DNA of 64,000 nucleotides from Ruditapes philippinarum. Lineage: Eukaryota. Every line of letters starts with the position of its first letter. Within the stretch, counting starts at the first letter, position 1. Below, one piece after another: positions 1 through 64,000 of the stretch. The DNA lies in the NCBI RefSeq assembly GCF_026571515.1, contig NW_026858824.1, forward strand, positions 248,001 through 312,000. The letters are read 5' to 3'. A model generated the notes under the pieces. That model was given only the letters and a program-made list of their open reading frames with translations, ran no database searches and was not told where the DNA came from. Both the position numbers and the translations under genes were made by a program.

Positions 1-17
1 CCAAGCATGGGCGATCA

Positions 18-3000
18 TTGTCCTGGAAATCTTTAGAATGGCAAACTAAAGCTGGCATAGTGCAACTTCACAAGCTCAGCTCAAACTGTGTTGGAAAGGT
101 TTCACTATTACAGAAAACTATTGTTCCTCCACTGTCTGAGATACAAACTTTGACAAAAGCAAATTATCCCTTGTATGAGAACAACTATTTGATAGAACCT
201 TTTAAAGAATCCCCTAAGAAAGGTCTTTTAATAGCTAGGAGTCTTGTAGCTACTGATGGAACGCATGCCTGTTGTGTATTTAATGCTACAGATAAGCCTG
301 TTGTACTAAAACAAGGTCAGACCATAGGTACAGTCAATATGATAGAACAAGTGGTTAATACAGAACAAGAAAAAAATTTGGATTATGCCAATTCTTTGCC
401 TGAGCACTTGAGGCCATTGATAGAGAATATTTCTTCTGAATTGACAAAAGATGAGAGGTCTAGATTTACAAACTTAATTATGAAATATCAAGATATATTC
501 GTAGGACCTGATGGAAAATTGGGTCAAGCTAAATTCGCTGCTCATAAAATCAATACAGGTGAGGCACGTCCTATTAAGGTCCCTCCTCGTAAATATTCAC
601 CTGCTCAAAGAGAAGTGATAGAAAATGAAATAGATAAAATGTTGGATCAAAATATTATTCGTCCAAGCGATAGCCCTTGGTCATCTCCTATTTGTCTTGT
701 AAAAAAGTCAGACGGGAGTTGGCGATTCGCTATTGACTATAGACAGTTGAATTCCGTGACTGTAACTGACGCTTATCCATTACCTAATACTCAGCTAATT
801 TTTGACACTTTAGCTGGCTCAAAATTTTATAGTTGTATTGACCTAGCTTCAGGATACTGGCAGGTCCCTATGCATCCCGAAGATCAGTGTAAGACTGCAT
901 TTGCAACACCAAGTCGTGGCTTACACGAATTTCTGGTTATGCCATTCGGATTAGTAAATGCTGGTGCAACCTTTGAAAGACTAATTGAACTTGTTCTAGG
1001 GCGCTTACAGTGGCGGAAATGTTTATGTTATTTAGATGACGTAGTTATTCCTGGTCATGACTTTGAAAGTGCCCTCGAAAATCTCACAGAAGTGTTCGAA
1101 AGATTGAGACAAGCAAATCTAAAATTAAAGCCTTCCAAATGTAAATTTTTTCAAAAACAAGTTTCATTTTTAGGCCATGTTATTTCAGAAAAGGGAGTCA
1201 GTTGTGACCCCAAAAAGATCTCGGCGGTAATAGATTGGCCCCAACCAGAAAATAAAACTCAGATTAAAAGTTTTCTTGGTTTAGTCAATTACTATAGGCC
1301 TCATATCCCGGATTGTGCCGAGATTTGTCAACCCTTAACAGAACTGACAAAAAAGAAAGTACGATTTCGCTGGAATGATGAGTGTGAAAAAGCCTTTAAT
1401 CTACTGAAATCAAAATTAACTGAATCTCGGTGTTAGCATATCCTTCTCGAGATGGCATTTTTATTTTTGGAAACGGATGCCTCAGCCTTCGGAATAGCTG
1501 CGATTTTGTCACAAATACAGGACAAGCGGGAGGTAGTCATTGCTTACGCAAGTAAAGCTCTCTCGGCTTCGCAACAAAATTATTGTACTACCATGAGAGA
1601 ATTACTTGCTGTAGTAACCTTTGTCCGCCATTTCAGACATTATTTACTTGGTAAACGCTTCGAAATACGTACAGATCATGCTAGCCTCGTTTGGCTTAAA
1701 AATTTTAAGGATGCTGATGGAATGTTGAGTAGATGGCTTAGCATATTATTTACTTTTGACTTTGAAATCGTTCATCGTAAAGGGTCTCATATGAAGCATG
1801 TTGATGCGTTATCTAGATCAGTTAAAAATTGTAAACATGGGCAATGTGTAGACTGCGCACCTAAAAAGACGGATTGTGTCTTATCTTGCCACAAAATTGC
1901 ATTGGGAGGGTCAAAACAGTCTACCTCGCGACATATAGCAGACGGTGCGGTTTCAGGCCTTGAGCTTGAATCACCAGACAATGGGTCTGAGAATACTAGT
2001 ACTTTCGCGGTCGAAAGTGGCACTGCTATCTCCGTAAATACTATAAGTAATGAGTCTGAGAGTTGCCCTTTGACTAATTGGGTGGGATCATTCGGAAAAG
2101 ATGAGTTAAGAAAACTTCAACTTGAAGATCCTTGTATCAGTGTCATTTTATTGGCTAAGGAAAATGACAACATTCCCACTAAAGATGATATTAAAAATTT
2201 TGATTCAGAAACTAAAACATTATGTTTACATTGGGAATTGTTAACCCTACATGACGGAGTTCTTTATAAACAAATGTTTTCTGATTTCAGTACATATCAT
2301 GCTTTGATATTACCACAAGTGCTAAGAAAAGATGTTTTTGATCAGTTACATGTTAAAAGAATCTCGGGACATTTTGGTAGAGATCGCACGTTAGAGGCTG
2401 TTAAAAAACGTTTCTATTGGCCGAATATGTCTGATAGTATTAAAAGATGGTGCGTAGAATGTGACTTATGTGCAAGATGTAAACCTGGTCCTGGGGTCGG
2501 AAAATCCCCGCTGCAACAATTTTCAGTCAGTAGACGATTTCAGGTAGTAGCTATTGACATTTGCGGTCCTTTGCCAATTTCAGATAGCAATAACGAGTAT
2601 ATCATGGTTGTCGGTGACTACTTTACCAAATGGAAAGAAGCGTTTGCAATACCTGATCAAACGGCATTTACAGTAGCGGATAAGCTAGTTACTGAAGTAA
2701 TATGCCGATTTGGTTGTCCAGAACAAATACATACTGACCAAGGTCGAAATTTTACTTCCAAATTATTTACGGAAGTATGTAAGTTCTTAGAAATAGACAA
2801 AACCAGAACCTGTCCTTACAGACCCCAGAGTTGATGGCCTTGGGCGATTCATGGCGTAAGCTTAAACAAATGTTTTCCCACATTTTTGCTGTATGATAAT
2901 CAAATAACTTGGGGACGAATATTTACCTTTTATCTCATGAATTGGCATTAGGGGAACAGAGCCCTAAGTACCAAATGTACTCCAAAATATGTTTAATGTT

Positions 3001-3584
3001 TGCTCAAGGGAAAAATAAGATGCCCCTTTTGATTTGATGTTATGGTTTCTCCACCAAATCAACCAGGAATTTGTATGTTCCCCGTACCGTTATGTTAGAG
3101 TTGGGTTACAGGCTTGCATAACCATTAAAGCTTAATTTTAAAACGGCCCATAGAAATATATTAGGTTTGCTGCAAAACATCAAAGAAATTTGACCCATGA
3201 TTTTAAAACCTTTCCTAAAATAAGGAGAGTTTCAAAAGAAGGTGTTATGTATGGCGCTGGTACCCACCTAATAATAACCAAAAGTTAGAATTAGGTTGGA
3301 TCGGTCCATATAAGATAATCATCAAGAGATCAAGTCTAGTTTATGCTATACAAAAAGACCCAAACGCTAGAATCATTCACGTACATGTGGATCATTTGAA
3401 GCTGTATTCAGGAGCCGAAGCACCCAGTGCTTGGCAAATTGAGAATTGCTCAGCTACTTATAATGATGATAACCATTATGATATTGATAACATTGAGAGT
3501 GATGCTGAGGACATTGCTCCCCTAACTCCTGTGAAATCTCGTTTTGGTCGCTCGATAAGACCTAGACAGATTTACAGTCCTTAA
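18..3584 (+). pseudogene. pol: Gypsy pol polyprotein (RT, RNase H, integrase), frameshifted near 1430 and garbled ~2830-3240
   Basis: RT motifs DYRQLN, DLASGYWQ, MPFGL, YLDD; RNase H ETDAS..RELLA..TDHASL..DALSR; integrase HHCC (H..GHFG..CDLC) and DICGP..HTDQGRNF. TES-VLAYP junction at ~1430 is one base short. Confidence 0.95.
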
Positions 3585-4144
3585 ATAGGTAGTAAAGTAC
3601 AGACACAGATAGTAACCAAATCGCACTATTGTTCAACATAACATTTTGTTTTAATGATTTTTTTTTTTTTACTCATTTTTTTTATAGATACCATATATAT
3701 TTAAAGAGATACCTTATGTAGGTATAAATGTGATGTTGAGTTAATGTTCGTCCACGCGAGACCGATCAATGTCTGGGTGCTTGCGTGACGTGGCCATAAT
3801 GAATGTATATTACTATATATGTGTATACATATATGTGATTATATATAATGGGTAAAATAAGACATAAAAATGTCTAGGTACAATGAATATGTAATTATCT
3901 TTATATTCATAATTAGGAAAAATATCCATATGATATTTCAAAATCGTTCTTTTTATTTTGTTTGTATATCCAACTTACTGTAACGTTGTTTTAACATATC
4001 AATATAACAAAGCGACTTCAAATATGGTAGTGGTTAAACATGTTATATGTCAAACATGTTTATTTATGTATTAATGTATGCATACTGTTCATGTAATTTC
4101 TACTGAACTTATCATCAGTTGTTTGTTTTTTGTTAGATATAAAC

Positions 4145-4622
4145 ATGGACGAAATAGTCTTAGATGAAGACACGTCAATTCCTGGAACTCCATTCCCAAA
4201 GCTAGGAATGTGCTGTGAGGTTTGCAGCATGCAACAATCTGAAAGTATTTCGGACATTTTGCCAGTACAGGAACCATTTTAATGCATATTATGTGCCTCT
4301 AGTGAAATTATGGATATGTCCAGGATGTAACAAGACCTTTGCTTATAAGCGTAATCTTCAGGCTCACACAAGTCATAAACAGACAAAATGTTTCAAAAAG
4401 CCTATTACTATTAAGTCTGTAAGAAATGAAAAATATATCGATCCTGAGGGAATTTCCATGCCAGCCTACAATACTTATGACAATTCCAGGGTAACTAAGC
4501 AAGAGAGAATAGACCACGACAAAAAGTGTGGAAAGCTCAAAAGGGATGCCTGCAGAGAATACGCAGAGAATAAAACAAAATGGCAAAGACTTGCTAGAGA
4601 AATTGGCCACTGTGGACAGTAA
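4145..4622 (+). CDS. Accessory ~158-aa C2H2 zinc-finger ORF inside the Gypsy element (one extra T at 4221-4223)
   Basis: ATG 4145 follows a polypyrimidine tract and AG at 4135-4136; removing one T joins MDEIVLDEDTSIPGTPFPKLGMCCEV to ORF 4215-4622; CPGCNKTFAYKRNLQAHTSH is a C2H2-type finger. Confidence 0.65.
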
Positions 4623-4772
4623 TGTTAATCAATAAATGCAATTTAATATGTTGTAAACATTTGAAACTTATTAATTGTTGTTGGTTATTATTGTATATTG
4701 TGAGGGCATTTACATTTTTGTTATAAAAAAAATGACATTTAATATCATTTTTTTTTTATAAGGGGGGAGGTG

Positions 4773-5430
4773 TGTAATAGTTTTTGTAGTTAGATATTTT
4801 TCTTAACATGTAAAAATATATATAAAGGGAAATAATTACTTCAAATATAATTGTTAAGTATTTACATTCTACATTAAAATAAAGGGAAATAATAATAAAC
4901 ATTTCATTTTCAAATTAAACACAGCTTTGATATTAAATTGTTTTTGTAATTGTTAAAACAGTATATTATTATGAAATTCTGATGAATGGTTAAAATTTTG
5001 GTGTACTTTTGAGAAATTTTAAAACCATGTTAAACATTATATTGTGAGTTAAATATAAACTCCTGTTTGCATTACTGTAATCGGTGGATTTCTAATTGGA
5101 TTGGACATAAGTATATAGTTACTGGTCCTAAGTTTGTGTGGTAAGTAATGGTAAGAAGCCTGAGGAAAGTTAATAGTAAACACCTCGATAGGGCTACACT
5201 GCCACTGATGAAGTTGTACTAATTAACACTTCAGACATTATATATTTGATGAAATCATATTGAGTTAAACTGTACTTTGGGAATATTTATGTATTATAAA
5301 TGAAATTTAATCTTATTTCACAAAATTAAATGTCATTAATTTGATCTGTTTTGTTGTTACTGTTGCTAAATTAGGCCCAGTGCTCGAACCATTCGGGGCT
5401 GTAGTCACCCCGCAAACTAATCCGGCTACA
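4773..5430 (+). repeat. 3' LTR (658 bp) of the Gypsy element
   Basis: Starts TGTA 2 nt after the PPT and ends TACA at the boundary with duplicated host sequence; partner LTR is outside the window. Confidence 0.8.
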
Positions 5431-7350
5431 GTATTTATAAAAAAAGGAAACGTTTTTTTCTGTTCTGTTTTCATGTAAATGTTATTGTATACAGTTAAAT
5501 GAAATGATTTTGTATAAATAGATAAGTAATTACCTTCCTCCCCCGATATTTACAAGCGCATCTGTATATCCCATCTTCTCAGTCTTCTTTATGTAATCTT
5601 TACATTCCTAAAATCGAGTTATAATGTATAACTTGTATACTATATATGGCAAAATGTCCATTGCAAAAAAGTACCTCTTATATAGTTCAATGACCAGGAC
5701 TTTCGGAGGGAATTAGAGTCTATGTGTTTAATAGGAAATTAATACATTAATTAAACAATCTTAGACCTCTCTTTCTGGGTTGATGACATTAGGCCTATAA
5801 ATATATTTTATGGTTTAACGTTGATGATAATTAAGGAGGGTATTTCTACAGTGATAAATTATATTAGAATGATATCGATCTTATTGAAGAATGTGCGTCT
5901 AAAAATTGAACCAACTTGATCAAAAACATAGCATACCTTTTCTGTTAAAACGTTCCGTAAAACAAAAGCTAGTTTTCCTTCGAAATCTTCTGGTAATGTT
6001 ACGTCTTCCCGAGTAATACGATTGTCATGTTCGTGTATACCTTCATCACCGTGGACTTTAGAGTCTTCATTCCCGTTAGTTCTAGCCTCTTCATTTACGT
6101 CACTACTTTCCTCTGAGTTAATGTTTATTTCTTCAACACCTTGACATAATGTTTTACTGGTTTCGGTTTCGTCTATTAAATTCGGCTCCATTTTATCCAA
6201 TGACAGATATAATGACACGCAATAAATAAACGGTTTATCCCGGTACCTATAACTTAACTAAACTCAAATGGTTAGTAACGTTATAATGTCACAATAGCAT
6301 ATATCAACAACCGATGTTTAAAAATAGACAGGATTGTCATAAATCTATATAGGCTATTTGGCGATTATTATCGATCGGGTTTTTGGACATAGGTATAATT
6401 AGAATTATGTGTACTTGAGAAATGAGTCATTAAGAATACTGCATTGATTAAAAATAATCCATTTCAGGCATTTGATTTGATCTATTAGAATCTATTCAAT
6501 ATTAATAAAATAATTTGGAATTCCTCGCCAAAACCCAACTAAAGTGAACTGCACGAAATAAAAATATATATTCATATTTCAACGTCTATAATAATACACT
6601 TATTATAGACGTTGAAATATGATTTTTTTTTTTCAAAACGGCTTATATTAAGTTTTTTTATATATATGATCAGTACATGTGCTGGGATTGACAAATATGC
6701 ATTTTATTTGGATTTTTAAGGCGTTTTGAGCTCCACAACTCAAGTGTCTGTGGAGAAAGTGGGAGTCTCCCACTAAAGATGGGAGAGTTCACATGTATGG
6801 ACATGGACACCTGCTTCCGTATGTTTTGAGTGAATTTTTCATAATTTCTAGAGATTTAATTAATTAGTCAAAATCAATTTTTTAAAATGTGTATAGATTA
6901 TTGATCTACAAAAAATATCAACGCTACATCAATATTGTTTCTATCGATGATTTCTATTGTTGATGATACAAAATATTTTATGTTTAGCGTTGAACACTCA
7001 GCTGCATTTGAGTGGTAAATCTGAAAAACTGTAAATCTAAAGATCAGGAGGTTTGTACCCAGGTCTGTTACAGATTGTCGGTATAAATAACATGCTCACT
7101 CACCCCTTGGTATACCGGTGCCTCATATCTACATGGTACTTAAATGTTTAACAAACACAACAAAAGTTAGAAGAATAAAGTTGTGAATATTATCATGAAT
7201 GTTGAGGGAAAGACATGTCAGGGTATATATCATATATCAAGAGTCTAAGAAGGTGATTAGCTTGGGATATAGCTCAGTTGGTTAGACCACTGACTATCAC
7301 TCCTGAGGTCCAGGGTTTGATCCTGGGTAACACCCTTGGGACTTTTCAGA
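5431..7350. repeat. Segmental duplicate of ~13620-16040
   Basis: Collinear similarity across exon 2, intron 1, exon 1, upstream region and the terminal SINE head; offset 8220 bp at exon 2. Confidence 0.9.
5534..6191 (-). CDS. 2OG-Fe(II) oxygenase paralog B, exons 1-2 only (6191-5937, 5607-5534); remainder expected left of the window
   Basis: Exon 1 (85 aa) aligns with exon 1 of the 11556-14413 gene; exon 2 is identical to 13827-13754; intact GT/AG sites. Confidence 0.85.
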
Positions 7351-7400
7351 GACACTTTCAGTGTTTCCCACCTACTTAGATTATTCATACCAAACCATTA
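7262..7400 (+). mobile_element. tRNA-derived SINE fragment (duplicate head at ~15953-16039)
   Basis: A box TAGCTCAGTTGGTTAGA and degenerate B box GGGTTTGATCCTG; no intact cloverleaf. Confidence 0.65.
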
Positions 7401-8269
7401 ATGATGCTGATGTTTGAACTAAGAGTAGCTATTAAGTTGGATTTAAGTTACATATAAATGTCCATGAATTAAGTTATTTGATAAAAAATAAATACTTTGA
7501 TAAAAAAGATAATTTTAGGCATCTTTACTGACTTTTATTGGTTATGTACATATCAGTTTAATCTTTCATTGCTGAACACTATTTCATCATTTAAATTTAT
7601 GTATTTATAGTAAAAGATTTAAATCACGGTGCATATCCATATCGTTACCCTCTTTGCGAAATCTGCTCCAACGGTACCCTCTTTGAACATGCACAGGTCA
7701 TTCTCTGCTAAAACAAACCAGCGGTGGATAACAATCCAGTAACAAGGAAAGGAGGTATGACACGTAGAAAAGATGTATACCACGGAACACTAGAATGTTT
7801 TATTTATGTGTTAATTTGTCATGTGCCCGATTTTCATGTACTGCAACTTCACAATAAGCTACAAAAAATCGACATGTCTTGCCTCGCCCATCATCTCAAC
7901 ATATTTTTTGGGCTGAAATGAACCTGTGGCTTGATTATATATGCATCATAAATATTTAATATGTTCATATACATATCATCTTCGGACAAATGACAGTGTA
8001 TTGTCAAAAATAAATGAAAAATTCATAAAAACACCATACTTTCGGTTTTGCAGCGGCACGGGCTACCTCTCTTCATTTGAATTTTTATATCACAGGTACC
8101 CTCTCAATTTTTAACACATAGGTATCTTCAAAGCAAAACATATGCTTTTATTTGCGTTATTCGTTAAGTATGTATGTAATATTTCTCACTTATATGTAAA
8201 TATTACATACTCAGCGATTAACGCAAATAAAAGCAAACTACTCAAACGATTTTTTTTTATCCCGAAACC

Positions 8270-9111
8270 AAGTGCCTCTGCTATATGCGGGGTGTAGCAA
8301 AACTTCAATTCCTGCTCCTCTCAATAAGCTTCGCTAGCTGCGCATGTGCATTATCATAAGTAATTTGATTCTGCGCACCCCGGACTAGACCTTAGGTTTT
8401 TTGTTATGCAGTTATAAACTACAGCAGTGAGAACATGGTCACGCTAAAATGTTCCAGTGACACTACCCCCATCAGGTACGGCGACACGGGCCTCTATTCC
8501 ATCACCGTCAAAAATAGAGCGTACATAACTCTTAAAGCTCAAGCTACGTCGGGCAACAACCAGACGATCGATGTTTTCACTTAACCACATTTTGCTAAAC
8601 GGGTTCAAACAAAACACAGAATTAAATAAATAAATGAATACATAAATAAAAATACATTTGTACAATTTCTCTCAGGCATCTAGGGTAAATAAAGCTGAGG
8701 CTTTTTCAACCAGCAGAAGTTAGCAAATGCGGGATCCAACGGGCGCACACTTTCTTTAACTTCAACTTTTCTTTCAAGATGGAAAACATACATGTATAAG
8801 ATGAAAGGCCCGATAAGTCACCTAGCTCCTGTGCGGTTTATCTTGCATCTTCAACAACTATGGCTTTGACAGTGATATTGCATTTTCAGAGGTAGCGGAA
8901 ATTAGCTGTCCAGGACGGGGATCATCCTTTACATTAGTTCCACCTTCCTAAAACATTGACGCTCACATGGATATTGTACGATATGGAGGGCATTTTCTCC
9001 ATAATCTAAATCTAGATTCACTTTTATTTTTGACGCGCATTTACCCAATGTTCCACGAATTTTGCAATAAGCTTTTTGCTCCTCTCTCAAATCACAATGC
9101 AACTCAGCCAT
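8270..9111 (-). mobile_element. Degenerate mariner transposase
   Basis: Across frames: N-terminal IRGTLG..DYGENAL, DDPRPG, LKLKKVCARWIPHLLT (WVPHEL-type motif, ~8720-8765), IFDGDGI..VPDG, EVLLHPAYS; multiple stops and frameshifts. Confidence 0.8.
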
Positions 9112-9471
9112 GTTTACAACCAGTATACAAAACACATGCATTTAAATGGCCTACTAAAATCTTATTGCACGTACAAATCGTGTGAAAATAGACTATTGGT
9201 GAGAAAAAACAATAATCTTTCTGACGGTACATTTCATGTTCAAATATTGGTTAAATTGGGTTGTTATGTCTCTCGTATTAGAAATCTTTAGTTTACGTTA
9301 CTTTTGTCCAATACTTCTGGGACCCTAGGTGTTGCCTGTGACCCATTGTGTGATTTGCTCTCACCAGAATAAACCCTTTTCCTTGGAATTAAACTCCATA
9401 CTATGATAAAACTTTTTATAAATCAAGTTTCTACTGAGCAGGTCACTTGTATTAGGTTAAGGTTAACTGAT

Positions 9472-10157
9472 TTTTAGCTCAACCTTTTCGCACTATTGTC
9501 GGCGTCCTGTAGTTAAGTTTTTGAGTATAAGCTGGTATATCCATAACTACTGAAGGGAATAGATTGAACACACTTATTCTCTGTGATTATCTAACATGAT
9601 TAGCACAAGTCACATAACTCTAATTTGCTTTTGTGCATAATTATGCCCCTTTTTCGACTTAGAAATTCTTGGTTAATTCTTTGCATGTAAGCTTGTATGT
9701 CAATAAATACTAAAGGGAATGGATTGAAATTTCAAATATTTGTTTTCTGTGATAACCTAACATGATTGGCACAAGTCCCATAACTCTGATTTGTTTTTTT
9801 CATATTCATGCCCCTTTTTCGAAGTTCTTGGTCAAGTTTTTGCGTGCCATAACTACTGAAGGGTTTGTGCCTTTTTGTGACAATTTTATGAATTCATATA
9901 TAGTAATAAAGCAGTGATTTACTCGATAAAACATCTTAATAACAAGCTAGCTAAAGAGGCTTCAGCGAACAGGTTTTATCGCAACGTCAAAATAAAAGCC
10001 ACATATAAAGTTATGGAAGCCAGAACTAATAACAAGCCTTTGTACCTTTTGAACATTTTTGTTGTATTCATATAGTTAAGCATTATTATACTCTATAAAA
10101 TACCCTAGTGACAACTTTTTCTAATAGTCGAGCGTCGCTGTCCTCCGACAGCTCTTA
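9472..10157 (-). mobile_element. Helentron-associated (HINE/Pearl-like) non-autonomous element, same family as 47327-48804
   Basis: 10123-10156 is the reverse complement of the head AAGAGCTGTCGG..GGACAGC..CGCTCGACTATT at 47327; two degenerate core repeats. Confidence 0.7.
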
Positions 10158-11555
10158 ATTTTGTTTATAAACTGAAGGATTGATATTGTTGTCTACTTTA
10201 TAGCAACTTCAATGACATCTCTTGTACTTAATTCCTAAGCAGGTGAAGCTTGCAACAGATAGGAAACCTGTTCCCAGTAGAATTCAAATGACTTCTGCTC
10301 ATGAGGGCATCAAAAAGGGGTGTTTTTCAAACTGATTTCAGAAAAGGATACCTAAAGCGTTACCTGTGTCTCATTTCAGTAAATTATTTAATATTTGATG
10401 CCGTGGTTGGCCATGACTTGCAGGTGACACCGGTTAACTGCGGCTTATCAAAATAGAAGTGTGCTACAGACTATGAGTGTGTGTGTGTGATTCAGTGAAC
10501 TTTTTAACAGGTGATGTGAATGTTTTAACAGGTGAAGCTCAAAAGACATTTTATTTCAAATAAGCATCATAAATTTCTGTTAAAGAATAAACATCATTTA
10601 CATTGTAAGAGCAATACTCAGGACAAGTTGTCAAGTTTTGTTACTATATTCAAGTATAGGTAAGGTTAGTGCGGCTTAATTGTGCGTAGTCTGTCCTTTT
10701 TGTATTTTAGTTACAGCTATGAATTACGGACCATATGCGAAGTTTCAGACGCGGAAATGGAATTTGATATCAGTTGACCAAGATTCTAACCTCCTGCCTG
10801 TTTTGTCTATAATCATCAATATAATTGTATGATATCCTTGCCATTTAGTCTTTATCAATAGGTGAGCGATCAAGGGCCATCCCGGCCCCTTTTGCACAAT
10901 AATAAGTAAACTTATATGTTAATATACATTTTACTATAAGCAACGGCAATAATTAACAAAAGAAATATATACAAATGTATGTTCCTATTGTAATCAAGAA
11001 CTAACAGTTGCTGTATTGCACAGTATAAATCACAACAGTAACAAATAACATAATGAAATTCATCAGTATTGGCATAAAAATTGATATACATATATATACA
11101 TATATTAATAATACTTAAAATTATCAACACAGGAGCACTGCTCGAGATATCTTGTAAAAATATTGTTTATTTGAATTACAATAAAATTACGTTCTTGTTG
11201 TTTGTTTGCAGAAACTTGTTTGTCTGATGAATTTTCTTATTGGTGTATACATTAACTGACCAGCAGTATTTTAACAAATATCTTCACAGCATGCAACTGT
11301 CCTTTTCAGTGTAACTCGGGTTATATTTTTCAGATATACTCAAATCAACCCAGTCTTTTCTAACTACTGTTCAGTCAGTTCTTAAAGTGAAAAACTTAAG
11401 ATAACACTTAGAAAGATCTGGCAAATAGTGATCTACAGAAGAATTCGATCATGAATATCTGCAGACCCTAACTAAGAATGCCGTTTTTTTCTAATTTGTT
11501 CTTGTAGATATTTGTACAATGAAGTCTAGAATTTACACAGCTCTTAACCCATCAC

Positions 11556-14413
11556 TCATTTGCTAATGTTCGCACTATACATGACGTCAGTGCGCATGCT
11601 ATATTTCCTGCCTTCTAGAAGGGCAGAACCCTCGTGCATTATATCGTGCTGAAAGACCAACACCATACCTGTAAGGGAAAAATCGAATTATTATTATCAA
11701 AATAGAACTACAAATTATTTACCAAACATTGATTATAAAATCCAACAAGAAGCAGGAAAATGATTGTGATATTTTATATCCTCTGACAGTATATTGAATA
11801 ATTGTTACTTGATAAACTCCCAACCTGGATTTGTTGAGTTTCTATTTTAGGAAATGTCAATTATCAATTTTAGGGACATTTGGGATGCGGAGGCTGGCCT
11901 AGCTCTAGACTGGTGATAAGGACTACATGGAAGCGCAGACTGATATAATTCGATCTATACTGGTGGCAAAGGCTTATCACCAGGCCCCGGTAAAGGTAAC
12001 AATACCTTCCAATCATTGGTGTAAATTAGATATAATTAAAGAACATTGTTAAAATGTGTTAATATTTCCTTTTTTCAATCTCAATGTATTACATGTATGC
12101 AGCAAATCATCCAAATATGTCTCTGTGTCTCACTCAAAGTTTAAATCTCGTGTAACTTTATGTTTGACTCAATGGATGAAACTATGATAATTTACATACA
12201 ATGTACTATGTATAAATATAAAGTAATACCAGTTTCCGGTACAACTTCCATTCTCTCCGTTTCCGCGAAACTCATGAATGTTGTGCTTCCACCTTTAAAC
12301 CCCTATCAAAAGAAAACAGAGAACACTATATCAGCGGCAATTTCTTTTAAAGAATATAAGGGCAGGGTAACATATTCATAATTTCACATTTAATAAAACA
12401 GTGTGCTGAAAGGAAGTAGAAAATCTTTCCAATAAGTGTAAAAATTATCATTTAACTGATACATGTATTACTACAGAAAGGTTTTCGTGCAATTGGTAAA
12501 AAAAGCATCAAATCAGGGCAAATTACGCCTGTCACCTTTCTGACGTTACATTAGTGTGACATTAATATAGTGACCTGAAGGAAAGTTGGTTCTTCTACTC
12601 ATGCAGGTGCCCTTTCTTGTCGGAAGTAATGCCCTTCACAACTTTGCCATATTACAATAAACAAAAACAAAACAAAAATACGGTGTCTATTTTGACCAAA
12701 AAAAAAAGTTGTAAATCACTGTATTTCAGTCATCAAGTGACTGGCCGTTTTGTTTTGTTGTTTAGCACCAAATATGGGATTAAAGTCTACACAGGTTAAG
12801 ATAATTACCTGGTTAAGATATAATTGTATGGTGACAAAGCTTCTCTCTCCGTTTTCCCTCATGTACATACCATCCATATGTGGAGCAAAATATTCACCAG
12901 GATTGTACTTCAAAAATCTTAACCTTAAAATAAACATTACAAAATTATCAAACTTGTTCTTGTTGAATTGTTTATGTAATTATTGTACTTTAAGAACATT
13001 CGTTGAATTGGACGTAGCTAATTAAAGCTACTAATTAAAATATGTGGACACAAACACATTTTAAGAGACAACTTTTCTCATAAAATCCGTTAAGTAAATA
13101 ATAAGTTAATAAACTAGTCTGTCTTCACTGTTATTTTACATGTAGTTCACTAATTGAAAACTTTTCAAAAACTAAGTACATGAACTGTACCTTTCGTTTA
13201 ATCCCATTACTTCTCTGTTTCGCCACTTGTCAGGTATAAATTGTTTAATCCTTTGCCAGATTTTGTCTGCTTCTTCGAATGAATCCCAAATACATCTCGT
13301 GTTGTTTCTTACATCTTTCATCATCTGTTGCCTGGTGTAGTGAACAAACGTTAGAAAGTTTTTACAGCAACCATGTTTTATAATTTACTGTAATGTTTAT
13401 TTACAATAGAAGTGGTCACCTTACAGATTTCCGGTGACTCGCGCCTAAACGACAGAGCGTGACTGGTAAACAGTACAGCGCATGAAGTAAACCGCACGGC
13501 TTTACACGTGCATTTATAACAAGTAAGCGAATGTCCAGGATTAAAATTCTCCCCAATATAACATAGCAAGCGGTAGAATTAAAGAGTGACTTTGCAACAA
13601 ACAATGAATTAATGCCTTGGTATTATATAGATATAAAATAACAAGTTTTTTGTGTTCTATTTTCATGTCGCCTACGTGTTATTGTACATTGTATACAATG
13701 GTTATTGTATAATGTAAATTGAAATGATTTTGTATAAATAGATAAGTAATTACCTTCCTCCCCCGATATTTACAAGCGCATCTGTATATCCCATCTTCTC
13801 AGTCTTCTTTATGTAATCTTTACATTCCTAAAATCGAGTTTTGAATTATAAGAATACATGTATCTATCTCTCCATGGATACTGCCAACCCCTCTTACGAG
13901 TGTTAATGTAAAGGCAGGAATTAAGTGCACGTCGGATTGTTAACTCATGTATAACTTATATACTATATGGCATAATGTCCATTGCAAAAAGTACCTCTTA
14001 TATGGTTCAATGACCAGGACTTACGGAATGAATCATGTCTTTAAATAGGAAATTCTGAGTTGATGACAATTAAGGCCTGTCTCTAAGGAGGGTCTTCCTA
14101 AAGTGACAAGTTATATTATTATGATCTTATTGAAGAATATGCGTCTTAAGCTAAAATATGAACCAACATAGCCTACCTTTTCTGTGAGAACGTTCCGTAA
14201 AACAAAAGCTAGTTTCCCTTTAAAACAATCTGGTAATGTAACATCCTCCCGAGTAATACGATTGTCATGTTCTTGATAACCTTCATCACCGTGGACTTTA
14301 GAGTCTACATTCCCGTTAGTTTTAGCTTTTTCTTTTACGTCACTTTTTCCCTCTGAATTAATGTTTATTTCTCCAACACCACGACATAATGTTTCACTGG
14401 TTTCGGTTTCCAT
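11556..14413 (-). CDS. 2OG-Fe(II) oxygenase, prolyl-4-hydroxylase-like (2OG-FeII_Oxy_3 type), 250 aa
   Basis: Exons 14413-14177, 13827-13754, 13331-13191, 12923-12809, 12302-12230, 11668-11556; all GT/AG, phases consistent, 753 nt. Motifs GLNERLRFLKY, FAPHMDG (HxD), IQLYLN..GGST, HEG, KYSMRTDVMY. Confidence 0.95.
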
Positions 14414-14891
14414 TTTATATGTAATGACCAGAATTATATCACAGATATCTTGACAGGCACTAAATAAACGGTTTAAAAAAATGTACCTATTCCTCACAAA
14501 ACTAAATTGGTTAGTATAATGTCAGAATAGCATATTTATATATTAACCACTACAATGTTTAAAAATAGAGAGGATTATCATAAATTATGACTCATATTGG
14601 ATCTATATTTGGCGATTATTATCGATCGGGTTTTTGGAAATAGGTGTAATTAAAATTATGTTTACTAAAGTAATGAGTCATTAAGAATACTGCATTGGTA
14701 AAAATAATCCATTTCAGACATTTGATTAGATCTATTAGAACCTATTCAATATTAAAATAATTTGGAATTTCTTGTCAACACCCATCTTAAGTGAACTGCA
14801 CGAAATAAAAATATAATGCAGTCACCGTAAAGATGCGGAAGTAAACAAAAAACATTGTTTATTTATAATGTTAAATTCAGTAAATATAAAA
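14414..14891. promoter_or_regulatory. Putative bidirectional promoter between the oxygenase and Ly6 genes
   Basis: Divergent ATGs <500 bp apart; ETS-type CGGAAGT at ~14836-14842. Confidence 0.5.
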
Positions 14892-17451
14892 ATGTGTCAT
14901 CAGAAGTTTGTTTACGCACTCGCCTTATTAATATCATACTTATCAAGTAAGTATAGTAAACCAAAAAGTTAAATTATAAGTGTTTACTATGGAGTATGGA
15001 GTGTCCTTATCTCCGGATACGTACAATTGGGATAAAACTTAACAGCCTAAACAGGCATTGTCTATTCTAGGAGGAGGATGGGGGGATTCACTCCCTTTTT
15101 TTAGAATTCCCCCCTATTTTTTCAGAGACAGGGGAAAAATTTTACATAAAAAACGAAGGAAAAAATTCAACAAATGTAATAAATTCTCATTTTTTGATAA
15201 AAGTATCTCTGTTTTTCAAATCCTAGCATTTTTTGATAAAAATATCTCTGTTTTTCAAATCCTAGAGTAAACACTGAACAGGCGTTTTCGAATATTTGAA
15301 TAATTGCCTATAATTACTTGTCTGTCAATCACTAATACGTGATTAAATAATTTCATTTATATTATTAACATGTTCTGTTCAGTGTCTTGCATGACTTTTT
15401 TCCAGACCATTCTTTTTCGTCATGATTGTTGTGAAATATTTCTACTATATTACAACAGCATAATGTTAGACAACGATGCCTGTTTTCGTATGTTTTGGGT
15501 GAATTTTTCATAATTTCTAGACATTTCAATTATTTGTCTTTTTTGAAATGTGTATTGATCATTGATCTACAGAAAAATATCAACGATACATCAATATGGT
15601 TTCTATTTATGACAGCACTTGCTAATGATACAAAATATTTAATCTTAAGTATCGAAAACTCTGCTGACATTTGAGTCGTAAAGCATTGTCATTGCCAACT
15701 GTTAATCTAAAGATCAGAGGATTTGTACCCAGGTCTGGTCCAGATTGTCAGTATAAATAACATGCTTGTGGCATGAAATTGTCATGCTCACTCACCCCAT
15801 GGTAATCTGGTGCCTCTTATTTCTGTGTTATTTAAATGATTAACAAACACAACAAAAGTTAGAAGAATAAAGTTGTGGAAATTACCATGAATGTTGAGGG
15901 AAAGACATGTCCGGGTATATATCATATATCAAGAGTCTAAGAAAATGAATAGCTTGCGATAGCTCAGTTGGTTAGACCACTATCACTCCTGTCAGAGGTC
16001 CAGGGTTGGATCCTGGGTAACACACTTGGGATTTTTCAGCAACTTAAAAAAGTTGCTGAAAAATAAAAGTTACTGGACATTCATTGAGGTTAATTATCAC
16101 TTTTTTTCTTTTTTTTGGGTGGGGAACACCTTGTGCCACTATAAATGGTTTCAGGTGAACTGAAAACCAATATCTTCTCTCTTGCCCTTGGTACATGTAC
16201 ATCATAGAGAAGACACAGGGCATCGGTAGAAGATTTGAAGACTTTGGATGGGGCTAAAGAGCGAAACTTGTGCTGCGGACCAGCTGCCGATGTCGTAACT
16301 AAAGCCAAGGGGAGTGGCCCTACAAAGTACTTTTAAGTAGGCTTCAACACGGTAAGACGGCTTGAACGGCAGGCCTTTTGCTGGCACACACAGCCCTTTT
16401 CAGGTCTACCCTTTCATATTGTCACAGGTTACTGTACATTTAGGTTCTCATTGACCACCGTACAGTGACCTACTAAAAATTCATATCTTTGGCTAATACT
16501 CAATGGAAATTGCATGGTAAGTAAATTATCACCACTTTGTGCTTCAAAATTAAATCTTTACGGGAGTGACAGGTGACATGTCTGGGGTCTGTATTAGACA
16601 GCGAAAGATGTTTCTTGTGCCTGAAAGGGCGGATGGACCCTCATTAAACATTATCTACATACATACATGCATTGGAAAACCAATATTATGTTGTTTTGTG
16701 TTTTTTTCAGTTTGTGAAGCAGAGTTATACTGCTATGTCTGTAACACGGCAACAGGACTATACTCAGATAAGTGTGGGGATGACTTCAGATTAACATCTG
16801 TCAATGCTGTGTCATGTCGGGATGGTACTTGTCAAAAAACAAGAGGATTAAGAAGTAAATATTGTCTGAATAATTGAAGAACTTTACTTGATTTTGTTAC
16901 ATGTAGGCATTAGAAGTATCAAAATACCATCATCAGTGAAAGTTAAACAAATTGTTGATTTTTGTTTGAAAAAAAAATGTTTAAAGTAATTTTTAACAAA
17001 TTAGCTTGAAGTAATAGAGTCAATTTCTAATTGGCAAGATTGTTTTGCCAGTTTACCTGTCCGCTATATATATAAGATAGCATACAGGTTCAGTGGTATT
17101 TTGTTCTGATGACTTCTTTTATATATATGGATTGTGGATATGTAATTCAAATCAGTTTTTTTAGTACAACAAAATAAAAATTAAATGAATATTTCTCATA
17201 TTGATGATTGATAATTATGATTGTTTTCTAATTCAGCTGAAGGTTCTAAGAGAGTAGTTGAGGTGACGAGAGGGTGTGTACCATACACACAGTCTACCAG
17301 CTGTAGAGAAGGCAGCCATTTTGGAATATCAGCAACAATATGCACTTGTAACGAGCCATACTGCAACAGTGCTGATGGTCGGATTCCGTCTAAATTCTTT
17401 TCCTACTCTGCAGGACTTATACTTACACTAATTATGTATTATATCTTGTGA
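14892..17451 (+). CDS. Ly6/uPAR three-finger GPI-anchored protein (quiver/sleepless-like), 137 aa
   Basis: Exons 14892-14946 (signal peptide MCHQKFVYALALLISYLS; in-frame upstream ATG at 14868), 16711-16854, 17237-17451; phase-1 introns; 10-Cys LYCYVC..CTCNEPYCN domain; hydrophobic C-terminal GPI signal. Confidence 0.9.
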
Positions 17452-20400
17452 TGATGGCAGGAATAAAGCATAATGTTGGTTGTGATCACATGATTTATGC
17501 TGCATAATATATCAGGGAAAAGGACAAAAGATGAAAATACCTGAAAGAGTCAAAGTGCTTTGAAATCATTCATACTGTAACAGTTTCTGTAAATCCAAAA
17601 TCAAAAGTTGATTGTTGTGAATGAATGCATCATCTTAATTTATTCATTCAAATATATCAAATTTATTCAAATATATCAAATTTTCATGGCTGTGGAAAGT
17701 ACACATATCTACATGTTTTATATCCTTTTACCAGCATTTTAAAGTATTTCTGTAATATTGTGTCATTATGTTATTGTTTACGAGGCATAGAAAACTGGCT
17801 TGCTGTTATTTGTTGTAGACAACATATATTTACCTAACACACCATTAAGGTATAGTTTATGGAAAGGGAACTTGAGACAGGAACTTTTTAAGATTTATTT
17901 TCAGCATGTTTTGAAAGAGATTGAAAATGTATAATATCCAGGTTACACAATACACAATCATATTGTTTATTTCATCATTTTTGACTTATTGCTAGAATGT
18001 AGAGTTATGTATGCAAAAGTGACAATTGAAGCTACTTATTCTTAGTTCAAGTGATTTTTTTTTTTACTTCATTCTAATTTACTGTTAACACGGATTTATA
18101 TTACATTGTAATTTAAATCCGTGCTGTTAAGAATATTCATAGTGTTGTTCAATGCCAGCTTATTTACATGCAATAATTGTAGAAATATGTATTAATTTTC
18201 TACATTTTCTAAATCCACTCTGGCATTGACCTGTTAACACTTTTTGAAAAACTAATTTCACATTGGTTGTTGTAAGTAGCTTTAAGAAATATGTATTGTT
18301 TTATTAATGTTCTGTACACTGGCGTCTTGTGATAACTTAAATACATATCAATTTGTAAATTATCTTTATCATGGATAGTAATCATACATTGATGATTTAA
18401 AAATCTGTACATATATTTTAATAAAATTCTATATTTTTAAAAAAATTATGTTTTCAATACCTTAATAAATCTGTTGAAGTTATGTGTTTTTTTACCAGCA
18501 TCCTGAATTTTTGTAATGGATTTGCTCAGTTTTGAATTTAGAACAATCCATTCAGAGTCAAAGGAATTTCATTATGAAAATACAAATATCGAGAAACTAA
18601 CGGTATAGAGCCTGATCAGCACTGAGTCTGGCTGACAAGGTGTTTGGTTCTAGCAAGTTGATTCAATCAGAGTAAAAGCAATCAAATTTACGATAATAAC
18701 AGAAACAGGGAATTTGCATGTGTATTCCAACTTTTATCTCGATGTCAATTTAAGTTCAGTAAAAGCTTGTTAGACAGTGAATGAGATTGGGGTATGTGAT
18801 CATAACTGTAAGATATGATAACCTCACTTATTCTGACTAAAGAATGTAGTTAGTTATTCAGATAGAATGTGTGCATCATTAGTACATTGACAATGGTCTA
18901 TGATAAACTGAATAAGTTATCTGCTTCATATAAGCAATTGCTTGGCACCCACAGATTTATGCAACAATGGTTGAAAAATGTCAAGAGCTCTCATTATTTG
19001 GACTTAAAAGGATAGCTGACCATTAAGAGACTGTCTCTAATTAAGTAGATGATGTTGTAATTTTCAGGGTTGTCTGACCTTCACATATGATTTAAGGAAG
19101 TCCAAGCAAAATTCTGTTCAAATTGCTCACAATCTGACAGTAGAATTCATGGCTTATGTATCAATTTTATCAATACGATTCTGAATCATCACTTAGAAAT
19201 CTCACATCCTTTAATGTATACCTTAATGATTTGTCAGCTCATTTAAATTCAAACCATGAGGTCAAATTATGCTTTAAGGTCAAGTTATACAGAAACAACA
19301 AAACAAAATAAAATAGATTATTCCTTTTAATTTAATCAACATAAGAATAACAAAGATCCCCTAGACAATTTGAACCTGCAAAGATAAAATAATCAATCAC
19401 AGACATATATAGACTGAATACATTATTTGTTTGAAGAATAATTACATAAATATTGATTTTGGTATCTGATGGCAGCTTAGTGTATTAACAGGTAAACCAT
19501 TGATATAGTAAAGGTAAACCATTAAAAACATGTAGAGTATCATCAAGTCAACTGCTGATTTCACTCATATTTTCAATAACCTTTCAGTTGTTATTTTTTT
19601 GTTTCATCAAAGTGTCAACAATATTTGAAGTCCTAACCTAAAGTCTGAACTTAAAATTCAAGACTGATATACTATTAAATATTCTCGAAGCGTTTCTATT
19701 TAAAAAAAAAAAAAAAAAACAGTATGAAAATTTACATGTTGTAAACTATCAATACCAATTAATTAAAGGTCAATTATAACCTTTATTTTATCATCTACAA
19801 AATAATGCTATTTAAAATAAATATTTTGAACTGTTCAAAAACAGGGATGTGAGTTTCATCAGAACTTCAAACTTGTAATAGAAAAACAACTTTTTTCGAA
19901 TTCAGTATTTCATAACCATAAATCACTCACTGGATTATTCAGTTTAAGTAGTTAGTACACTTTTTGATCCATCAACTTGTTTTTGTTATGACTTGTTATC
20001 ATGTTGCAACATTTTATATGAGGAAGAAATCTTTATGTTACAGAGGAGCAACGACTACAAGTAATTCAACAAAGGTTTTGACATCATTCTCAGTATAGTA
20101 GAACTAACAAAAATTGCCTCTCTATAACATAAATAACTATTTTCGTCTTGAAAAAACAAACACTTAAATTGATTATATTGATAAAACCTGTATTTTAATT
20201 TGTGAAACAAAGTGTAACTGTAAATAAATTTTTTATATTGGAAGTGCCATACTGACATTTCTCATCTTATATAATCTTATATTCTATATCAAACTACTTC
20301 TGGATATTTTGACAAAACATACTTAAAATACAATTAAATTTATGACCTCTTAACAATTTACAAATCCCAAGGGATGGCAAACAACTGTCAACTAAGTGAT

Positions 20401-22189
20401 ACCTTTAAAGCTCTTGTTTCTTAAGCATAACATCCTTATAAAAAGTAAACATCCTGTGGAATAATTATTTAAGACAATGTATTAAGCAAAACTTCTTTGG
20501 CTAAGGTAACAAGTATTCCTGTATTTTGCTCCAATACCGACTAGTTTTCTGTGTTAAAAAAACTGTCCCAGCTTGACATTTTCACAAAAAGTTTGTTTTA
20601 TTTTTCAAATAAACAGTCAAGTAAGACATGTTATTAAAAGATTCACAAGATACCACCTGAACTACATTTCCTGGACAAATATACCAAAAGCTTTGTCAAT
20701 ATAAGGTGTCACCAGAAACACCAAGTATTAAAAAAAGATGATAGAATGAAAAGAAAATTGATGAAAATTTAAGAACATTAACTACATATGAAAAGCTACA
20801 TATGAAAAGACAAATCAACAATTGTGATTAACAAAGAAGATATAAAAGAAATATTGTCATGTAAACAAAATATTTTTTTTTCAAAATAATACAGCTCTGC
20901 TGTTTTAATGACCTGTCAATACCAACAGTTACACATAATGTTTATGAAGTTTGTATCAGAGGAATTTACAAAACTAGTTTATACTTTCAACAACATGTTC
21001 AGCACAATGCACATTTCTGTTAAATAAATAATAATAGTAACAGATTTCTTTCAAATTCTTTGGGTTTAAAACAAAGCTAAGGCGTTGAAGAGGATAAAGT
21101 CATCTAAAATTTGGAGACTGAAACAAAACTTAAATAAAATTCACAATATTTCATTTGTGATATATAAAAAACTAAACAAAACAAAACAATCATTTCCTAA
21201 TACTGTTGTAACACAAGAGCAAATGAAATTTAGAAAAAAGATAACATAACTGTTTAAGTGTTATTAAACTTTTGACAACTGACAAAAAAGACTGGAGAAG
21301 TTCAACAGAACAATTTAATAACCTTGATGTCCCAAGAAAGCAGTCATATAAGGCGTGTTTATTATCTAAATATTTGCTGGCCTACCTGTCAATTTAAATT
21401 CATACCTTAATACTTGACTTTGGTTTATAAAATAGTTCACTGATTCCTATGAATAATCAGTAAAAAAATCATAAGTAACTTAGCTTTCTTTGGTTACTGG
21501 AACCTTGATTAGAATAAAGAGCCATTTTATTTTATATGTAAAGTTGCTCTGCTCATCCAGCAAATTTTGGTTCATTAATTATGTATCAAATTTGTTCTCA
21601 AACAAGGACTGGTGTCAAAAATAATAAATTCAAATTATACATAATAAATGACTGGTATAATAATTAGTGAATGAGATTCTCTCTTTCATACTGATGATAG
21701 GAAAAACAGCATTTTCTCATGTATATACATTCATTTAACTAAGACTACATCTTGTCTTCGGCTCTATTGAAACATAAACACTGTTGTTTTAAATGCATTT
21801 GTGTTTAAGAAGTGTACTTCCTATATGTGAACACCCGTGTAAACATTTATATCTATAACATTTTGTAAAGTATAGAATAAATTTTTAACAACCTATAAAC
21901 TACACAGTGAAGGCAGCCATCTTTCTCAACCTGGCCCCAAGGTTATAAGCTCAAACTCAGATCTCAGGTATTTGATTGGTTAGAGACTGTCACAGAATGT
22001 ACATTGACCAATGAAAATCCTAAGATATGAGACAGAACTTAAAAAAAGTTTAATTACCTTTTGTCTGGTTTCAAAACAAAAGATTTAGCAACCAGTATGA
22101 ACTTTGCATAGCAATATGACCAGTTTCTTTTAGAAGAACACCTTAAATAAATTAAAGCAATGCGCATATATCACAGTGTATAGCTGTTT

Positions 22190-25100
22190 TCATTGTGCTT
22201 TTGGACTTTTATTAATGCGCCAAGCACCAAGAATATATCTTAAACGTATCAATAACAAGTCTCTACCCATCTGTAGCCAGCTCCATACTGGAATCATCTT
22301 GGAACCTAAAAGTAAATATAAAATATATATTTCTTCTACTAAACTCGTCATTCACACTGATGATATTCATTATCCTTAATACAACAATTAGGAAATAGAT
22401 ATCAATTCTGAGTGCATTGTTGTAGAATAATGCACGGTTTGAGTTCAAATGCGTAGTAATATAATCACGAAGGCCGATAGGCCTGAGTGATTAATTACAA
22501 AGCATTTGAACGAAAAACGTGCATTATTATACAACAATGCATGAAGAATAGATATCTATTTCCATTCTAACACGTCAAGAAAAAATATAATTATTATAAT
22601 AAAGTTGGACTTTATGTTTGGTGGATAAATTTGTTTTCGCCTCAGAGTTTCCAATAGAAACGTTCTTTAAAGGCTGTTCCAGTGGGTTGAAAAAAAACTG
22701 TCGTTAAATCTACCGTGTGTAGAAACATTTTGAGAATAACGAATTTTGAAAACGTTGATAAATCTTTGTTTGTTTATTTTATTTTACTCTATAATTTTTC
22801 AAGCGAAATACAAATTATTAAAAGTGAAATAAGTGTAAAACTTAACTCGTTTGCGACATTAAAATAGCGTACTTGATTTGATTGTTGTGCACGTGCTGTT
22901 TGGCGCTACATTGTGACGTCACGTAAACAACACTTTAAACGTCTGTACAGCGTTAACGACTGAATTAAAGATATTGGTGTTCGGATTAATTTTCTTAGTT
23001 AGACCATTTTCTTTCATTCTAGATAGTTTTCACAGCAAAATTCGACAAAAAATTGTTTTTATTTATCATATTTTTCAAACAAAATGGCGCCCTCAATGTG
23101 AAAATACACAGGGAGATGATAAGCACGGCGAGTGCATTGTTGTAGAATAATGCACGCTTCAGGCCTTCTTTGCTTATATAGAAAAATTTCCGATAGTGTT
23201 AGAATGATAGTTATAGGTAGTTAACAGTAGTACATGATGCTTAAATAAAACAAGGTTTCAAATTTCTATTCCACGAATTGTTTGTATATAATTTCTCATT
23301 GCAAGTATTTCCTTCAGTTAAATCTATCAATACAAAAGTCTTTACTTATAACATTGACTAAACAGTAAACCTATATGAGAATAGTTAAGAAAGAGGACCA
23401 TGTAAGAATGCTGAAGACTGATCAATCCATTTGTTCAAAACAAAAGCTTGAGTTTTAGGTATTTTCTCTTTATGACTCCAGTGACCCCTTGATACACCAA
23501 TTGAATATATTTCAAAAGGCTTGACAAAGGACCCTCTGAGGCTGCTACAAACCTTATTTTGCGATGTTCAGTTCTTTAATTCATAACATATAACACAGTA
23601 TCAAACCTAAAATACTTATAGCTCACTTTAAATCTTCTATTCTGGTAAGCTTATAAATGTCTTATAGTCAATAAGAAATATAGATTGCCCTTTACTTCAA
23701 AATATAAACAAATGGATAAATGTCACTTCCACTTACCCTCAATTTCCTGCCATGATATTGCCACCTCTCCTATTGGAATGTTAAATGTTTGAGCTAGATA
23801 TAACAAATCTACATCAAAAGCCCTGGAAAAAGAAGATTATGATATTACATTTCTAAAATTCAATGTAAAGCTGAATGAAAATTAGTCTTATTTAACTAAG
23901 ATACTGTCTGAGCATAGTATCTATTTTTTGTTGCTTACATCAACATAATGATATTAAAATCACTGAATATATAATTAAACTCATACAAGATTTAAATTCA
24001 AATGTAGAAAGTTACTTTACTACTTTTCAGCTATATTTGGAAGGAGAATAAAAATGTGGTTATCAGGATATGTCACTCTGTAAAACAGTCAGACACAACA
24101 TGGTAACTGAGAATACTTATAAATCTGTTGAATACAATACCTGCACTGTATTCATCTTATGCGAATTTTTTTTACAGAAAATGGAAAATGCAATGAATAT
24201 AACATCAATAAATCAACTTACCATCTCTCTACATGTAGATTTGAGAAAAGTAAAATAGCTGCCTCTCTTGTTAATAATTTAAATCCACACTGTGTATCTT
24301 TAACTCCTTTCACACACAGAAAATACACCAAGAAGTGAAAACCATACATTAAGACTGTTCTGAAAAATGATCTCTGAAACAGAAAGAAATTTAAATGAGT
24401 TATCTTATTTTCCTCTAAACTGTTTACAGCAAAATCTTAAAATGTTGGGCTAGAATGGTGTTTTGTTTCTAAGTTTTAATTAATTCAACTGAAAACAATG
24501 CGGGTAACTTAAATTCTATACTGTTTTGTTTTCTAATATAATATTAAGAGGTTTCTTTTAGGTTTTTCCTTTATTTACATCATGGGTCTGGCAATACTTT
24601 TATAGTATAAATGACCAGCAAAAAAGAAGCACAACCCTTGATACTTGATGTTGTGTCTATACTTATCACAAATCAATTTGAGAAGTTATGAAACACAAAC
24701 CTAGTGTTCAGAAAAAACAGTTTTAACATGCACCCAGACAAATCAAAAGGAAATAGGTGTATCAAACTTACAAATGATTTTAAACATGCAAACATTTAGA
24801 GACCTCGAGGTACTGAAAATTCTACCCAAAATATTCAACCTACTTATATGTAATAAGCAAAACTAGAGAAAATAATATCTAAGCATGAAACATAAAAATT
24901 TTACTTAAATGAATTTGCTGCAATTAAAGTAGCTACATGTCAGCTCACCTGTGCTATTGAATCTTTTTCTAAATGTGCACGAGATCCACAGACTACTGCC
25001 ATATTATCAGAATTTTTTTGCTTTGACAGTTCTGCCTCTAGCTTACTAAGATCACTAAATTTACTAGCACCATCTGCATCAGCAAACAAAAGTTGTTTCC

Positions 25101-28100
25101 CTCTAGCAACAAACATACCCTGTAAAACAATATAACCAGATCAACATAAATGTGAATATCATAGTTATAATAAGTATGACAAGTGGAATTTAAAACGTAA
25201 ACATCACTAGCAGATTAATCACGTCAATGTTTACAGAAAGGTTTTAGGTTAAAGAGCAAAATTAAGAACTTGCATACATTCAATTTTAAATACTTTCAAA
25301 TCACACTCATGCATTATTATCATCTTCAAATGACTTCTAATTTGCATTAACCATACAATATTAAAATGAATGCATGTATATATATATGAATTCCGTATTT
25401 TTCATATAAAATATTGATTTGCTCTATCTTGCAGTCCAACAACCCATATGCAAGTAGAAAATTTAGATAAACAGTCCAACCTTCAATAAAAGATGATAAA
25501 ATGAGAATATACCAATCGTATAGCACCTCCTTTCCCTCTATTCTTCTCTAGTGTAAGAACTCTCACTTTTTCTGTACCATATGTTTTACTGTATTTAAGG
25601 GCAGTCTGTAAAATATATACAAATTTGTTGAATAATCACATATTTATTTCAACTATATAATTCTGAATACAATATATGTGTATCACATATATGTAACTTA
25701 TTTTTTAAAATTAAAATTTAAATCTTAACTACATTGTTATTATTATTAAATCTTACTAGAAGACAAAACATTTCAGTTTTTACAGGCCCAAGCAAACCAT
25801 CTTGTGTTGAAAAGTAGAATACTCCAACACGTTTCCTTAATAAGACTGCAGTACTGTAATCTTAACAGTGTAAAATTTGAAGTTTTATTTACAGTAATAT
25901 CTAAATTCAGGCAGGAATTCCAAGCAATTAAGTTTCAAAAGATACAATTTGTGTACATGTATATAGAAATGTAAGTAAAGGGGAAATAACTCACCTCTGT
26001 GGTTTTATCAGTACTGCCATCATTCACTACAACTATTTCATAACTAAATGATCGGTTCTTTTTCTGAAATAAAATAAGTTGAATATATAGTTATTACCTA
26101 AAAGAAACTGCAAATGTTATTTAAATTCAAAGTAGATAAAAAGTAACTTAATTGACAAAAGTTCACAACTTCAGTCATAACTAACTTTAATGATACACGC
26201 TGCATCTGATTAGAAAAGTGTACATGTATAAATAACAATCAAAATGCTGAATTTAAACATCTATCTTTCAGATGGAAATTTTATATTTTCATTTTAGGTA
26301 AAACACTCCAGCAATAATGTTACATGAATTTTCAAAACATCTTTTATTAGACTTTTTTCTGACGTAAGACACTTTGTACTTGTATGAATGTGATATACAC
26401 AGTTTATACAAAAATAAGTATAGGTGTATAATTATATATGTACCTGTCTAGCTTCCAAGAAATCTAATGCTTCATCCATCATTGTAGGCACTGAAACAGA
26501 AACCATTTCTATAAAATCATAGATTTACACTTGTCACTGGTAATAAATCAATTACTCTTAAATTACAGTGCATAAAAAAGGATATTCATATTACTAACGG
26601 AAGTTATGGAATTTTGCCTTTTTTTTTTCTTAAGCTTTTCATATACCTTGAGAAAATTTATTTATGTTCTTTATGCCACAATTCAAAACTGTTCATTATT
26701 TAGGGGAGAAAACATGTAAGGTGCCAAATAGCTTAGTCGGTACAGCAGCGCAACAGTATTCCGAGGTACCGGGTTAGAGATCCAGTCAAGCTGCATATTT
26801 TTCTCACCCTGTGACATTTATTAGTAAATAATGATGACAATGTAAATCCTTCATGACTTAAATCTTTCTTACATCTCTCTTCCTCAAAGTATGCTGGCAC
26901 AATAACTGATAGGTCCATACTTGGTGGGTCATGTATACTTGGAAACCGGAGTTTCTCATTTTTCGATGGATCTTCATAAAATTTCTCACTTTCATATCTT
27001 CCAAGATTGGGATATGGTTTTGATGTTATATAAATTCCAATTACAAGCTGAAACAAGGTAAAATGAAAACATTAAAATCAATAAAATTTTAAAAATATAA
27101 CAACATTAACATCTTTTATCATAAAAATGGTATTACACAGCGGTGCATATATTTTGATGTGACATCAACTACTATATATAAATAAAAAAATATAGTGTAA
27201 AGACGCACAAAATGTTAGCCATACACTATAGGCACATCAATGAAAAATGGTTCATTTTTAACATTCTAGATTTTGGGTATGTGATAAATAGAATATTATA
27301 TTCTTGTAGGTTCATTACTGAATTTTTTTAAGTTGTTAAATAATGAAATATCATGGCATAATATAATTTTATTAAACTCTTTCAATAAATTCAGTATCAA
27401 ACCTACACTCATTCAATATCTGCTATATATCATTTTATGTCACACAATACGAAAGCTTGCATGTTTTGGAAAAGTATAAAGTCTTATTCAGAAGTAAATA
27501 TCAGCTGCAGCTGTAAACTTTGCTTTTAAATTTACTTAATATTCAAAATGCAAACTGTACACATTAACTTTACAAATAATTTGCATATTTTAGTAAAACA
27601 ACTTCATTACAGGTAACGTTATCAAAGACAAGCAATGTCATTTGAATTCATCATTAACAAGGACTTCTCTGACATGTTGTTGTAACTTTCACTTTAATCT
27701 TTTTTCTTTCAAAGATACTACAGTTACATAAAGTATTCTTATTGTTTGTAGTCTTTCAGAAGATCTAGGTACACCATGATGTATACAAGTTTTGCTGTCA
27801 AAGACATTAAGAAAAACAAAACCAAAACAGTTGTTCATTAACTTTTTACAAAACCCTTGAATTGACAGTAAGTCATTATGCTCAACTGTAGTCGGTGCTT
27901 GATAGTTTAACATCACAAACACTTGGGGGTCAGATCCTGCCCCTCAACGTGATACGCTCTTGTAAACATTCTTATCAAAAATATTTTAATATTTAAACAC
28001 GAATGGGACATCTGTTACAATGATAATCTTTACTTTATTGATACTAGATGGCAACTGGTATTTTTTTCATATGTATAAAAATAGTTTGAAAACCAGTTTG

Positions 28101-29821
28101 TATGCCCATTCGTGTTTAAATATTAAAAATATTTGATAGAGTGTTTACACATGTGACCCACAGGTGTCTGTGTTGAACATGAGCCCAGTGTAGCGTCATA
28201 ATTACATGGAATATATTTACTATAAGCTGGTTTAGTTATTGCCCTTTCCTTTTTCATCTCTTTTGAAACTCATTTGTAAATGTTCACTCCCCAAAATTTT
28301 GTTATTTAACTACAACTAATACTTGAGTCGAAGGTTCAATGTCTTGAAGCCTTTACAGTTTTGTTGTATATTTTCAATTGATGATTTGACATCTTAAGTT
28401 CACCCCTAAAGTATTGAATGATATATATACCAACCCTGTTTAAAGAATGAAAATTTGAGAAGCTTAGCTGCATCAGCCTGCTTATCATCATAATCAACAT
28501 TTTAATTTTCTTCAATATAATAAAGTTAATTATTATAATAGACTTAATTACTTATAATAAATGTCACCCTTCAGAACAGCTCATTATTTAATGGAAAAGA
28601 TGTGTAAGCAGCCGAATAGCTCAGTCTGTAGAGCTGTGGTACCGTATTCCGAGAGTCCTGGGTTCGAGTCCAATCGTCAAGCTGCACATTTTTCTTACCC
28701 TGTGGCATCAGGCACGCAACTGGGGACCGTGGCTGGACATAGCGTTTAATTAGCATTGCTCAGTAACCCTGAGGAATTCAGGACAATTTTCAATATAGCA
28801 AGGGAGTATGTCACATTTCAGAAAGGTTCAATATTTAGGAGAGAGAATGCATAAGCGACGGGCAGCACGAAATACCCAAATACACCCAAATATACCCAAA
28901 TATTGCCCAAATATACCCAAATAATGCCTAAATATACCCAAATATTGTCCAATTATACTAAAAATAACTGTTTTATACTAAAAAAGTGCTGTTTTAATCA
29001 TGAATACAATATACACTTTCACTAAGATATAATCAAACATACCCAAATATACATTTTCCTATCATTGTGTTTTGAACCAAGATACAGTATATGTACTCCA
29101 TTAAAGCTTTTTTTTAAAAACATGGACTTCTTCCTCTATTATGATATGAAATTTCAACAAAATTACACCTTAAAAATGTAAGTGTAGACAACAAATATCA
29201 TATCTTGAATTAAAATTGCATTCATAAGGAAGCGATATTGTGATAAGCAAATGTCACAACTTTATTTTCTTACAACATCTTAACTGCCCATTTCAACGGA
29301 ATGAATGAAAGTTATAGCAGGCTATGTCATATCATTTTATAAATATTTATTTATTTCTCATTATAATCTATACTTTATACAAAGAAAAATAAATATTGCT
29401 ATATTTGGGTATATTTGGGCAATATTTGGGTATATTTGAGTGTATTTGGGTATATTTGGGTATATTTGGGTATTTCGTGCCGCCGTAAGCGACTGGATAG
29501 CTCAGGCGGTAGGGCCGTAGTACAGAATTCGGAGGATCCCGGGTTCGGGACTCTGTCAAACTGCACATATTTCTCACCCTGTAACATAAATAATAATTCA
29601 GAAATCTATGATTTGGAACTGATAAAACTGTAAACATTGAAAACGATAACAATTACCCCACCCACCATAACGTAAAGTTGCATCAGATCAGCTGCGGTGT
29701 ATACCTTTAACAAATGCATTCAAGAAATAAACATATACATATATCTGACACTTACAACAACTAAAAACACTAAAGCCAGAACTGCCAAAGCCCAGAAAAT
29801 AGATGCTAACGTGATTTCCAT
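22190..29821 (-). CDS. ALG5: Dolichyl-phosphate beta-glucosyltransferase, 324 aa
   Basis: Exons 29821-29756, 27047-26873, 26490-26444, 26063-25995, 25605-25513, 25119-24949, 24373-24222, 23822-23737, 22305-22190; 975 nt in phase. N-terminal TM, LSVIVPAY, NDGS, NRGKGGA, FADADGA, GSRAHLE, DTQCGFKL, WAFDVDLL, WQEIEGSK, WLQMGRDL. Confidence 0.97.
22391..23206 (+). mobile_element. Non-autonomous element with one-sided long hairpin (tentatively Crypton-like) in the last ALG5 intron
   Basis: Hairpin 22391-22563; inverted ATTCTAACAC (22564) / GTGTTAGAAT (23196); arm sequence repeated directly at 23130-23156. Confidence 0.6.
26674..26816 (+). mobile_element. Solo LTR of tRNA-containing TRIM
   Basis: TGCCAC..GTGACA, 143 bp, A/B boxes inside, 4-bp TSD TTTA on both sides. 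Confidence 0.85.
27905..28178. mobile_element. MITE-like inverted repeat
   Basis: 27961-28007 and 28105-28149 are near-perfect reverse complements; weaker outer arms. Confidence 0.65.
28562..29586 (+). mobile_element. Full-length tRNA-containing TRIM (Helenus/TRIMp3-like)
   Basis: LTR1 28562-28707, degenerate PBS 28708-28727, PPT AGCAAGGGAG 28797-28806, LTR2 28809-29586 (144 bp without insert), TSD TAAA on both sides. Confidence 0.85.
28860..29485. mobile_element. Foldback-like MITE inserted in TRIM LTR2
   Basis: TIRs (G/C)GGC(A/G)GCACGAAATACCC followed by tandem AATATACCCA 10-mers; 8-bp TSD TAAGCGAC at 28852-28859 and 29486-29493. Confidence 0.85.
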
Positions 29822-30513
29822 CGTTCACAGCTGCAAAACACGGAAGTTGAAAATGCCACGACGCCGGTCAATGGACACAATTTAATCCCGTGAAGTATCC
29901 GTACCATACCGTACACGTCCGTGACTGGTGCAGACGATTTTTTATTCTATAACCATAATTTTGATAGTGGAAATTTTTTTTTATATAATTTCATCGGTGG
30001 TTTTGTATTTGGTACCTTATAGTAAGCCTTAGAGTGTTGATTTTTTTTTCAGGGTTGTAGTAGGGGTCCAGGAGCAGATAGGGGTGGGGTGCCCAAACAC
30101 TGATACTGCCACCTGTGGTCCCAGGTACATGTAAAAACGTGGTGTTAGACCACAAAATGCCATTTTAAACCAAGTTGGATTGTTGGTAGGAAGCTGTTCC
30201 AAGATTTCTTTTGTGTTTTTCTTATAAAATTTTGCCATAAAATTGCAGCTTTTTATGAAAAGTTGAAAACTATGGAAATGTACCAGAATGTTTTGTGATT
30301 GTTTGTATACAAGTGTCATATAAAATATGTAACATGTGGCAAAAAAAGAAAATGTAATGCATTTAGTCAAGCGATCACGAACATTGAAGAAAGCCAGTAA
30401 CATTTTTAATGAAGACAGACATTAGACAATGAATGTAAACTGAAAATTAGTCTTAAGGACATGGATGCCCCCATAATATATGTTAGGACACAGAATAGTA
30501 TATCATCAGTATG

Positions 30514-31194
30514 AACTAGAACTGCCACTGTCATGGCATGAATACCCCCGCATACCACTTTGTCAGAATCAACAGTGGCCATTTAGAACTCAAGGACAAC
30601 CACCCGGCCAAATCTGAGGTTACTAAGCCAGTGCATTGCTAAGATATGTATTCTCCATGCTTCAAATGTGAAAATTTTAAAATCAAGTTTTTTAGTCAAG
30701 GCCCCTGTGACCTTGACCTTTGACCCAGTGACCTCAAAATCAATAGGGGTCATTTACTAATCATGACTAACCTCTATGCCAAATATGAAGACTGAGTCAA
30801 AGGAATATCAAGTTATTGGGCAGACAAGCTTTTTAAAGTCAAGGCCCCTGTGACCTTGACCTTTGACCCAGTGACCCCAAAATCAATAGGGGTCATCTAC
30901 TAATCATGACTAACCTCCATGCCAAATATGAAGACTGTGGGTCAAAGGAATCTCAAGTTATTGGGCGGATAAGGTTTTTTTAGTCAAGGCCCCTGTGACC
31001 TTTGACCAAGTGACCCCAAAATCAATAGGGGTCATCTACTAATCATGACTAACCTCCATGCCAAATATGCAGACAGTGGGCCAAAGGAATCTTAAGTAAT
31101 TGGGCGGACAAGGAAAAACTGACTGCGGGACGGGAGACGTCCGGACGGACAAGCTGTATACCCCCCTTACAACTTCGTTGAGCGGGGGTATAAT
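30514..31194 (+). mobile_element. HINE/Pearl-like element with three ~144-bp core repeats
   Basis: AACTAG head, subterminal ATACCCCC repeat, GTGACCTTGACCTTTGACC cores at 30695/30838/30983, GGAC microsatellite, 3' hairpin. Confidence 0.8.
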
Positions 31195-32017
31195 AAAGAT
31201 GTTATGAAAGTAAAGCATTGATTATCACAATTGCTTTTGCCAACTGACTTCAAAATCCCTTGATGCATGACAGAGTTATGGCCCAAACAAGATTTTCTTA
31301 CTGCTGATTTTTTATCTCTACATGTGACCATGGCCTTGGAGCTAAAGGTCTTGGGTATTACTCATAACACATCGTCTATCATGCTACACATTTGTGCCAA
31401 GTTATTTTAAAATATCTTGATGCTTGACAAGTTATTGGCTGGACAAGCTTTTCTTACCTCTAAGTGTGACTTTGAACTTAGAGCTAGGGGTCTAGTTCTT
31501 GCGCAAAACAAACCATCTCATTAAACTTCACAATTGGCTCAGTTATTGGAGTCATGGGCCAGAGAATATTTTCTAACTGTTGACCTTTGACCTCTTAGTG
31601 TGACTGACCTTGGAGCAAAAGGTCAAGGCACACTATCTCATCATTCTTAACATTTGTGCCGGGTTATTTTAAAATCCCTTGATACTTGACAGTGTTATTG
31701 ACTGGACAAGGTTTTCTTACTGCTGACCTTTGACCTTGGGCTCCAATTCTTAACATGACAAACCATCTAATTTTTGATGCTACATAGTTAGGCAAAGTTC
31801 TTTCAAAATCTCTTGATGCATGGACCAGAGAATATTTCCAGCTGCTGACCTTTCCTTGACCTGGAGCAAGGGGTCTAGGTCTAATGCTTGACACAATATC
31901 AGTTCTCATCATGCTGAACATTTGTGCCAAGTTACTCACGCATGCACACACACTTGGACAGAGAGGGTAACACTATAATTATGCGCCCTTGCTATTATAA
32001 TGGTGGGGGCATAAAAA
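31195..32017 (+). mobile_element. Older degenerate HINE/Pearl-like element (probably host of 30514-31194)
   Basis: Degenerate TGACCTT(T)GACC core repeats; ends GGGGGCATAAAAA; possible head GGATGCCCCC at ~30462. Confidence 0.65.
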
Positions 32018-32294
32018 TTCAATGTGCTGAGCTTTTCAAAAGTCAATTGGTGTATGTTTTGTATAAGTTGGTGGCTTTATCCTACACAAAGGTTGGTGGC
32101 TTTATCCTACACAGAGGTGATACATTGAAATTGAGAAACAATTGAGATAATGTTATGTAACAAAATCATGGTGTTGGAGCATGGGCCGCATTGCGTTACT
32201 AGGTAGTTTTATAATTTGTTCTGTGTAATCAGATCAAGCAATATTGTGCTGGTTTCTTGCATGTATACTCAGTGATAGCATATCAAATATTAGT

Positions 32295-33243
32295 AACAAG
32301 TGCACCGCTAGGCAGAGCATTATATGCCCGAAAGTGATTTTTTTTTTAGTAAAGATGAAGCATTTGTAAAACATTGGAATAAAATAAAGTATTACCTCCT
32401 TCAAATAACAATCCTCCTATGAAGTTTGAATATTGTGGTCCAAATGGAACTTAAGTTATCCCCCGGAAACTGTTTTCAGTTTTAAGGTAATAGTGACCTT
32501 GACCTTTGACCCAAAATCAATTGGGGTCTTCTACCTAATATGGACAATCATCCTATGAAATTTGAATATTGTGGGCCGAATGGAACTTTAGTTAGGCTCA
32601 CGAAACTGTTTTCAATTTCAAAGTAATAGTGACCTTGACCTTTGACCTTGTGACCCCAAAATCAAGAGGGTTCTTCTGCCCAATATCATCCTATGAAGTT
32701 TGAACACTGTGGGCCAAATGGAACTTAAGTTATGCTCCAGAAATTGTTTTCAGTTTTAAGGTAATAGTGACCTTGACCTTTGACCTTGTGACCCCAAAAC
32801 CAATAGGGGTCTTCAACCCAATATGGACAATCATCCTATGAAGTTTGAACACTGTGGGCCAAATGGAACTTAAGTTATGCTCCGGAAACTGTTTTCAGTT
32901 TTAAGGTAATAGTGACCTTGACCTTTGACCTTGTGACCCCAAAACCAATAGGGGTCTTCTACCCAATATGGACAATCATCCTATGAAGTTTGAACACTGT
33001 GGGCCAAATGGAACTTAAGTTATGCTCCGGAAACTAGTTTTAAGGTAATAGTGACCTTGACCTTTGACCTTGTGACCCCAAAATCAATAGGGGTCTTCTA
33101 CCCAATATGGACAATCATCCTATGAAGTTTGAATATTGTGGGCCAAATGGAACTTAAGTTATGCTCCGGAAACCAAATTGCTAACGGATGGACGCCAGGG
33201 GGTATAACATAATATGCCTGAAATTCTTTCGGGCATATAAAAA
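32295..33243 (+). mobile_element. HINE/Pearl-like element with ~5.5 core repeats of 136-145 bp
   Basis: AACAAG head, TATATGCCCGAAAG / CTTTCGGGCATATA inverted pair, cores at 32487, 32623, 32761, 32906, 33045. Confidence 0.85.
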
Positions 33244-34387
33244 TTTGAGTATAACAGTAATGTCCATGATGTTTTTTGCTTTTAATACCATTGGCAATAT
33301 ATTATTTCCCTTTACTACACATCAAAAGGAACACAATGCACATGTCACTCACAAGGCAAGTACTATTTCAACACTTTCAGGGACATACTACATAATAATT
33401 TTTATATATATTTTTTGTTCTTTTTTATACAAATTACATGTATATTAAAACAAAAATTTTATACATATTTAACCCATTTATTACGATATAAAATACATAA
33501 TTAACTTTAACATGCTTTGGACACTTCATAAAATATCAAATTTTTAAACATGTTTAGAAAGTTTTAGGAGAATTTTCTTCCTGATATATAATTTCATCTG
33601 TTTACATTAATATAATGTTAGAAAAGAATACTGTACAAATATAATTATATATCTTTCATTTTCACACTATTTGAATCATTACAGAAATATTTAAAGTATC
33701 TTGTATTTGGGTTGAACAAAAATAAGGCTATGAATAATACAGTTGCAGACATATAAAAGTTAGCACTGAGCTCTAAATATGTGATATATTATCATAGTTT
33801 TTAGGTATACCCTAGTTGACTCCTAAATGTAATATCATGGAACATACAGCACACATTGGTACTTTTTTATCAATGTAAGTATATGCTTTTCTTCATAACA
33901 CTCATTAACATGCTATTTCAAAATTTAAAAAAAAATGTCATTAGTTGATATAAAAACATTACTAAATAAAAAATCCTATTTCCTGACTTCATGAAAACAT
34001 AAGAAAATATGTACCGGTATGTTACAGAAATACAGAAAAAATTTCTTTCCAAACAATATACAAGTATTTAGAATATAAAAAACTTTATATTTGCTAAAAC
34101 AAAAGAAATTGATAATTGGCATTATTTTCATTAAATAAACATCAAGCAGCCAAAAATCACCTATGGTAAGTATCGAGGGTTCCAGGCATTGCAATCCTTA
34201 CTAAAACTAAAGTTAAAAGACATGGCAAAAACCTGGTTATGCAGGGATTTTTTTGGCTTATTTTATAGCCGTCATTGGGTCATACTCCCATTTGAAAATA
34301 ATATTATTTTCCCAATCCACAAGAAAATATTCACAATTAAAAGTTAGAAAATAAAAATATTGATTAAAGAATTCTAAAATCTTTGAA

Positions 34388-36387
34388 AACAAGAGGGCCA
34401 TGATGGCCCTGAAATCGCTCAACTGTATATAAGTTCTTCACTAGAAGATATTTCATGATTAGTATCTTAATTCTAGCTCTTTGGATTTTTAAAAGAAGAT
34501 TTATTAAGTTTTTACTATACACATATAAGGAAAATCAATGACCCCAGGACGGGGCCAATTTTAACCCCAGGGCCCTTATTTGAACAAAATTGGTAGACAT
34601 CCATTAGAAAATGTTTTCATGCTAAATATTTAAGCTCTAGCTCTTAGGTTTTTTTTAAAAGATATTTTTAAAGTTTTTACTATATACACTACAGGTGTTT
34701 CATAATATGTGATACACTTTCAAATAATTGTTGCTTTACTGATTTTATAGCTACAAACAAAATGCTTATACCAAAGTAAACTAGACACTTCACCATTTTT
34801 AATGTAACGAAACTTACTGGAAAACGTTAACGTCATGACGTCATGTATGACGTCATTATTATCTGTTATTTTCAAGATGGCGTTGTCCATGGAAAAGTGT
34901 CAAGATATCATAAAATTGTACTATGAACACCATTCTATCATATCTGTAACTAGAAGAATGAGGAAAATGTACCCTGTCGAAAAAAGGGTGACCAGGCTAC
35001 AAGTAAGCAGAGTAGTTAAAAGATTTGAGCAGCATGGAAGTGCACTTGACCAGAGACACCGTAACCAGGGCCATTCTTTTTCCAAGACCAAGACTGAAAC
35101 ACCGAGACAATCAACAGTGACCGCTATTTGTCTCTTCTAAAATACAAGTTTCTGCCTGCACTCTGTGGGAAAGGGGTTAATATGACACAAACATGGTTTC
35201 AACAAGATGGTGCCGCTCCACACACGGCCCAGAGAGTTCTTGAATGGCTTAAAGAACATTTGACAAACAATTTATCTCTCTGAAGACGGAATGCACTTGG
35301 CCACCCCACTCTCCGGATCTCAGTCCTTTGGATTTTTTTCTTTGGGGCTATCTCAAGGACAGAGTCTACAAAGTGCAGCCAAAGACAAGAGATAACCTTA
35401 AACAGTCCATAAGATGTGAAATAAGAAAGATTACTGGTGACATGTGCAATAATGTGATGGAAAACTTCATGAAACGTGTTGAGATGGTGCGACGCCATAA
35501 TGGACGTCATTTTGAGTATATGCTATAAATGGACCCTGTTTTCAAGCGTAGCTAAAAATGTTATTGGTAGGTTTAATAAGGAAAAAATACACTTTTATAA
35601 ATGGACAGCATTTCCCTTTAATATGGTACATTTTTCATTATTACTGACATTCTTACATAAACGAAACATTTGATTAAAAGTGTATCACATATTATGAAAC
35701 ACCCTGTACAAATAAGGAAATCAATGACCCCCTGGGGCGGGGCCAATTTTGACCCGAGGGCTTTTATTTGAAGAAACTTGATAGACACTGACTAGAAGAT
35801 GTTTCATGCCAAATATTTAAGCTCTAGCTCTAAGGGTTTGTTAAAAGATTTTTTAAGTTTTTACTATATACATAAAGGGAAAAACAATGACCCCCTGGGG
35901 CGGGCCAATTTTGACCACAGGGCATTTATTTGAACAAACTTGGTAGACACCCACTAGAAGATGTTTCATGCTTAATATCTAAGCTCTAGCTATTTGGGTT
36001 TCTTAAAAGAAGATTTTTAAAGTTTTTACTATATGCAAATAAGGAAAATCAATGACCCCGGGTGGGGCTAATTTTGACCCCAGGGCTTTTATTTGAACAA
36101 TTTTGGTAGACACTGACTAGATGATGTTTCATGCCAAATATTTTAGCTCTAGCTCTTTCAGTTTTTTAAAAGAAGATTTTTTAAGTTTCAGTTCTGCATG
36201 GAATTAAATTCTGTAAACAAATTTTAAAGTTGGCTGCAAAAGGAACATTTCTGTGATATTTGGATAAAATTGGCTTTGCGTTTTATGAGGAGATGTCGTT
36301 AAAAGTAAAAGTTATGGACGAACGGACATCAGACGAAAAGTGGTCACAAAAACTCACCATGTCACTTTGTGACAGGTGAGCTAAAAA
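34388..36387 (+). mobile_element. HINE/Pearl-like element with ~163-bp core repeats, interrupted by a DD41D transposon
   Basis: Head AACAAGAGGGCCATGATGGCCC, tail TGTCACTTTGTGACAGGTGAGCTAAAAA, repeated AATGACCCC..GGGGCCAATTTTGACCCC units. Confidence 0.85.
34692..35706 (+). mobile_element. Tc1/mariner DD41D (rosa-type) transposon, internally deleted
   Basis: ~30-bp TIRs CAG(G)GTGTTTCATAATATGTGATACACTTT, TA TSDs; N-terminal HTH ORF from 34835; WFQQDGA..WPPHSPDLSPLDFFLWGYLKDRVY with 41 residues between the last two Asp after fixing one frameshift. Confidence 0.92.
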
Positions 36388-37793
36388 GGGCTTCTTTACT
36401 GTAATAATGCTTAAATGTTTGAAGATGCCATCCTAGACAGTGATTGTTTGCATTCATTTAATCACTGCAAAATTTCAGTCTTTTTTCACAAGTATGTTTA
36501 AATGAGTGTTTTCTGCTGTAACTGAAGTATTCCAAGCTATCAAAAAGGATGACTAGATTGAAAATACTGGTAAATTTGACAATATAAATTGACAAAATAA
36601 GGAAAAGACTATCGCTAAGTAAAATAATTAAATAATAAGAATGCCATTTTACTATCACTAAACATTAAATTAAAATATTTGAACTCAATACCTGTTTTAA
36701 AAGGGAAAATCATACAAAGTGCAGAATTAGGTATGCTAGATTAAGTATTCTTTTCCAAAAATCAAAAGCTTCCTTTTTGCAGTAAATACATAGATATATA
36801 CACTTTAAGAAAATTAAAATTCTAAAACAGAATTCTTGTGTCATCCGGATTATATGTGGATATCATGTTTTGTGTCATAAAAATTATGCTCCTTCTGCAG
36901 GCAAAATGTTACAATATAAAAAGAAAGTTCTCCCCATTTTAGTAATTTTAAACAATCTAGAAAATAAGATAGTTTAAGTATGGTCCACATAAACCACAGT
37001 ATAACAGCAAAGTACAAACTTAATATTGGAACAAGAGTAACAAAAACACATTGTCAAGATACGCAGTACATACTGTAAAACGTAACAATGTAACATAATG
37101 AGAATGCAACAAGATCAGATCTTACCATAATTATGTCGTCAATTTTACTTAATTATGTCATCAAATTTTAAAAAGTTGCAATGTCAACACATTTGGTGTA
37201 AAAGTCAATACCCTATTTAATTGAACTACTCTCATATAGTTACGATTAATATCAATAATATAATGTTTCATCAACTTCGTTAATGCATTTGAACATTTTA
37301 AAAACTGTTTTATCAAACCTGTGTTTATAGCGGAATATCAGTTCTATCAAATTGCACATTTTAAAACGATAATTCACCATTCAATTTTTTTAACATTTTA
37401 GTCTGCCAATAAAATTGAGTAAGGTCAGTGACTATAATTTTTATTATATATATCATACTTGTTATTCCCATAAAAAATTATGGATCTGACTAAATAAGAA
37501 GACATCCATGTAGTTACAAGGATTCATTGTAATCAATGTGATGTATAAAATGACTTTGTGTTTTCATTCAGAACCTAAGGACATAATGGCCTGAGAATTC
37601 TGTAGCTAAAAACAAAGCCATTAATAATTCTGCTTAATATGTGACATACAATATGATTTATATATAACTGTCAAACACTTTGTATAAATAATTCATATAA
37701 GTGACAAATATACAATTAATAGCATCAACAAAATTCAACAGATATTGTGTCTGACAAAATTATCTTGATTAATTAATGCATACAACATGTAAT

Positions 37794-37888
37794 AGAAAGA
37801 GCACCGAAACACGAGGCTATCTGATTTGTACGAGGGGGCATAACCCCCGAGTATTAATCAGATTGCCGAGTGTTTTGGTGTTCTTTCT
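37794..37888 (+). repeat. Long hairpin with two tandem GA/GA mismatches (probable element terminus)
   Basis: CAC-GA-GGC..GCC-GA-GTG and TAC-GA-GGGG..CCCC-GA-GTA. Confidence 0.7.
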
Positions 37889-38671
37889 CTTTTGTATCAT
37901 AGTCAAACAAAAGCACGTTCCCTGTTGTCACAATATGAAACCCCGGCAAAAATGAACCAATGAACGAACATCTGAATATGACATTTCTGCCGCTTTCCCT
38001 TTCTCTGCCGTCACAATATGTAAACCCCAGCAAAATGAGCCAATCAATGGGCATGCTCTGGAGTGCGGGTAACTAATAACCGCACTCCAGTTAACGCACT
38101 GTGCATATATATGTATACGATTTAACCCAGACACATTTTCAACAGAAAGGTCTCAAAACTATGATACAAGTACATTTATATACTGGTCAGATAAGGTGAT
38201 ATAAGATGTATTAAATCTACTCTATGTGCACAAAGCACATTTGTCTATATTACATTGTAGCTACAAGACACTGTTAAACGGAGTATATTGTGCTTTAATT
38301 TAAAACATTTGAACACGCTAAGATAAAAATACAAAAATCAAGATTTGGTATGTAAAATCAATAAAGAAGTATCATAATATTTGAGTTAAAGGGCAGTTTT
38401 AGTAAAACCAATGAAATAAAATATCATCTTAGGAACAGACCTGCACTGGATCTTACATTGAAACACTAAAATTAGCTGCTCTGTAAGAAACCATTCTAAA
38501 ATGTTATAACAGATAATGTTTTCTACTTAAATTTAATACTAATATTATGACATACAGGATGAAAACATTATGAAAGTTATTGTCAAAAAAGTAACAATAA
38601 TTTTTACTCAATATCAGTTATAGTACTACAAAGCAAACTACTTAACATGTTTGTACTATATTATTCTTCAA

Positions 38672-39422
38672 AGTGACATTATGCCTATAAAAGTGTAGAT
38701 GGTCAGTGAACATGTAAAATCAAGATTCTAACACGACCCGAATTTTTCCCTATTGAACATAGAAGAACCGAAAGTGTGTGTTATTATGCAATAAAATCAC
38801 TGTTTGACGTTCTATATTTAGACATGTGACGTAATCATTATACACGTGACGTAACCACTTAAAATGTGACGCGCTGACAATAAGTACGGAAACAAATCAG
38901 ACGCAATTTAGCTAATTATCATGTACGGCAGCATTTATTTGTTGATGTCGTGTTAGAATCGAAATAATATATCCAAATCGATGATTTTATTGCTTGATAA
39001 CATCACTGTTTGTCGTTCGGATGCGCATCATTATATCACTCGGGCTACGCCCTCGTGATATAATTCCCCGCATCCGAACTCCAAACAGTGATGTTATTGA
39101 GCAATAAAATCACAGTTTAGGATATATTATTTCTTAAATAACTTGACATTTTGCCATAACTGTGTTTAATTTTATATTTTATTATGAAAAAATAATCAAT
39201 TATCCACTTGACCAAAATTTCTATAAATATCAGTGTATCGGTAAAGCTAAGTTCTTTAAAAAGTGGGGCAGTCTTTTTACAATTCTGGTACTTTTATATT
39301 GTATCATAAATATTTTCTTGATCATTTATTGGTCAATCACCATTATAATATATAGTTTATTGAAATATATTGCTAATTCAACCCAATTTGACAATGAAAA
39401 AAAAAATTAGCATAATGTCACT
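38672..39422. mobile_element. Kolobok-like MITE (related 3' end at ~63830-64000)
   Basis: TIR AGTGACATTATGC / GCATAATGTCACT flanked by TCAA and TTAA. Confidence 0.55.
38724..39133 (-). mobile_element. Non-autonomous one-sided-hairpin element (tentatively Crypton-like), nested in the Kolobok-like MITE
   Basis: GATTCTAACACGAC / GTCGTGTTAGAATC inverted pair, hairpin 38961-39133, same layout as 22391-23206 in opposite orientation. Confidence 0.6.
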
Positions 39423-40445
39423 TTAACATCATCTAATACTATTAAGGCATAAAATTAACCTTCAGTAAAAGGGGGGCTTTGTAAAACAATATTTTATCTC
39501 CAGAAAACAGAAAAAATAAAGTTGTTTATTGAGTATCTATAGCAATTTTGTGTAATTACTACATGTGGTTACAAATATATACTTATCTACATACAAAACA
39601 TCTTGTCAATTATCAGGAAACTCGTTCTTCAGTTTAAATATCAGACATATACAGGATCACTTGAACAGGACAGGTATTTTCAGACAAACCATTCTTAATG
39701 TATACACGGAATGTGCTGGTCTCATAATCAGTATCATCAAAAGTACAAGTGACAAAGCAAGCACATTATTATAACATCTTTATACTACAGTGTATATCTA
39801 TATAACAGCATAACATAAAACTAAACATTTTCATAACCTATAGTGCTTCATGAATTAAGTAAAAAAATGCCATCTTTTAAAATAACAAATATAAACTATC
39901 ACTATAAACTATGTCTATAAACTATACTAAAATATTACTATGGTAAGGCAGATATTGTCACACTTTTTTATATTCTATCACAATGTTTAAGACACTTTGC
40001 TGTACATTTTACATAAACTTTATTAATAAACTGTGTAATAAAACAAATGCACGACTTAAAAACAACTGACACTGAAACAAGTAAATAATATCAACACAAC
40101 ATTGACAATAACACAAACATTATAACTATGTATTCATATTTCTACTGAAACATTTATATAGGCCAGATTTATTAACTTTTATTAACCGTAAAGTATTTAA
40201 GGCAATGGGTGAAAGAAAATCTTAAATGTTTTAGATCATGTTGCTTAATTTTAAGAACTTTTTAACTCCGAAATCGACAGAATATTCTAATAAATGTTAA
40301 TAGTGAATATTGCACACTTATGTAATAATAATTCTGTAACACTTGTTATTTCTGTAACACTAAATGTAAAAGAACTTGAACAAAACCAAGAGAGTATGTA
40401 TCTTTTTTTTCTTATGATAAGCATATGAATACAACACAACTAAAT

Positions 40446-40611
40446 GAGCCAGTCTGATCAGGATCCATGCTGTTCCCTATCAGTCTCTCTACTTGTTATA
40501 GGGTTTGTAAACAAACAGCATAGATCCTTATCAGGCCAAGCGGATGGGCAGGCTGGTCTGGAGCCATGCTGGTCACAAACACATTATGTTGGTTTTGTCA
40601 TGGCACAGCTC
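40446..40611. mobile_element. Sola-like palindromic MITE, internally deleted copy
   Basis: GAGCC..GCTC termini, TSD AAAT. Confidence 0.8.
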
Positions 40612-41467
40612 AAATATTCTTGACAGAGTAACTACAGCAATACAATTATTGTATGTAAAAATTGATCTAGATGTTTGTATGTTTACAGTTGAAAATGACC
40701 ATATTTTTATCATCAGAAAACGTACAGATATGTAATGAATATTTTATAATGTAATGGTAGCTTTCAGAGGTATTTTGATACAAACAGTGTGGTAAAATTG
40801 ATATCCCGCAACACTATAGGTTGAAGGAGATATCAATTTTCCCACCCTGCAAGTAGCAAAATATAAGCTTCAAAAAGCCACTACAAGACAATTTTCTATC
40901 TATTGCACACCTTTACCGACAAAAGGATATTCAATTTACTGAACTTTTATTAGTTATTTAAGAAACAGAATTATAGCTGTCATGAAATAAAATTCTTGAA
41001 TGACGGATGAATAAATCAGCATTGTAGAAGAGGTCATGCCCAAAGTTGCATCAATTTCTGTTTCCAAATACCAAGTAACACACAAGCAAAATTGGATCCA
41101 GATAAATAGTCTGGCACTTCCAGATATGGTATTTGTCACTAACATCTTACACTTATTTCTGTGTGTTGGAATCAATTTAATGTTTGCATTTATTTTACGG
41201 AGAAAAATTGACAGGCATATAATATACATTTATCTATATTAAATCCCATTACCATATGAAACTTCAAGCCCTATTAGCGATAAACTCTACGGATGCCTAC
41301 ATACATCAAGTAAATAAAATTTGGGTAAAAATCTAAATAAAACATTACAATTCTGCCTTTTTAGTATGAGCAAATATCAAATACAACTGTTAAAGCTATA
41401 TTATGTTAATATTAACATAATATATGGTTCTTTTAGAAATCTAAAATAAGTATGATTATTTTGCACA

Positions 41468-41606
41468 CAACATAGGGTGAAAAAAATATGCAGCCTGGCT
41501 TGAACATGGGCTGTCAGAATATGAATCTAACCAAGATCAAACAACTAGCTAGTCCCCAGCTTACACATTGTTTCCTCTATTAGTAAACCATTTTATACTG
41601 TGTCAC
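41468..41606 (-). mobile_element. Highly degenerate solo LTR of the tRNA-containing TRIM
   Basis: Reverse complement contains ATGTGTAAGC and GGCTGCATATTTTTTTCACCCT at family spacing. Confidence 0.5.
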
Positions 41607-42430
41607 AAAATCACTTCATTGAGAATAAACTGACCAGATCAAGCCAGACTTGGCACTGACCAAATATTTTGGAATAAATAATACTTAAACCAGTTTATCA
41701 TTAGAATGTTGCAAAAGTCATTTTTTACTTAATATTATATTATTCAAATCACTAGATCTATATGTAAGGACATCCTTTATTGTTTAATTTGAATAAATAA
41801 TACATTCTTTCCATATATAAAAATATCAACAATAGTTAGTATCTAAAATATAATAAGTCAGTTCTACATGTATTGAACCTTGTTAAAAAGTTAATAATTT
41901 TTCAATCCTAAAAGTTCATGTTCCTACAAAAGTAAACATTAATATCAAGATATGGAGTTGAGTTTGAGGTATATTAATAATTTAGGTATGTTTAATTTAT
42001 TTACCCTGACATATCTTTAAAGCCTTACTCTGACATTTCTTTAAAGCCTTACTCTTCTTAGCTAAATTTCCTACCCTTTGATGACTTACAACCCGATTTG
42101 TTCACATAAGTCAGAAAAAAAGTCATTAAAACTTGAAAATTCTTACTTTTGTTGAATTATGAATATATATTACCAGTACCTTAACAGAGGTACTTTTATT
42201 GTCAACCAACAGAATAAAATCTTCTTTGTATGTGAAAAATATAAGGACTAACATGGCCTAAACTCAATGTTCACCAAATCTCAGTGACCCTATTATAACA
42301 AATGATAACTTGTCTTCATGACCTAAGTTTTTTCATCATTTCCAAGTTAACATAGTAACTGTTGAGGAAGGAATCATCCTACACCAATATATCTAACATA
42401 GAACAACTACAACCTTCATTAAACAAATAT

Positions 42431-42665
42431 GAGCCGCGTCACGACAAAACCAACATAATAGGTTTGCGACCAGCAAGGATCCAGACCAGCCTGCACATCC
42501 GCGCAGTCTGATCAGGATCCATGCTGTTCGCTATCAGTTTCTCTACTTATAATAGGGTTGGCTAGCGAACAGCATGGATCCTGATCAGACTGCGCGGATG
42601 CGCAGGCTGATCTAGATCCATGCTGGTCGCAAACGCATTATGTTGGTTTTGTCGTGACACGGCTC
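42431..42665. mobile_element. Sola-like palindromic MITE (235 bp)
   Basis: ~100-bp TIRs, GAG..CTC termini, 4-bp TSD ATAT. Confidence 0.9.
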
Positions 42666-42696
42666 ATATGTTAAATCACATTAAATATTGTATAGT

Positions 42697-45600
42697 TTAG
42701 TCATGTTTACTTCTTCCATTGCGTATAGGGTATCTGTTGCCATTTTTCACGGTTTCAGGTTGAATGTCAGCTGCTATGAGGGTTTTGTCACAGAACTCGA
42801 GGTAGCCAGTCACATGATATCCCATGTTTGCATATGCTATCATATACTCAAACACTGAGAATATACTGAAAGCTGTAAAAAGGAAAAGTGTATTCAAGTA
42901 TTACTATTGAATAATTGAAATTTATAAATGACCCGCGTCACGACAAAACCAACATAATGGGTTTGCGACCAGCAAGGATCAGAACCAGCCTGCGCATCCG
43001 CACAGTATGATCAGGATCCATGCTGTTCGCTTACAAACCCTATAACAAGTAGAGAAACTGATAGCGAACAGCATGGATCCTGATCAGACTGCGCAGATGC
43101 GCAGGCTGGTCTGGATCCATGCTGGTCGAAAACCCATTATGTTGGTTTTGTTGTGACATGGCTCAAATATGTATACAAGCCCTATATTATACGGTCTTTA
43201 CAACATTCATGACATCAGTTATACAAGTTGCTGACTGTAAATACTGGAAAATATAGCCAGATAAGATAAATATGACCTGATGAGGTAATCAAGTGTTATA
43301 TTTATGAATTTATAATAGTGCAGATTGTTATTGATGACAAGTTCATATAAAAACACCAGCAACTTTAGACAGTTTTCATCAAAGGGCAGGGGAAAAGGTG
43401 CACATAAAGAATATGACGTCAGATATTCAACTGCTACATATCCATCCATAAAAAAAAAAATGTTAAGTCATATATTTAATCACAATCAAACATCAACAAG
43501 AATGGAATCTGTATAAGGAAGTGTCTTACTTTTTTCTAACAGATTTATTCATGGTTAAGGTAACAACATTCTCCTATTTCACCTTTCTTTCAGACTTTGA
43601 AAACAAATTTTCCTTTTTTACAATCAAATAAGAAATACATTAGTTTGTTAAGAAGTAAAAGTAGTTTATAAAACATATCAAAAGAACTTCAAGCATATTA
43701 TCTATTCATGTATGGTAATTTAAGTGTGTGTTTTTTGAGTACAAGATAAAGATGAGATGTATATATGAGCAGCGTCACGACAAAACCAACATAATGGGTT
43801 TGCGACCAGCATGGATCCAGACCAGCCTGCGCATCCGCGCAGTCTGATCAGGATCCATGCTGTTCGCTTACAAACCCTATAACAAGTAGAGAAACTGATA
43901 GCGAACAGCAAGGATACTGATCAGACTGCGCGGATGCGCAGGCTGGTCTGGATCCATGCTGGTCGCAAACTCATTATGTTGGTTTTGTCCTGACGCGGCT
44001 CATATAATAACTTACCGCCTGGTATACAGTACACTCTATGCTGAACAAAATAATAGAGAAGGCCAACAGTTGACAGGCTTATCCATGCTAACATTACTTT
44101 CTTCCAGAAAAATGATTTCTTTTCCTACAACAATACAATTTTCACAGCTGTTTCAAATTCATAAATAAATTAAAAAAACATTAAATACAATCTGGAGAAT
44201 TTTTGATATGTTTAATATGGCAGAATAATCATTTATGCCAAGATTATGGTAAAGTATATGTCAAATATTATGAGAGTTTTTGGCCTTGATGTAATACTAA
44301 AATGGACAGTGTAAAAAGTCAATCTGTTCATTCTCTGCCACTATCCATAGAATTCACTCATGTGACCAATGCAAACCAAGAGTTTTTTTATTCAAGTTTA
44401 ACAAAATATCAATTAAATTTCAATTAAGTGCAAAAATGAAATTAACTGAATTTATGACATTTAAAAGGTTATGGGAATAAATCACTATGAATATAGGATT
44501 ATCCTCATTAATTAATTAATTGATTATTATATTGTTTATTAAGATAACTCACTCTATCTGTCATAGGTTTATGCCTGGACCATCTGTACAATGTTGTTCC
44601 AAATACCATATGTGCAATAGATGTTATCATAAACACAACAAATATTTTTTCATGAAGAGCTGAAAAATAAATGTCATAACCATCATGTAATATAAATGAT
44701 CATTCTGTGAAATTCACCTTTTTCAAATATTGTACCCACTATTATCTGTAATTTTCTGGTATTTTCTGTAATCATCTTTTAAAATAAATAATCTGAACAT
44801 ACAAATTACTATGAAATAGATCAGTTGATGGAGTTAAAATATTATCATAAGGAAATCATGGTTTATAAAGAGCTGTTGGTAGGACTCAAAACTGATTGAT
44901 AGCAAAACAAAGAGTCTGAATAATGTAGAATTAAGTTCACAAAGGACCGTAATTCTGTTAGAGTTAAGGGCCTTGGTCAGTGACCTATTCTGCTCTCAAA
45001 TAAGTTTTTTTGTTGTTGGGTAACAAAAAATTTTTTTGTTGGGTTATGTCGCACAAAAACACAGTATATGTCATATAGCGACTTTCCAGCTATACTGGTG
45101 GAGGAAGACCTCGGGTGCCATCCATGCATTATTTCAGGCACGATGGGGCACTTTAGTAGAACCACTGTTGTTCTATAAGCTGGCTGGATAGTTTCCTCAC
45201 ATAAAAGAATCCAAAGTCCCTGATGGGGCAAGTGGTTTGTAGTCAACAACCTCAACCACTTTGCCATGGACTCTCAAATAAATGTGTGAAGTTTCAACCC
45301 ATTCCCTCCTGTAGAATTTTTTGGCGATATCCTAATTTACTGAACCAAAGTGTGTTGGCAAGCCCAACGCCTGAATAAGTACAATATCTCTCCCTTTTCT
45401 TTGATTAGTCAAGTCAAAACAATGAGCCAAAAGTTGATTTAGTAAGAAATCTAAGATATTAAGAAAAGAAGATTTTTCTTTGATAGATAATGATAACCAA
45501 AGATATGTGTCTCAGCACTTCTACAAATAAACTAAATGACGTTTGACTTTAAAGATATAAAAATCATGTGTATACTCACGATAGTTTTCTTTATTTGATA

Positions 45601-48600
45601 TACAGCTGACAGCCAACAAACATGAGCATTCTATAGTGTAAAGCCAAAAGCATAGTCTCATTAAAAACTTATATAATCCTTGAAGATTCTTTTTTATAAA
45701 TGGTAGGCTTTTCTTGTAGTAATTATAATACATGATTCCAACAAAAAATCTTGGTGTTGAATGTAGTCCTATACATATTCTCCACACATAAGCTTGAGGT
45801 TTAACTCCAGTCACAGCACTCACTGATGGTATATTGTTTGTGACCTACAGAAATGAAACAGATTAACAAAATTATTTTTTTAAAAATATTCTTATTGAAG
45901 AAATGAACAGAATGCATGTTTTATAAGGATAAATACATTTTCCATTAATTTGATATTCTTTGGATAGATTTATGTAAGTATGTTAATCAGTCTGTCCTCT
46001 TGTATGTTTTTTTCTGCTTTTTCAAGCACTGTTTTAAATAGAGATTACACTACACATGTATTTACGTTCAGGCCTTTTCCCAGTGTCATCATACTTTTCA
46101 GAAATTATGATTTTAAAAGGAAAAGCCAATGGTAACACTGAAGTTTGTAAACAAATTTTAACAGGCAAATGAAGACTGTAATCAGCTTGTGTATAGGCTA
46201 CGTCCCAGTGTTAGACCTTCAAAAAATCAATAGTTCTTGTAAACGGCAATTGGAAGATCTTCCCATCTAATCAACTTTTGCAGTTTTGACTTCGCCGTAC
46301 ATTAGGTCTGTCATTTATACAAGGGTTATCATTTAATAAAATCATGAAAACATCCGTTATATGATGCGTAATATACCCTTACATTCGGACTGCTACTTAA
46401 AGCCATGTTTGTTGATTTGATGTTGATGCTCAGCAACCTAAAGGCTGAGTTTCACATGTAAATAGGAAATGTACCCATGATTTCGCTTATTTTGGTCGTC
46501 TGGACACCAAAATAAAAACATGAGTCAACATGAAACCCATTTTATTAAGGAAATGAAACTATTTCATTTATAAAATGCAGCTTTAAATATGTAGTGAACT
46601 CAGTGTCTATTTTAGTATTTGAAAAACAGGGGGGATTTTTATCGAAAAATGAGAATTTGTTACATTTGTTGATCTTTTCCCTTCTTTCTCTATGTAAAAT
46701 TTCCCCCTGCCTCTGAAAATATATGGGGGGGGGGCATTCTCAAAATATGACTGAATCTCTCCCATCCCGCCTCCTAGAATACACTCTGGTGAACTCTTTT
46801 ATGATCTCAAAGATTTGCAAGCAATTACAAGCAAATGCCTTCAAATGTTAACAAGATATATGTTGTTAACTTGTACTAACAGACCTTGTACATAAATCTT
46901 ACTTTATAGTGATTAGTCAATTTGGTAGAAAAATTAAAGGCAACAAGGAAGAAACATGTTTAAAGTAGTGTTACAGTTCAGAACTGATACTATAAAGGTT
47001 GGAAGATGTGTAAGCTGCAAATGCTTAAGTTGGTATAGTCGCAGAACAGTAATCAGAAGGTCCCGGGTTTGAGTCCCGGTCAGGCTGCATATTTTTCTCA
47101 CCCAGTGACATTTGGCGCCCAACAGGGAACCATGACTGCATATAGATTAGCATAATGTTTCATTCATATTGCTGGGCCCTCAATATACCAAATCTGTGGC
47201 TGAATACTGTCACAGGAATATTGTATGTTAGCTGCACCATTTTCTGTTTCATATGGTTTGATATTTGTATAGATGCAACAGGAAGACTAGTCTTCAAAAT
47301 GTTTCACAATAGTTGTTTTAAAAACAAACAAGAGCTGTCGGTAGGACAGCACGCTCGACTATTCTAAGTGCTTGATAGTAAAAGAGCCTTGATAATGTAT
47401 GATTTTTTAAGTTCACAAAAGGGCTAATTTTTTTTATAAATTCATGTTATAGGCCTTAGAGAGAGTCTAATTATATCCTTCCGAATAGTCAAGGCAATAC
47501 TGTATAAATACAGTATTGCCTTGACTATTCGGAAGGAAATGTCACAAGGGTATTTTATTGAGTATAATAATACTAATTACCTATGAATACATAAATTTGA
47601 CAGAAAAGGTACAAAGGCTTGTTATTAAGATGTTTTATCAAGTAAATCACTGCTTTGTTATCATGAATGCATAAAATTGTCCCAAAAAAACCCCTTAAGT
47701 AGTTATTGAGATAACAGCTTACAAGCAAAACTTTACCATGAATTTCTAAGTTGAAAAAAGGGGAGAAAAATCAGCCTAAATGCAAGATAGAATTATGGAT
47801 CTTTGTCAGTGACCTACAATTATGACCCTAAATGCATATGAGAAGTTTTAAATAAATATCTTTAATAGTTATTGAGATATGTAAAACTTGCATGTAAACA
47901 TTAACCAAGAGACTAAGTAGAAAGGGGATATGAATCAGCCTTAATGCAAGATGGAGTTATGGAACTTGGTCAGTGACATACAATTATGACCCTCCAATTA
48001 TGACCCTAAGTGCATGTGTAAAGTTTCAAGTAAATATCTTTGAAGACCTTTAACCTTTAACCAAAATTTCTAAGTTTCAAAGGGGCAAATAATTCTGCAA
48101 ATATTGCAGGCAGAGTTATGCAATTTTGCAAACTGATGTACATTGTTACTATAAAAAAGTATTTTAAATTTCAATTGAATATCTCGAGCAATAATTGAGA
48201 TATTTGACTTTACAAAAAAACTTTAACCAAAAAATTTCTAAGTTCCAAAGGGGCATAATTCTGTCAATATTGTAGGCAGAGTTATCCAACTTGTCAATCT
48301 GATGTACCTTGTTACTATAAATAAGTAATGTAAGTTTCAATTTAATATCTCAAGCAATAATTGAGATATTTGACTTTACAAAAAACTTTAACCAAAATTT
48401 CTATGTTAAAAAGGGGCATAATTCTGTCAATATTGTAGGCTGAGTTATCCAACTTGTCAATCGGATGTACCTTGTTACTATAAATAAGTATTGTAAGTTT
48501 CAATTGAATATCTCAAGCAATAATTGAGATATTTGACTTTACAAAAAACTTTAACCAAAATTTCTAAGTTAAAAAGGGGCATAATTCAGTCAATATTGTA

Positions 48601-51600
48601 GGCAGAGTTATCCAACTTGTCAATCTGATGTACCTTGTTACTTTAAATAAGTATTGTAAGTTTCAATTGAATATCTGAAGTAATAATTGAGATATTTGAC
48701 TTTACAAAAAACTTACACCAACGCAGACGCCGACGCGGACGCTGACGCAGACGACGGGGCGACTACAATAGCTCTCATATTCTTCGAATAGTCGAGCTAA
48801 AAAACACTGATATTTTTTAAGTGGTAGTTAATGGATATCTGACCAAAAGGAAAATAAAAAAAATCCCTATCCAGTGAAAATTCCTCTGCTGAGGGTAGTA
48901 ACCCACTTCCCAAAAATTTGATTGAGGGCCCTGCATTGCTCTGTAACCCTGAGAAATCCGAAAATGAATTTCAATATAGTTGGTTCAGAACTGTTCACTA
49001 TACAGTCTGTGTGAAAGTCTGTCGGTCCTCGGACCTCACCAACTAAAAATCAGGAGGGCCGAGATAAATTTCTATACAGTCAGTCCTCATGTCACAATAA
49101 AATTTCAGCCAGTTTGAAAATTTTTGGCCTTCTGAAATATGCAAAACTTCCAAGATCGATCTTTTTTTTTCCATTTTTGCTTGTATTCACAGACCCAGAT
49201 AACCAAAATCACCGCAAGATACAACCAGTTTTTGCTAAGTAATGTAAGCCACCATCTTGTCTTGGATAATTTCCTTACCAAAACATATTTTGTCTCCAAC
49301 CTTTGAAAGATGTATCGTTTTCTTGTGAATTAAACTAAAGTTTTATATATTATGTTTTTGTATATTTTTTTCATAGTATCTGATAGTTAAGTCTGATAAT
49401 TCATATTTTCTAAATATTTTTGTTTATAATTATGGCAACATCCCTCCCCCACCCCTACAAAAAAATACCTTTCAGAGTCCGGGCCGGGAAAAAATCATCA
49501 GGGCCGGAAATAAATCTAAGGATCCCAGTCCTTGTGGCCGGAAAAAAATTTTGACTTTCGCATTGACTGCACTATATTGGACAGAAGATGTGTAAGCGGC
49601 CAGATACCTCAGTCAGTAGAGCTGCAGAAGGGTGTTCCGAGGATATCAGGTTCGAGTCCTGGTCAGGCTGCATATTTTTTCTCCCCCTGTGACAGCAGTA
49701 ACTAACATTGATATATATAAATTGTACCACCAAATTAATATACTTTACTTTACTTTATCCAGCGTAGGGTCGCGAGATCAGAAATCTCTTATAACCCCCT
49801 CGAGGTCTGACACCCAATGATTATTATCCGGTATAACAGTATATAATTTGTTTTTCATAACCTTATCGAGTCTGTTTTTTAGCGAATTCAGCGTTGGTGA
49901 ACATACTACAGAATTTGGTAATTTATTCCATTCTGGTATTACTCTTAATGAGAAAAAATGTTTTCTTAATTCCTTTTTACATGATTTTATTTTCAACTTC
50001 ATGGAATTTCCTCTGATGTGATAGTTATCAAGTTGTGCTTTTTCAAAAAATACATTATAATCTATATCTTCCTTCCCATTTAATAATTTCCATGCTTGTA
50101 TGATATCACCTCTAAATCTTCTGTAAGCCAAAGTAGGAATTTCCAGAATTTTTAATCTTTCTACATACGATAAATTTCTGATACATTGAACCATTTTTGT
50201 TGCTCTTTTTTGAACTCTTTCGATTGCTTCAATATCTTTTTTAAATCTTGGACTCCAAATAATATTTCCATATTCAAGGTGCGGTCTTATAAGTGTTTTA
50301 TAAAGTTTCCGAAATTGCTTGATATTAACATGCAAGAAGGTATTTCTGACCAATCCAGTTATTTTATTTGCTTTATTGATACAATTACTTATGTGATGTC
50401 GAAATTTCAAATCTTTATCATATAATATACCTAAATCTCTTTCTTCCTCACTAGACCTCAATTGTTTAGTTGTAAAGTCACTTTTCATAAAATATTGATG
50501 TTCCGTGTTATTGTGGCAATCCGGTCAACTCGTCCCCTGGTCAACTCGTCCTCTGGTCAACTCGACACCTTTTTGGTCAACTCGTCCCCTACTTTTGGTC
50601 AACTCGTCCCTAATATGGTCAACTCGTCCCCTACTTTCGATCTCTGTCTTTAAATACTTTCAATACGAAGCCAAATATTTTGTTAAACTTTTTAAACAAA
50701 GAGTGATTGACTGCTTTTTGCAAAAACTTTCTAGCGATATTTCAAACAGTCCATTGTTAAGTAATATATATGTACATTTGCATAACTCATTTGAAATGGC
50801 AAACTACCTGAAAATTCTCCATAACAGAACTTATAGAAATTGCATAGCAAGATTAAGATTATCGTCACATAAACTTCGGATTGAAACAGGTAGATATGGT
50901 GCTAATAGAATACCCCGAGAGGAACGCATATGTCAGCTTTGCGATAGTAATGAAATAGAATATGAATTCTGTAGAATTATGTACTTGTAATTCATTTATG
51001 TTATCACTATAGCAAGTCTATACTTCCCATGATTCTCTGTAACATGTATTTCCGCCTAAATGTATGCAGCTACAGCGCACTTGGAATTAGTGAATTAAAC
51101 AGTCAAGACACACTAGCTACAAATTTAAATGAAATGTTACGTGACAGGATCGTATTTGGGACAAATTCGAACAAAATTAGAGAGAAATTAATAAATCAAG
51201 GAAAGGACTTAACCTTAGAAAAAGCTATTCAAATCTGTCAAAATTATGAATACTCCAGGGAGCAAATGAAAGAAATGAGCCGCGATGACGTACATGCTGT
51301 AACAAACAGACGTGAGTACAGACACCGTGCACCAGCCGCACGTGCAGAAGTTGGTAAAAGTAGACAGAAGCAGTCTAGAAATGGAAAACCCAAGAAGTCG
51401 GCAGTCAGTGGTAAAAAATGTGACAAATGTGGTTATGAACATAATGACAGAGAGTGCCCAGCAAAAGGGAAAAAATGTGACAAATGTGGAAAATTAAATC
51501 ATTTCAAGAGTGTATGCCGTTCAAAAACAGTGCATGACATTGAGGCAAATACGGATTATGACAGTTCCGAAAATTCTGATGTTGATTTCTATGTAAATAC

Positions 51601-54600
51601 GGTAAATAATTCTTTATCTCAAAAAGATCAAGCATTTGCCACTTTAAGCATAGGTCCAAATTGTACCAACATCTTATTTAAAATTGACACAGGTAGTCAG
51701 GTCAATATCTTGCCAGAATCAAAATTCAAAAACCTTGGCATTAAGTACCCCTTAGAACCCTCAAGTGCAAAGCTTTCGTCATATACTGGCAATCGCCTTA
51801 AGGTCAAAGGTACAATTAGGTTACAAGTAACCTGTAAACAAGTCACTATGCCTATTACATTTTATGTTGTAGAAACTACATCCTCACCCCTGTTATCCCT
51901 CCAGGCATCCACTGACCTAAATTTAATCAAGATTGTTTACTCATTAGATAGCCAGGAAATATCTCCTGAGACTGGCTACAAGCCCTCTATTCTCAATGAA
52001 TTTAAACCTGTATTTGATGGTATTGGTTTAATGTCAGGTGAAGTTAAATTACATTTAAAGCCCGACTCTATACCAGTCGTGAACCCACCACGACGGGTTC
52101 CTGTCGCATTAAAAGAGAAATTACGAGAGGAACTTGATCGGATGGAAAAGCTGGAAAAAATTGACAAGGTCAAAAATCCAACTGAATGGGTTAACAATCT
52201 AGTGATTGTAGAGAAACCCAAAACTAAAAAACTTAGGGTATGTCTAGATCCCAAGGCACTAAATGACGCCCTGTACAGACCTCATTACCCTATGAGAACT
52301 TTCGAAGAAGTTACTTCACAACTTGCAGGTGCGAAGTACTTCTCTGTACTTGACGCCACGAGTGGTTATTGGAGCGTGAAATCGTATTCTATCTGAAACT
52401 GGTGTGAAGCCCGATCCTCAAAAGATCAGTGCTATCACTGAAATGCAACCGCCCAATAATAAGGCTGAGCTACAAACATACTTAGGAATGTGCACGTACA
52501 TGTCAAAATTTACATCAAAATTAGCTACGGTCACAGCCCCTCTGCGTGCATTACTTAAGAAAGATGTAGAATTTGAGTGGAAAGATGCACAAAATAAGGC
52601 ATTTCAGGAAGTCAAAACTATTCTGTCATCTGCCCCAGTTCTTGCATACTTTGATCATACGAAGCCAATTACTATACAGTGTGATGCTTCGATGTCTTGG
52701 GTAGGTAGTGTTTTGTTCCAGGACAGGTCAAACAAGCAATTAGCAATGATTCACAGTGTCAGTTGTTAACAGATACTATTTTAAGTGGTTGGCCGGAATC
52801 TAGAGCAAATTGTCCCACCAAAATCCTAGATTTCTGGAATCACAGAGATGAATTGTCCGTGGGAAAAGACCTAATTTTCAGAGGTCAGAAATTACTCATA
52901 CCTCTTTCACTTAGGCAGGAAATGATAAAGGCTGTTCATGTAGGCCATATGGGCGTTGATAAATGCTTACAACGAGCCCGTGATATAATGTTATCCCAAA
53001 CAAATACCTCAGCAACCCCATGTGGCAAGTGTAAACTGATCTTATGAGATAAAGTAATTATTTATCAGAAAATGTGTGAGAATTCGGAAAAATGAAAAGC
53101 ATTCGGACAGTATAAACTAAACTTGACCGATATTTTATTTTGAGAATGTTTATATCATATGTATTTTATTTCATTATAAAAATGTAGACCCTTATACTTG
53201 TTAACATCTTCATAATTATAATGACTCTGTCTTCTTAATAATTTCATTTTATTGTTATGATTTATCTAACTTTATAAGTTAAGAAATTTTAGGCATACAT
53301 AATAATTCAATATTTTTAATTTCAAAACAAAGGAGATGTAGAATTATGTACTTGTAATTCATTTATGTTATCACTATAGCAAGTCTATACTTCCCATGAT
53401 TCTCTGTAACATGTATTCCCGCCTAAATGTATGCAGCTACAGCGCACTTGGAATTAGTAAATTAAACAGTCAAGACACACTTTGTGTTAGTTGTTTATAC
53501 AATGACTTAGATGTCATTATAATATTATAGACTATTGTCTATACAAAGTACCAAATATTACAAATTCCATTTTATATGTGTTTGTAATAGTTACTCTAAT
53601 ATACGTTCTCTTTACATTAAGCAATTCTACTACAGAAGACCAAGTATGTTCAAATTGATTGAATTATTAAGTACTGAAAAGAAATCTGAATTAATAGGTT
53701 TAGGTAAATATTTGTATTATGCTACAAAACATCGAATTGAACTACTAAATGCTCTGTAAATCAATGTATAAATTTGTCTCGTTGTATTTAAAAGTGATAT
53801 TGTTTATTTCTTGAAATTACTTGATAATGTGTCTAGTATGAAACATTGTTAAATGGAATCTTATCACAGCTAGCATATGATTAAGTTTAAAATCCATTTT
53901 TTTATATCTTTAAGAATGTAAACGCTTTATAATAGATTAGCTCACTTTAGTACTAAATGGTGTTAACGTTCATTCTCCAAAAATATGTAAATTGAAAATT
54001 TGTGCTACAACTTTGTTCATGTACCAAGATATTGTGTTTAATTGTACTATATAAATGTGTGTAATATGACTATGTACTGNNNNNNNNNNNNNNNNNNNNN
54101 NNNNNNNNNNNNNNNNNNNNNNNNNNNNNNNNNNNNNNNNNNNNNNNNNNNNNNNNNNNNNNNNNNNNNNNNNNNNNNNNNNNNNNNNNNNNNNNNNNNN
54201 NNNNNNNNNNNNNNNNNNNNNNNNNNNNNNNNNNNNNNNNNNNNNNNNNNNNNNNNNNNNNNNNNNNNNNNNNNNNNNNNNNNNNNNNNNNNNNNAATAA
54301 TTAATGATCTTTATCTAAGCGCACGTGCATAGCTTTGAAAGTTTGATGTCAAACTACAAAGACAGGTAAGTTTACAAACATTCAATTAATGTTTAATTAA
54401 TCGGAGTTTTAATGATAATTAAAACTAAAATTAGGTCCAACTCTTTGATTTTTACCGCCTCCCTGAATGGATTAAAGACTGATGACAGATTAACAGAAAT
54501 TAGAAGCGCTAAAAACTTTATGTCGGTGCGTATTGATCTCTTTATAGAAGGATCGTGTTAATTAAATGAAAGTGTGAAAGTGAAAGTAACTATATACATG

Positions 54601-55504
54601 TATGACATAATATTGACAAAAAAGACATACTTTAAGATATTTTATCTTTGCATATAAAACATGTTTTTATACATTAAATGTTATTGCTATTGATCGTCTT
54701 CGTGTTGTTTTTTTTCTGTATGTAATTTAATCAGAATTATGCATATATATCCTTATTATAAGATGAAACTCCAAATATTCGCATACAAAAAGCGTCAAAA
54801 TATGTCCAATTCAGTAATTTTATAATATATTATTTTAACAGTCTATAATGATTTATGAACTATATGAAAAACAAGTAGTAATAAAATATAAGGGACGAGT
54901 TGGGGACGAGTTGACTAGAGGTCGAGTTGTCCAGGGGACGAGTTGACCAAAAAGGTGACGAGTTGACCAGAGGACGAGTTGACCAGAGGACGAGTTGACT
55001 CTGAATCTTATTGTGTCCATAATGAATAACACAGCATTTGTCTACATTAAATTGCATTAACCACTTTTCACTCCATTGTATACAATAGCTCTCTTTTACT
55101 TTATATATTTAGTTTGCCTTAACTTCATCTCATTTTGTTCAATAACATAAGTTAACTGAACTAGTAGTTTGACAAAACCTCTTTCACCTTTCTGATTACC
55201 TGTGAAAAAGTGCCACACCCACTCCTACCTTATATACAGAGTTGACAACAGTGACAAAACAATTAACAACAAAACAATTCTGTTTTGATTTTCAATTAGA
55301 AATAAACATGGATTTATTATTCAAAAATGAAATAATACTTACATTGCAGTCGGTATCGTTGATTTCACTAGGATTTGAAAACAGAAATGCTGACCAGAAA
55401 CAGTAGGCTAGTGACAGACCTGGCAGGCCAACTGTTACAATCGAGTATGTTGCAAATGGAACCAGAAGAAGGTCATCCGAAATCGTCTTTTCTTTCTGTC
55501 CCAT
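42697..55504 (-). CDS. PGAP2: Post-GPI attachment to proteins factor 2-like (Frag1/DRAM/Sfk1 family), 272 aa
   Basis: Exons 55504-55343, 45844-45580, 44659-44553, 44124-44016, 42872-42697; 819 nt in phase. Motifs T.CNV.N.IPSVSA, PQ.YVWR.CIGLH..PRF, S.KENYPLHEKIF, H..YC.PG.FS.F..FEY, NMGYH.T. Confidence 0.93.
42930..43164. mobile_element. Sola-like palindromic MITE (235 bp)
   Basis: Same family; TSD AAAT; spacer in opposite orientation to the 42431 copy. Confidence 0.9.
43767..44001. mobile_element. Sola-like palindromic MITE (235 bp)
   Basis: Same family; TSD ATAT. Confidence 0.9.
45030..45270 (-). mobile_element. tRNA-derived SINE
   Basis: Head TGGCAAAGTGGTTGAGG, body TGCCTGAAATAATGCA..GAGGTCTTCCTCCACCA..GCTGGAAAGTCGC resembling mollusc SINE cores, A-rich tail. 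Confidence 0.7.
47172..48933. mobile_element. hAT-like MITE inside the TRIM internal region
   Basis: TIR C(T/A)GGGCCCTCAAT at both ends; TSD not clean. Confidence 0.55.
47327..48804 (+). mobile_element. HINE/Pearl-like element with ~165-bp core repeats and GACGC(C/A/G/T) microsatellite
   Basis: GCTCGACTATTC / GAATAGTCGAGC inverted pair; cores at 48061, 48227, 48392, 48555. Confidence 0.85.
49003..49569. mobile_element. MITE inserted in TRIM LTR2
   Basis: Imperfect TIR CAGTC..GAAAGTC / GACTTTC..GACTG; 7-bp direct repeat CACTATA on both sides. Confidence 0.75.
50970..53562 (+). mobile_element. Mag-clade Gypsy LTR element with multiple internal deletions
   Basis: Partial 5' LTR 50970-51114, 3' LTR 53337-53562, PPT before 53337, 5-bp TSD AATTC; gag double zinc knuckle, protease KIDTGS, RT N-terminus, RT thumb/RNase H start, integrase zinc-domain fragment. 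Confidence 0.95.
51029..52396 (+). pseudogene. Truncated gag-protease-partial RT ORF that begins inside the 5' LTR
   Basis: LRDRIVFG, CDKCG..H..C..CDKCGKLNHFKSVC, DTGS, LRVCLDP..LN, YFSVLDATSGYW; YxDD core missing. Confidence 0.85.
54080..54295. other. Assembly gap (216 N)
   Basis: Run of N. Confidence 1.
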
Positions 55505-55860
55505 CTCGTTTAAATACTTTTAACCAGATCTTAGCGTTCAATTCAGTAATATTACCTCAAAATAAGAAGCGTTTCACGTTCCCTTCTAACAGGAAAAGTG
55601 CCGAATGTAACCGCAAATTAGATTGGATAAAAACTGTTCCGTAACATCTTGTATAGGTTGAGTACCACTATATAATTTCCTTCAACCCATCACTTTTTCG
55701 AAATATTAAAGTCTGACACATGAGTAAAGAATATAAAACTTTATTATTTTATTATCATGTTATCATCTCGTTTCCTCAAAAAATTTCAATTTGTTGTGTC
55801 GTTGCCACAGACACTCTGAGGAGCTCCAAACGCCTTAAAATCCAAATAAATTGTATATTT

Positions 55861-56095
55861 GAGCCGCGTCACGACAAAACCAACATAGTGTGTTTGCGAC
55901 CAGCATGGATCCAGACCAGCCTGCACATTTGCACAGTCTGATCAGGATCCATGCTGTTCGCTATCAGTTTCTGTACTTGTAATAGGGTCTGTAAGCGAAC
56001 AGCATGGATCCTGATCAGACTGCGCAAATGCGCAGGCTGGTATGGATCCATGCTGGTCGCAAACCCATTATGTTGGTTTTGTCATGACGCGGCTC
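55861..56095. mobile_element. Sola-like palindromic MITE (235 bp) upstream of PGAP2
   Basis: Same family; TSD ATTT. Confidence 0.9.
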
Positions 56096-56526
56096 ATTTG
56101 TCACACATATACTTGTCATATAATTATACCACTAAAACTGAATTTAAGCACATTTGAAAATTAATTATATTTCAAGGTTTATAATATATATTAAAGTAGT
56201 TGAAATGTGATTTTCTTTTCAAAACTGCCTAAATTAGTGTCTGTTGTCACTGCTGAAATTGTTTAGTTTTGTCCGCTGGTGTGTAATACATATAAAAATT
56301 TACAAAAAAATCACTAAAGAATACCCAAAACAGCACAATAGAAAATATTTAAGGTTTGATTTGATTTGGCTTGTGGTTGGATGGAAGTGGTAATTGCAAA
56401 CAAATGCCCCCCCCCCCCCAACACCTCCCGAACCTGCTTTCACAGAATTAAACATTTGATACTTTGAATGTGACATGTTTGTGCCATTCAATAAAAAGCG
56501 CTGTATGATCCTCGTGTGCCCTAAAT

Positions 56527-56681
56527 GAGAATAATAGAATCTATCATTGGGTTAGATAGAGGATAGGGAAATCCCAACCCGAGGGTGATCGGTTCTATCG
56601 GGAACGAGCCTTGGCGAGTTCCCGATGGAACCGATTGCCCGAGGGTGTGGATTTCTAACCCAATGATTGATTATTTTTCTC
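56527..56681 (+). repeat. Long hairpin with two tandem GA/GA mismatches (probable element terminus)
   Basis: GGGAAC-GA-GCC TT GGC-GA-GTTCCC at 56600-56623 and a CCC-GA-GGG pair. Confidence 0.7.
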
Positions 56682-58006
56682 ATTCACCTGGACACAATAA
56701 ATATCAGTGAAACTAGATCTACTTGCTACGCCCTAGTTTTGAAAAGCGGGGCGGGGCTTAGGCACCTGACGTACGTCCACAAAAAATTCTACTAATCAAG
56801 TTTATGTGTGGATAATTCAATGAAAATAAATAATGAGATCCCTCATAAAATAGCAAGGTTATCATGATAAAACACATCAATATTAAAGTGGGAAAGTGTC
56901 ATAATATAAGTGTTTATAAGGAATTCAGTCCAAACTTAAATGGTTGCCAAAAAGCGTTTACCGTTTGCAAAGATTTATTCGTTTATTTTGGCCGAATATT
57001 CAATTAAAATATATCAAAATGAGATTTGTCATCAAGAAACATCGTTATCACAACAGAAATTCAGGAAAAGTGTCATAATATCCGATTTTACGAAGAATTT
57101 TGCAATATTTTAAAGTGTGCAATTTTTAGTAACAGGTCAATATTGAAAAGGGTGGACCTAGGTAGAGTAGGACTCATCAATCTATTTGGGTTCCGTGGAC
57201 CATTAAACAGATTAGCTCACACATTTTTAATACATTTTGACCTTTTGACGTTTCCTTTTTTTAAAAAATAGGAGTGAATCGCGTATGTGTAGGAATACGT
57301 TTTTAGAAGTGATGCACGTTGAGTGTGAGATAAGCCCATGTGAGATAAGATTTTCCGACACCGCTATTTTTAGTAACATTTACGAATTTTTCTATCTGGT
57401 TGATGAGAAAATAATAGGCAGAACTGAAAAAAATGGAATTTAGAACTTGCATCAGGAGCCGGCATATCAAAGACAAATATAAAAAAGGCATATCCTATAT
57501 TTATCTCTGAATACTGCCACCCCTCTGGCAATAGTTATATACAGGAAATTAGTGCGTGTCGGATTGTTTGTAAAAGGTGAGGCAGGACATTTATTCTATT
57601 CATGGTTAAAATGTTAATAGTGAAAGAAGATAAAGGATAACAGAGTTTAAGACAAGTACTGCAATCCTACTACTGCCCGTTTGGCCAGGTGGCAATGTAG
57701 CTAGGAAGTTTATTATAATATAATGCCATGTGTGAAGAAAGGGTACTTTCTTGGTAGTCAGAGGAAACCTGTATTTGGCGTAGGGATAAGGGGTGCATAT
57801 GTTTGGTTAAACTATGTAGGGCTTGCATGGACACATGGTTGGAGATTAATTGCAACTACCGTAGATTATGGTATATCTTATATGAATATGATGAGTCTAC
57901 AGTCCAGTCTGCAATGTTTAAAGGATCACCAGCCCAGTTCTTCCTGCATGGCTGTGATACTGATGAGAGGGGTGTAATCCCTTTTTACTTATCGTATTGC
58001 ACTTCT

Positions 58007-58235
58007 CTAGATCATCTCAACTTTGTAAATCTTGGTTTTCGTGTACGGAAACAAAATAGTAGATGCATATTCAGCCTGTGGCAGTATCTGGGACTTGTAT
58101 GCTAGTTCTTTCAATTTCTCATTATTGGTAATTACATTCTTGTTAATAAAGCCAATGGATCTGTTTGTATTGGCAGTTATTCGAAATATATGTGTGATAA
58201 ATTTATCAAATTTTATCTTAAGCGTGATTATTGTT
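58007..58235 (-). mobile_element. Degenerate CR1-group LINE RT C-terminal fragment
   Basis: NRSIGFINKNV..KELAYKSQILPQAEYASTILFPY..KVEMI resembles LGFLRRN..AY..LVRP.LEY.S.VW.P. Confidence 0.65.
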
Positions 58236-58296
58236 TTAGTAGGAATACTGGAACGACTCAAGTAGAAAAAAACATCAAAAGGTCAACAGGTATAAC

Positions 58297-59380
58297 ACAA
58301 GAGTTATTAGAAATGTGTCCATAGGACACGGGTGCCCTAACACGCCACTTCAAATATTTTTTGGTCTACACGTGACACAAGTTGATATCTATAAATCTTT
58401 TACTAAGCCAAGGGCAGAACTTTACAAATACTGAATAAATCCAAGAGCAAACCCTAAGGTGCATAAGTACACATGCTGACCAACATTCTTGTAAACTTTC
58501 AGGTCTACGGTCAAATACTTTTTGAGCTATGCATGAACAAGTTGAAATTGCAAATTAATTCGAAGCCAAGGGCAATAACTAACAAAACTGGAAAAAAACA
58601 CATGCCCCAGGTGCACAGCTTCACAGTGATGTTGATCACTATTCTTTTTTATGTTGTTTGATTCTTACGCAATCACTCAATAAATACATAACACATCATA
58701 ATGGAATGGTTTTTAATAAGTCAAGGGCAATAACTATTCAAATACTGAAAAATCCAAAATCGAACCTCCAGGTGCATAACTTCACATGCTGACCAACGTT
58801 CCTGTTAAGTTTCATGACTATAGGTTTAACACTTTTGAGCTATGCACGAAACAAATTGAAAATTGCAAATTTTTGCTAAGTCAATGCCAATAAATTTGAC
58901 AACACAGAATAAACCCACAAGCGAAACCCAAGTTGCACAAATTCACATGCTGATCAACCTTTCTGTAAGGTTTCATGACCCAAGGTCAAATACTTTTGAG
59001 CTATGTGCGACACACATTGAAAATTGCAAATCACTAAGTCAAGGGCAATAACTTGTGCAAAACAGAATAAATTCACAAGCGAAACCCCAGGTGCACAACT
59101 TCACATGCTGAGCGACATTTTTGTAAAGTTTCATGATTCTAGGTTAAATACATTTTTAGCTATGTGTGACACAAGTTGAAAATTGCAAATTTTTACTAAG
59201 TCAAGGGCAATAAAGTTCTCTACAAATACTGAATAAATCCAAACGCAATTATCAAATAATTTTTGAGGTACATGCGACATAACAAGATAACGGACGGACG
59301 TACGGAACGAAAAAAGGAAGGACGGACGGATGGACGGACAAGGGTAAATCTAAATGTCCTCCCCATAGTAGGGGCATCAA
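58297..59380 (+). mobile_element. HINE/Pearl-like element with six ~158-bp core repeats
   Basis: Head TGTGTCCATAGGACACG hairpin, AAG(T/C)CAAGGGCAATAACT units, GGAC microsatellite, 3' hairpin. Confidence 0.8.
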
Positions 59381-60466
59381 TCGAACCAGGAAAGACACTA
59401 ATTCTAAAGAGTAAATTGTACGGAAATGGACGTGTAGAAATTGACAGGTTTTAGACAATCTTTAGAGATTTTCTGCGGATCTAACCTGCATTTTTGGTTG
59501 ATTTCCGGTTGCTGTCAAATTGAGTTGCAAATTTCCATGCATTTTAACTTTCAAAATGATGGAAATAAACTTAACACGTGTGGATTATACACAGGTAATA
59601 CACAGGACATTCTTCTCAAGTACAGATGTCTATCCGCCAATCTTCAATATTTCATATGCTTCATTTTTTTTTTATCATTCCCCAGTCTTTAAGTCTAAAC
59701 TTTGAAGTGTGTCCGAGCGATGCCAAATGAATTGTATATTTTTCAATCCCAGTACATATACTTCAAGTCTTGTCTTCTTCTCTAAACAAATTTAAATTTT
59801 AACGCATGACAAAATACTTTTTCCTTTTAAAAACCTTTAAAAAAAAAGTTTCTAAAAAAAAGAAAAATTTCCCAAAAAGATGGAAGGATTTTAAAAGTGT
59901 GTAATAGGGGGCAGGTTCAATGAGAATAAATGCTTACACGGAGCCCAAAACGATAAAATTAACGGGAAAAATTCCCTTCAGGGCTCAGTAGTTTTATATA
60001 TAATTTCCCACTTTATAAAGAATGGAACTAAAACAACAACTGGGAAAATAAAATTTTAAATCAATGTTTTTAATTTATAAAAGCCCAAAAATTGAAAAAA
60101 GTATACTAATCAAAATTTATTTTTAAAATTTAAAAAAACAAATTTTTATTTTTTAATTTAAGAAAATTTTTAATATTTTTTATATATTGGGTTTTATAAA
60201 AAAGGGAAAAATTTTTTGTTAAGGATAAGCCAGTTTAATTTTCCCAAGGGCTAAGCCTTGTAGTACTGACCAGAGTAGGTGCAGTACCTAACCTCGCTAA
60301 CATTGCAAAAGTCAGCTTATTTATACAATTCAGTATTCACTACAACAATTTGATTGGTTGAAAATAATATTGTATATACCATGCAATAAGTATGTAAGAT
60401 AGTAACTCATAACTTACAGATTAACTGTTAACTTAGATTACCGTAAATACCCATCCTATTACAAGT

Positions 60467-63176
60467 GGAACCCCATTGTATCGTGCTATTTATTGTATCG
60501 ATCTATTTACAAATCTTTAGATTTTTTGCAAAATACGCCACCTACTGATTGTTAACAATTACAACAGTGTCACAAAAATCTTTCGCATTCGTTTTGTGCC
60601 GTAAAAATGATCAAAAACATGTTTCCAGTACCGTCCCAGCAGGCACTCGACGTTGTTTCAACGTTGAAACAACGTTGAAATATGGTCGTGACGTTGTTCA
60701 ACCAATATGCAACTATGGATGACCATACGGATATATTGCCAATGTATATACAACGTTGATTCAACGTTGTTTATGGTCGAAGTTTTACATTTAGTTTAAT
60801 CATTATATAAACTTTTATACCACTAATTTTGTGATATTATTCCTTTATTGAGTTAGTCTGCAAGTGATTTTTGTCAGAAAAATTTGCGTTACAATCTTTT
60901 TTTCGTATATTCAAAATTAGCGCTTAAACAGATAAAGTTGGAAATAATTTTCACTTTCTATTAACGCTTTAAACATTAGTTAATATGTTTTGTTGTTTGT
61001 TGTTTTATTTTTTAGTTCCTTATGAATAATATTATTTAATAAATTGATATTAGTCAAAACCCCGTTTATAAAATAACGCTGGTCAGGGGAAGTAATTGTT
61101 GCGGTCTATGATTTTGTTTGTTTGTCTATGATGATCGTTTGTGCAAATGGTGGGCCTGTTTGGAAAATTTGAAAACAACACGATTGGCAATTTATTTGGA
61201 TTTCGAAGGTATTACCGTTATATTTTACTTTAGTTTACTGGTTATTTTCTAAAATATTAATATTCATTGTTTAAATTCTACTTTAATTTACTTTATGAAA
61301 TAAATGAGAGATATAAACACATGATTGAGTTGATTTGACACGTTTTCGCGACCTAATTGAATGATTTGGGTTCGGTAGGGCCTTGTAAGCATGAAGTTAT
61401 TGATGTCATTGGCAATTTATGATTTTACAAATCTTGTCTTTCTTTAATTTATTTTTCATATTATTAAACATTTGTCTGTACTATATCCTATTTAGAATTT
61501 AATCAATTTTAAAATTGAAAACCTATAAAGTAGTTCGGCCCACTTAATTTACGTCCCAAAGACGATTCGTCAATATATATAACTATGTTTTATATTTTAT
61601 TGATAGTATAATACAGTGTTAATTAGTTTGAAAAAAAATACATTATAATGATTATTATTAAGTTAAATAACAAATTTGAGTGTTAAACTTTAAAGTTTAA
61701 TAGTCGTAATTTTAAGGGAATAATAAATCTATATTTTTATTTTATATTATATATTATTTTATATTCTAGATCCTGGTCCTGGCTGAATTTAGAGTATTGC
61801 AGCTGTAGCCTGTATACCATACATTCAACATGAAAAGGAGTTTCAGGTTTGTTACATTGAAATTTATTCTTATTAATTTATATAGGCCTATTTGAATTTC
61901 TTTACAATACAAAGTATAAATTTTTCAACTACTGGATATTTATCTTGTCTTAAAATATATTTCTTTCGGAATATTCCTGTAACATTATTAATTTAAAATT
62001 TACATGTTTGTTGATTTCAGGATGCTGCATAAAATGGTCTTAGCTAGAGCCTAGAATGTAAATTTCTTGGGAATATGCTGCAAGTAACTGACGGGGAGCA
62101 GTTTTTCTTACCAATCATAGGTGAGACTTTTAAATAGCTTCTTTTTAAAAAGATTTTGTTGTCTTATACAGTATTTGCTGTCAATATCAAACTTAGCTAT
62201 GTTTCAATTTCTATGCTGTTTTATGATGTACATCTTAGAGAAAAGCATTTTAAGATAAAAAAAAAATTCACTAAGTTGAGTAATTATATGTATAATTTGA
62301 GATTGACCAAGTCACTTTTAACTTCAAACTTCTTATTTTTATTTGCAGAAGCAGTAAGAGACAGCCAAAGAAGTACTCAAACACTTGACATACCCAGAAA
62401 GATCTAGAAGAAAAGATTGGAAAAGATTGTAGCTTAATTGTTAAAACTATTAAAGTGAATTTAAGCTGCACTTGAACTGTATTTTTGAAATAAAATATCT
62501 GAAGTATTTAATATTGTCTTGATATTTTGTTAAACTCGGTTACTTTGCTTTATATCCAAATATTTAAGTATGGTGGGTTTTCAACGTTGAAATGACATTG
62601 AAACTTCAACGTTGTGCCAACATTGAAGCTGCAACGTTGTATCAACGTTGAAATTTCAACGTTGTTTCAACTTTCAAATCCGAATATAAATCCAACCTTA
62701 TTTCAGCGTTGAAATCTGACCATAATTCAACGTTGAAACAACGTTGATGTGCCTGCTGGGTATGTCAGACTTTGTAGATAATAAATAGACTTATAAATAG
62801 TGTGTTCTTATTAAATACACATTTACTGTCTGTTGAAAGTTCCTAAATTTATGCTGACATTTTAAAACAGACATCTTTGATTCTAATTGACTGAAAAATC
62901 TAACATAAAGATGGGTCAGGCTTCCCAAACTTTAAATAACTGAGCGATTCTCACAATGCATCGATATAATGGCGTGACCTAATTCTTCAACCTGTTTGAC
63001 ATGTCTGTAAATATCCGTATATTCCAAAGCTAAAAACTATATATCAGTGACGTTTGCCATGTAAATATTATGACAAAAGAATCAAAATAAATGATACAAA
63101 ATAAAGATTCAGGGAGATTTAAATTTTTAACTGCAGTTGTCATTTAAAGGTAAATAGATCGATACAAAGGGGTTCC
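60467..63176. mobile_element. TIR element hosting the 60635-62760 element
   Basis: GGAACCCC.TTGTATCG..ATCTATTTAC versus GTAAATAGATCGATACAAAGGGGTTCC. Confidence 0.6.
60635..62760. mobile_element. Non-autonomous TIR element, EnSpm/CACTA-like
   Basis: TIR CCCAGCAGGCAC / GTGCCTGCTGGG with arrays of palindromic CAACGTTG at both ends; TSD not clean. Confidence 0.75.
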
Positions 63177-64000
63177 AGGCTACTGTATCGCCAATACACT
63201 GATTGCATAATAGTTTCACAACTAGCAGACAACAGGCTATTCTTAATATGAAAAAGGCAAAGCCTCAAAGCCAACTGTGAAATAGTATTAAACAATCGTT
63301 CATTTTTATTTTACATTTTCCGTTTTAAAATTGTCATTCAGTATTTTACATTTATTCTGGTTCCCTGTCCAATTACGGTTCCCGTATTAGTGCGCAGGAC
63401 ACCAGTCTACGCTTCCGTTTTCAATCAGAATACCTCTGATTTTATCGTTATCTTGTTATTCGAAAAGTTGCGCTGGGTCAGTTCAGTACTTAGGACAAAG
63501 TTTTCACAACCATCACTATCAAGCATGTACTCGCCTTACCGTAAAGCTTGCTTTGTGAGCAGGCCCTTCAGGCCAGCTCTTCGAACTCGCTATCAGTAGA
63601 ATACTTACGCATCTCACTGTATAAATTGTATGTAAAATGGTCTGACATGTGCATTATGCCCATCCAAGGGTATATAGTGAGTGAACGGGTGAAGATCAAA
63701 ATAGGTTTTCATTTTGACATAATCCCTTTTAATTTAATCATTAATTTTACATAAACAATAGATAACACACAGATCCAAATGAAATTTCTGTAAATATCCG
63801 TTAGAATTTACGTATAACCCTTTGTTTATAAAAAGAGTGGGGCAGTCTTTTTAGATTTTAGGTAGATTTATAATTTTATCCTTAACATTTTCCAATATCA
63901 ACTGTTGGTCAAACACCATTTTGACAGTCAATCTTTAGAAATATAACGTCAATTCAGCTCAACTTTACTATGAAAATATGAGCATAATGTCTGACTTTAA

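Follow-up and report, generated by a model that had tools for sequence, protein, structure and literature searches.

The window, i.e. the whole stretch of 64,000 nucleotides of Ruditapes philippinarum DNA that was analysed, contains four long hairpins with a total of six GA/GA mismatches, all of them found where a sequence-only reading had placed them. These hairpins are the ends of four dispersed, high-copy, non-coding repeat families, named here A, B, C and D, with the GA/GA strand being the forward one in families A, B and D and the minus one in family C. Read on the GA strand, the four families have a common layout, in which a hairpin of 100-190 nt comes first, followed by a site of 10-14 bases and a non-coding middle, and the far end of the element is the reverse complement of the site behind the hairpin.

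The family A element is 817 bp long (22389..23205, forward strand) according to the copy alignment, with loose read ends before 22388 and behind 23205, and it is non-autonomous, its longest stop-free stretch being 77 aa and no coding frame being present. Its long terminal hairpin (22391..22563, forward strand) consists of the arms 22391-22460 and 22494-22563 plus an apex (22463..22492, forward strand) made of a stem, the GA/GA mismatch (GA at 22469-70 and 22485-86), a 5-bp stem and a GATA loop. The internal site (22564..22573, forward strand) matches the far end in reverse complement; hairpin base and site together amount to the joined-ends junction copied in inverted orientation. The terminal 10 bases of the far end (23196..23205, forward strand) are identical to the far ends of family C and of a 3.39-kb element, L238. 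Furthermore, the arm bases 22410-22439 are directly copied near the far end (23130..23159, forward strand; positions 23-52 and 743-772 of A), where they possibly represent an accessory binding site.

The other three elements are likewise non-autonomous. Family B (381 bp, 37789..38169, forward strand) starts with a hairpin at about 37790-37890 that presents GA/GA twice (37813-14 with 37868-69, and 37832-33 with 37849-50), and its internal copy of the far end comes after the hairpin; the loop has decayed in the window copy, while most reads show a GTA loop. Family C (412 bp, 38725..39136, minus strand) is related by internal deletion to the CryptonA element of L238 (and likewise of L110 and L237), and its apex (39030..39064, minus strand), with GA/GA, a 4-bp stem and a GTA loop, is identical in L238; on the forward strand the mismatch appears as TC/TC at 39040-41 and 39053-54. 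Family D (about 878 bp, 56532..57409, forward strand) has a hairpin at about 56532-56683, also with two GA/GA mismatches (56581-82 with 56641-42, and 56606-07 with 56616-17), and is older, with about 80-85% identity to other D copies. The hairpins had initially been taken to be unrelated; this does not hold for A and C, which have 70% identity over 161 bp of hairpin and the terminal 10 bases in common and, judged from these sequences, are distant relatives. Copies of the families were searched for by scoring the best 40 candidates per search. In one public sequencing run, the read depth reached about 750-2500-fold in A and 1000-3100-fold in B and C, most flank bins being at 0-5, with sharp edges at 22388/23205 (A), 37787-89/38169 (B) and 38725/39141 (C). 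No joint removing A at the window locus appeared among the read-mapping rows listed.

Further repeats are present in the window. A frame at 1437-2834 with reverse transcriptase-RNase H, integrase zinc finger and integrase core corresponds to a Gypsy-type retrotransposon fragment, and overlapping open frames lie at 49778-52769, with a weak aspartyl-protease match in 50975-52396 (E=0.004); the segment 50970-51114 is repeated at 53337-53481. Repeats resembling tRNA-derived SINE heads were recognized by eye at 26709-26783, 28597-28671, 29478-29572, 47018-47096 and 49585-49679, and no tRNA was called by ARAGORN in the window. Moreover, units of about 135-165 bp are repeated in tandem at 30714-33175, 34439-36189, 48065-48719 and 58359-59233. 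Finally, a near-perfect palindrome family of about 243 bp without GA/GA appears at 42427-42669, 42924-43170, 43762-44006 and 55855-56099, and in part at 40450-40617; it is probably an ordinary foldback element and was used as a negative control.

The frequency of GA/GA was established with a strict scan for a short stem, a two-by-two mismatch and at least 6 outer pairs, all ungapped. GA/GA accounted for none of the 9 two-by-two loops in three shuffled sets of 400 kb, for 2 of 11 in 400 kb of real fixed-offset regions, and for 20 of 31 at 40 recombinase loci, so GA/GA hairpins occur above chance. In family A, the mismatch was kept in 542 of 579 genomic apices, and among the first 100 listed, two had turned into perfect pairing and five had one change; hence a family consensus perfectly paired at these positions, which would have contradicted the sequence-only reading, was not found. 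At L094, L325, L331 and L356, individual copies have an inverted apex or have GA/GA turned into perfect pairing, which is consistent with conversion from arm to arm.

The mismatch context, described earlier as C-GA opposite GA-G, is more exactly pyrimidine-GA-purine, since the second half-site of A reads T-GA-G. This context was found in 182 of 186 half-site counts of a fold-based scan, in which copies are not independent, and it is the one where tandem G.A pairs are reported to be sheared and stacked across strands (available text of PMC10085684 and PMC11014236). In addition, among 37 distinct apices, counted with variants and chance matches, 20 are closed by a GNA or GNNA loop; mini-hairpins with these loops are described as very stable as DNA and far less so as RNA (PMC13037366, in the part available). 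However, the claim that only one strand folds well was overstated according to the energy model, where the GA strand is ahead by just 2.0-5.2 kcal/mol for whole hairpins and by 0-0.8 kcal/mol for the apices (DNA parameters), and where the junction of C shows no GA-strand advantage (-74.7 vs -74.9). Sheared pairs may be undervalued by this model.

The two ends of an element were further considered in their joined form. An exact head-to-tail junction of A was found 13 times, and natural junctions of A, C and the recombinase family Y2 fold into a single stem that continues past the joint and reaches the internal site, two additional bases bulging out on the junction strand. When the ends were joined by script, the inverted junction copy beside the hairpin fell two bases short of the junction in 11 of 11 families (A, C, the parent of C, Y1, Y2, B, D, Y3, Y4, Y10 and Y12), the offset being based on natural tandem junctions in three families (A, C and Y2) and inferred in the others. 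The ends were taken from empty sites for Y1 and from flank variation for B and D, while for Y3, Y4, Y10 and Y12 they were set partly by analogy and the offset is weaker. This inverted copy of the joined-ends junction beside each hairpin, with its constant two-base offset, is new here.

Empty paralogous sites showed that A and C have one T in common with the target, with no longer duplication, and no classical terminal inverted repeats, as is characteristic of CryptonA. The flank before A resembles the element's own far-end arm, with T at -1 in 38 of 38 flanks, A at -3 in 33, T at -4 in 28 and T at -6 in 27, some tandem copies being included among the 38, while the bases after the joint vary freely. 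Such target likeness can itself account for tandem copies; the 13 junctions of A can therefore be explained by self-targeting and are not proof of circles. A rule pairing the base that directly follows the cut with the internal site was considered and rejected, as it fits A (G in 16 of 38) and fails for C (3 of 27).

An element coding for a recombinase was found for one of the families. L238 is a 3.39-kb element with both ends of C and the remains of a recombinase between them, and it is 85% identical to C over the first 297 bp, the apex being identical, and 93% over the last 81 bp. L110 and L237 are damaged relatives of L238, with L110 matching DUF3504 (E=3.7e-17) and Phage_integrase (E=7.9e-7), and the recombinase is frameshifted or truncated in the parent copies of C. 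The frames inspected inside L238 and L110 contained a DUF3504-type tyrosine recombinase, with neither reverse transcriptase nor DDE transposase. Family C thereby presents both ends common to an autonomous and a non-autonomous element, as required of a CryptonA derivative. The link to Crypton tyrosine recombinases proposed from the sequence is thus directly supported by the recombinase-coding parent of C and by the similar hairpin that ends many DUF3504 elements. The search for autonomous partners succeeded for C (L238/L110) and failed for A, B and D, with none among 80 recombinase loci; B and D share the layout alone with recombinase elements. The recombinase adjoining two A copies in L266 was discarded as a parent of A, as its relatives are bounded by ends of their own and do not match A, and these two A copies are insertions. 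Overall, the identity as a CryptonA derivative is nearly certain for family C, very likely for family A and likely for families B and D.

To place these ends in the genome, matches to DUF3504 were collected, amounting to 149 in the 150 scored as the best of 393 candidates, and 80 loci from the same genome were read, the last 20 of which had been picked as relatives of one family. At the first 40 loci, the strict scan found 12 antisense GA/GA loops and one sense downstream of the recombinase domain, and six sense and one antisense upstream of it. In the fold-based scan, an antisense GA/GA hairpin lay within 2.3 kb downstream at 34 of the 80 loci and a sense one alone at 3, while control windows had a GA/GA hairpin in 2 of 160. 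Copy alignments showed that the hairpin is the element end at recombinase loci. Grouped by recombinase sequence, 12 of 26 clusters had the antisense downstream hairpin (12 of 18 among those with at least two members), and the remaining 14, including the intact-looking L086/L087 and L104/L105, did not. In two clusters (L108, L113, L114 and L116) the hairpin is found upstream, GA being on the sense strand of the gene; the gene can therefore lie in either orientation between the ends. Insertion of these elements into one another or into members of their own family is frequent, and the resulting nests and tandem or inverted arrays were observed at L066, L095, L110, L266 and L268.

A foreign set comprised 83 loci on metagenome and genome-bin (MAG) contigs, 36 of which offered 900 or more bases of downstream sequence. 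In 12 of these 36 loci, the fold-based scan found a GA/GA hairpin on the antisense strand no further than 1.3 kb downstream, and in none a sense one alone; the strict scan detected a downstream apex in just 1 of 32, since the hairpins carry several closely spaced mismatches. The fold-based scan gave no antisense downstream GA/GA hairpin at 46 of the 80 own loci and at 24 of the 36 foreign ones. On viral contigs, a related recombinase was confirmed for 0 of 42 pattern matches. The CryptonA-type recombinases L386, L387 and L388 appear on short contigs of bacterial genome bins, which probably represent host (animal) contamination.

In particular, L091 codes for an intact recombinase of 488 aa with the residues R-K-H-R-H-Y. 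The catalytic residues were retained in 21-22 of 22 aligned proteins, including the R-H-R-Y set that characterizes CryptonA, and the closest named relatives belong to bivalves, other molluscs and cnidarians. A PDB sequence search with the recombinase returned QRICH1 as the sole match (E=2.3e-11).

The anatomy of the ends suggests, with somewhat more confidence than doubt, that the elements move as one folded DNA strand on which the recombinase exchanges a single strand. The GA strand, once unpaired by replication or extrusion, would fold with the help of sheared G.A pairs and of GNA or GNNA loops, and the far end would then pair with the internal site, so that both ends meet on one stem with the two-base offset adjoining the joint. 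Tyrosine-recombinase sites have their arm on the 5' side of the cut. With the far-end arm as its binding place, the recombinase would exchange one strand at the joint and free a single-strand circle with a double-stranded junction; the same strand would subsequently be exchanged into a target resembling the far-end arm, with replication resolving the product and at most one shared base being left. A role of GA/GA as a putative structure-coded signal on single-stranded DNA would fit the anatomy well, in view of the sheared-pair context, the GNA loops and the inverted junction copy with its constant two-base offset. Paired changes between the arms can also result from arm-to-arm conversion without selection on structure.

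Among the alternative explanations, it is unlikely, while deserving serious weight, that these CryptonA derivatives follow classical double-strand recombination through a double-stranded circle, with the hairpin and the junction copy acting as accessory sites or as an extruded cruciform that joins the ends. Such a route is the published model in the available text of PMC13565253 and PMC3212892, and it agrees with the nearly equal folding of both strands in the energy model and with the arm segment repeated near the far end, as expected of accessory sites. However, one base common to end and target, with free variation past the joint, is poor for two strand exchanges, and the placement of GA/GA and GNA loops on one strand and the constant offset of two are left unexplained.

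An improbable variant accepts a single-strand intermediate and assigns the apex a role as a priming origin or as a repellent of SSB, the circle being made double-stranded before integration, as proposed for DIRS. The constant two-base offset falls right at the joint, where the recombinase would be affected, and no polymerase or Rep protein was encoded in the frames examined, although the apex does lie about 75-95 bases from the joint, outside the usual recombinase footprint. The accessible parts of the literature offer precedents for such a role, namely mini-hairpins at single-strand priming sites with poor SSB binding (PMC13037366), and the internal complementary region of DIRS, which is required for transposition in a model that turns the circle double-stranded (PMC7192593).

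Much less credible is the movement of these repeats as non-autonomous Helentron/Helitron2 elements by an HUH Rep-helicase, even though such elements are described as having asymmetric terminal inverted repeats and a 3' hairpin and as entering T-rich targets without duplicating them (PMC3627910 and PMC4067079, as far as available) and Helitron genes are numerous in the genome (94 matches). A tyrosine recombinase is enclosed by the ends of C, and the ends of A-D were absent from 170 kb at 37 Helitron loci, a small sample of which 7 loci were read 10 kb downstream. Moreover, a GA/GA hairpin was found in 1 of 28 Helitron windows, its ends resembling recombinase family Y2, and the HINE palindromes described in the text available are of 5-10 bp, compared to arms of 50-90 bp here.

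The possibility that GA/GA persists neutrally, through palindrome decay or common ancestry, is remote: A and C are related and the apices within a family are copies rather than independent events, but GA/GA stays constant while the stems differ across many families, the perfect-palindrome family of the same window has no GA/GA, and although some copies have converted to perfect pairing (2 of the first 100 A apices listed, and L094), the mismatch is kept by the family majorities. An RNA-level role for the hairpin was considered less likely, though conceivable: relative to the recombinase gene, GA lies mostly on the antisense strand, and the loops include several of a type other than GNRA, but RNA parameters likewise favour the GA strand.

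CryptonA and its derivatives were already known, while no description of ends with hairpin, GA/GA and junction copy was found in the literature searched; palindromes may be described in Repbase Reports, Dfam notes, subscription papers or bioRxiv supplements. According to the available text of a 2026 review, Crypton transposition is undemonstrated by experiment and its model assumes a double-stranded circle (PMC13565253). With L091 as an intact enzyme, the ends defined here, which specify exact substrates and predict both the cut point and the strand, make the mechanism directly testable, and their layout is a practical signature to classify many unassigned palindromic repeats. If exchange of one folded strand is indeed how these elements move, folded-single-strand recombination, known from bacteria, works widely in animals, and domesticated DUF3504 proteins (ZMYM, QRICH1 and KCTD1 types) may descend from a reader of folded DNA.

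Compared to known systems, the elements agree with CryptonA (Kojima and Jurka 2011, PMC3212892) in the DUF3504 plus Phage_integrase domain, the single recombinase gene, the many short derivatives, and in having neither classical terminal inverted repeats nor target duplication, and they differ in their GA/GA terminal hairpin, asymmetric inverted repeat and inverted junction copy. In the available part of that source, no terminal repeats were found for animal Cryptons, two supplement rows being marked 'n.d.' (PMC3212892). The 4-6 bp terminal direct repeats of fungal Cryptons have no equivalent here, where one invariant base and a degenerate likeness over about 7 bases appear on one side; a 2026 CryptonA paper describes the fungal repeats as variable or poorly conserved, and its accessible text contains neither 'circular' nor 'single-strand' (PMC13465315). 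Eulor5/6 are also classed as Crypton derivatives (PMC5753468, in the part available).

Two HUH systems are similar in their ends. Helitron2/Helentron HINE elements, in the text available, have asymmetric terminal inverted repeats, a 3' hairpin, T-rich targets and tandem copies (PMC3627910, PMC4067079), but their enzyme is an HUH Rep-helicase, their hairpins are short and no joined-ends complement is described there; asymmetric terminal inverted repeats with a 3' hairpin are also present here, and this layout, being common to Helentron/Helitron2, is not diagnostic. IS200/IS605 elements likewise have strand-specific hairpin ends and a single-strand circle, but they are bacterial, use the HUH enzyme TnpA and present small hairpins at both ends (PMC13565253, as far as available).

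DIRS-1 is a tyrosine-recombinase element whose internal region is complementary to both termini, as is also found here, and whose single-stranded intermediates have been demonstrated, according to the available text of PMC7192593. In contrast, as a retrotransposon DIRS-1 carries a reverse transcriptase and long inverted repeats, neither reverse transcriptase nor long inverted terminal repeats being found in L238, L110 and L091, and here it is the base of the hairpin at the element's end that forms the complement, offset by two bases.

Lastly, by analogy with integron attC (PMC2727003) and CTX attP(+) (PMC3442271), the end layout would suit a folded single strand as the substrate of a tyrosine recombinase. 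In the accessible text of these sources, both sites show little sequence conservation and undergo one strand exchange resolved by replication, with the strand of attC being chosen by unpaired bases (PMC2727003) and attP(+) being formed by folding and integrated via one exchange (PMC3442271). Both differ from the present elements in being bacterial and experimentally shown, tandem GA/GA is not the determinant described for them there, and the terminal structure of attC plays no part in strand choice. Overall, we consider it an even question whether animal CryptonA is the eukaryotic counterpart of integron and CTX-phage recombination, in which one strand would leave as a circle and enter through a single strand exchange, with a structure code (sheared GA/GA, GNA loop and two-base offset at the joint) being read instead of a sequence.

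What the first reader, a model, noticed from the sequence alone, without database searches (positions are those of the whole stretch)
28562..29586. Miniature LTR retrotransposon whose LTRs each contain a tRNA-derived Pol III promoter
Seen: TSD TAAA | LTR1 TGTCAC..GTGGCA (146 bp; A box TAGCTCAGTCTGTAGAGC at 28617, B box GGTTCGAGTCC at 28661) | PBS-like sequence | ~100-bp internal region | PPT | LTR2 TGTCAC..GTAACA (144 bp after removing a MITE) | TAAA. About 390 bp, non-coding. Related copies lie at 26674, 46969-49694 and ~41470, so the family is abundant and would be mis-annotated as a SINE or pseudo-tRNA. Established: Cassandra TRIMs carry 5S sequence in their LTRs, and Helenus (TRIMp3) was described with tRNA-like LTRs and 4-bp TSDs in animals. 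Inference: a Helenus-type family relying on a tRNA-Lys-primed autonomous element; whether this family is already catalogued is unknown.
Basis: partly seen in the sequence, partly recalled or inferred. Interest (0 to 1): 0.8.

Follow-up and report, generated by a model that had tools for sequence, protein, structure and literature searches.

The report
Old Helenus-type tRNA-bearing mini LTR retrotransposon
This is a real but long-dead copy of a tiny non-coding LTR retrotransposon whose end-repeats carry a tRNA-like sequence, a kind described in 2024 as "Helenus", so it is correctly read but ordinary, although its family is still jumping in this mollusc genome.

Summary
Window 28562-29586 is TSD TAAA | 146-bp LTR | 101-bp internal part with decayed tRNA-Lys PBS and PPT | 144-bp LTR split by a 626-bp MITE | TAAA.

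This copy is old. Its LTRs are only about 72% alike, and ARAGORN and Rfam no longer see a tRNA in it.

The genome (1.41 Gb; a marine bivalve according to an earlier, unchecked scan note) holds a young 394-bp subfamily:
- 15 of 16 two-LTR copies have perfect 4-bp TSDs, and LTR pairs are 94-100% identical.
- About 1,750 intact LTR ends and about 650-700 internal parts were counted.
- An empty-site allele appears in RNA reads.
- Each young LTR scores as a full tRNA (Rfam 44.5 bits), followed by a T5 run.

A Ty3/Gypsy family shares the same termini, Lys PBS, pre-PPT hairpin and 4-bp TSD. Hetero-LTR hybrids mark it as the likely helper.

All defining features of Helenus (Kojima 2024, PMC10886601, reported from pteriomorph bivalves) are met. 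The family's own words are absent from that paper's sequence set, so I class it as a new member of a known kind.

Pol III transcription remains inferred. The scan already found Helenus TRIMs on other DNA of this genome (s1-810579, s1-812926).

The parts
28558..28561 (.). 5' target-site duplication TAAA
   Evidence: identical to 29587-29590
28562..28707 (+). 5' LTR (146 bp, TGTCAC..GTGGCA), 85% identical to the young family LTR
28610..28684 (+). Decayed tRNA-like unit inside LTR1 (bounds approximate). A box is at 28617-28634 and B box at 28661-28671. A TATA-like TTATTTAAT lies upstream at 28584-28592.
   Evidence: for the motifs. By alignment to young LTR positions 49-121, which score as a full tRNA. 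Not detected as a tRNA in the window copy itself.
28689..28693 (+). T5 run just after the tRNA-like unit, a candidate Pol III terminator
   Evidence: A run of five or more T is kept in 5 of the 6 old window LTRs, in the young LTR copy L003 and in most listed copies of the sister families.
28708..28808 (+). Internal region (101 bp). It holds a decayed tRNA-Lys PBS (28710-28721), a remnant of the pre-PPT hairpin (about 28772-28793) and the PPT AGCAAGGGAGTA (28797-28808).
28809..28859 (+). 3' LTR, first 51 bp (TGTCAC..)
28860..29485 (.). Nested 626-bp MITE. It has terminal inverted repeats, subterminal 10-11-bp ATACCCAAAT repeats, and an 8-bp TSD TAAGCGAC at 28852-28859 and 29486-29493.
   Evidence: The family has at least 583 first-look candidates, with copies 88-98% like this one.
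29494..29586 (+). 3' LTR, last 93 bp (..GTAACA). A box is at 29498, a broken B box at 29542, and the T run is interrupted.
29587..29590 (.). 3' target-site duplication TAAA
26674..26816 (+). Solo LTR of the same family with TSD TTTA/TTTA (26670-26673 and 26817-26820)
46969..49694 (+). Second two-LTR copy with nested insertions. LTR is 46969-47110, an exact Lys PBS is at 47113-47123, and the internal 3' end is at about 48925-48979. The 3' LTR is in two pieces, about 48980-49002 and 49570-49694. Flanks are GTAG/GCAG.
41471..41575 (-). Very old LTR fragment of the family (about 72% identical to the young LTR)

Best explanation
Window 28562-29586 is one ancient integration of a Helenus-type TRIM, a non-coding miniature LTR retrotransposon of about 390 bp. 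It was later split by a MITE and is no longer functional.

**How the family works.**
- Shown: each 144-bp LTR carries a tRNA-derived unit with A box, B box and a T5 run. The 106-bp internal part holds only a tRNA-Lys primer-binding site, a short hairpin and a polypurine tract.
- Shown by shared signals and by hybrids: the element is a parasite of a Ty3/Gypsy family that uses the same tRNA-Lys primer, near-identical LTR termini (TGTCAC..GTGACA against TGTCGC..GCGACA) and the same hairpin-plus-PPT module. That helper's integrase makes 4-bp target duplications.
- Inferred, not shown: the genomic RNA is made by RNA polymerase III from the internal promoter of the 5' LTR. It would read through that LTR's T5 run and stop at the T5 run of the 3' LTR. 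The tRNA-like unit would then be the R region.
- Inferred from the hybrids: the RNA is packaged in the helper's particles.
For: **Structure in the window.**

**The family in the genome.**
- LTR-INT-LTR order holds in all clean copies.
- 15 of 16 distinct two-LTR copies have perfect 4-bp TSDs.
- LTR pairs share 136-144 of 144 positions, four pairs are identical, and copies are 97% alike on average.
- Word counts: 1,756 LTR 3' ends, 701 LTR/PBS junctions and 641 PPT/LTR junctions, against 0 in reversed controls.
- RNA reads and a contig from other animals skip exactly 398 bases (394 + 4) at copy L003. This is an empty-site allele and so a recent insertion.

**Common origin of the window copies.** All window LTRs are 72-85% like the young LTR (five of the six at 81-85%) but only 64-77% like LTR1, where compared. 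That is star-like decay from one long-lived master.

**tRNA-like unit.**
- Rfam RF00005 scores 44.5 bits, E 2e-8, over the full model.
- ARAGORN tRNAs in 26 loci, at positions corresponding to the TRIM LTRs mapped.
- The T5-T6 run is kept in sister families.

**Helper.**
- L073 has RT, RNase H and integrase in that order.
- Its PBS is TGGCGCCCAACGTGGGGCC and it has a hairpin plus PPT.
- Six solo LTRs and one internally deleted copy show perfect 4-bp TSDs.
- Hybrid L063 is Gypsy LTR + TRIM internal part + TRIM LTR inside a perfect TSD ATTG. L070 and L061/L062 are further hybrids.

**Literature.** PMC10886601.
Against: - The window copy no longer scores as a tRNA, and its LTRs differ by 28%. Its own TSD is therefore weak evidence when taken alone.
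- No discrete Pol III transcript was seen. The RNA libraries were poly(A)/cDNA or random-primed, coverage lay on both strands, and there were no pile-ups of starts or ends. In X24 the LTR:internal depth roughly follows genomic copy number.
- A T5 run sits about 5 nt after the tRNA-like unit in the 5' LTR. It should stop Pol III before the PBS unless it is read through.
- The lack of other T>=4 runs in the element is not significant: 47% of shuffles also have none.
- The tRNA-like unit does not fold better than shuffles (z = -0.42).
Confidence: 0.9

Rival explanations
1. Same element, different engine. The TRIM is transcribed by Pol II, either by read-through from host genes or from the TATA-like box at LTR positions 23-28. 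The tRNA-like unit would be a passive relic of an ancient SINE insertion into an LTR, kept for some other reason such as RNA structure or packaging.
For: - RNA-seq shows family reads on both strands without defined ends.
- The T5 run would stop Pol III inside the 5' LTR.
- A conserved TATTTA-like motif lies about 25 nt upstream of the tRNA-like start.
- Kojima states that Pol III use by Helenus is unvalidated.
Against: - The B box is nearly intact in the young LTR, in most old window LTRs, in sister families and in the published oyster, scallop and brachiopod Helenus LTRs seen. The T run is kept in this genome's LTRs and only weakly (T4) in several of the published ones. The first 48 LTR positions could not be matched by eye to those published LTRs.
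- I noted no AATAAA signal in the young LTR when reading it, so a Pol II transcript would lack a defined 3' end.
- Cassandra, the 5S analogue, is reported to be transcribed from its Pol III promoter.
Confidence: 0.3
2. Not one element. Two independent tRNA-derived SINEs or solo LTRs landed about 100 bp apart by chance, and the TAAA flanks are coincidence.
For: The two repeats are only 72% identical, and TAAA is a likely word in 67% A+T DNA.
Against: - The 101 bp between them matches the family's internal region over its whole length, with PBS and PPT in place.
- The same LTR-INT-LTR unit recurs hundreds of times with identical LTR pairs and perfect 4-bp TSDs.
- About 48 bp precede the tRNA-like part and there is no A-rich or simple-repeat tail. 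A SINE would not look like this.
Confidence: 0.02
3. The family is a vehicle that multiplies a working tRNA gene (Thr or Pro), so the LTR units are real tRNA genes.
For: - Rfam scores the unit above the gathering threshold, and ARAGORN calls a tRNA in nearly every young LTR.
- Kojima notes that seven bivalve Helenus families could encode tRNA-Thr.
Against: - Two of the five anticodon-stem pairs are mismatched in the Rfam alignment, and one acceptor pair is broken.
- ARAGORN flips between Pro(cgg), Thr(ggt) and Gln depending on single changes.
- The unit folds no better than shuffles.
Confidence: 0.03
4. A 250-bp satellite rather than a mobile element.
For: Tandem arrays (LTR-INT)n-LTR of up to five units exist.
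Against: - Most loci are single two-LTR units dispersed on different contigs, with unique flanks and TSDs.
- An empty-site allele exists.
- Arrays of this form are a known by-product of TRIMs and were noted for LTR-11_DR.
Confidence: 0.02

Closest known systems
Helenus (TRIMp3) of bivalves, Kojima 2024 (PMC10886601). Nearest by shared words are Helenus-3_CGi, Helenus-3_CVi and Helenus-4/4B_SaGl of oysters.
   Same: - Size class: LTR 139-140 bp, internal part 103-120 bp, full length 381-398 bp, against 144/106/394 here.
- 4-bp TSD.
- LTR ends TGTCAC..CCTGTGACA.
- Spacer plus Lys PBS TTTGGCGCCCAACG.
- The AATTCGAGGACGAATTTC hairpin followed by GGGGAGTA.
- A tRNA-like unit with A and B boxes and a downstream T run.
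   Different: - I could not match the first ~48 bp of the LTR to those families by eye.
- Most family-specific words of 9 to 20 letters taken from this family (for example from the LTR start, the region before the A box, the terminator region and the PBS extension) do not occur in the paper's 87-kb sequence file.
- A 23-mer from the 5' end of the Helenus-1_MyGa LTR is absent from this genome.
- Repbase and Dfam could not be searched.
Cassandra TRIMs of plants (Kalendar et al. 2008, as cited in PMC10886601)
   Same: A TRIM whose LTRs carry a small-RNA gene copy with a Pol III promoter and terminator.
   Different: Cassandra carries 5S rRNA, not tRNA. It is found in plants, and its helper is unknown.
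tRNA-derived SINEs (SINE2)
   Same: Short and non-coding, with an internal A/B-box promoter. Both are mis-called as tRNA genes by tRNA finders.
   Different: SINEs start at the tRNA-like head, end in an A-rich or simple-repeat tail, are copied by LINE machinery and have variable TSDs. Here there are paired LTRs, TG..CA ends, PBS, PPT and a fixed 4-bp TSD.
Gypsy-125_CGi, the tRNA-Lys-primed Gypsy that Kojima names as PBS-similar to bivalve Helenus
   Same: The helper candidate here (L073) is a Ty3/Gypsy element with a tRNA-Lys PBS.
   Different: No sequence comparison with Gypsy-125_CGi was possible. The link here rests on hybrids, shared termini, the hairpin/PPT module and TSD length, not on PBS similarity alone.

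Membership tests
Helenus (TRIM with tRNA-derived LTR sequence; Kojima 2024) | Short non-autonomous element with two LTRs and no coding capacity | tested here: met
   The window copy measures 146 + 101 + 144 bp and young copies measure 144 + 106 + 144 = 394 bp. Only mechanical ORFs of at most 77 aa with alternative start codons are present.
Helenus (TRIM with tRNA-derived LTR sequence; Kojima 2024) | tRNA-like sequence with conserved A and B boxes inside each LTR | tested here: met
   The young LTR scores 44.5 bits on Rfam tRNA (gathering score 29) over model positions 1-71. ARAGORN calls a tRNA in nearly every young LTR. The window copy keeps the A box at 28617 and the B box at 28661 but no longer scores as a tRNA.
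Helenus (TRIM with tRNA-derived LTR sequence; Kojima 2024) | PBS next to the 5' LTR and PPT next to the 3' LTR | tested here: met
   In young copies the PBS TGGCGCCCAACGG sits 2 nt after the LTR and the PPT GCAGGGGAGTA abuts the 3' LTR. The two junction words occur 701 and 641 times against 0 in controls. The window copy has a decayed PBS (8 of 12 positions) and the PPT AGCAAGGGAGTA.
Helenus (TRIM with tRNA-derived LTR sequence; Kojima 2024) | 4-bp TSD in animal members | tested here: met
   15 of 16 two-LTR copies are perfect. In the window the flanks are TAAA/TAAA and TTTA/TTTA. The empty-site joint skips 394 + 4 bases.
Helenus (TRIM with tRNA-derived LTR sequence; Kojima 2024) | Dependence on an autonomous Gypsy element that shares the PBS (animal members) | tested here: met
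   L073 is a Gypsy element (RT-RNase H-integrase) with a Lys PBS, like termini and 4-bp TSDs. Hetero-LTR hybrids are joined inside the PBS, one of them (L063) within a perfect TSD. Mobilisation itself was not shown experimentally.
Helenus (TRIM with tRNA-derived LTR sequence; Kojima 2024) | Functional Pol III promoter (the TRIMp3 concept) | not testable with these tools
   Only poly(A)/cDNA and random-primed RNA-seq runs could be laid, and they showed no defined starts or ends. The source paper also leaves this feature unvalidated.
Cassandra / Ajax (TRIMs with 5S rRNA in the LTR) | 5S rRNA-derived sequence in the LTR | tested here: not met
   An Rfam scan of the young element finds tRNA and no 5S rRNA.
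tRNA-derived SINE (SINE2) | tRNA-like head at the 5' end, a LINE-type tail, and no LTRs, PBS or PPT | tested here: not met
   The tRNA-like unit starts at LTR position 49. The element has paired LTRs, PBS, PPT, TG..CA ends and a fixed 4-bp TSD.

The most novel reading that the evidence does not exclude
The roughly 100-bp internal part may be a minimal, trans-phylum 'helper-capture' module made of a tRNA-Lys PBS, a short stem-loop with a C-G-closed AGGA/GGA loop, and a GGGGAG polypurine tract.

The same stem-loop-spacer-PPT layout appears in three places:
- in this TRIM;
- in its Gypsy helper, with an extra compensating G-C pair;
- by eye, in published Helenus internal regions of oysters, scallops, pen shells, wasps and a nemertean, with different stem letters.

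If this holds, the hairpin would be the packaging or plus-strand-priming signal through which Helenus elements hijack one Gypsy lineage. Together with the hetero-LTR hybrids, it would answer Kojima's open question of how a TRIM stays tied to its helper.
Probability: 0.3. Interest if true: 0.5.

Novelty: new member of a known kind. Interest (0 to 1): 0.3.

Why it matters
**Annotation.** This one family puts about 1,750 well-kept LTRs into the genome. In the sample I checked, ARAGORN called a tRNA gene (Pro, Thr or Gln) in almost every one, and Rfam scored the copy I tested above threshold. tRNA counts and SINE annotation for this genome will therefore be badly inflated unless the family is masked as an LTR element.

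**Biology.**
- The family is a live Helenus lineage, with identical LTR pairs and an insertion polymorphism.
- A helper can be named from hetero-LTR hybrids, so the genome is a good place to test whether TRIMp3 elements really use Pol III. The test would also show how they get past the terminator inside their own 5' LTR.

**The window copy.** It has no special importance. It is a decayed relic that shows the family has persisted with a nearly unchanged master sequence while old copies drifted 15-20%.

Tried and rejected
1. **tRNA detection in the window.** ARAGORN found no tRNA in the window, and Rfam found none at E<=1 in the part searched, 26000-50000. The tRNA likeness of the window copy rests on alignment to young copies.
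2. **Depletion of T>=4 runs outside the terminator.** I looked for this as a Pol III signature. It is not significant, because 47% of shuffles also have none.
3. **RNA evidence for a Pol III transcript.** Reads from three raw RNA-seq runs and one contig set show the family on both strands with no start or end pile-ups. This is uninformative, since the libraries were poly(A)/cDNA or random-primed.
4. **Cloverleaf by thermodynamic folding.** The MFE structure is not a cloverleaf, and z = -0.42.
5. **Exact-word look-ups in the supplement of Kojima 2024.** Of 24 words taken from the family, the family-specific ones are absent. Only generic or lineage-wide words match: the Lys PBS, TCGAGGACGA, TGTCACGG, CCTGTGACA, GGTTCAGAAC and parts of the tRNA-like unit.
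6. **A 23-mer from the 5' end of the Helenus-1_MyGa LTR.** It has 0 hits in this genome.
7. **His-primed Helenus in this genome.** 0 hits.
8. **Other families here with the same CG-RGGA-CG hairpin before a PPT.** 2 hits against 14 in the control, so none.
   - I did not align the published consensus sequences in a script, because sequence from a paper may not be typed into tools. That comparison is by word look-up and by eye only.
   - I built no family consensus. Natural copy L003:1501-1894 served as the reference throughout.
10. **Species identity.** Run labels are coded. 'Mollusc metagenome' RNA runs hold the element, and an earlier scan note says marine bivalve (unchecked).
Full report
**1. 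What is in the window**

| Part | Coordinates | Note |
|---|---|---|
| TSD | 28558-28561 | TAAA |
| LTR1 | 28562-28707 | 146 bp, TGTCAC..GTGGCA |
| Internal region | 28708-28808 | 101 bp |
| LTR2, first part | 28809-28859 | TGTCAC.. |
| Inserted element (MITE) | 28860-29485 | 626 bp |
| LTR2, second part | 29494-29586 | ..GTAACA |
| TSD | 29587-29590 | TAAA |

- With the insert and one copy of its target duplication removed, LTR2 is 144 bp and the whole element is 391 bp.
- The quoted A box (TAGCTCAGTCTGTAGAGC, 28617) and B box (GGTTCGAGTCC, 28661) are at the stated positions.
- The insert is a MITE. It has long terminal inverted repeats made of 10-11-bp ATACCCAAAT units and a perfect 8-bp target duplication TAAGCGAC.

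The copy is old.
- The two LTRs align over their whole length at only about 72% identity.
- The sequence after LTR1 (AGGCACGCAACT) matches the family's primer-binding site at 8 of 12 positions.
- The B box of LTR2 is broken.
- ARAGORN finds no tRNA in the window, and Rfam finds none at E<=1 in 26000-50000.
- Taken alone, a TAAA/TAAA flank in 67% A+T DNA is modest evidence. I estimate the chance at about 0.6% from the base counts.

- 26674-26816 is a solo LTR with TTTA on both sides.
- 46969-49694 is a two-LTR element swollen by nested insertions. It has an exact TGGCGCCCAAC two bases after its 5' LTR.
- 41471-41575 on the minus strand is an old fragment.

**2. The family in the genome settles the structure**

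A search of the window's own assembly (1.41 Gb, 15,874 contigs) with LTR1 plus the internal region found 1,456 first-look candidates. The scored ones matched at 79-84% over the full query. Mapping LTR and internal region onto 30 fetched loci shows the same order everywhere. Most are LTR(144)-INT(106)-LTR(144) = 394 bp. Some are tandem arrays (LTR-INT)n-LTR of up to five LTRs.

- **Target duplications.** Of 16 distinct, cleanly bounded two-LTR copies, 15 have a perfect 4-bp duplication. The duplicated words differ from copy to copy (TACA, TAAG, CATG, CTGA, TACG, GACC, TTTA, GATC, CCTG, ATAG, AATG, TGTA, AAAC and others).
- **Age.** LTR pairs within a copy share 136-144 of 144 positions, and four pairs are identical. 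Copies are 97% alike on average.
- **Copy number.** Exact-word counts with reversed-pattern controls give a minimum for the young subfamily:

| Word | Allowed mismatches | Hits | Control |
|---|---|---|---|
| LTR 3' end (33-mer) | <=2 | 1,756 | 0 |
| LTR/PBS junction | <=1 | 701 | 0 |
| PPT/LTR junction | <=1 | 641 | 0 |

- **Recent activity.** I laid public RNA reads on one young copy with its flanks, L003:1301-2094. Ninety-two reads in run X22, 83 in X23 and one assembled contig in X15 join position 1496 to 1895. They skip exactly 398 bases, which is the 394-bp element plus one copy of its TACA duplication. This is the empty site, so the insertion is polymorphic and recent.

Each window LTR is 72-85% identical to the young LTR (five of the six at 81-85%). 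Where compared, the window LTRs are only 64-77% identical to LTR1. That is the star-like pattern expected if all decayed independently from a master sequence that changed little. A minority of the differences, 4-7 per LTR out of 19-38, are CpG-to-TpG/CpA changes. The 28% difference between the two LTRs of the window element is therefore what one old integration predicts (about 15% plus 19%). It is not a sign of two unrelated insertions.

**3. The tRNA-like unit**

- In young copies, LTR positions 49-121 match the Rfam tRNA model end to end: 44.5 bits against a gathering score of 29, E = 2e-8.
- The D arm and T arm are perfect.
- The acceptor stem has one broken pair and the anticodon stem has two.
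- ARAGORN makes 67 tRNA calls in 26 loci, at positions corresponding to the TRIM LTRs mapped. It calls almost every young LTR a tRNA but flips between Pro(cgg), Thr(ggt) and once Gln.
- The sequence does not fold better than shuffles.

So it is a tRNA-derived promoter-bearing relic rather than a working tRNA. This matches the source paper's view of Helenus.

- A T5 run lies about 5 nt after the unit (LTR positions 126-130).
- A run of five or more T is kept in five of the six old window LTRs and in most copies of the sister families of the same genome whose LTR ends differ (..CGGTTACA).
- A TATTTA-like motif about 25 nt upstream of the unit is also kept in the old copies.

**4. Internal region and helper**

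The young internal region has three parts.
- It starts with TT + TGGCGCCCAACGG, a tRNA-Lys-type primer site.
- It has an 8-bp-stem hairpin, GAAATTCG-AGGA-CGAATTTC.
- It ends with the polypurine tract GCAGGGGAGTA.

Among 30 loci fetched by the LTR/PBS junction word, two adjacent loci (L053/L054) had the TRIM internal region and 3' LTR behind a different LTR.

That LTR belongs to a family with at least 178 first-look candidates. A full-length copy, L073 (8.99 kb), has these features.
- It carries reverse transcriptase, RNase H and integrase domains in Ty3/Gypsy order.
- Its LTRs run TGTCGC..GCGACA.
- Its PBS is AA + TGGCGCCCAACGTGGGGCC.
- Just before its 3' LTR it has a hairpin, GAAATGTCG-GGA-CGACATTT, then a spacer, then GAGGGGAGGA. 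This is the same module as in the TRIM, with one extra G-C pair in the stem.
- Six solo LTRs and one internally deleted copy of this Gypsy family have perfect 4-bp target duplications.

Hybrids occur at three or more independent loci.
- L063 is a 653-bp unit made of Gypsy LTR + TRIM internal region + TRIM LTR, inside a perfect duplication ATTG. It therefore integrated as one piece.
- At the joint it keeps the Gypsy spacer AA before the PBS and TRIM sequence after TGGCGCCCAAC. The switch happened within the shared primer site.
- My inference: this is what an intermolecular plus-strand transfer between two co-packaged templates would give.
- An earlier follow-up of this scan reported the same kind of hybrid on other DNA (s1-812926). 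I re-found it independently here.

**5. Comparison with what is known**

- The paper reports 51 families in five orders of pteriomorph bivalves.
- It reports 4-bp TSDs in animals.
- It lists tRNA-Lys among the primers used.
- It reports PBS similarity to Gypsy elements only.
- It states that Pol III use is not validated and that the way a TRIM stays tied to its helper is unknown.

All defining features are met here (see the membership table).

Word look-ups in the paper's sequence file point to Helenus-3_CGi, Helenus-3_CVi and Helenus-4/4B_SaGl as nearest. They share:
- the LTR ends TGTCAC..CCTGTGACA;
- TTTGGCGCCCAACG;
- the AATTCGAGGACGAATTTC hairpin followed by GGGGAGTA.

Most family-specific words taken from our LTR start, the pre-A-box region, the terminator region and the PBS extension are absent from the file. 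No listed family has the 144/106/394 dimensions. A 23-mer from the 5' end of the Helenus-1_MyGa LTR is absent from this genome.

I conclude that this is a new member of a known kind. Repbase and Dfam could not be consulted. The comparison with published consensus sequences is by word look-up and by eye, because paper sequence may not be typed into tools.

**6. Mechanism: shown and inferred**

*Shown*
- TRIM anatomy, 4-bp TSD, recent activity and abundance.
- A tRNA-derived unit with A box, B box and T run in each LTR.
- A Gypsy family with matching primer site, termini, hairpin/PPT and TSD length.
- Integrated hybrids between the two.

*Inferred*
- Pol III starts just upstream of the tRNA-like unit in the 5' LTR.
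- Pol III reads through that LTR's T5 run at some frequency and stops at the T5 run of the 3' LTR.
- On this reading, U3 is about positions 1-48, R is about 49-130 and U5 is about 131-144.
- The RNA is packaged, primed by tRNA-Lys and integrated by the Gypsy proteins.

The RNA data neither support nor refute the Pol III step. The libraries are poly(A)/cDNA or random-primed, coverage lies on both strands without defined ends, and in X24 the LTR:internal depth follows copy number. A depletion of T runs elsewhere in the element is not significant. The main rival on mechanism is Pol II or read-through transcription with the tRNA unit as a relic.

**7. Verdict**

The element in the window is a dead copy of a living Helenus family. 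The kind has been known since 2024, and this scan had already recognised it on other DNA of the same genome (s1-810579, s1-812926).

The practical consequence is for annotation: many hundreds, probably well over a thousand, spurious tRNA calls. The points worth following are the Pol III terminator paradox and the PBS-hairpin-PPT module shared with the helper.

Noticed in passing
window 28860-29485: A 626-bp MITE sits inside LTR2. It has a perfect 8-bp TSD (TAAGCGAC), terminal inverted repeats and subterminal 10-11-bp ATACCCAAAT repeats. The family has at least 583 first-look candidates in the genome, and copies are 88-98% like this one. The MITE is therefore far younger than the TRIM it interrupts. 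The 8-bp TSD suggests a hAT-type origin; I did not test this.
   Followed up: partly
L003:1714-1733; L073 about 8439-8458; window about 28772-28793 (decayed): A stem-loop with a C-G-closed AGGA/GGA loop lies 8-10 nt upstream of the polypurine tract. It occurs in the TRIM and in its Gypsy helper, where the stem has one extra G-C pair. The same layout, with different stem letters, is visible by eye in published Helenus internal regions from oysters, scallops, a pen shell, wasps and a nemertean. It may be a shared cis signal. No other family in this genome has the exact loop.
   Followed up: partly
L063:1265-1917 (-); L070:1342-2006; L061/L062: Hetero-LTR hybrids consist of a Gypsy 5' LTR, the TRIM internal region and the TRIM 3' LTR, joined inside the shared tRNA-Lys primer site. 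L063 is flanked by a perfect 4-bp TSD (ATTG). L061 and L062 are two copies about 37 kb apart on one contig with shared flanks, which points to a segmental duplication.
   Followed up: yes
G000, 39 places listed (for example C208:33356-33411): Sister Helenus families occur in the same genome. Their LTR ends are ..GGTTCAAATCCCGGTCAGGCTGCAAATTTTT(T)CTCACCCGGTTACA or ..CTGTTACA, followed by AT + TGGCGCCCA. The T5-T6 run is kept in most of them.
   Followed up: no
L003:1328-1462: An unrelated repeat in the left flank of the young TRIM copy has RNA-seq depth in the thousands in runs X22 and X23. It also shows many loose ends and strand-switch joints. It is a highly expressed repeat of unknown kind.
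   Followed up: no
window 46969-49694: The second TRIM copy has lost its PPT and the first 6 bp of its 3' LTR through a deletion of roughly 14 bp at about 48980. It carries two nested insertions. One is about 47330-48800, with internal tandem repeats of about 120-130 bp. The other is a 567-bp element at 49003-49569 with CAGTC..GACTG ends and a CACTATA duplication. Rfam gives a sub-threshold mir-92-like hairpin hit at 47473-47539 (33 bits against a gathering score of 47). That stretch is a perfect palindrome inside the first insertion.
   Followed up: partly
window about 29755-29821 (-): On the minus strand, an ATG at 29821 opens a hydrophobic, signal-peptide-like reading frame that runs into GTAAGT at about 29755. 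If this is a first exon, the TRIM lies antisense in intron 1, about 170 bp from the donor site.
   Followed up: no
L015 and L016 (C14945:106100 and C11151:24192): Two TRIM copies on different contigs have identical flanks and an identical TSD (GACC). This is either a duplicated segment or two haplotype contigs of one locus, so copy counts from this assembly may be slightly inflated.
   Followed up: no
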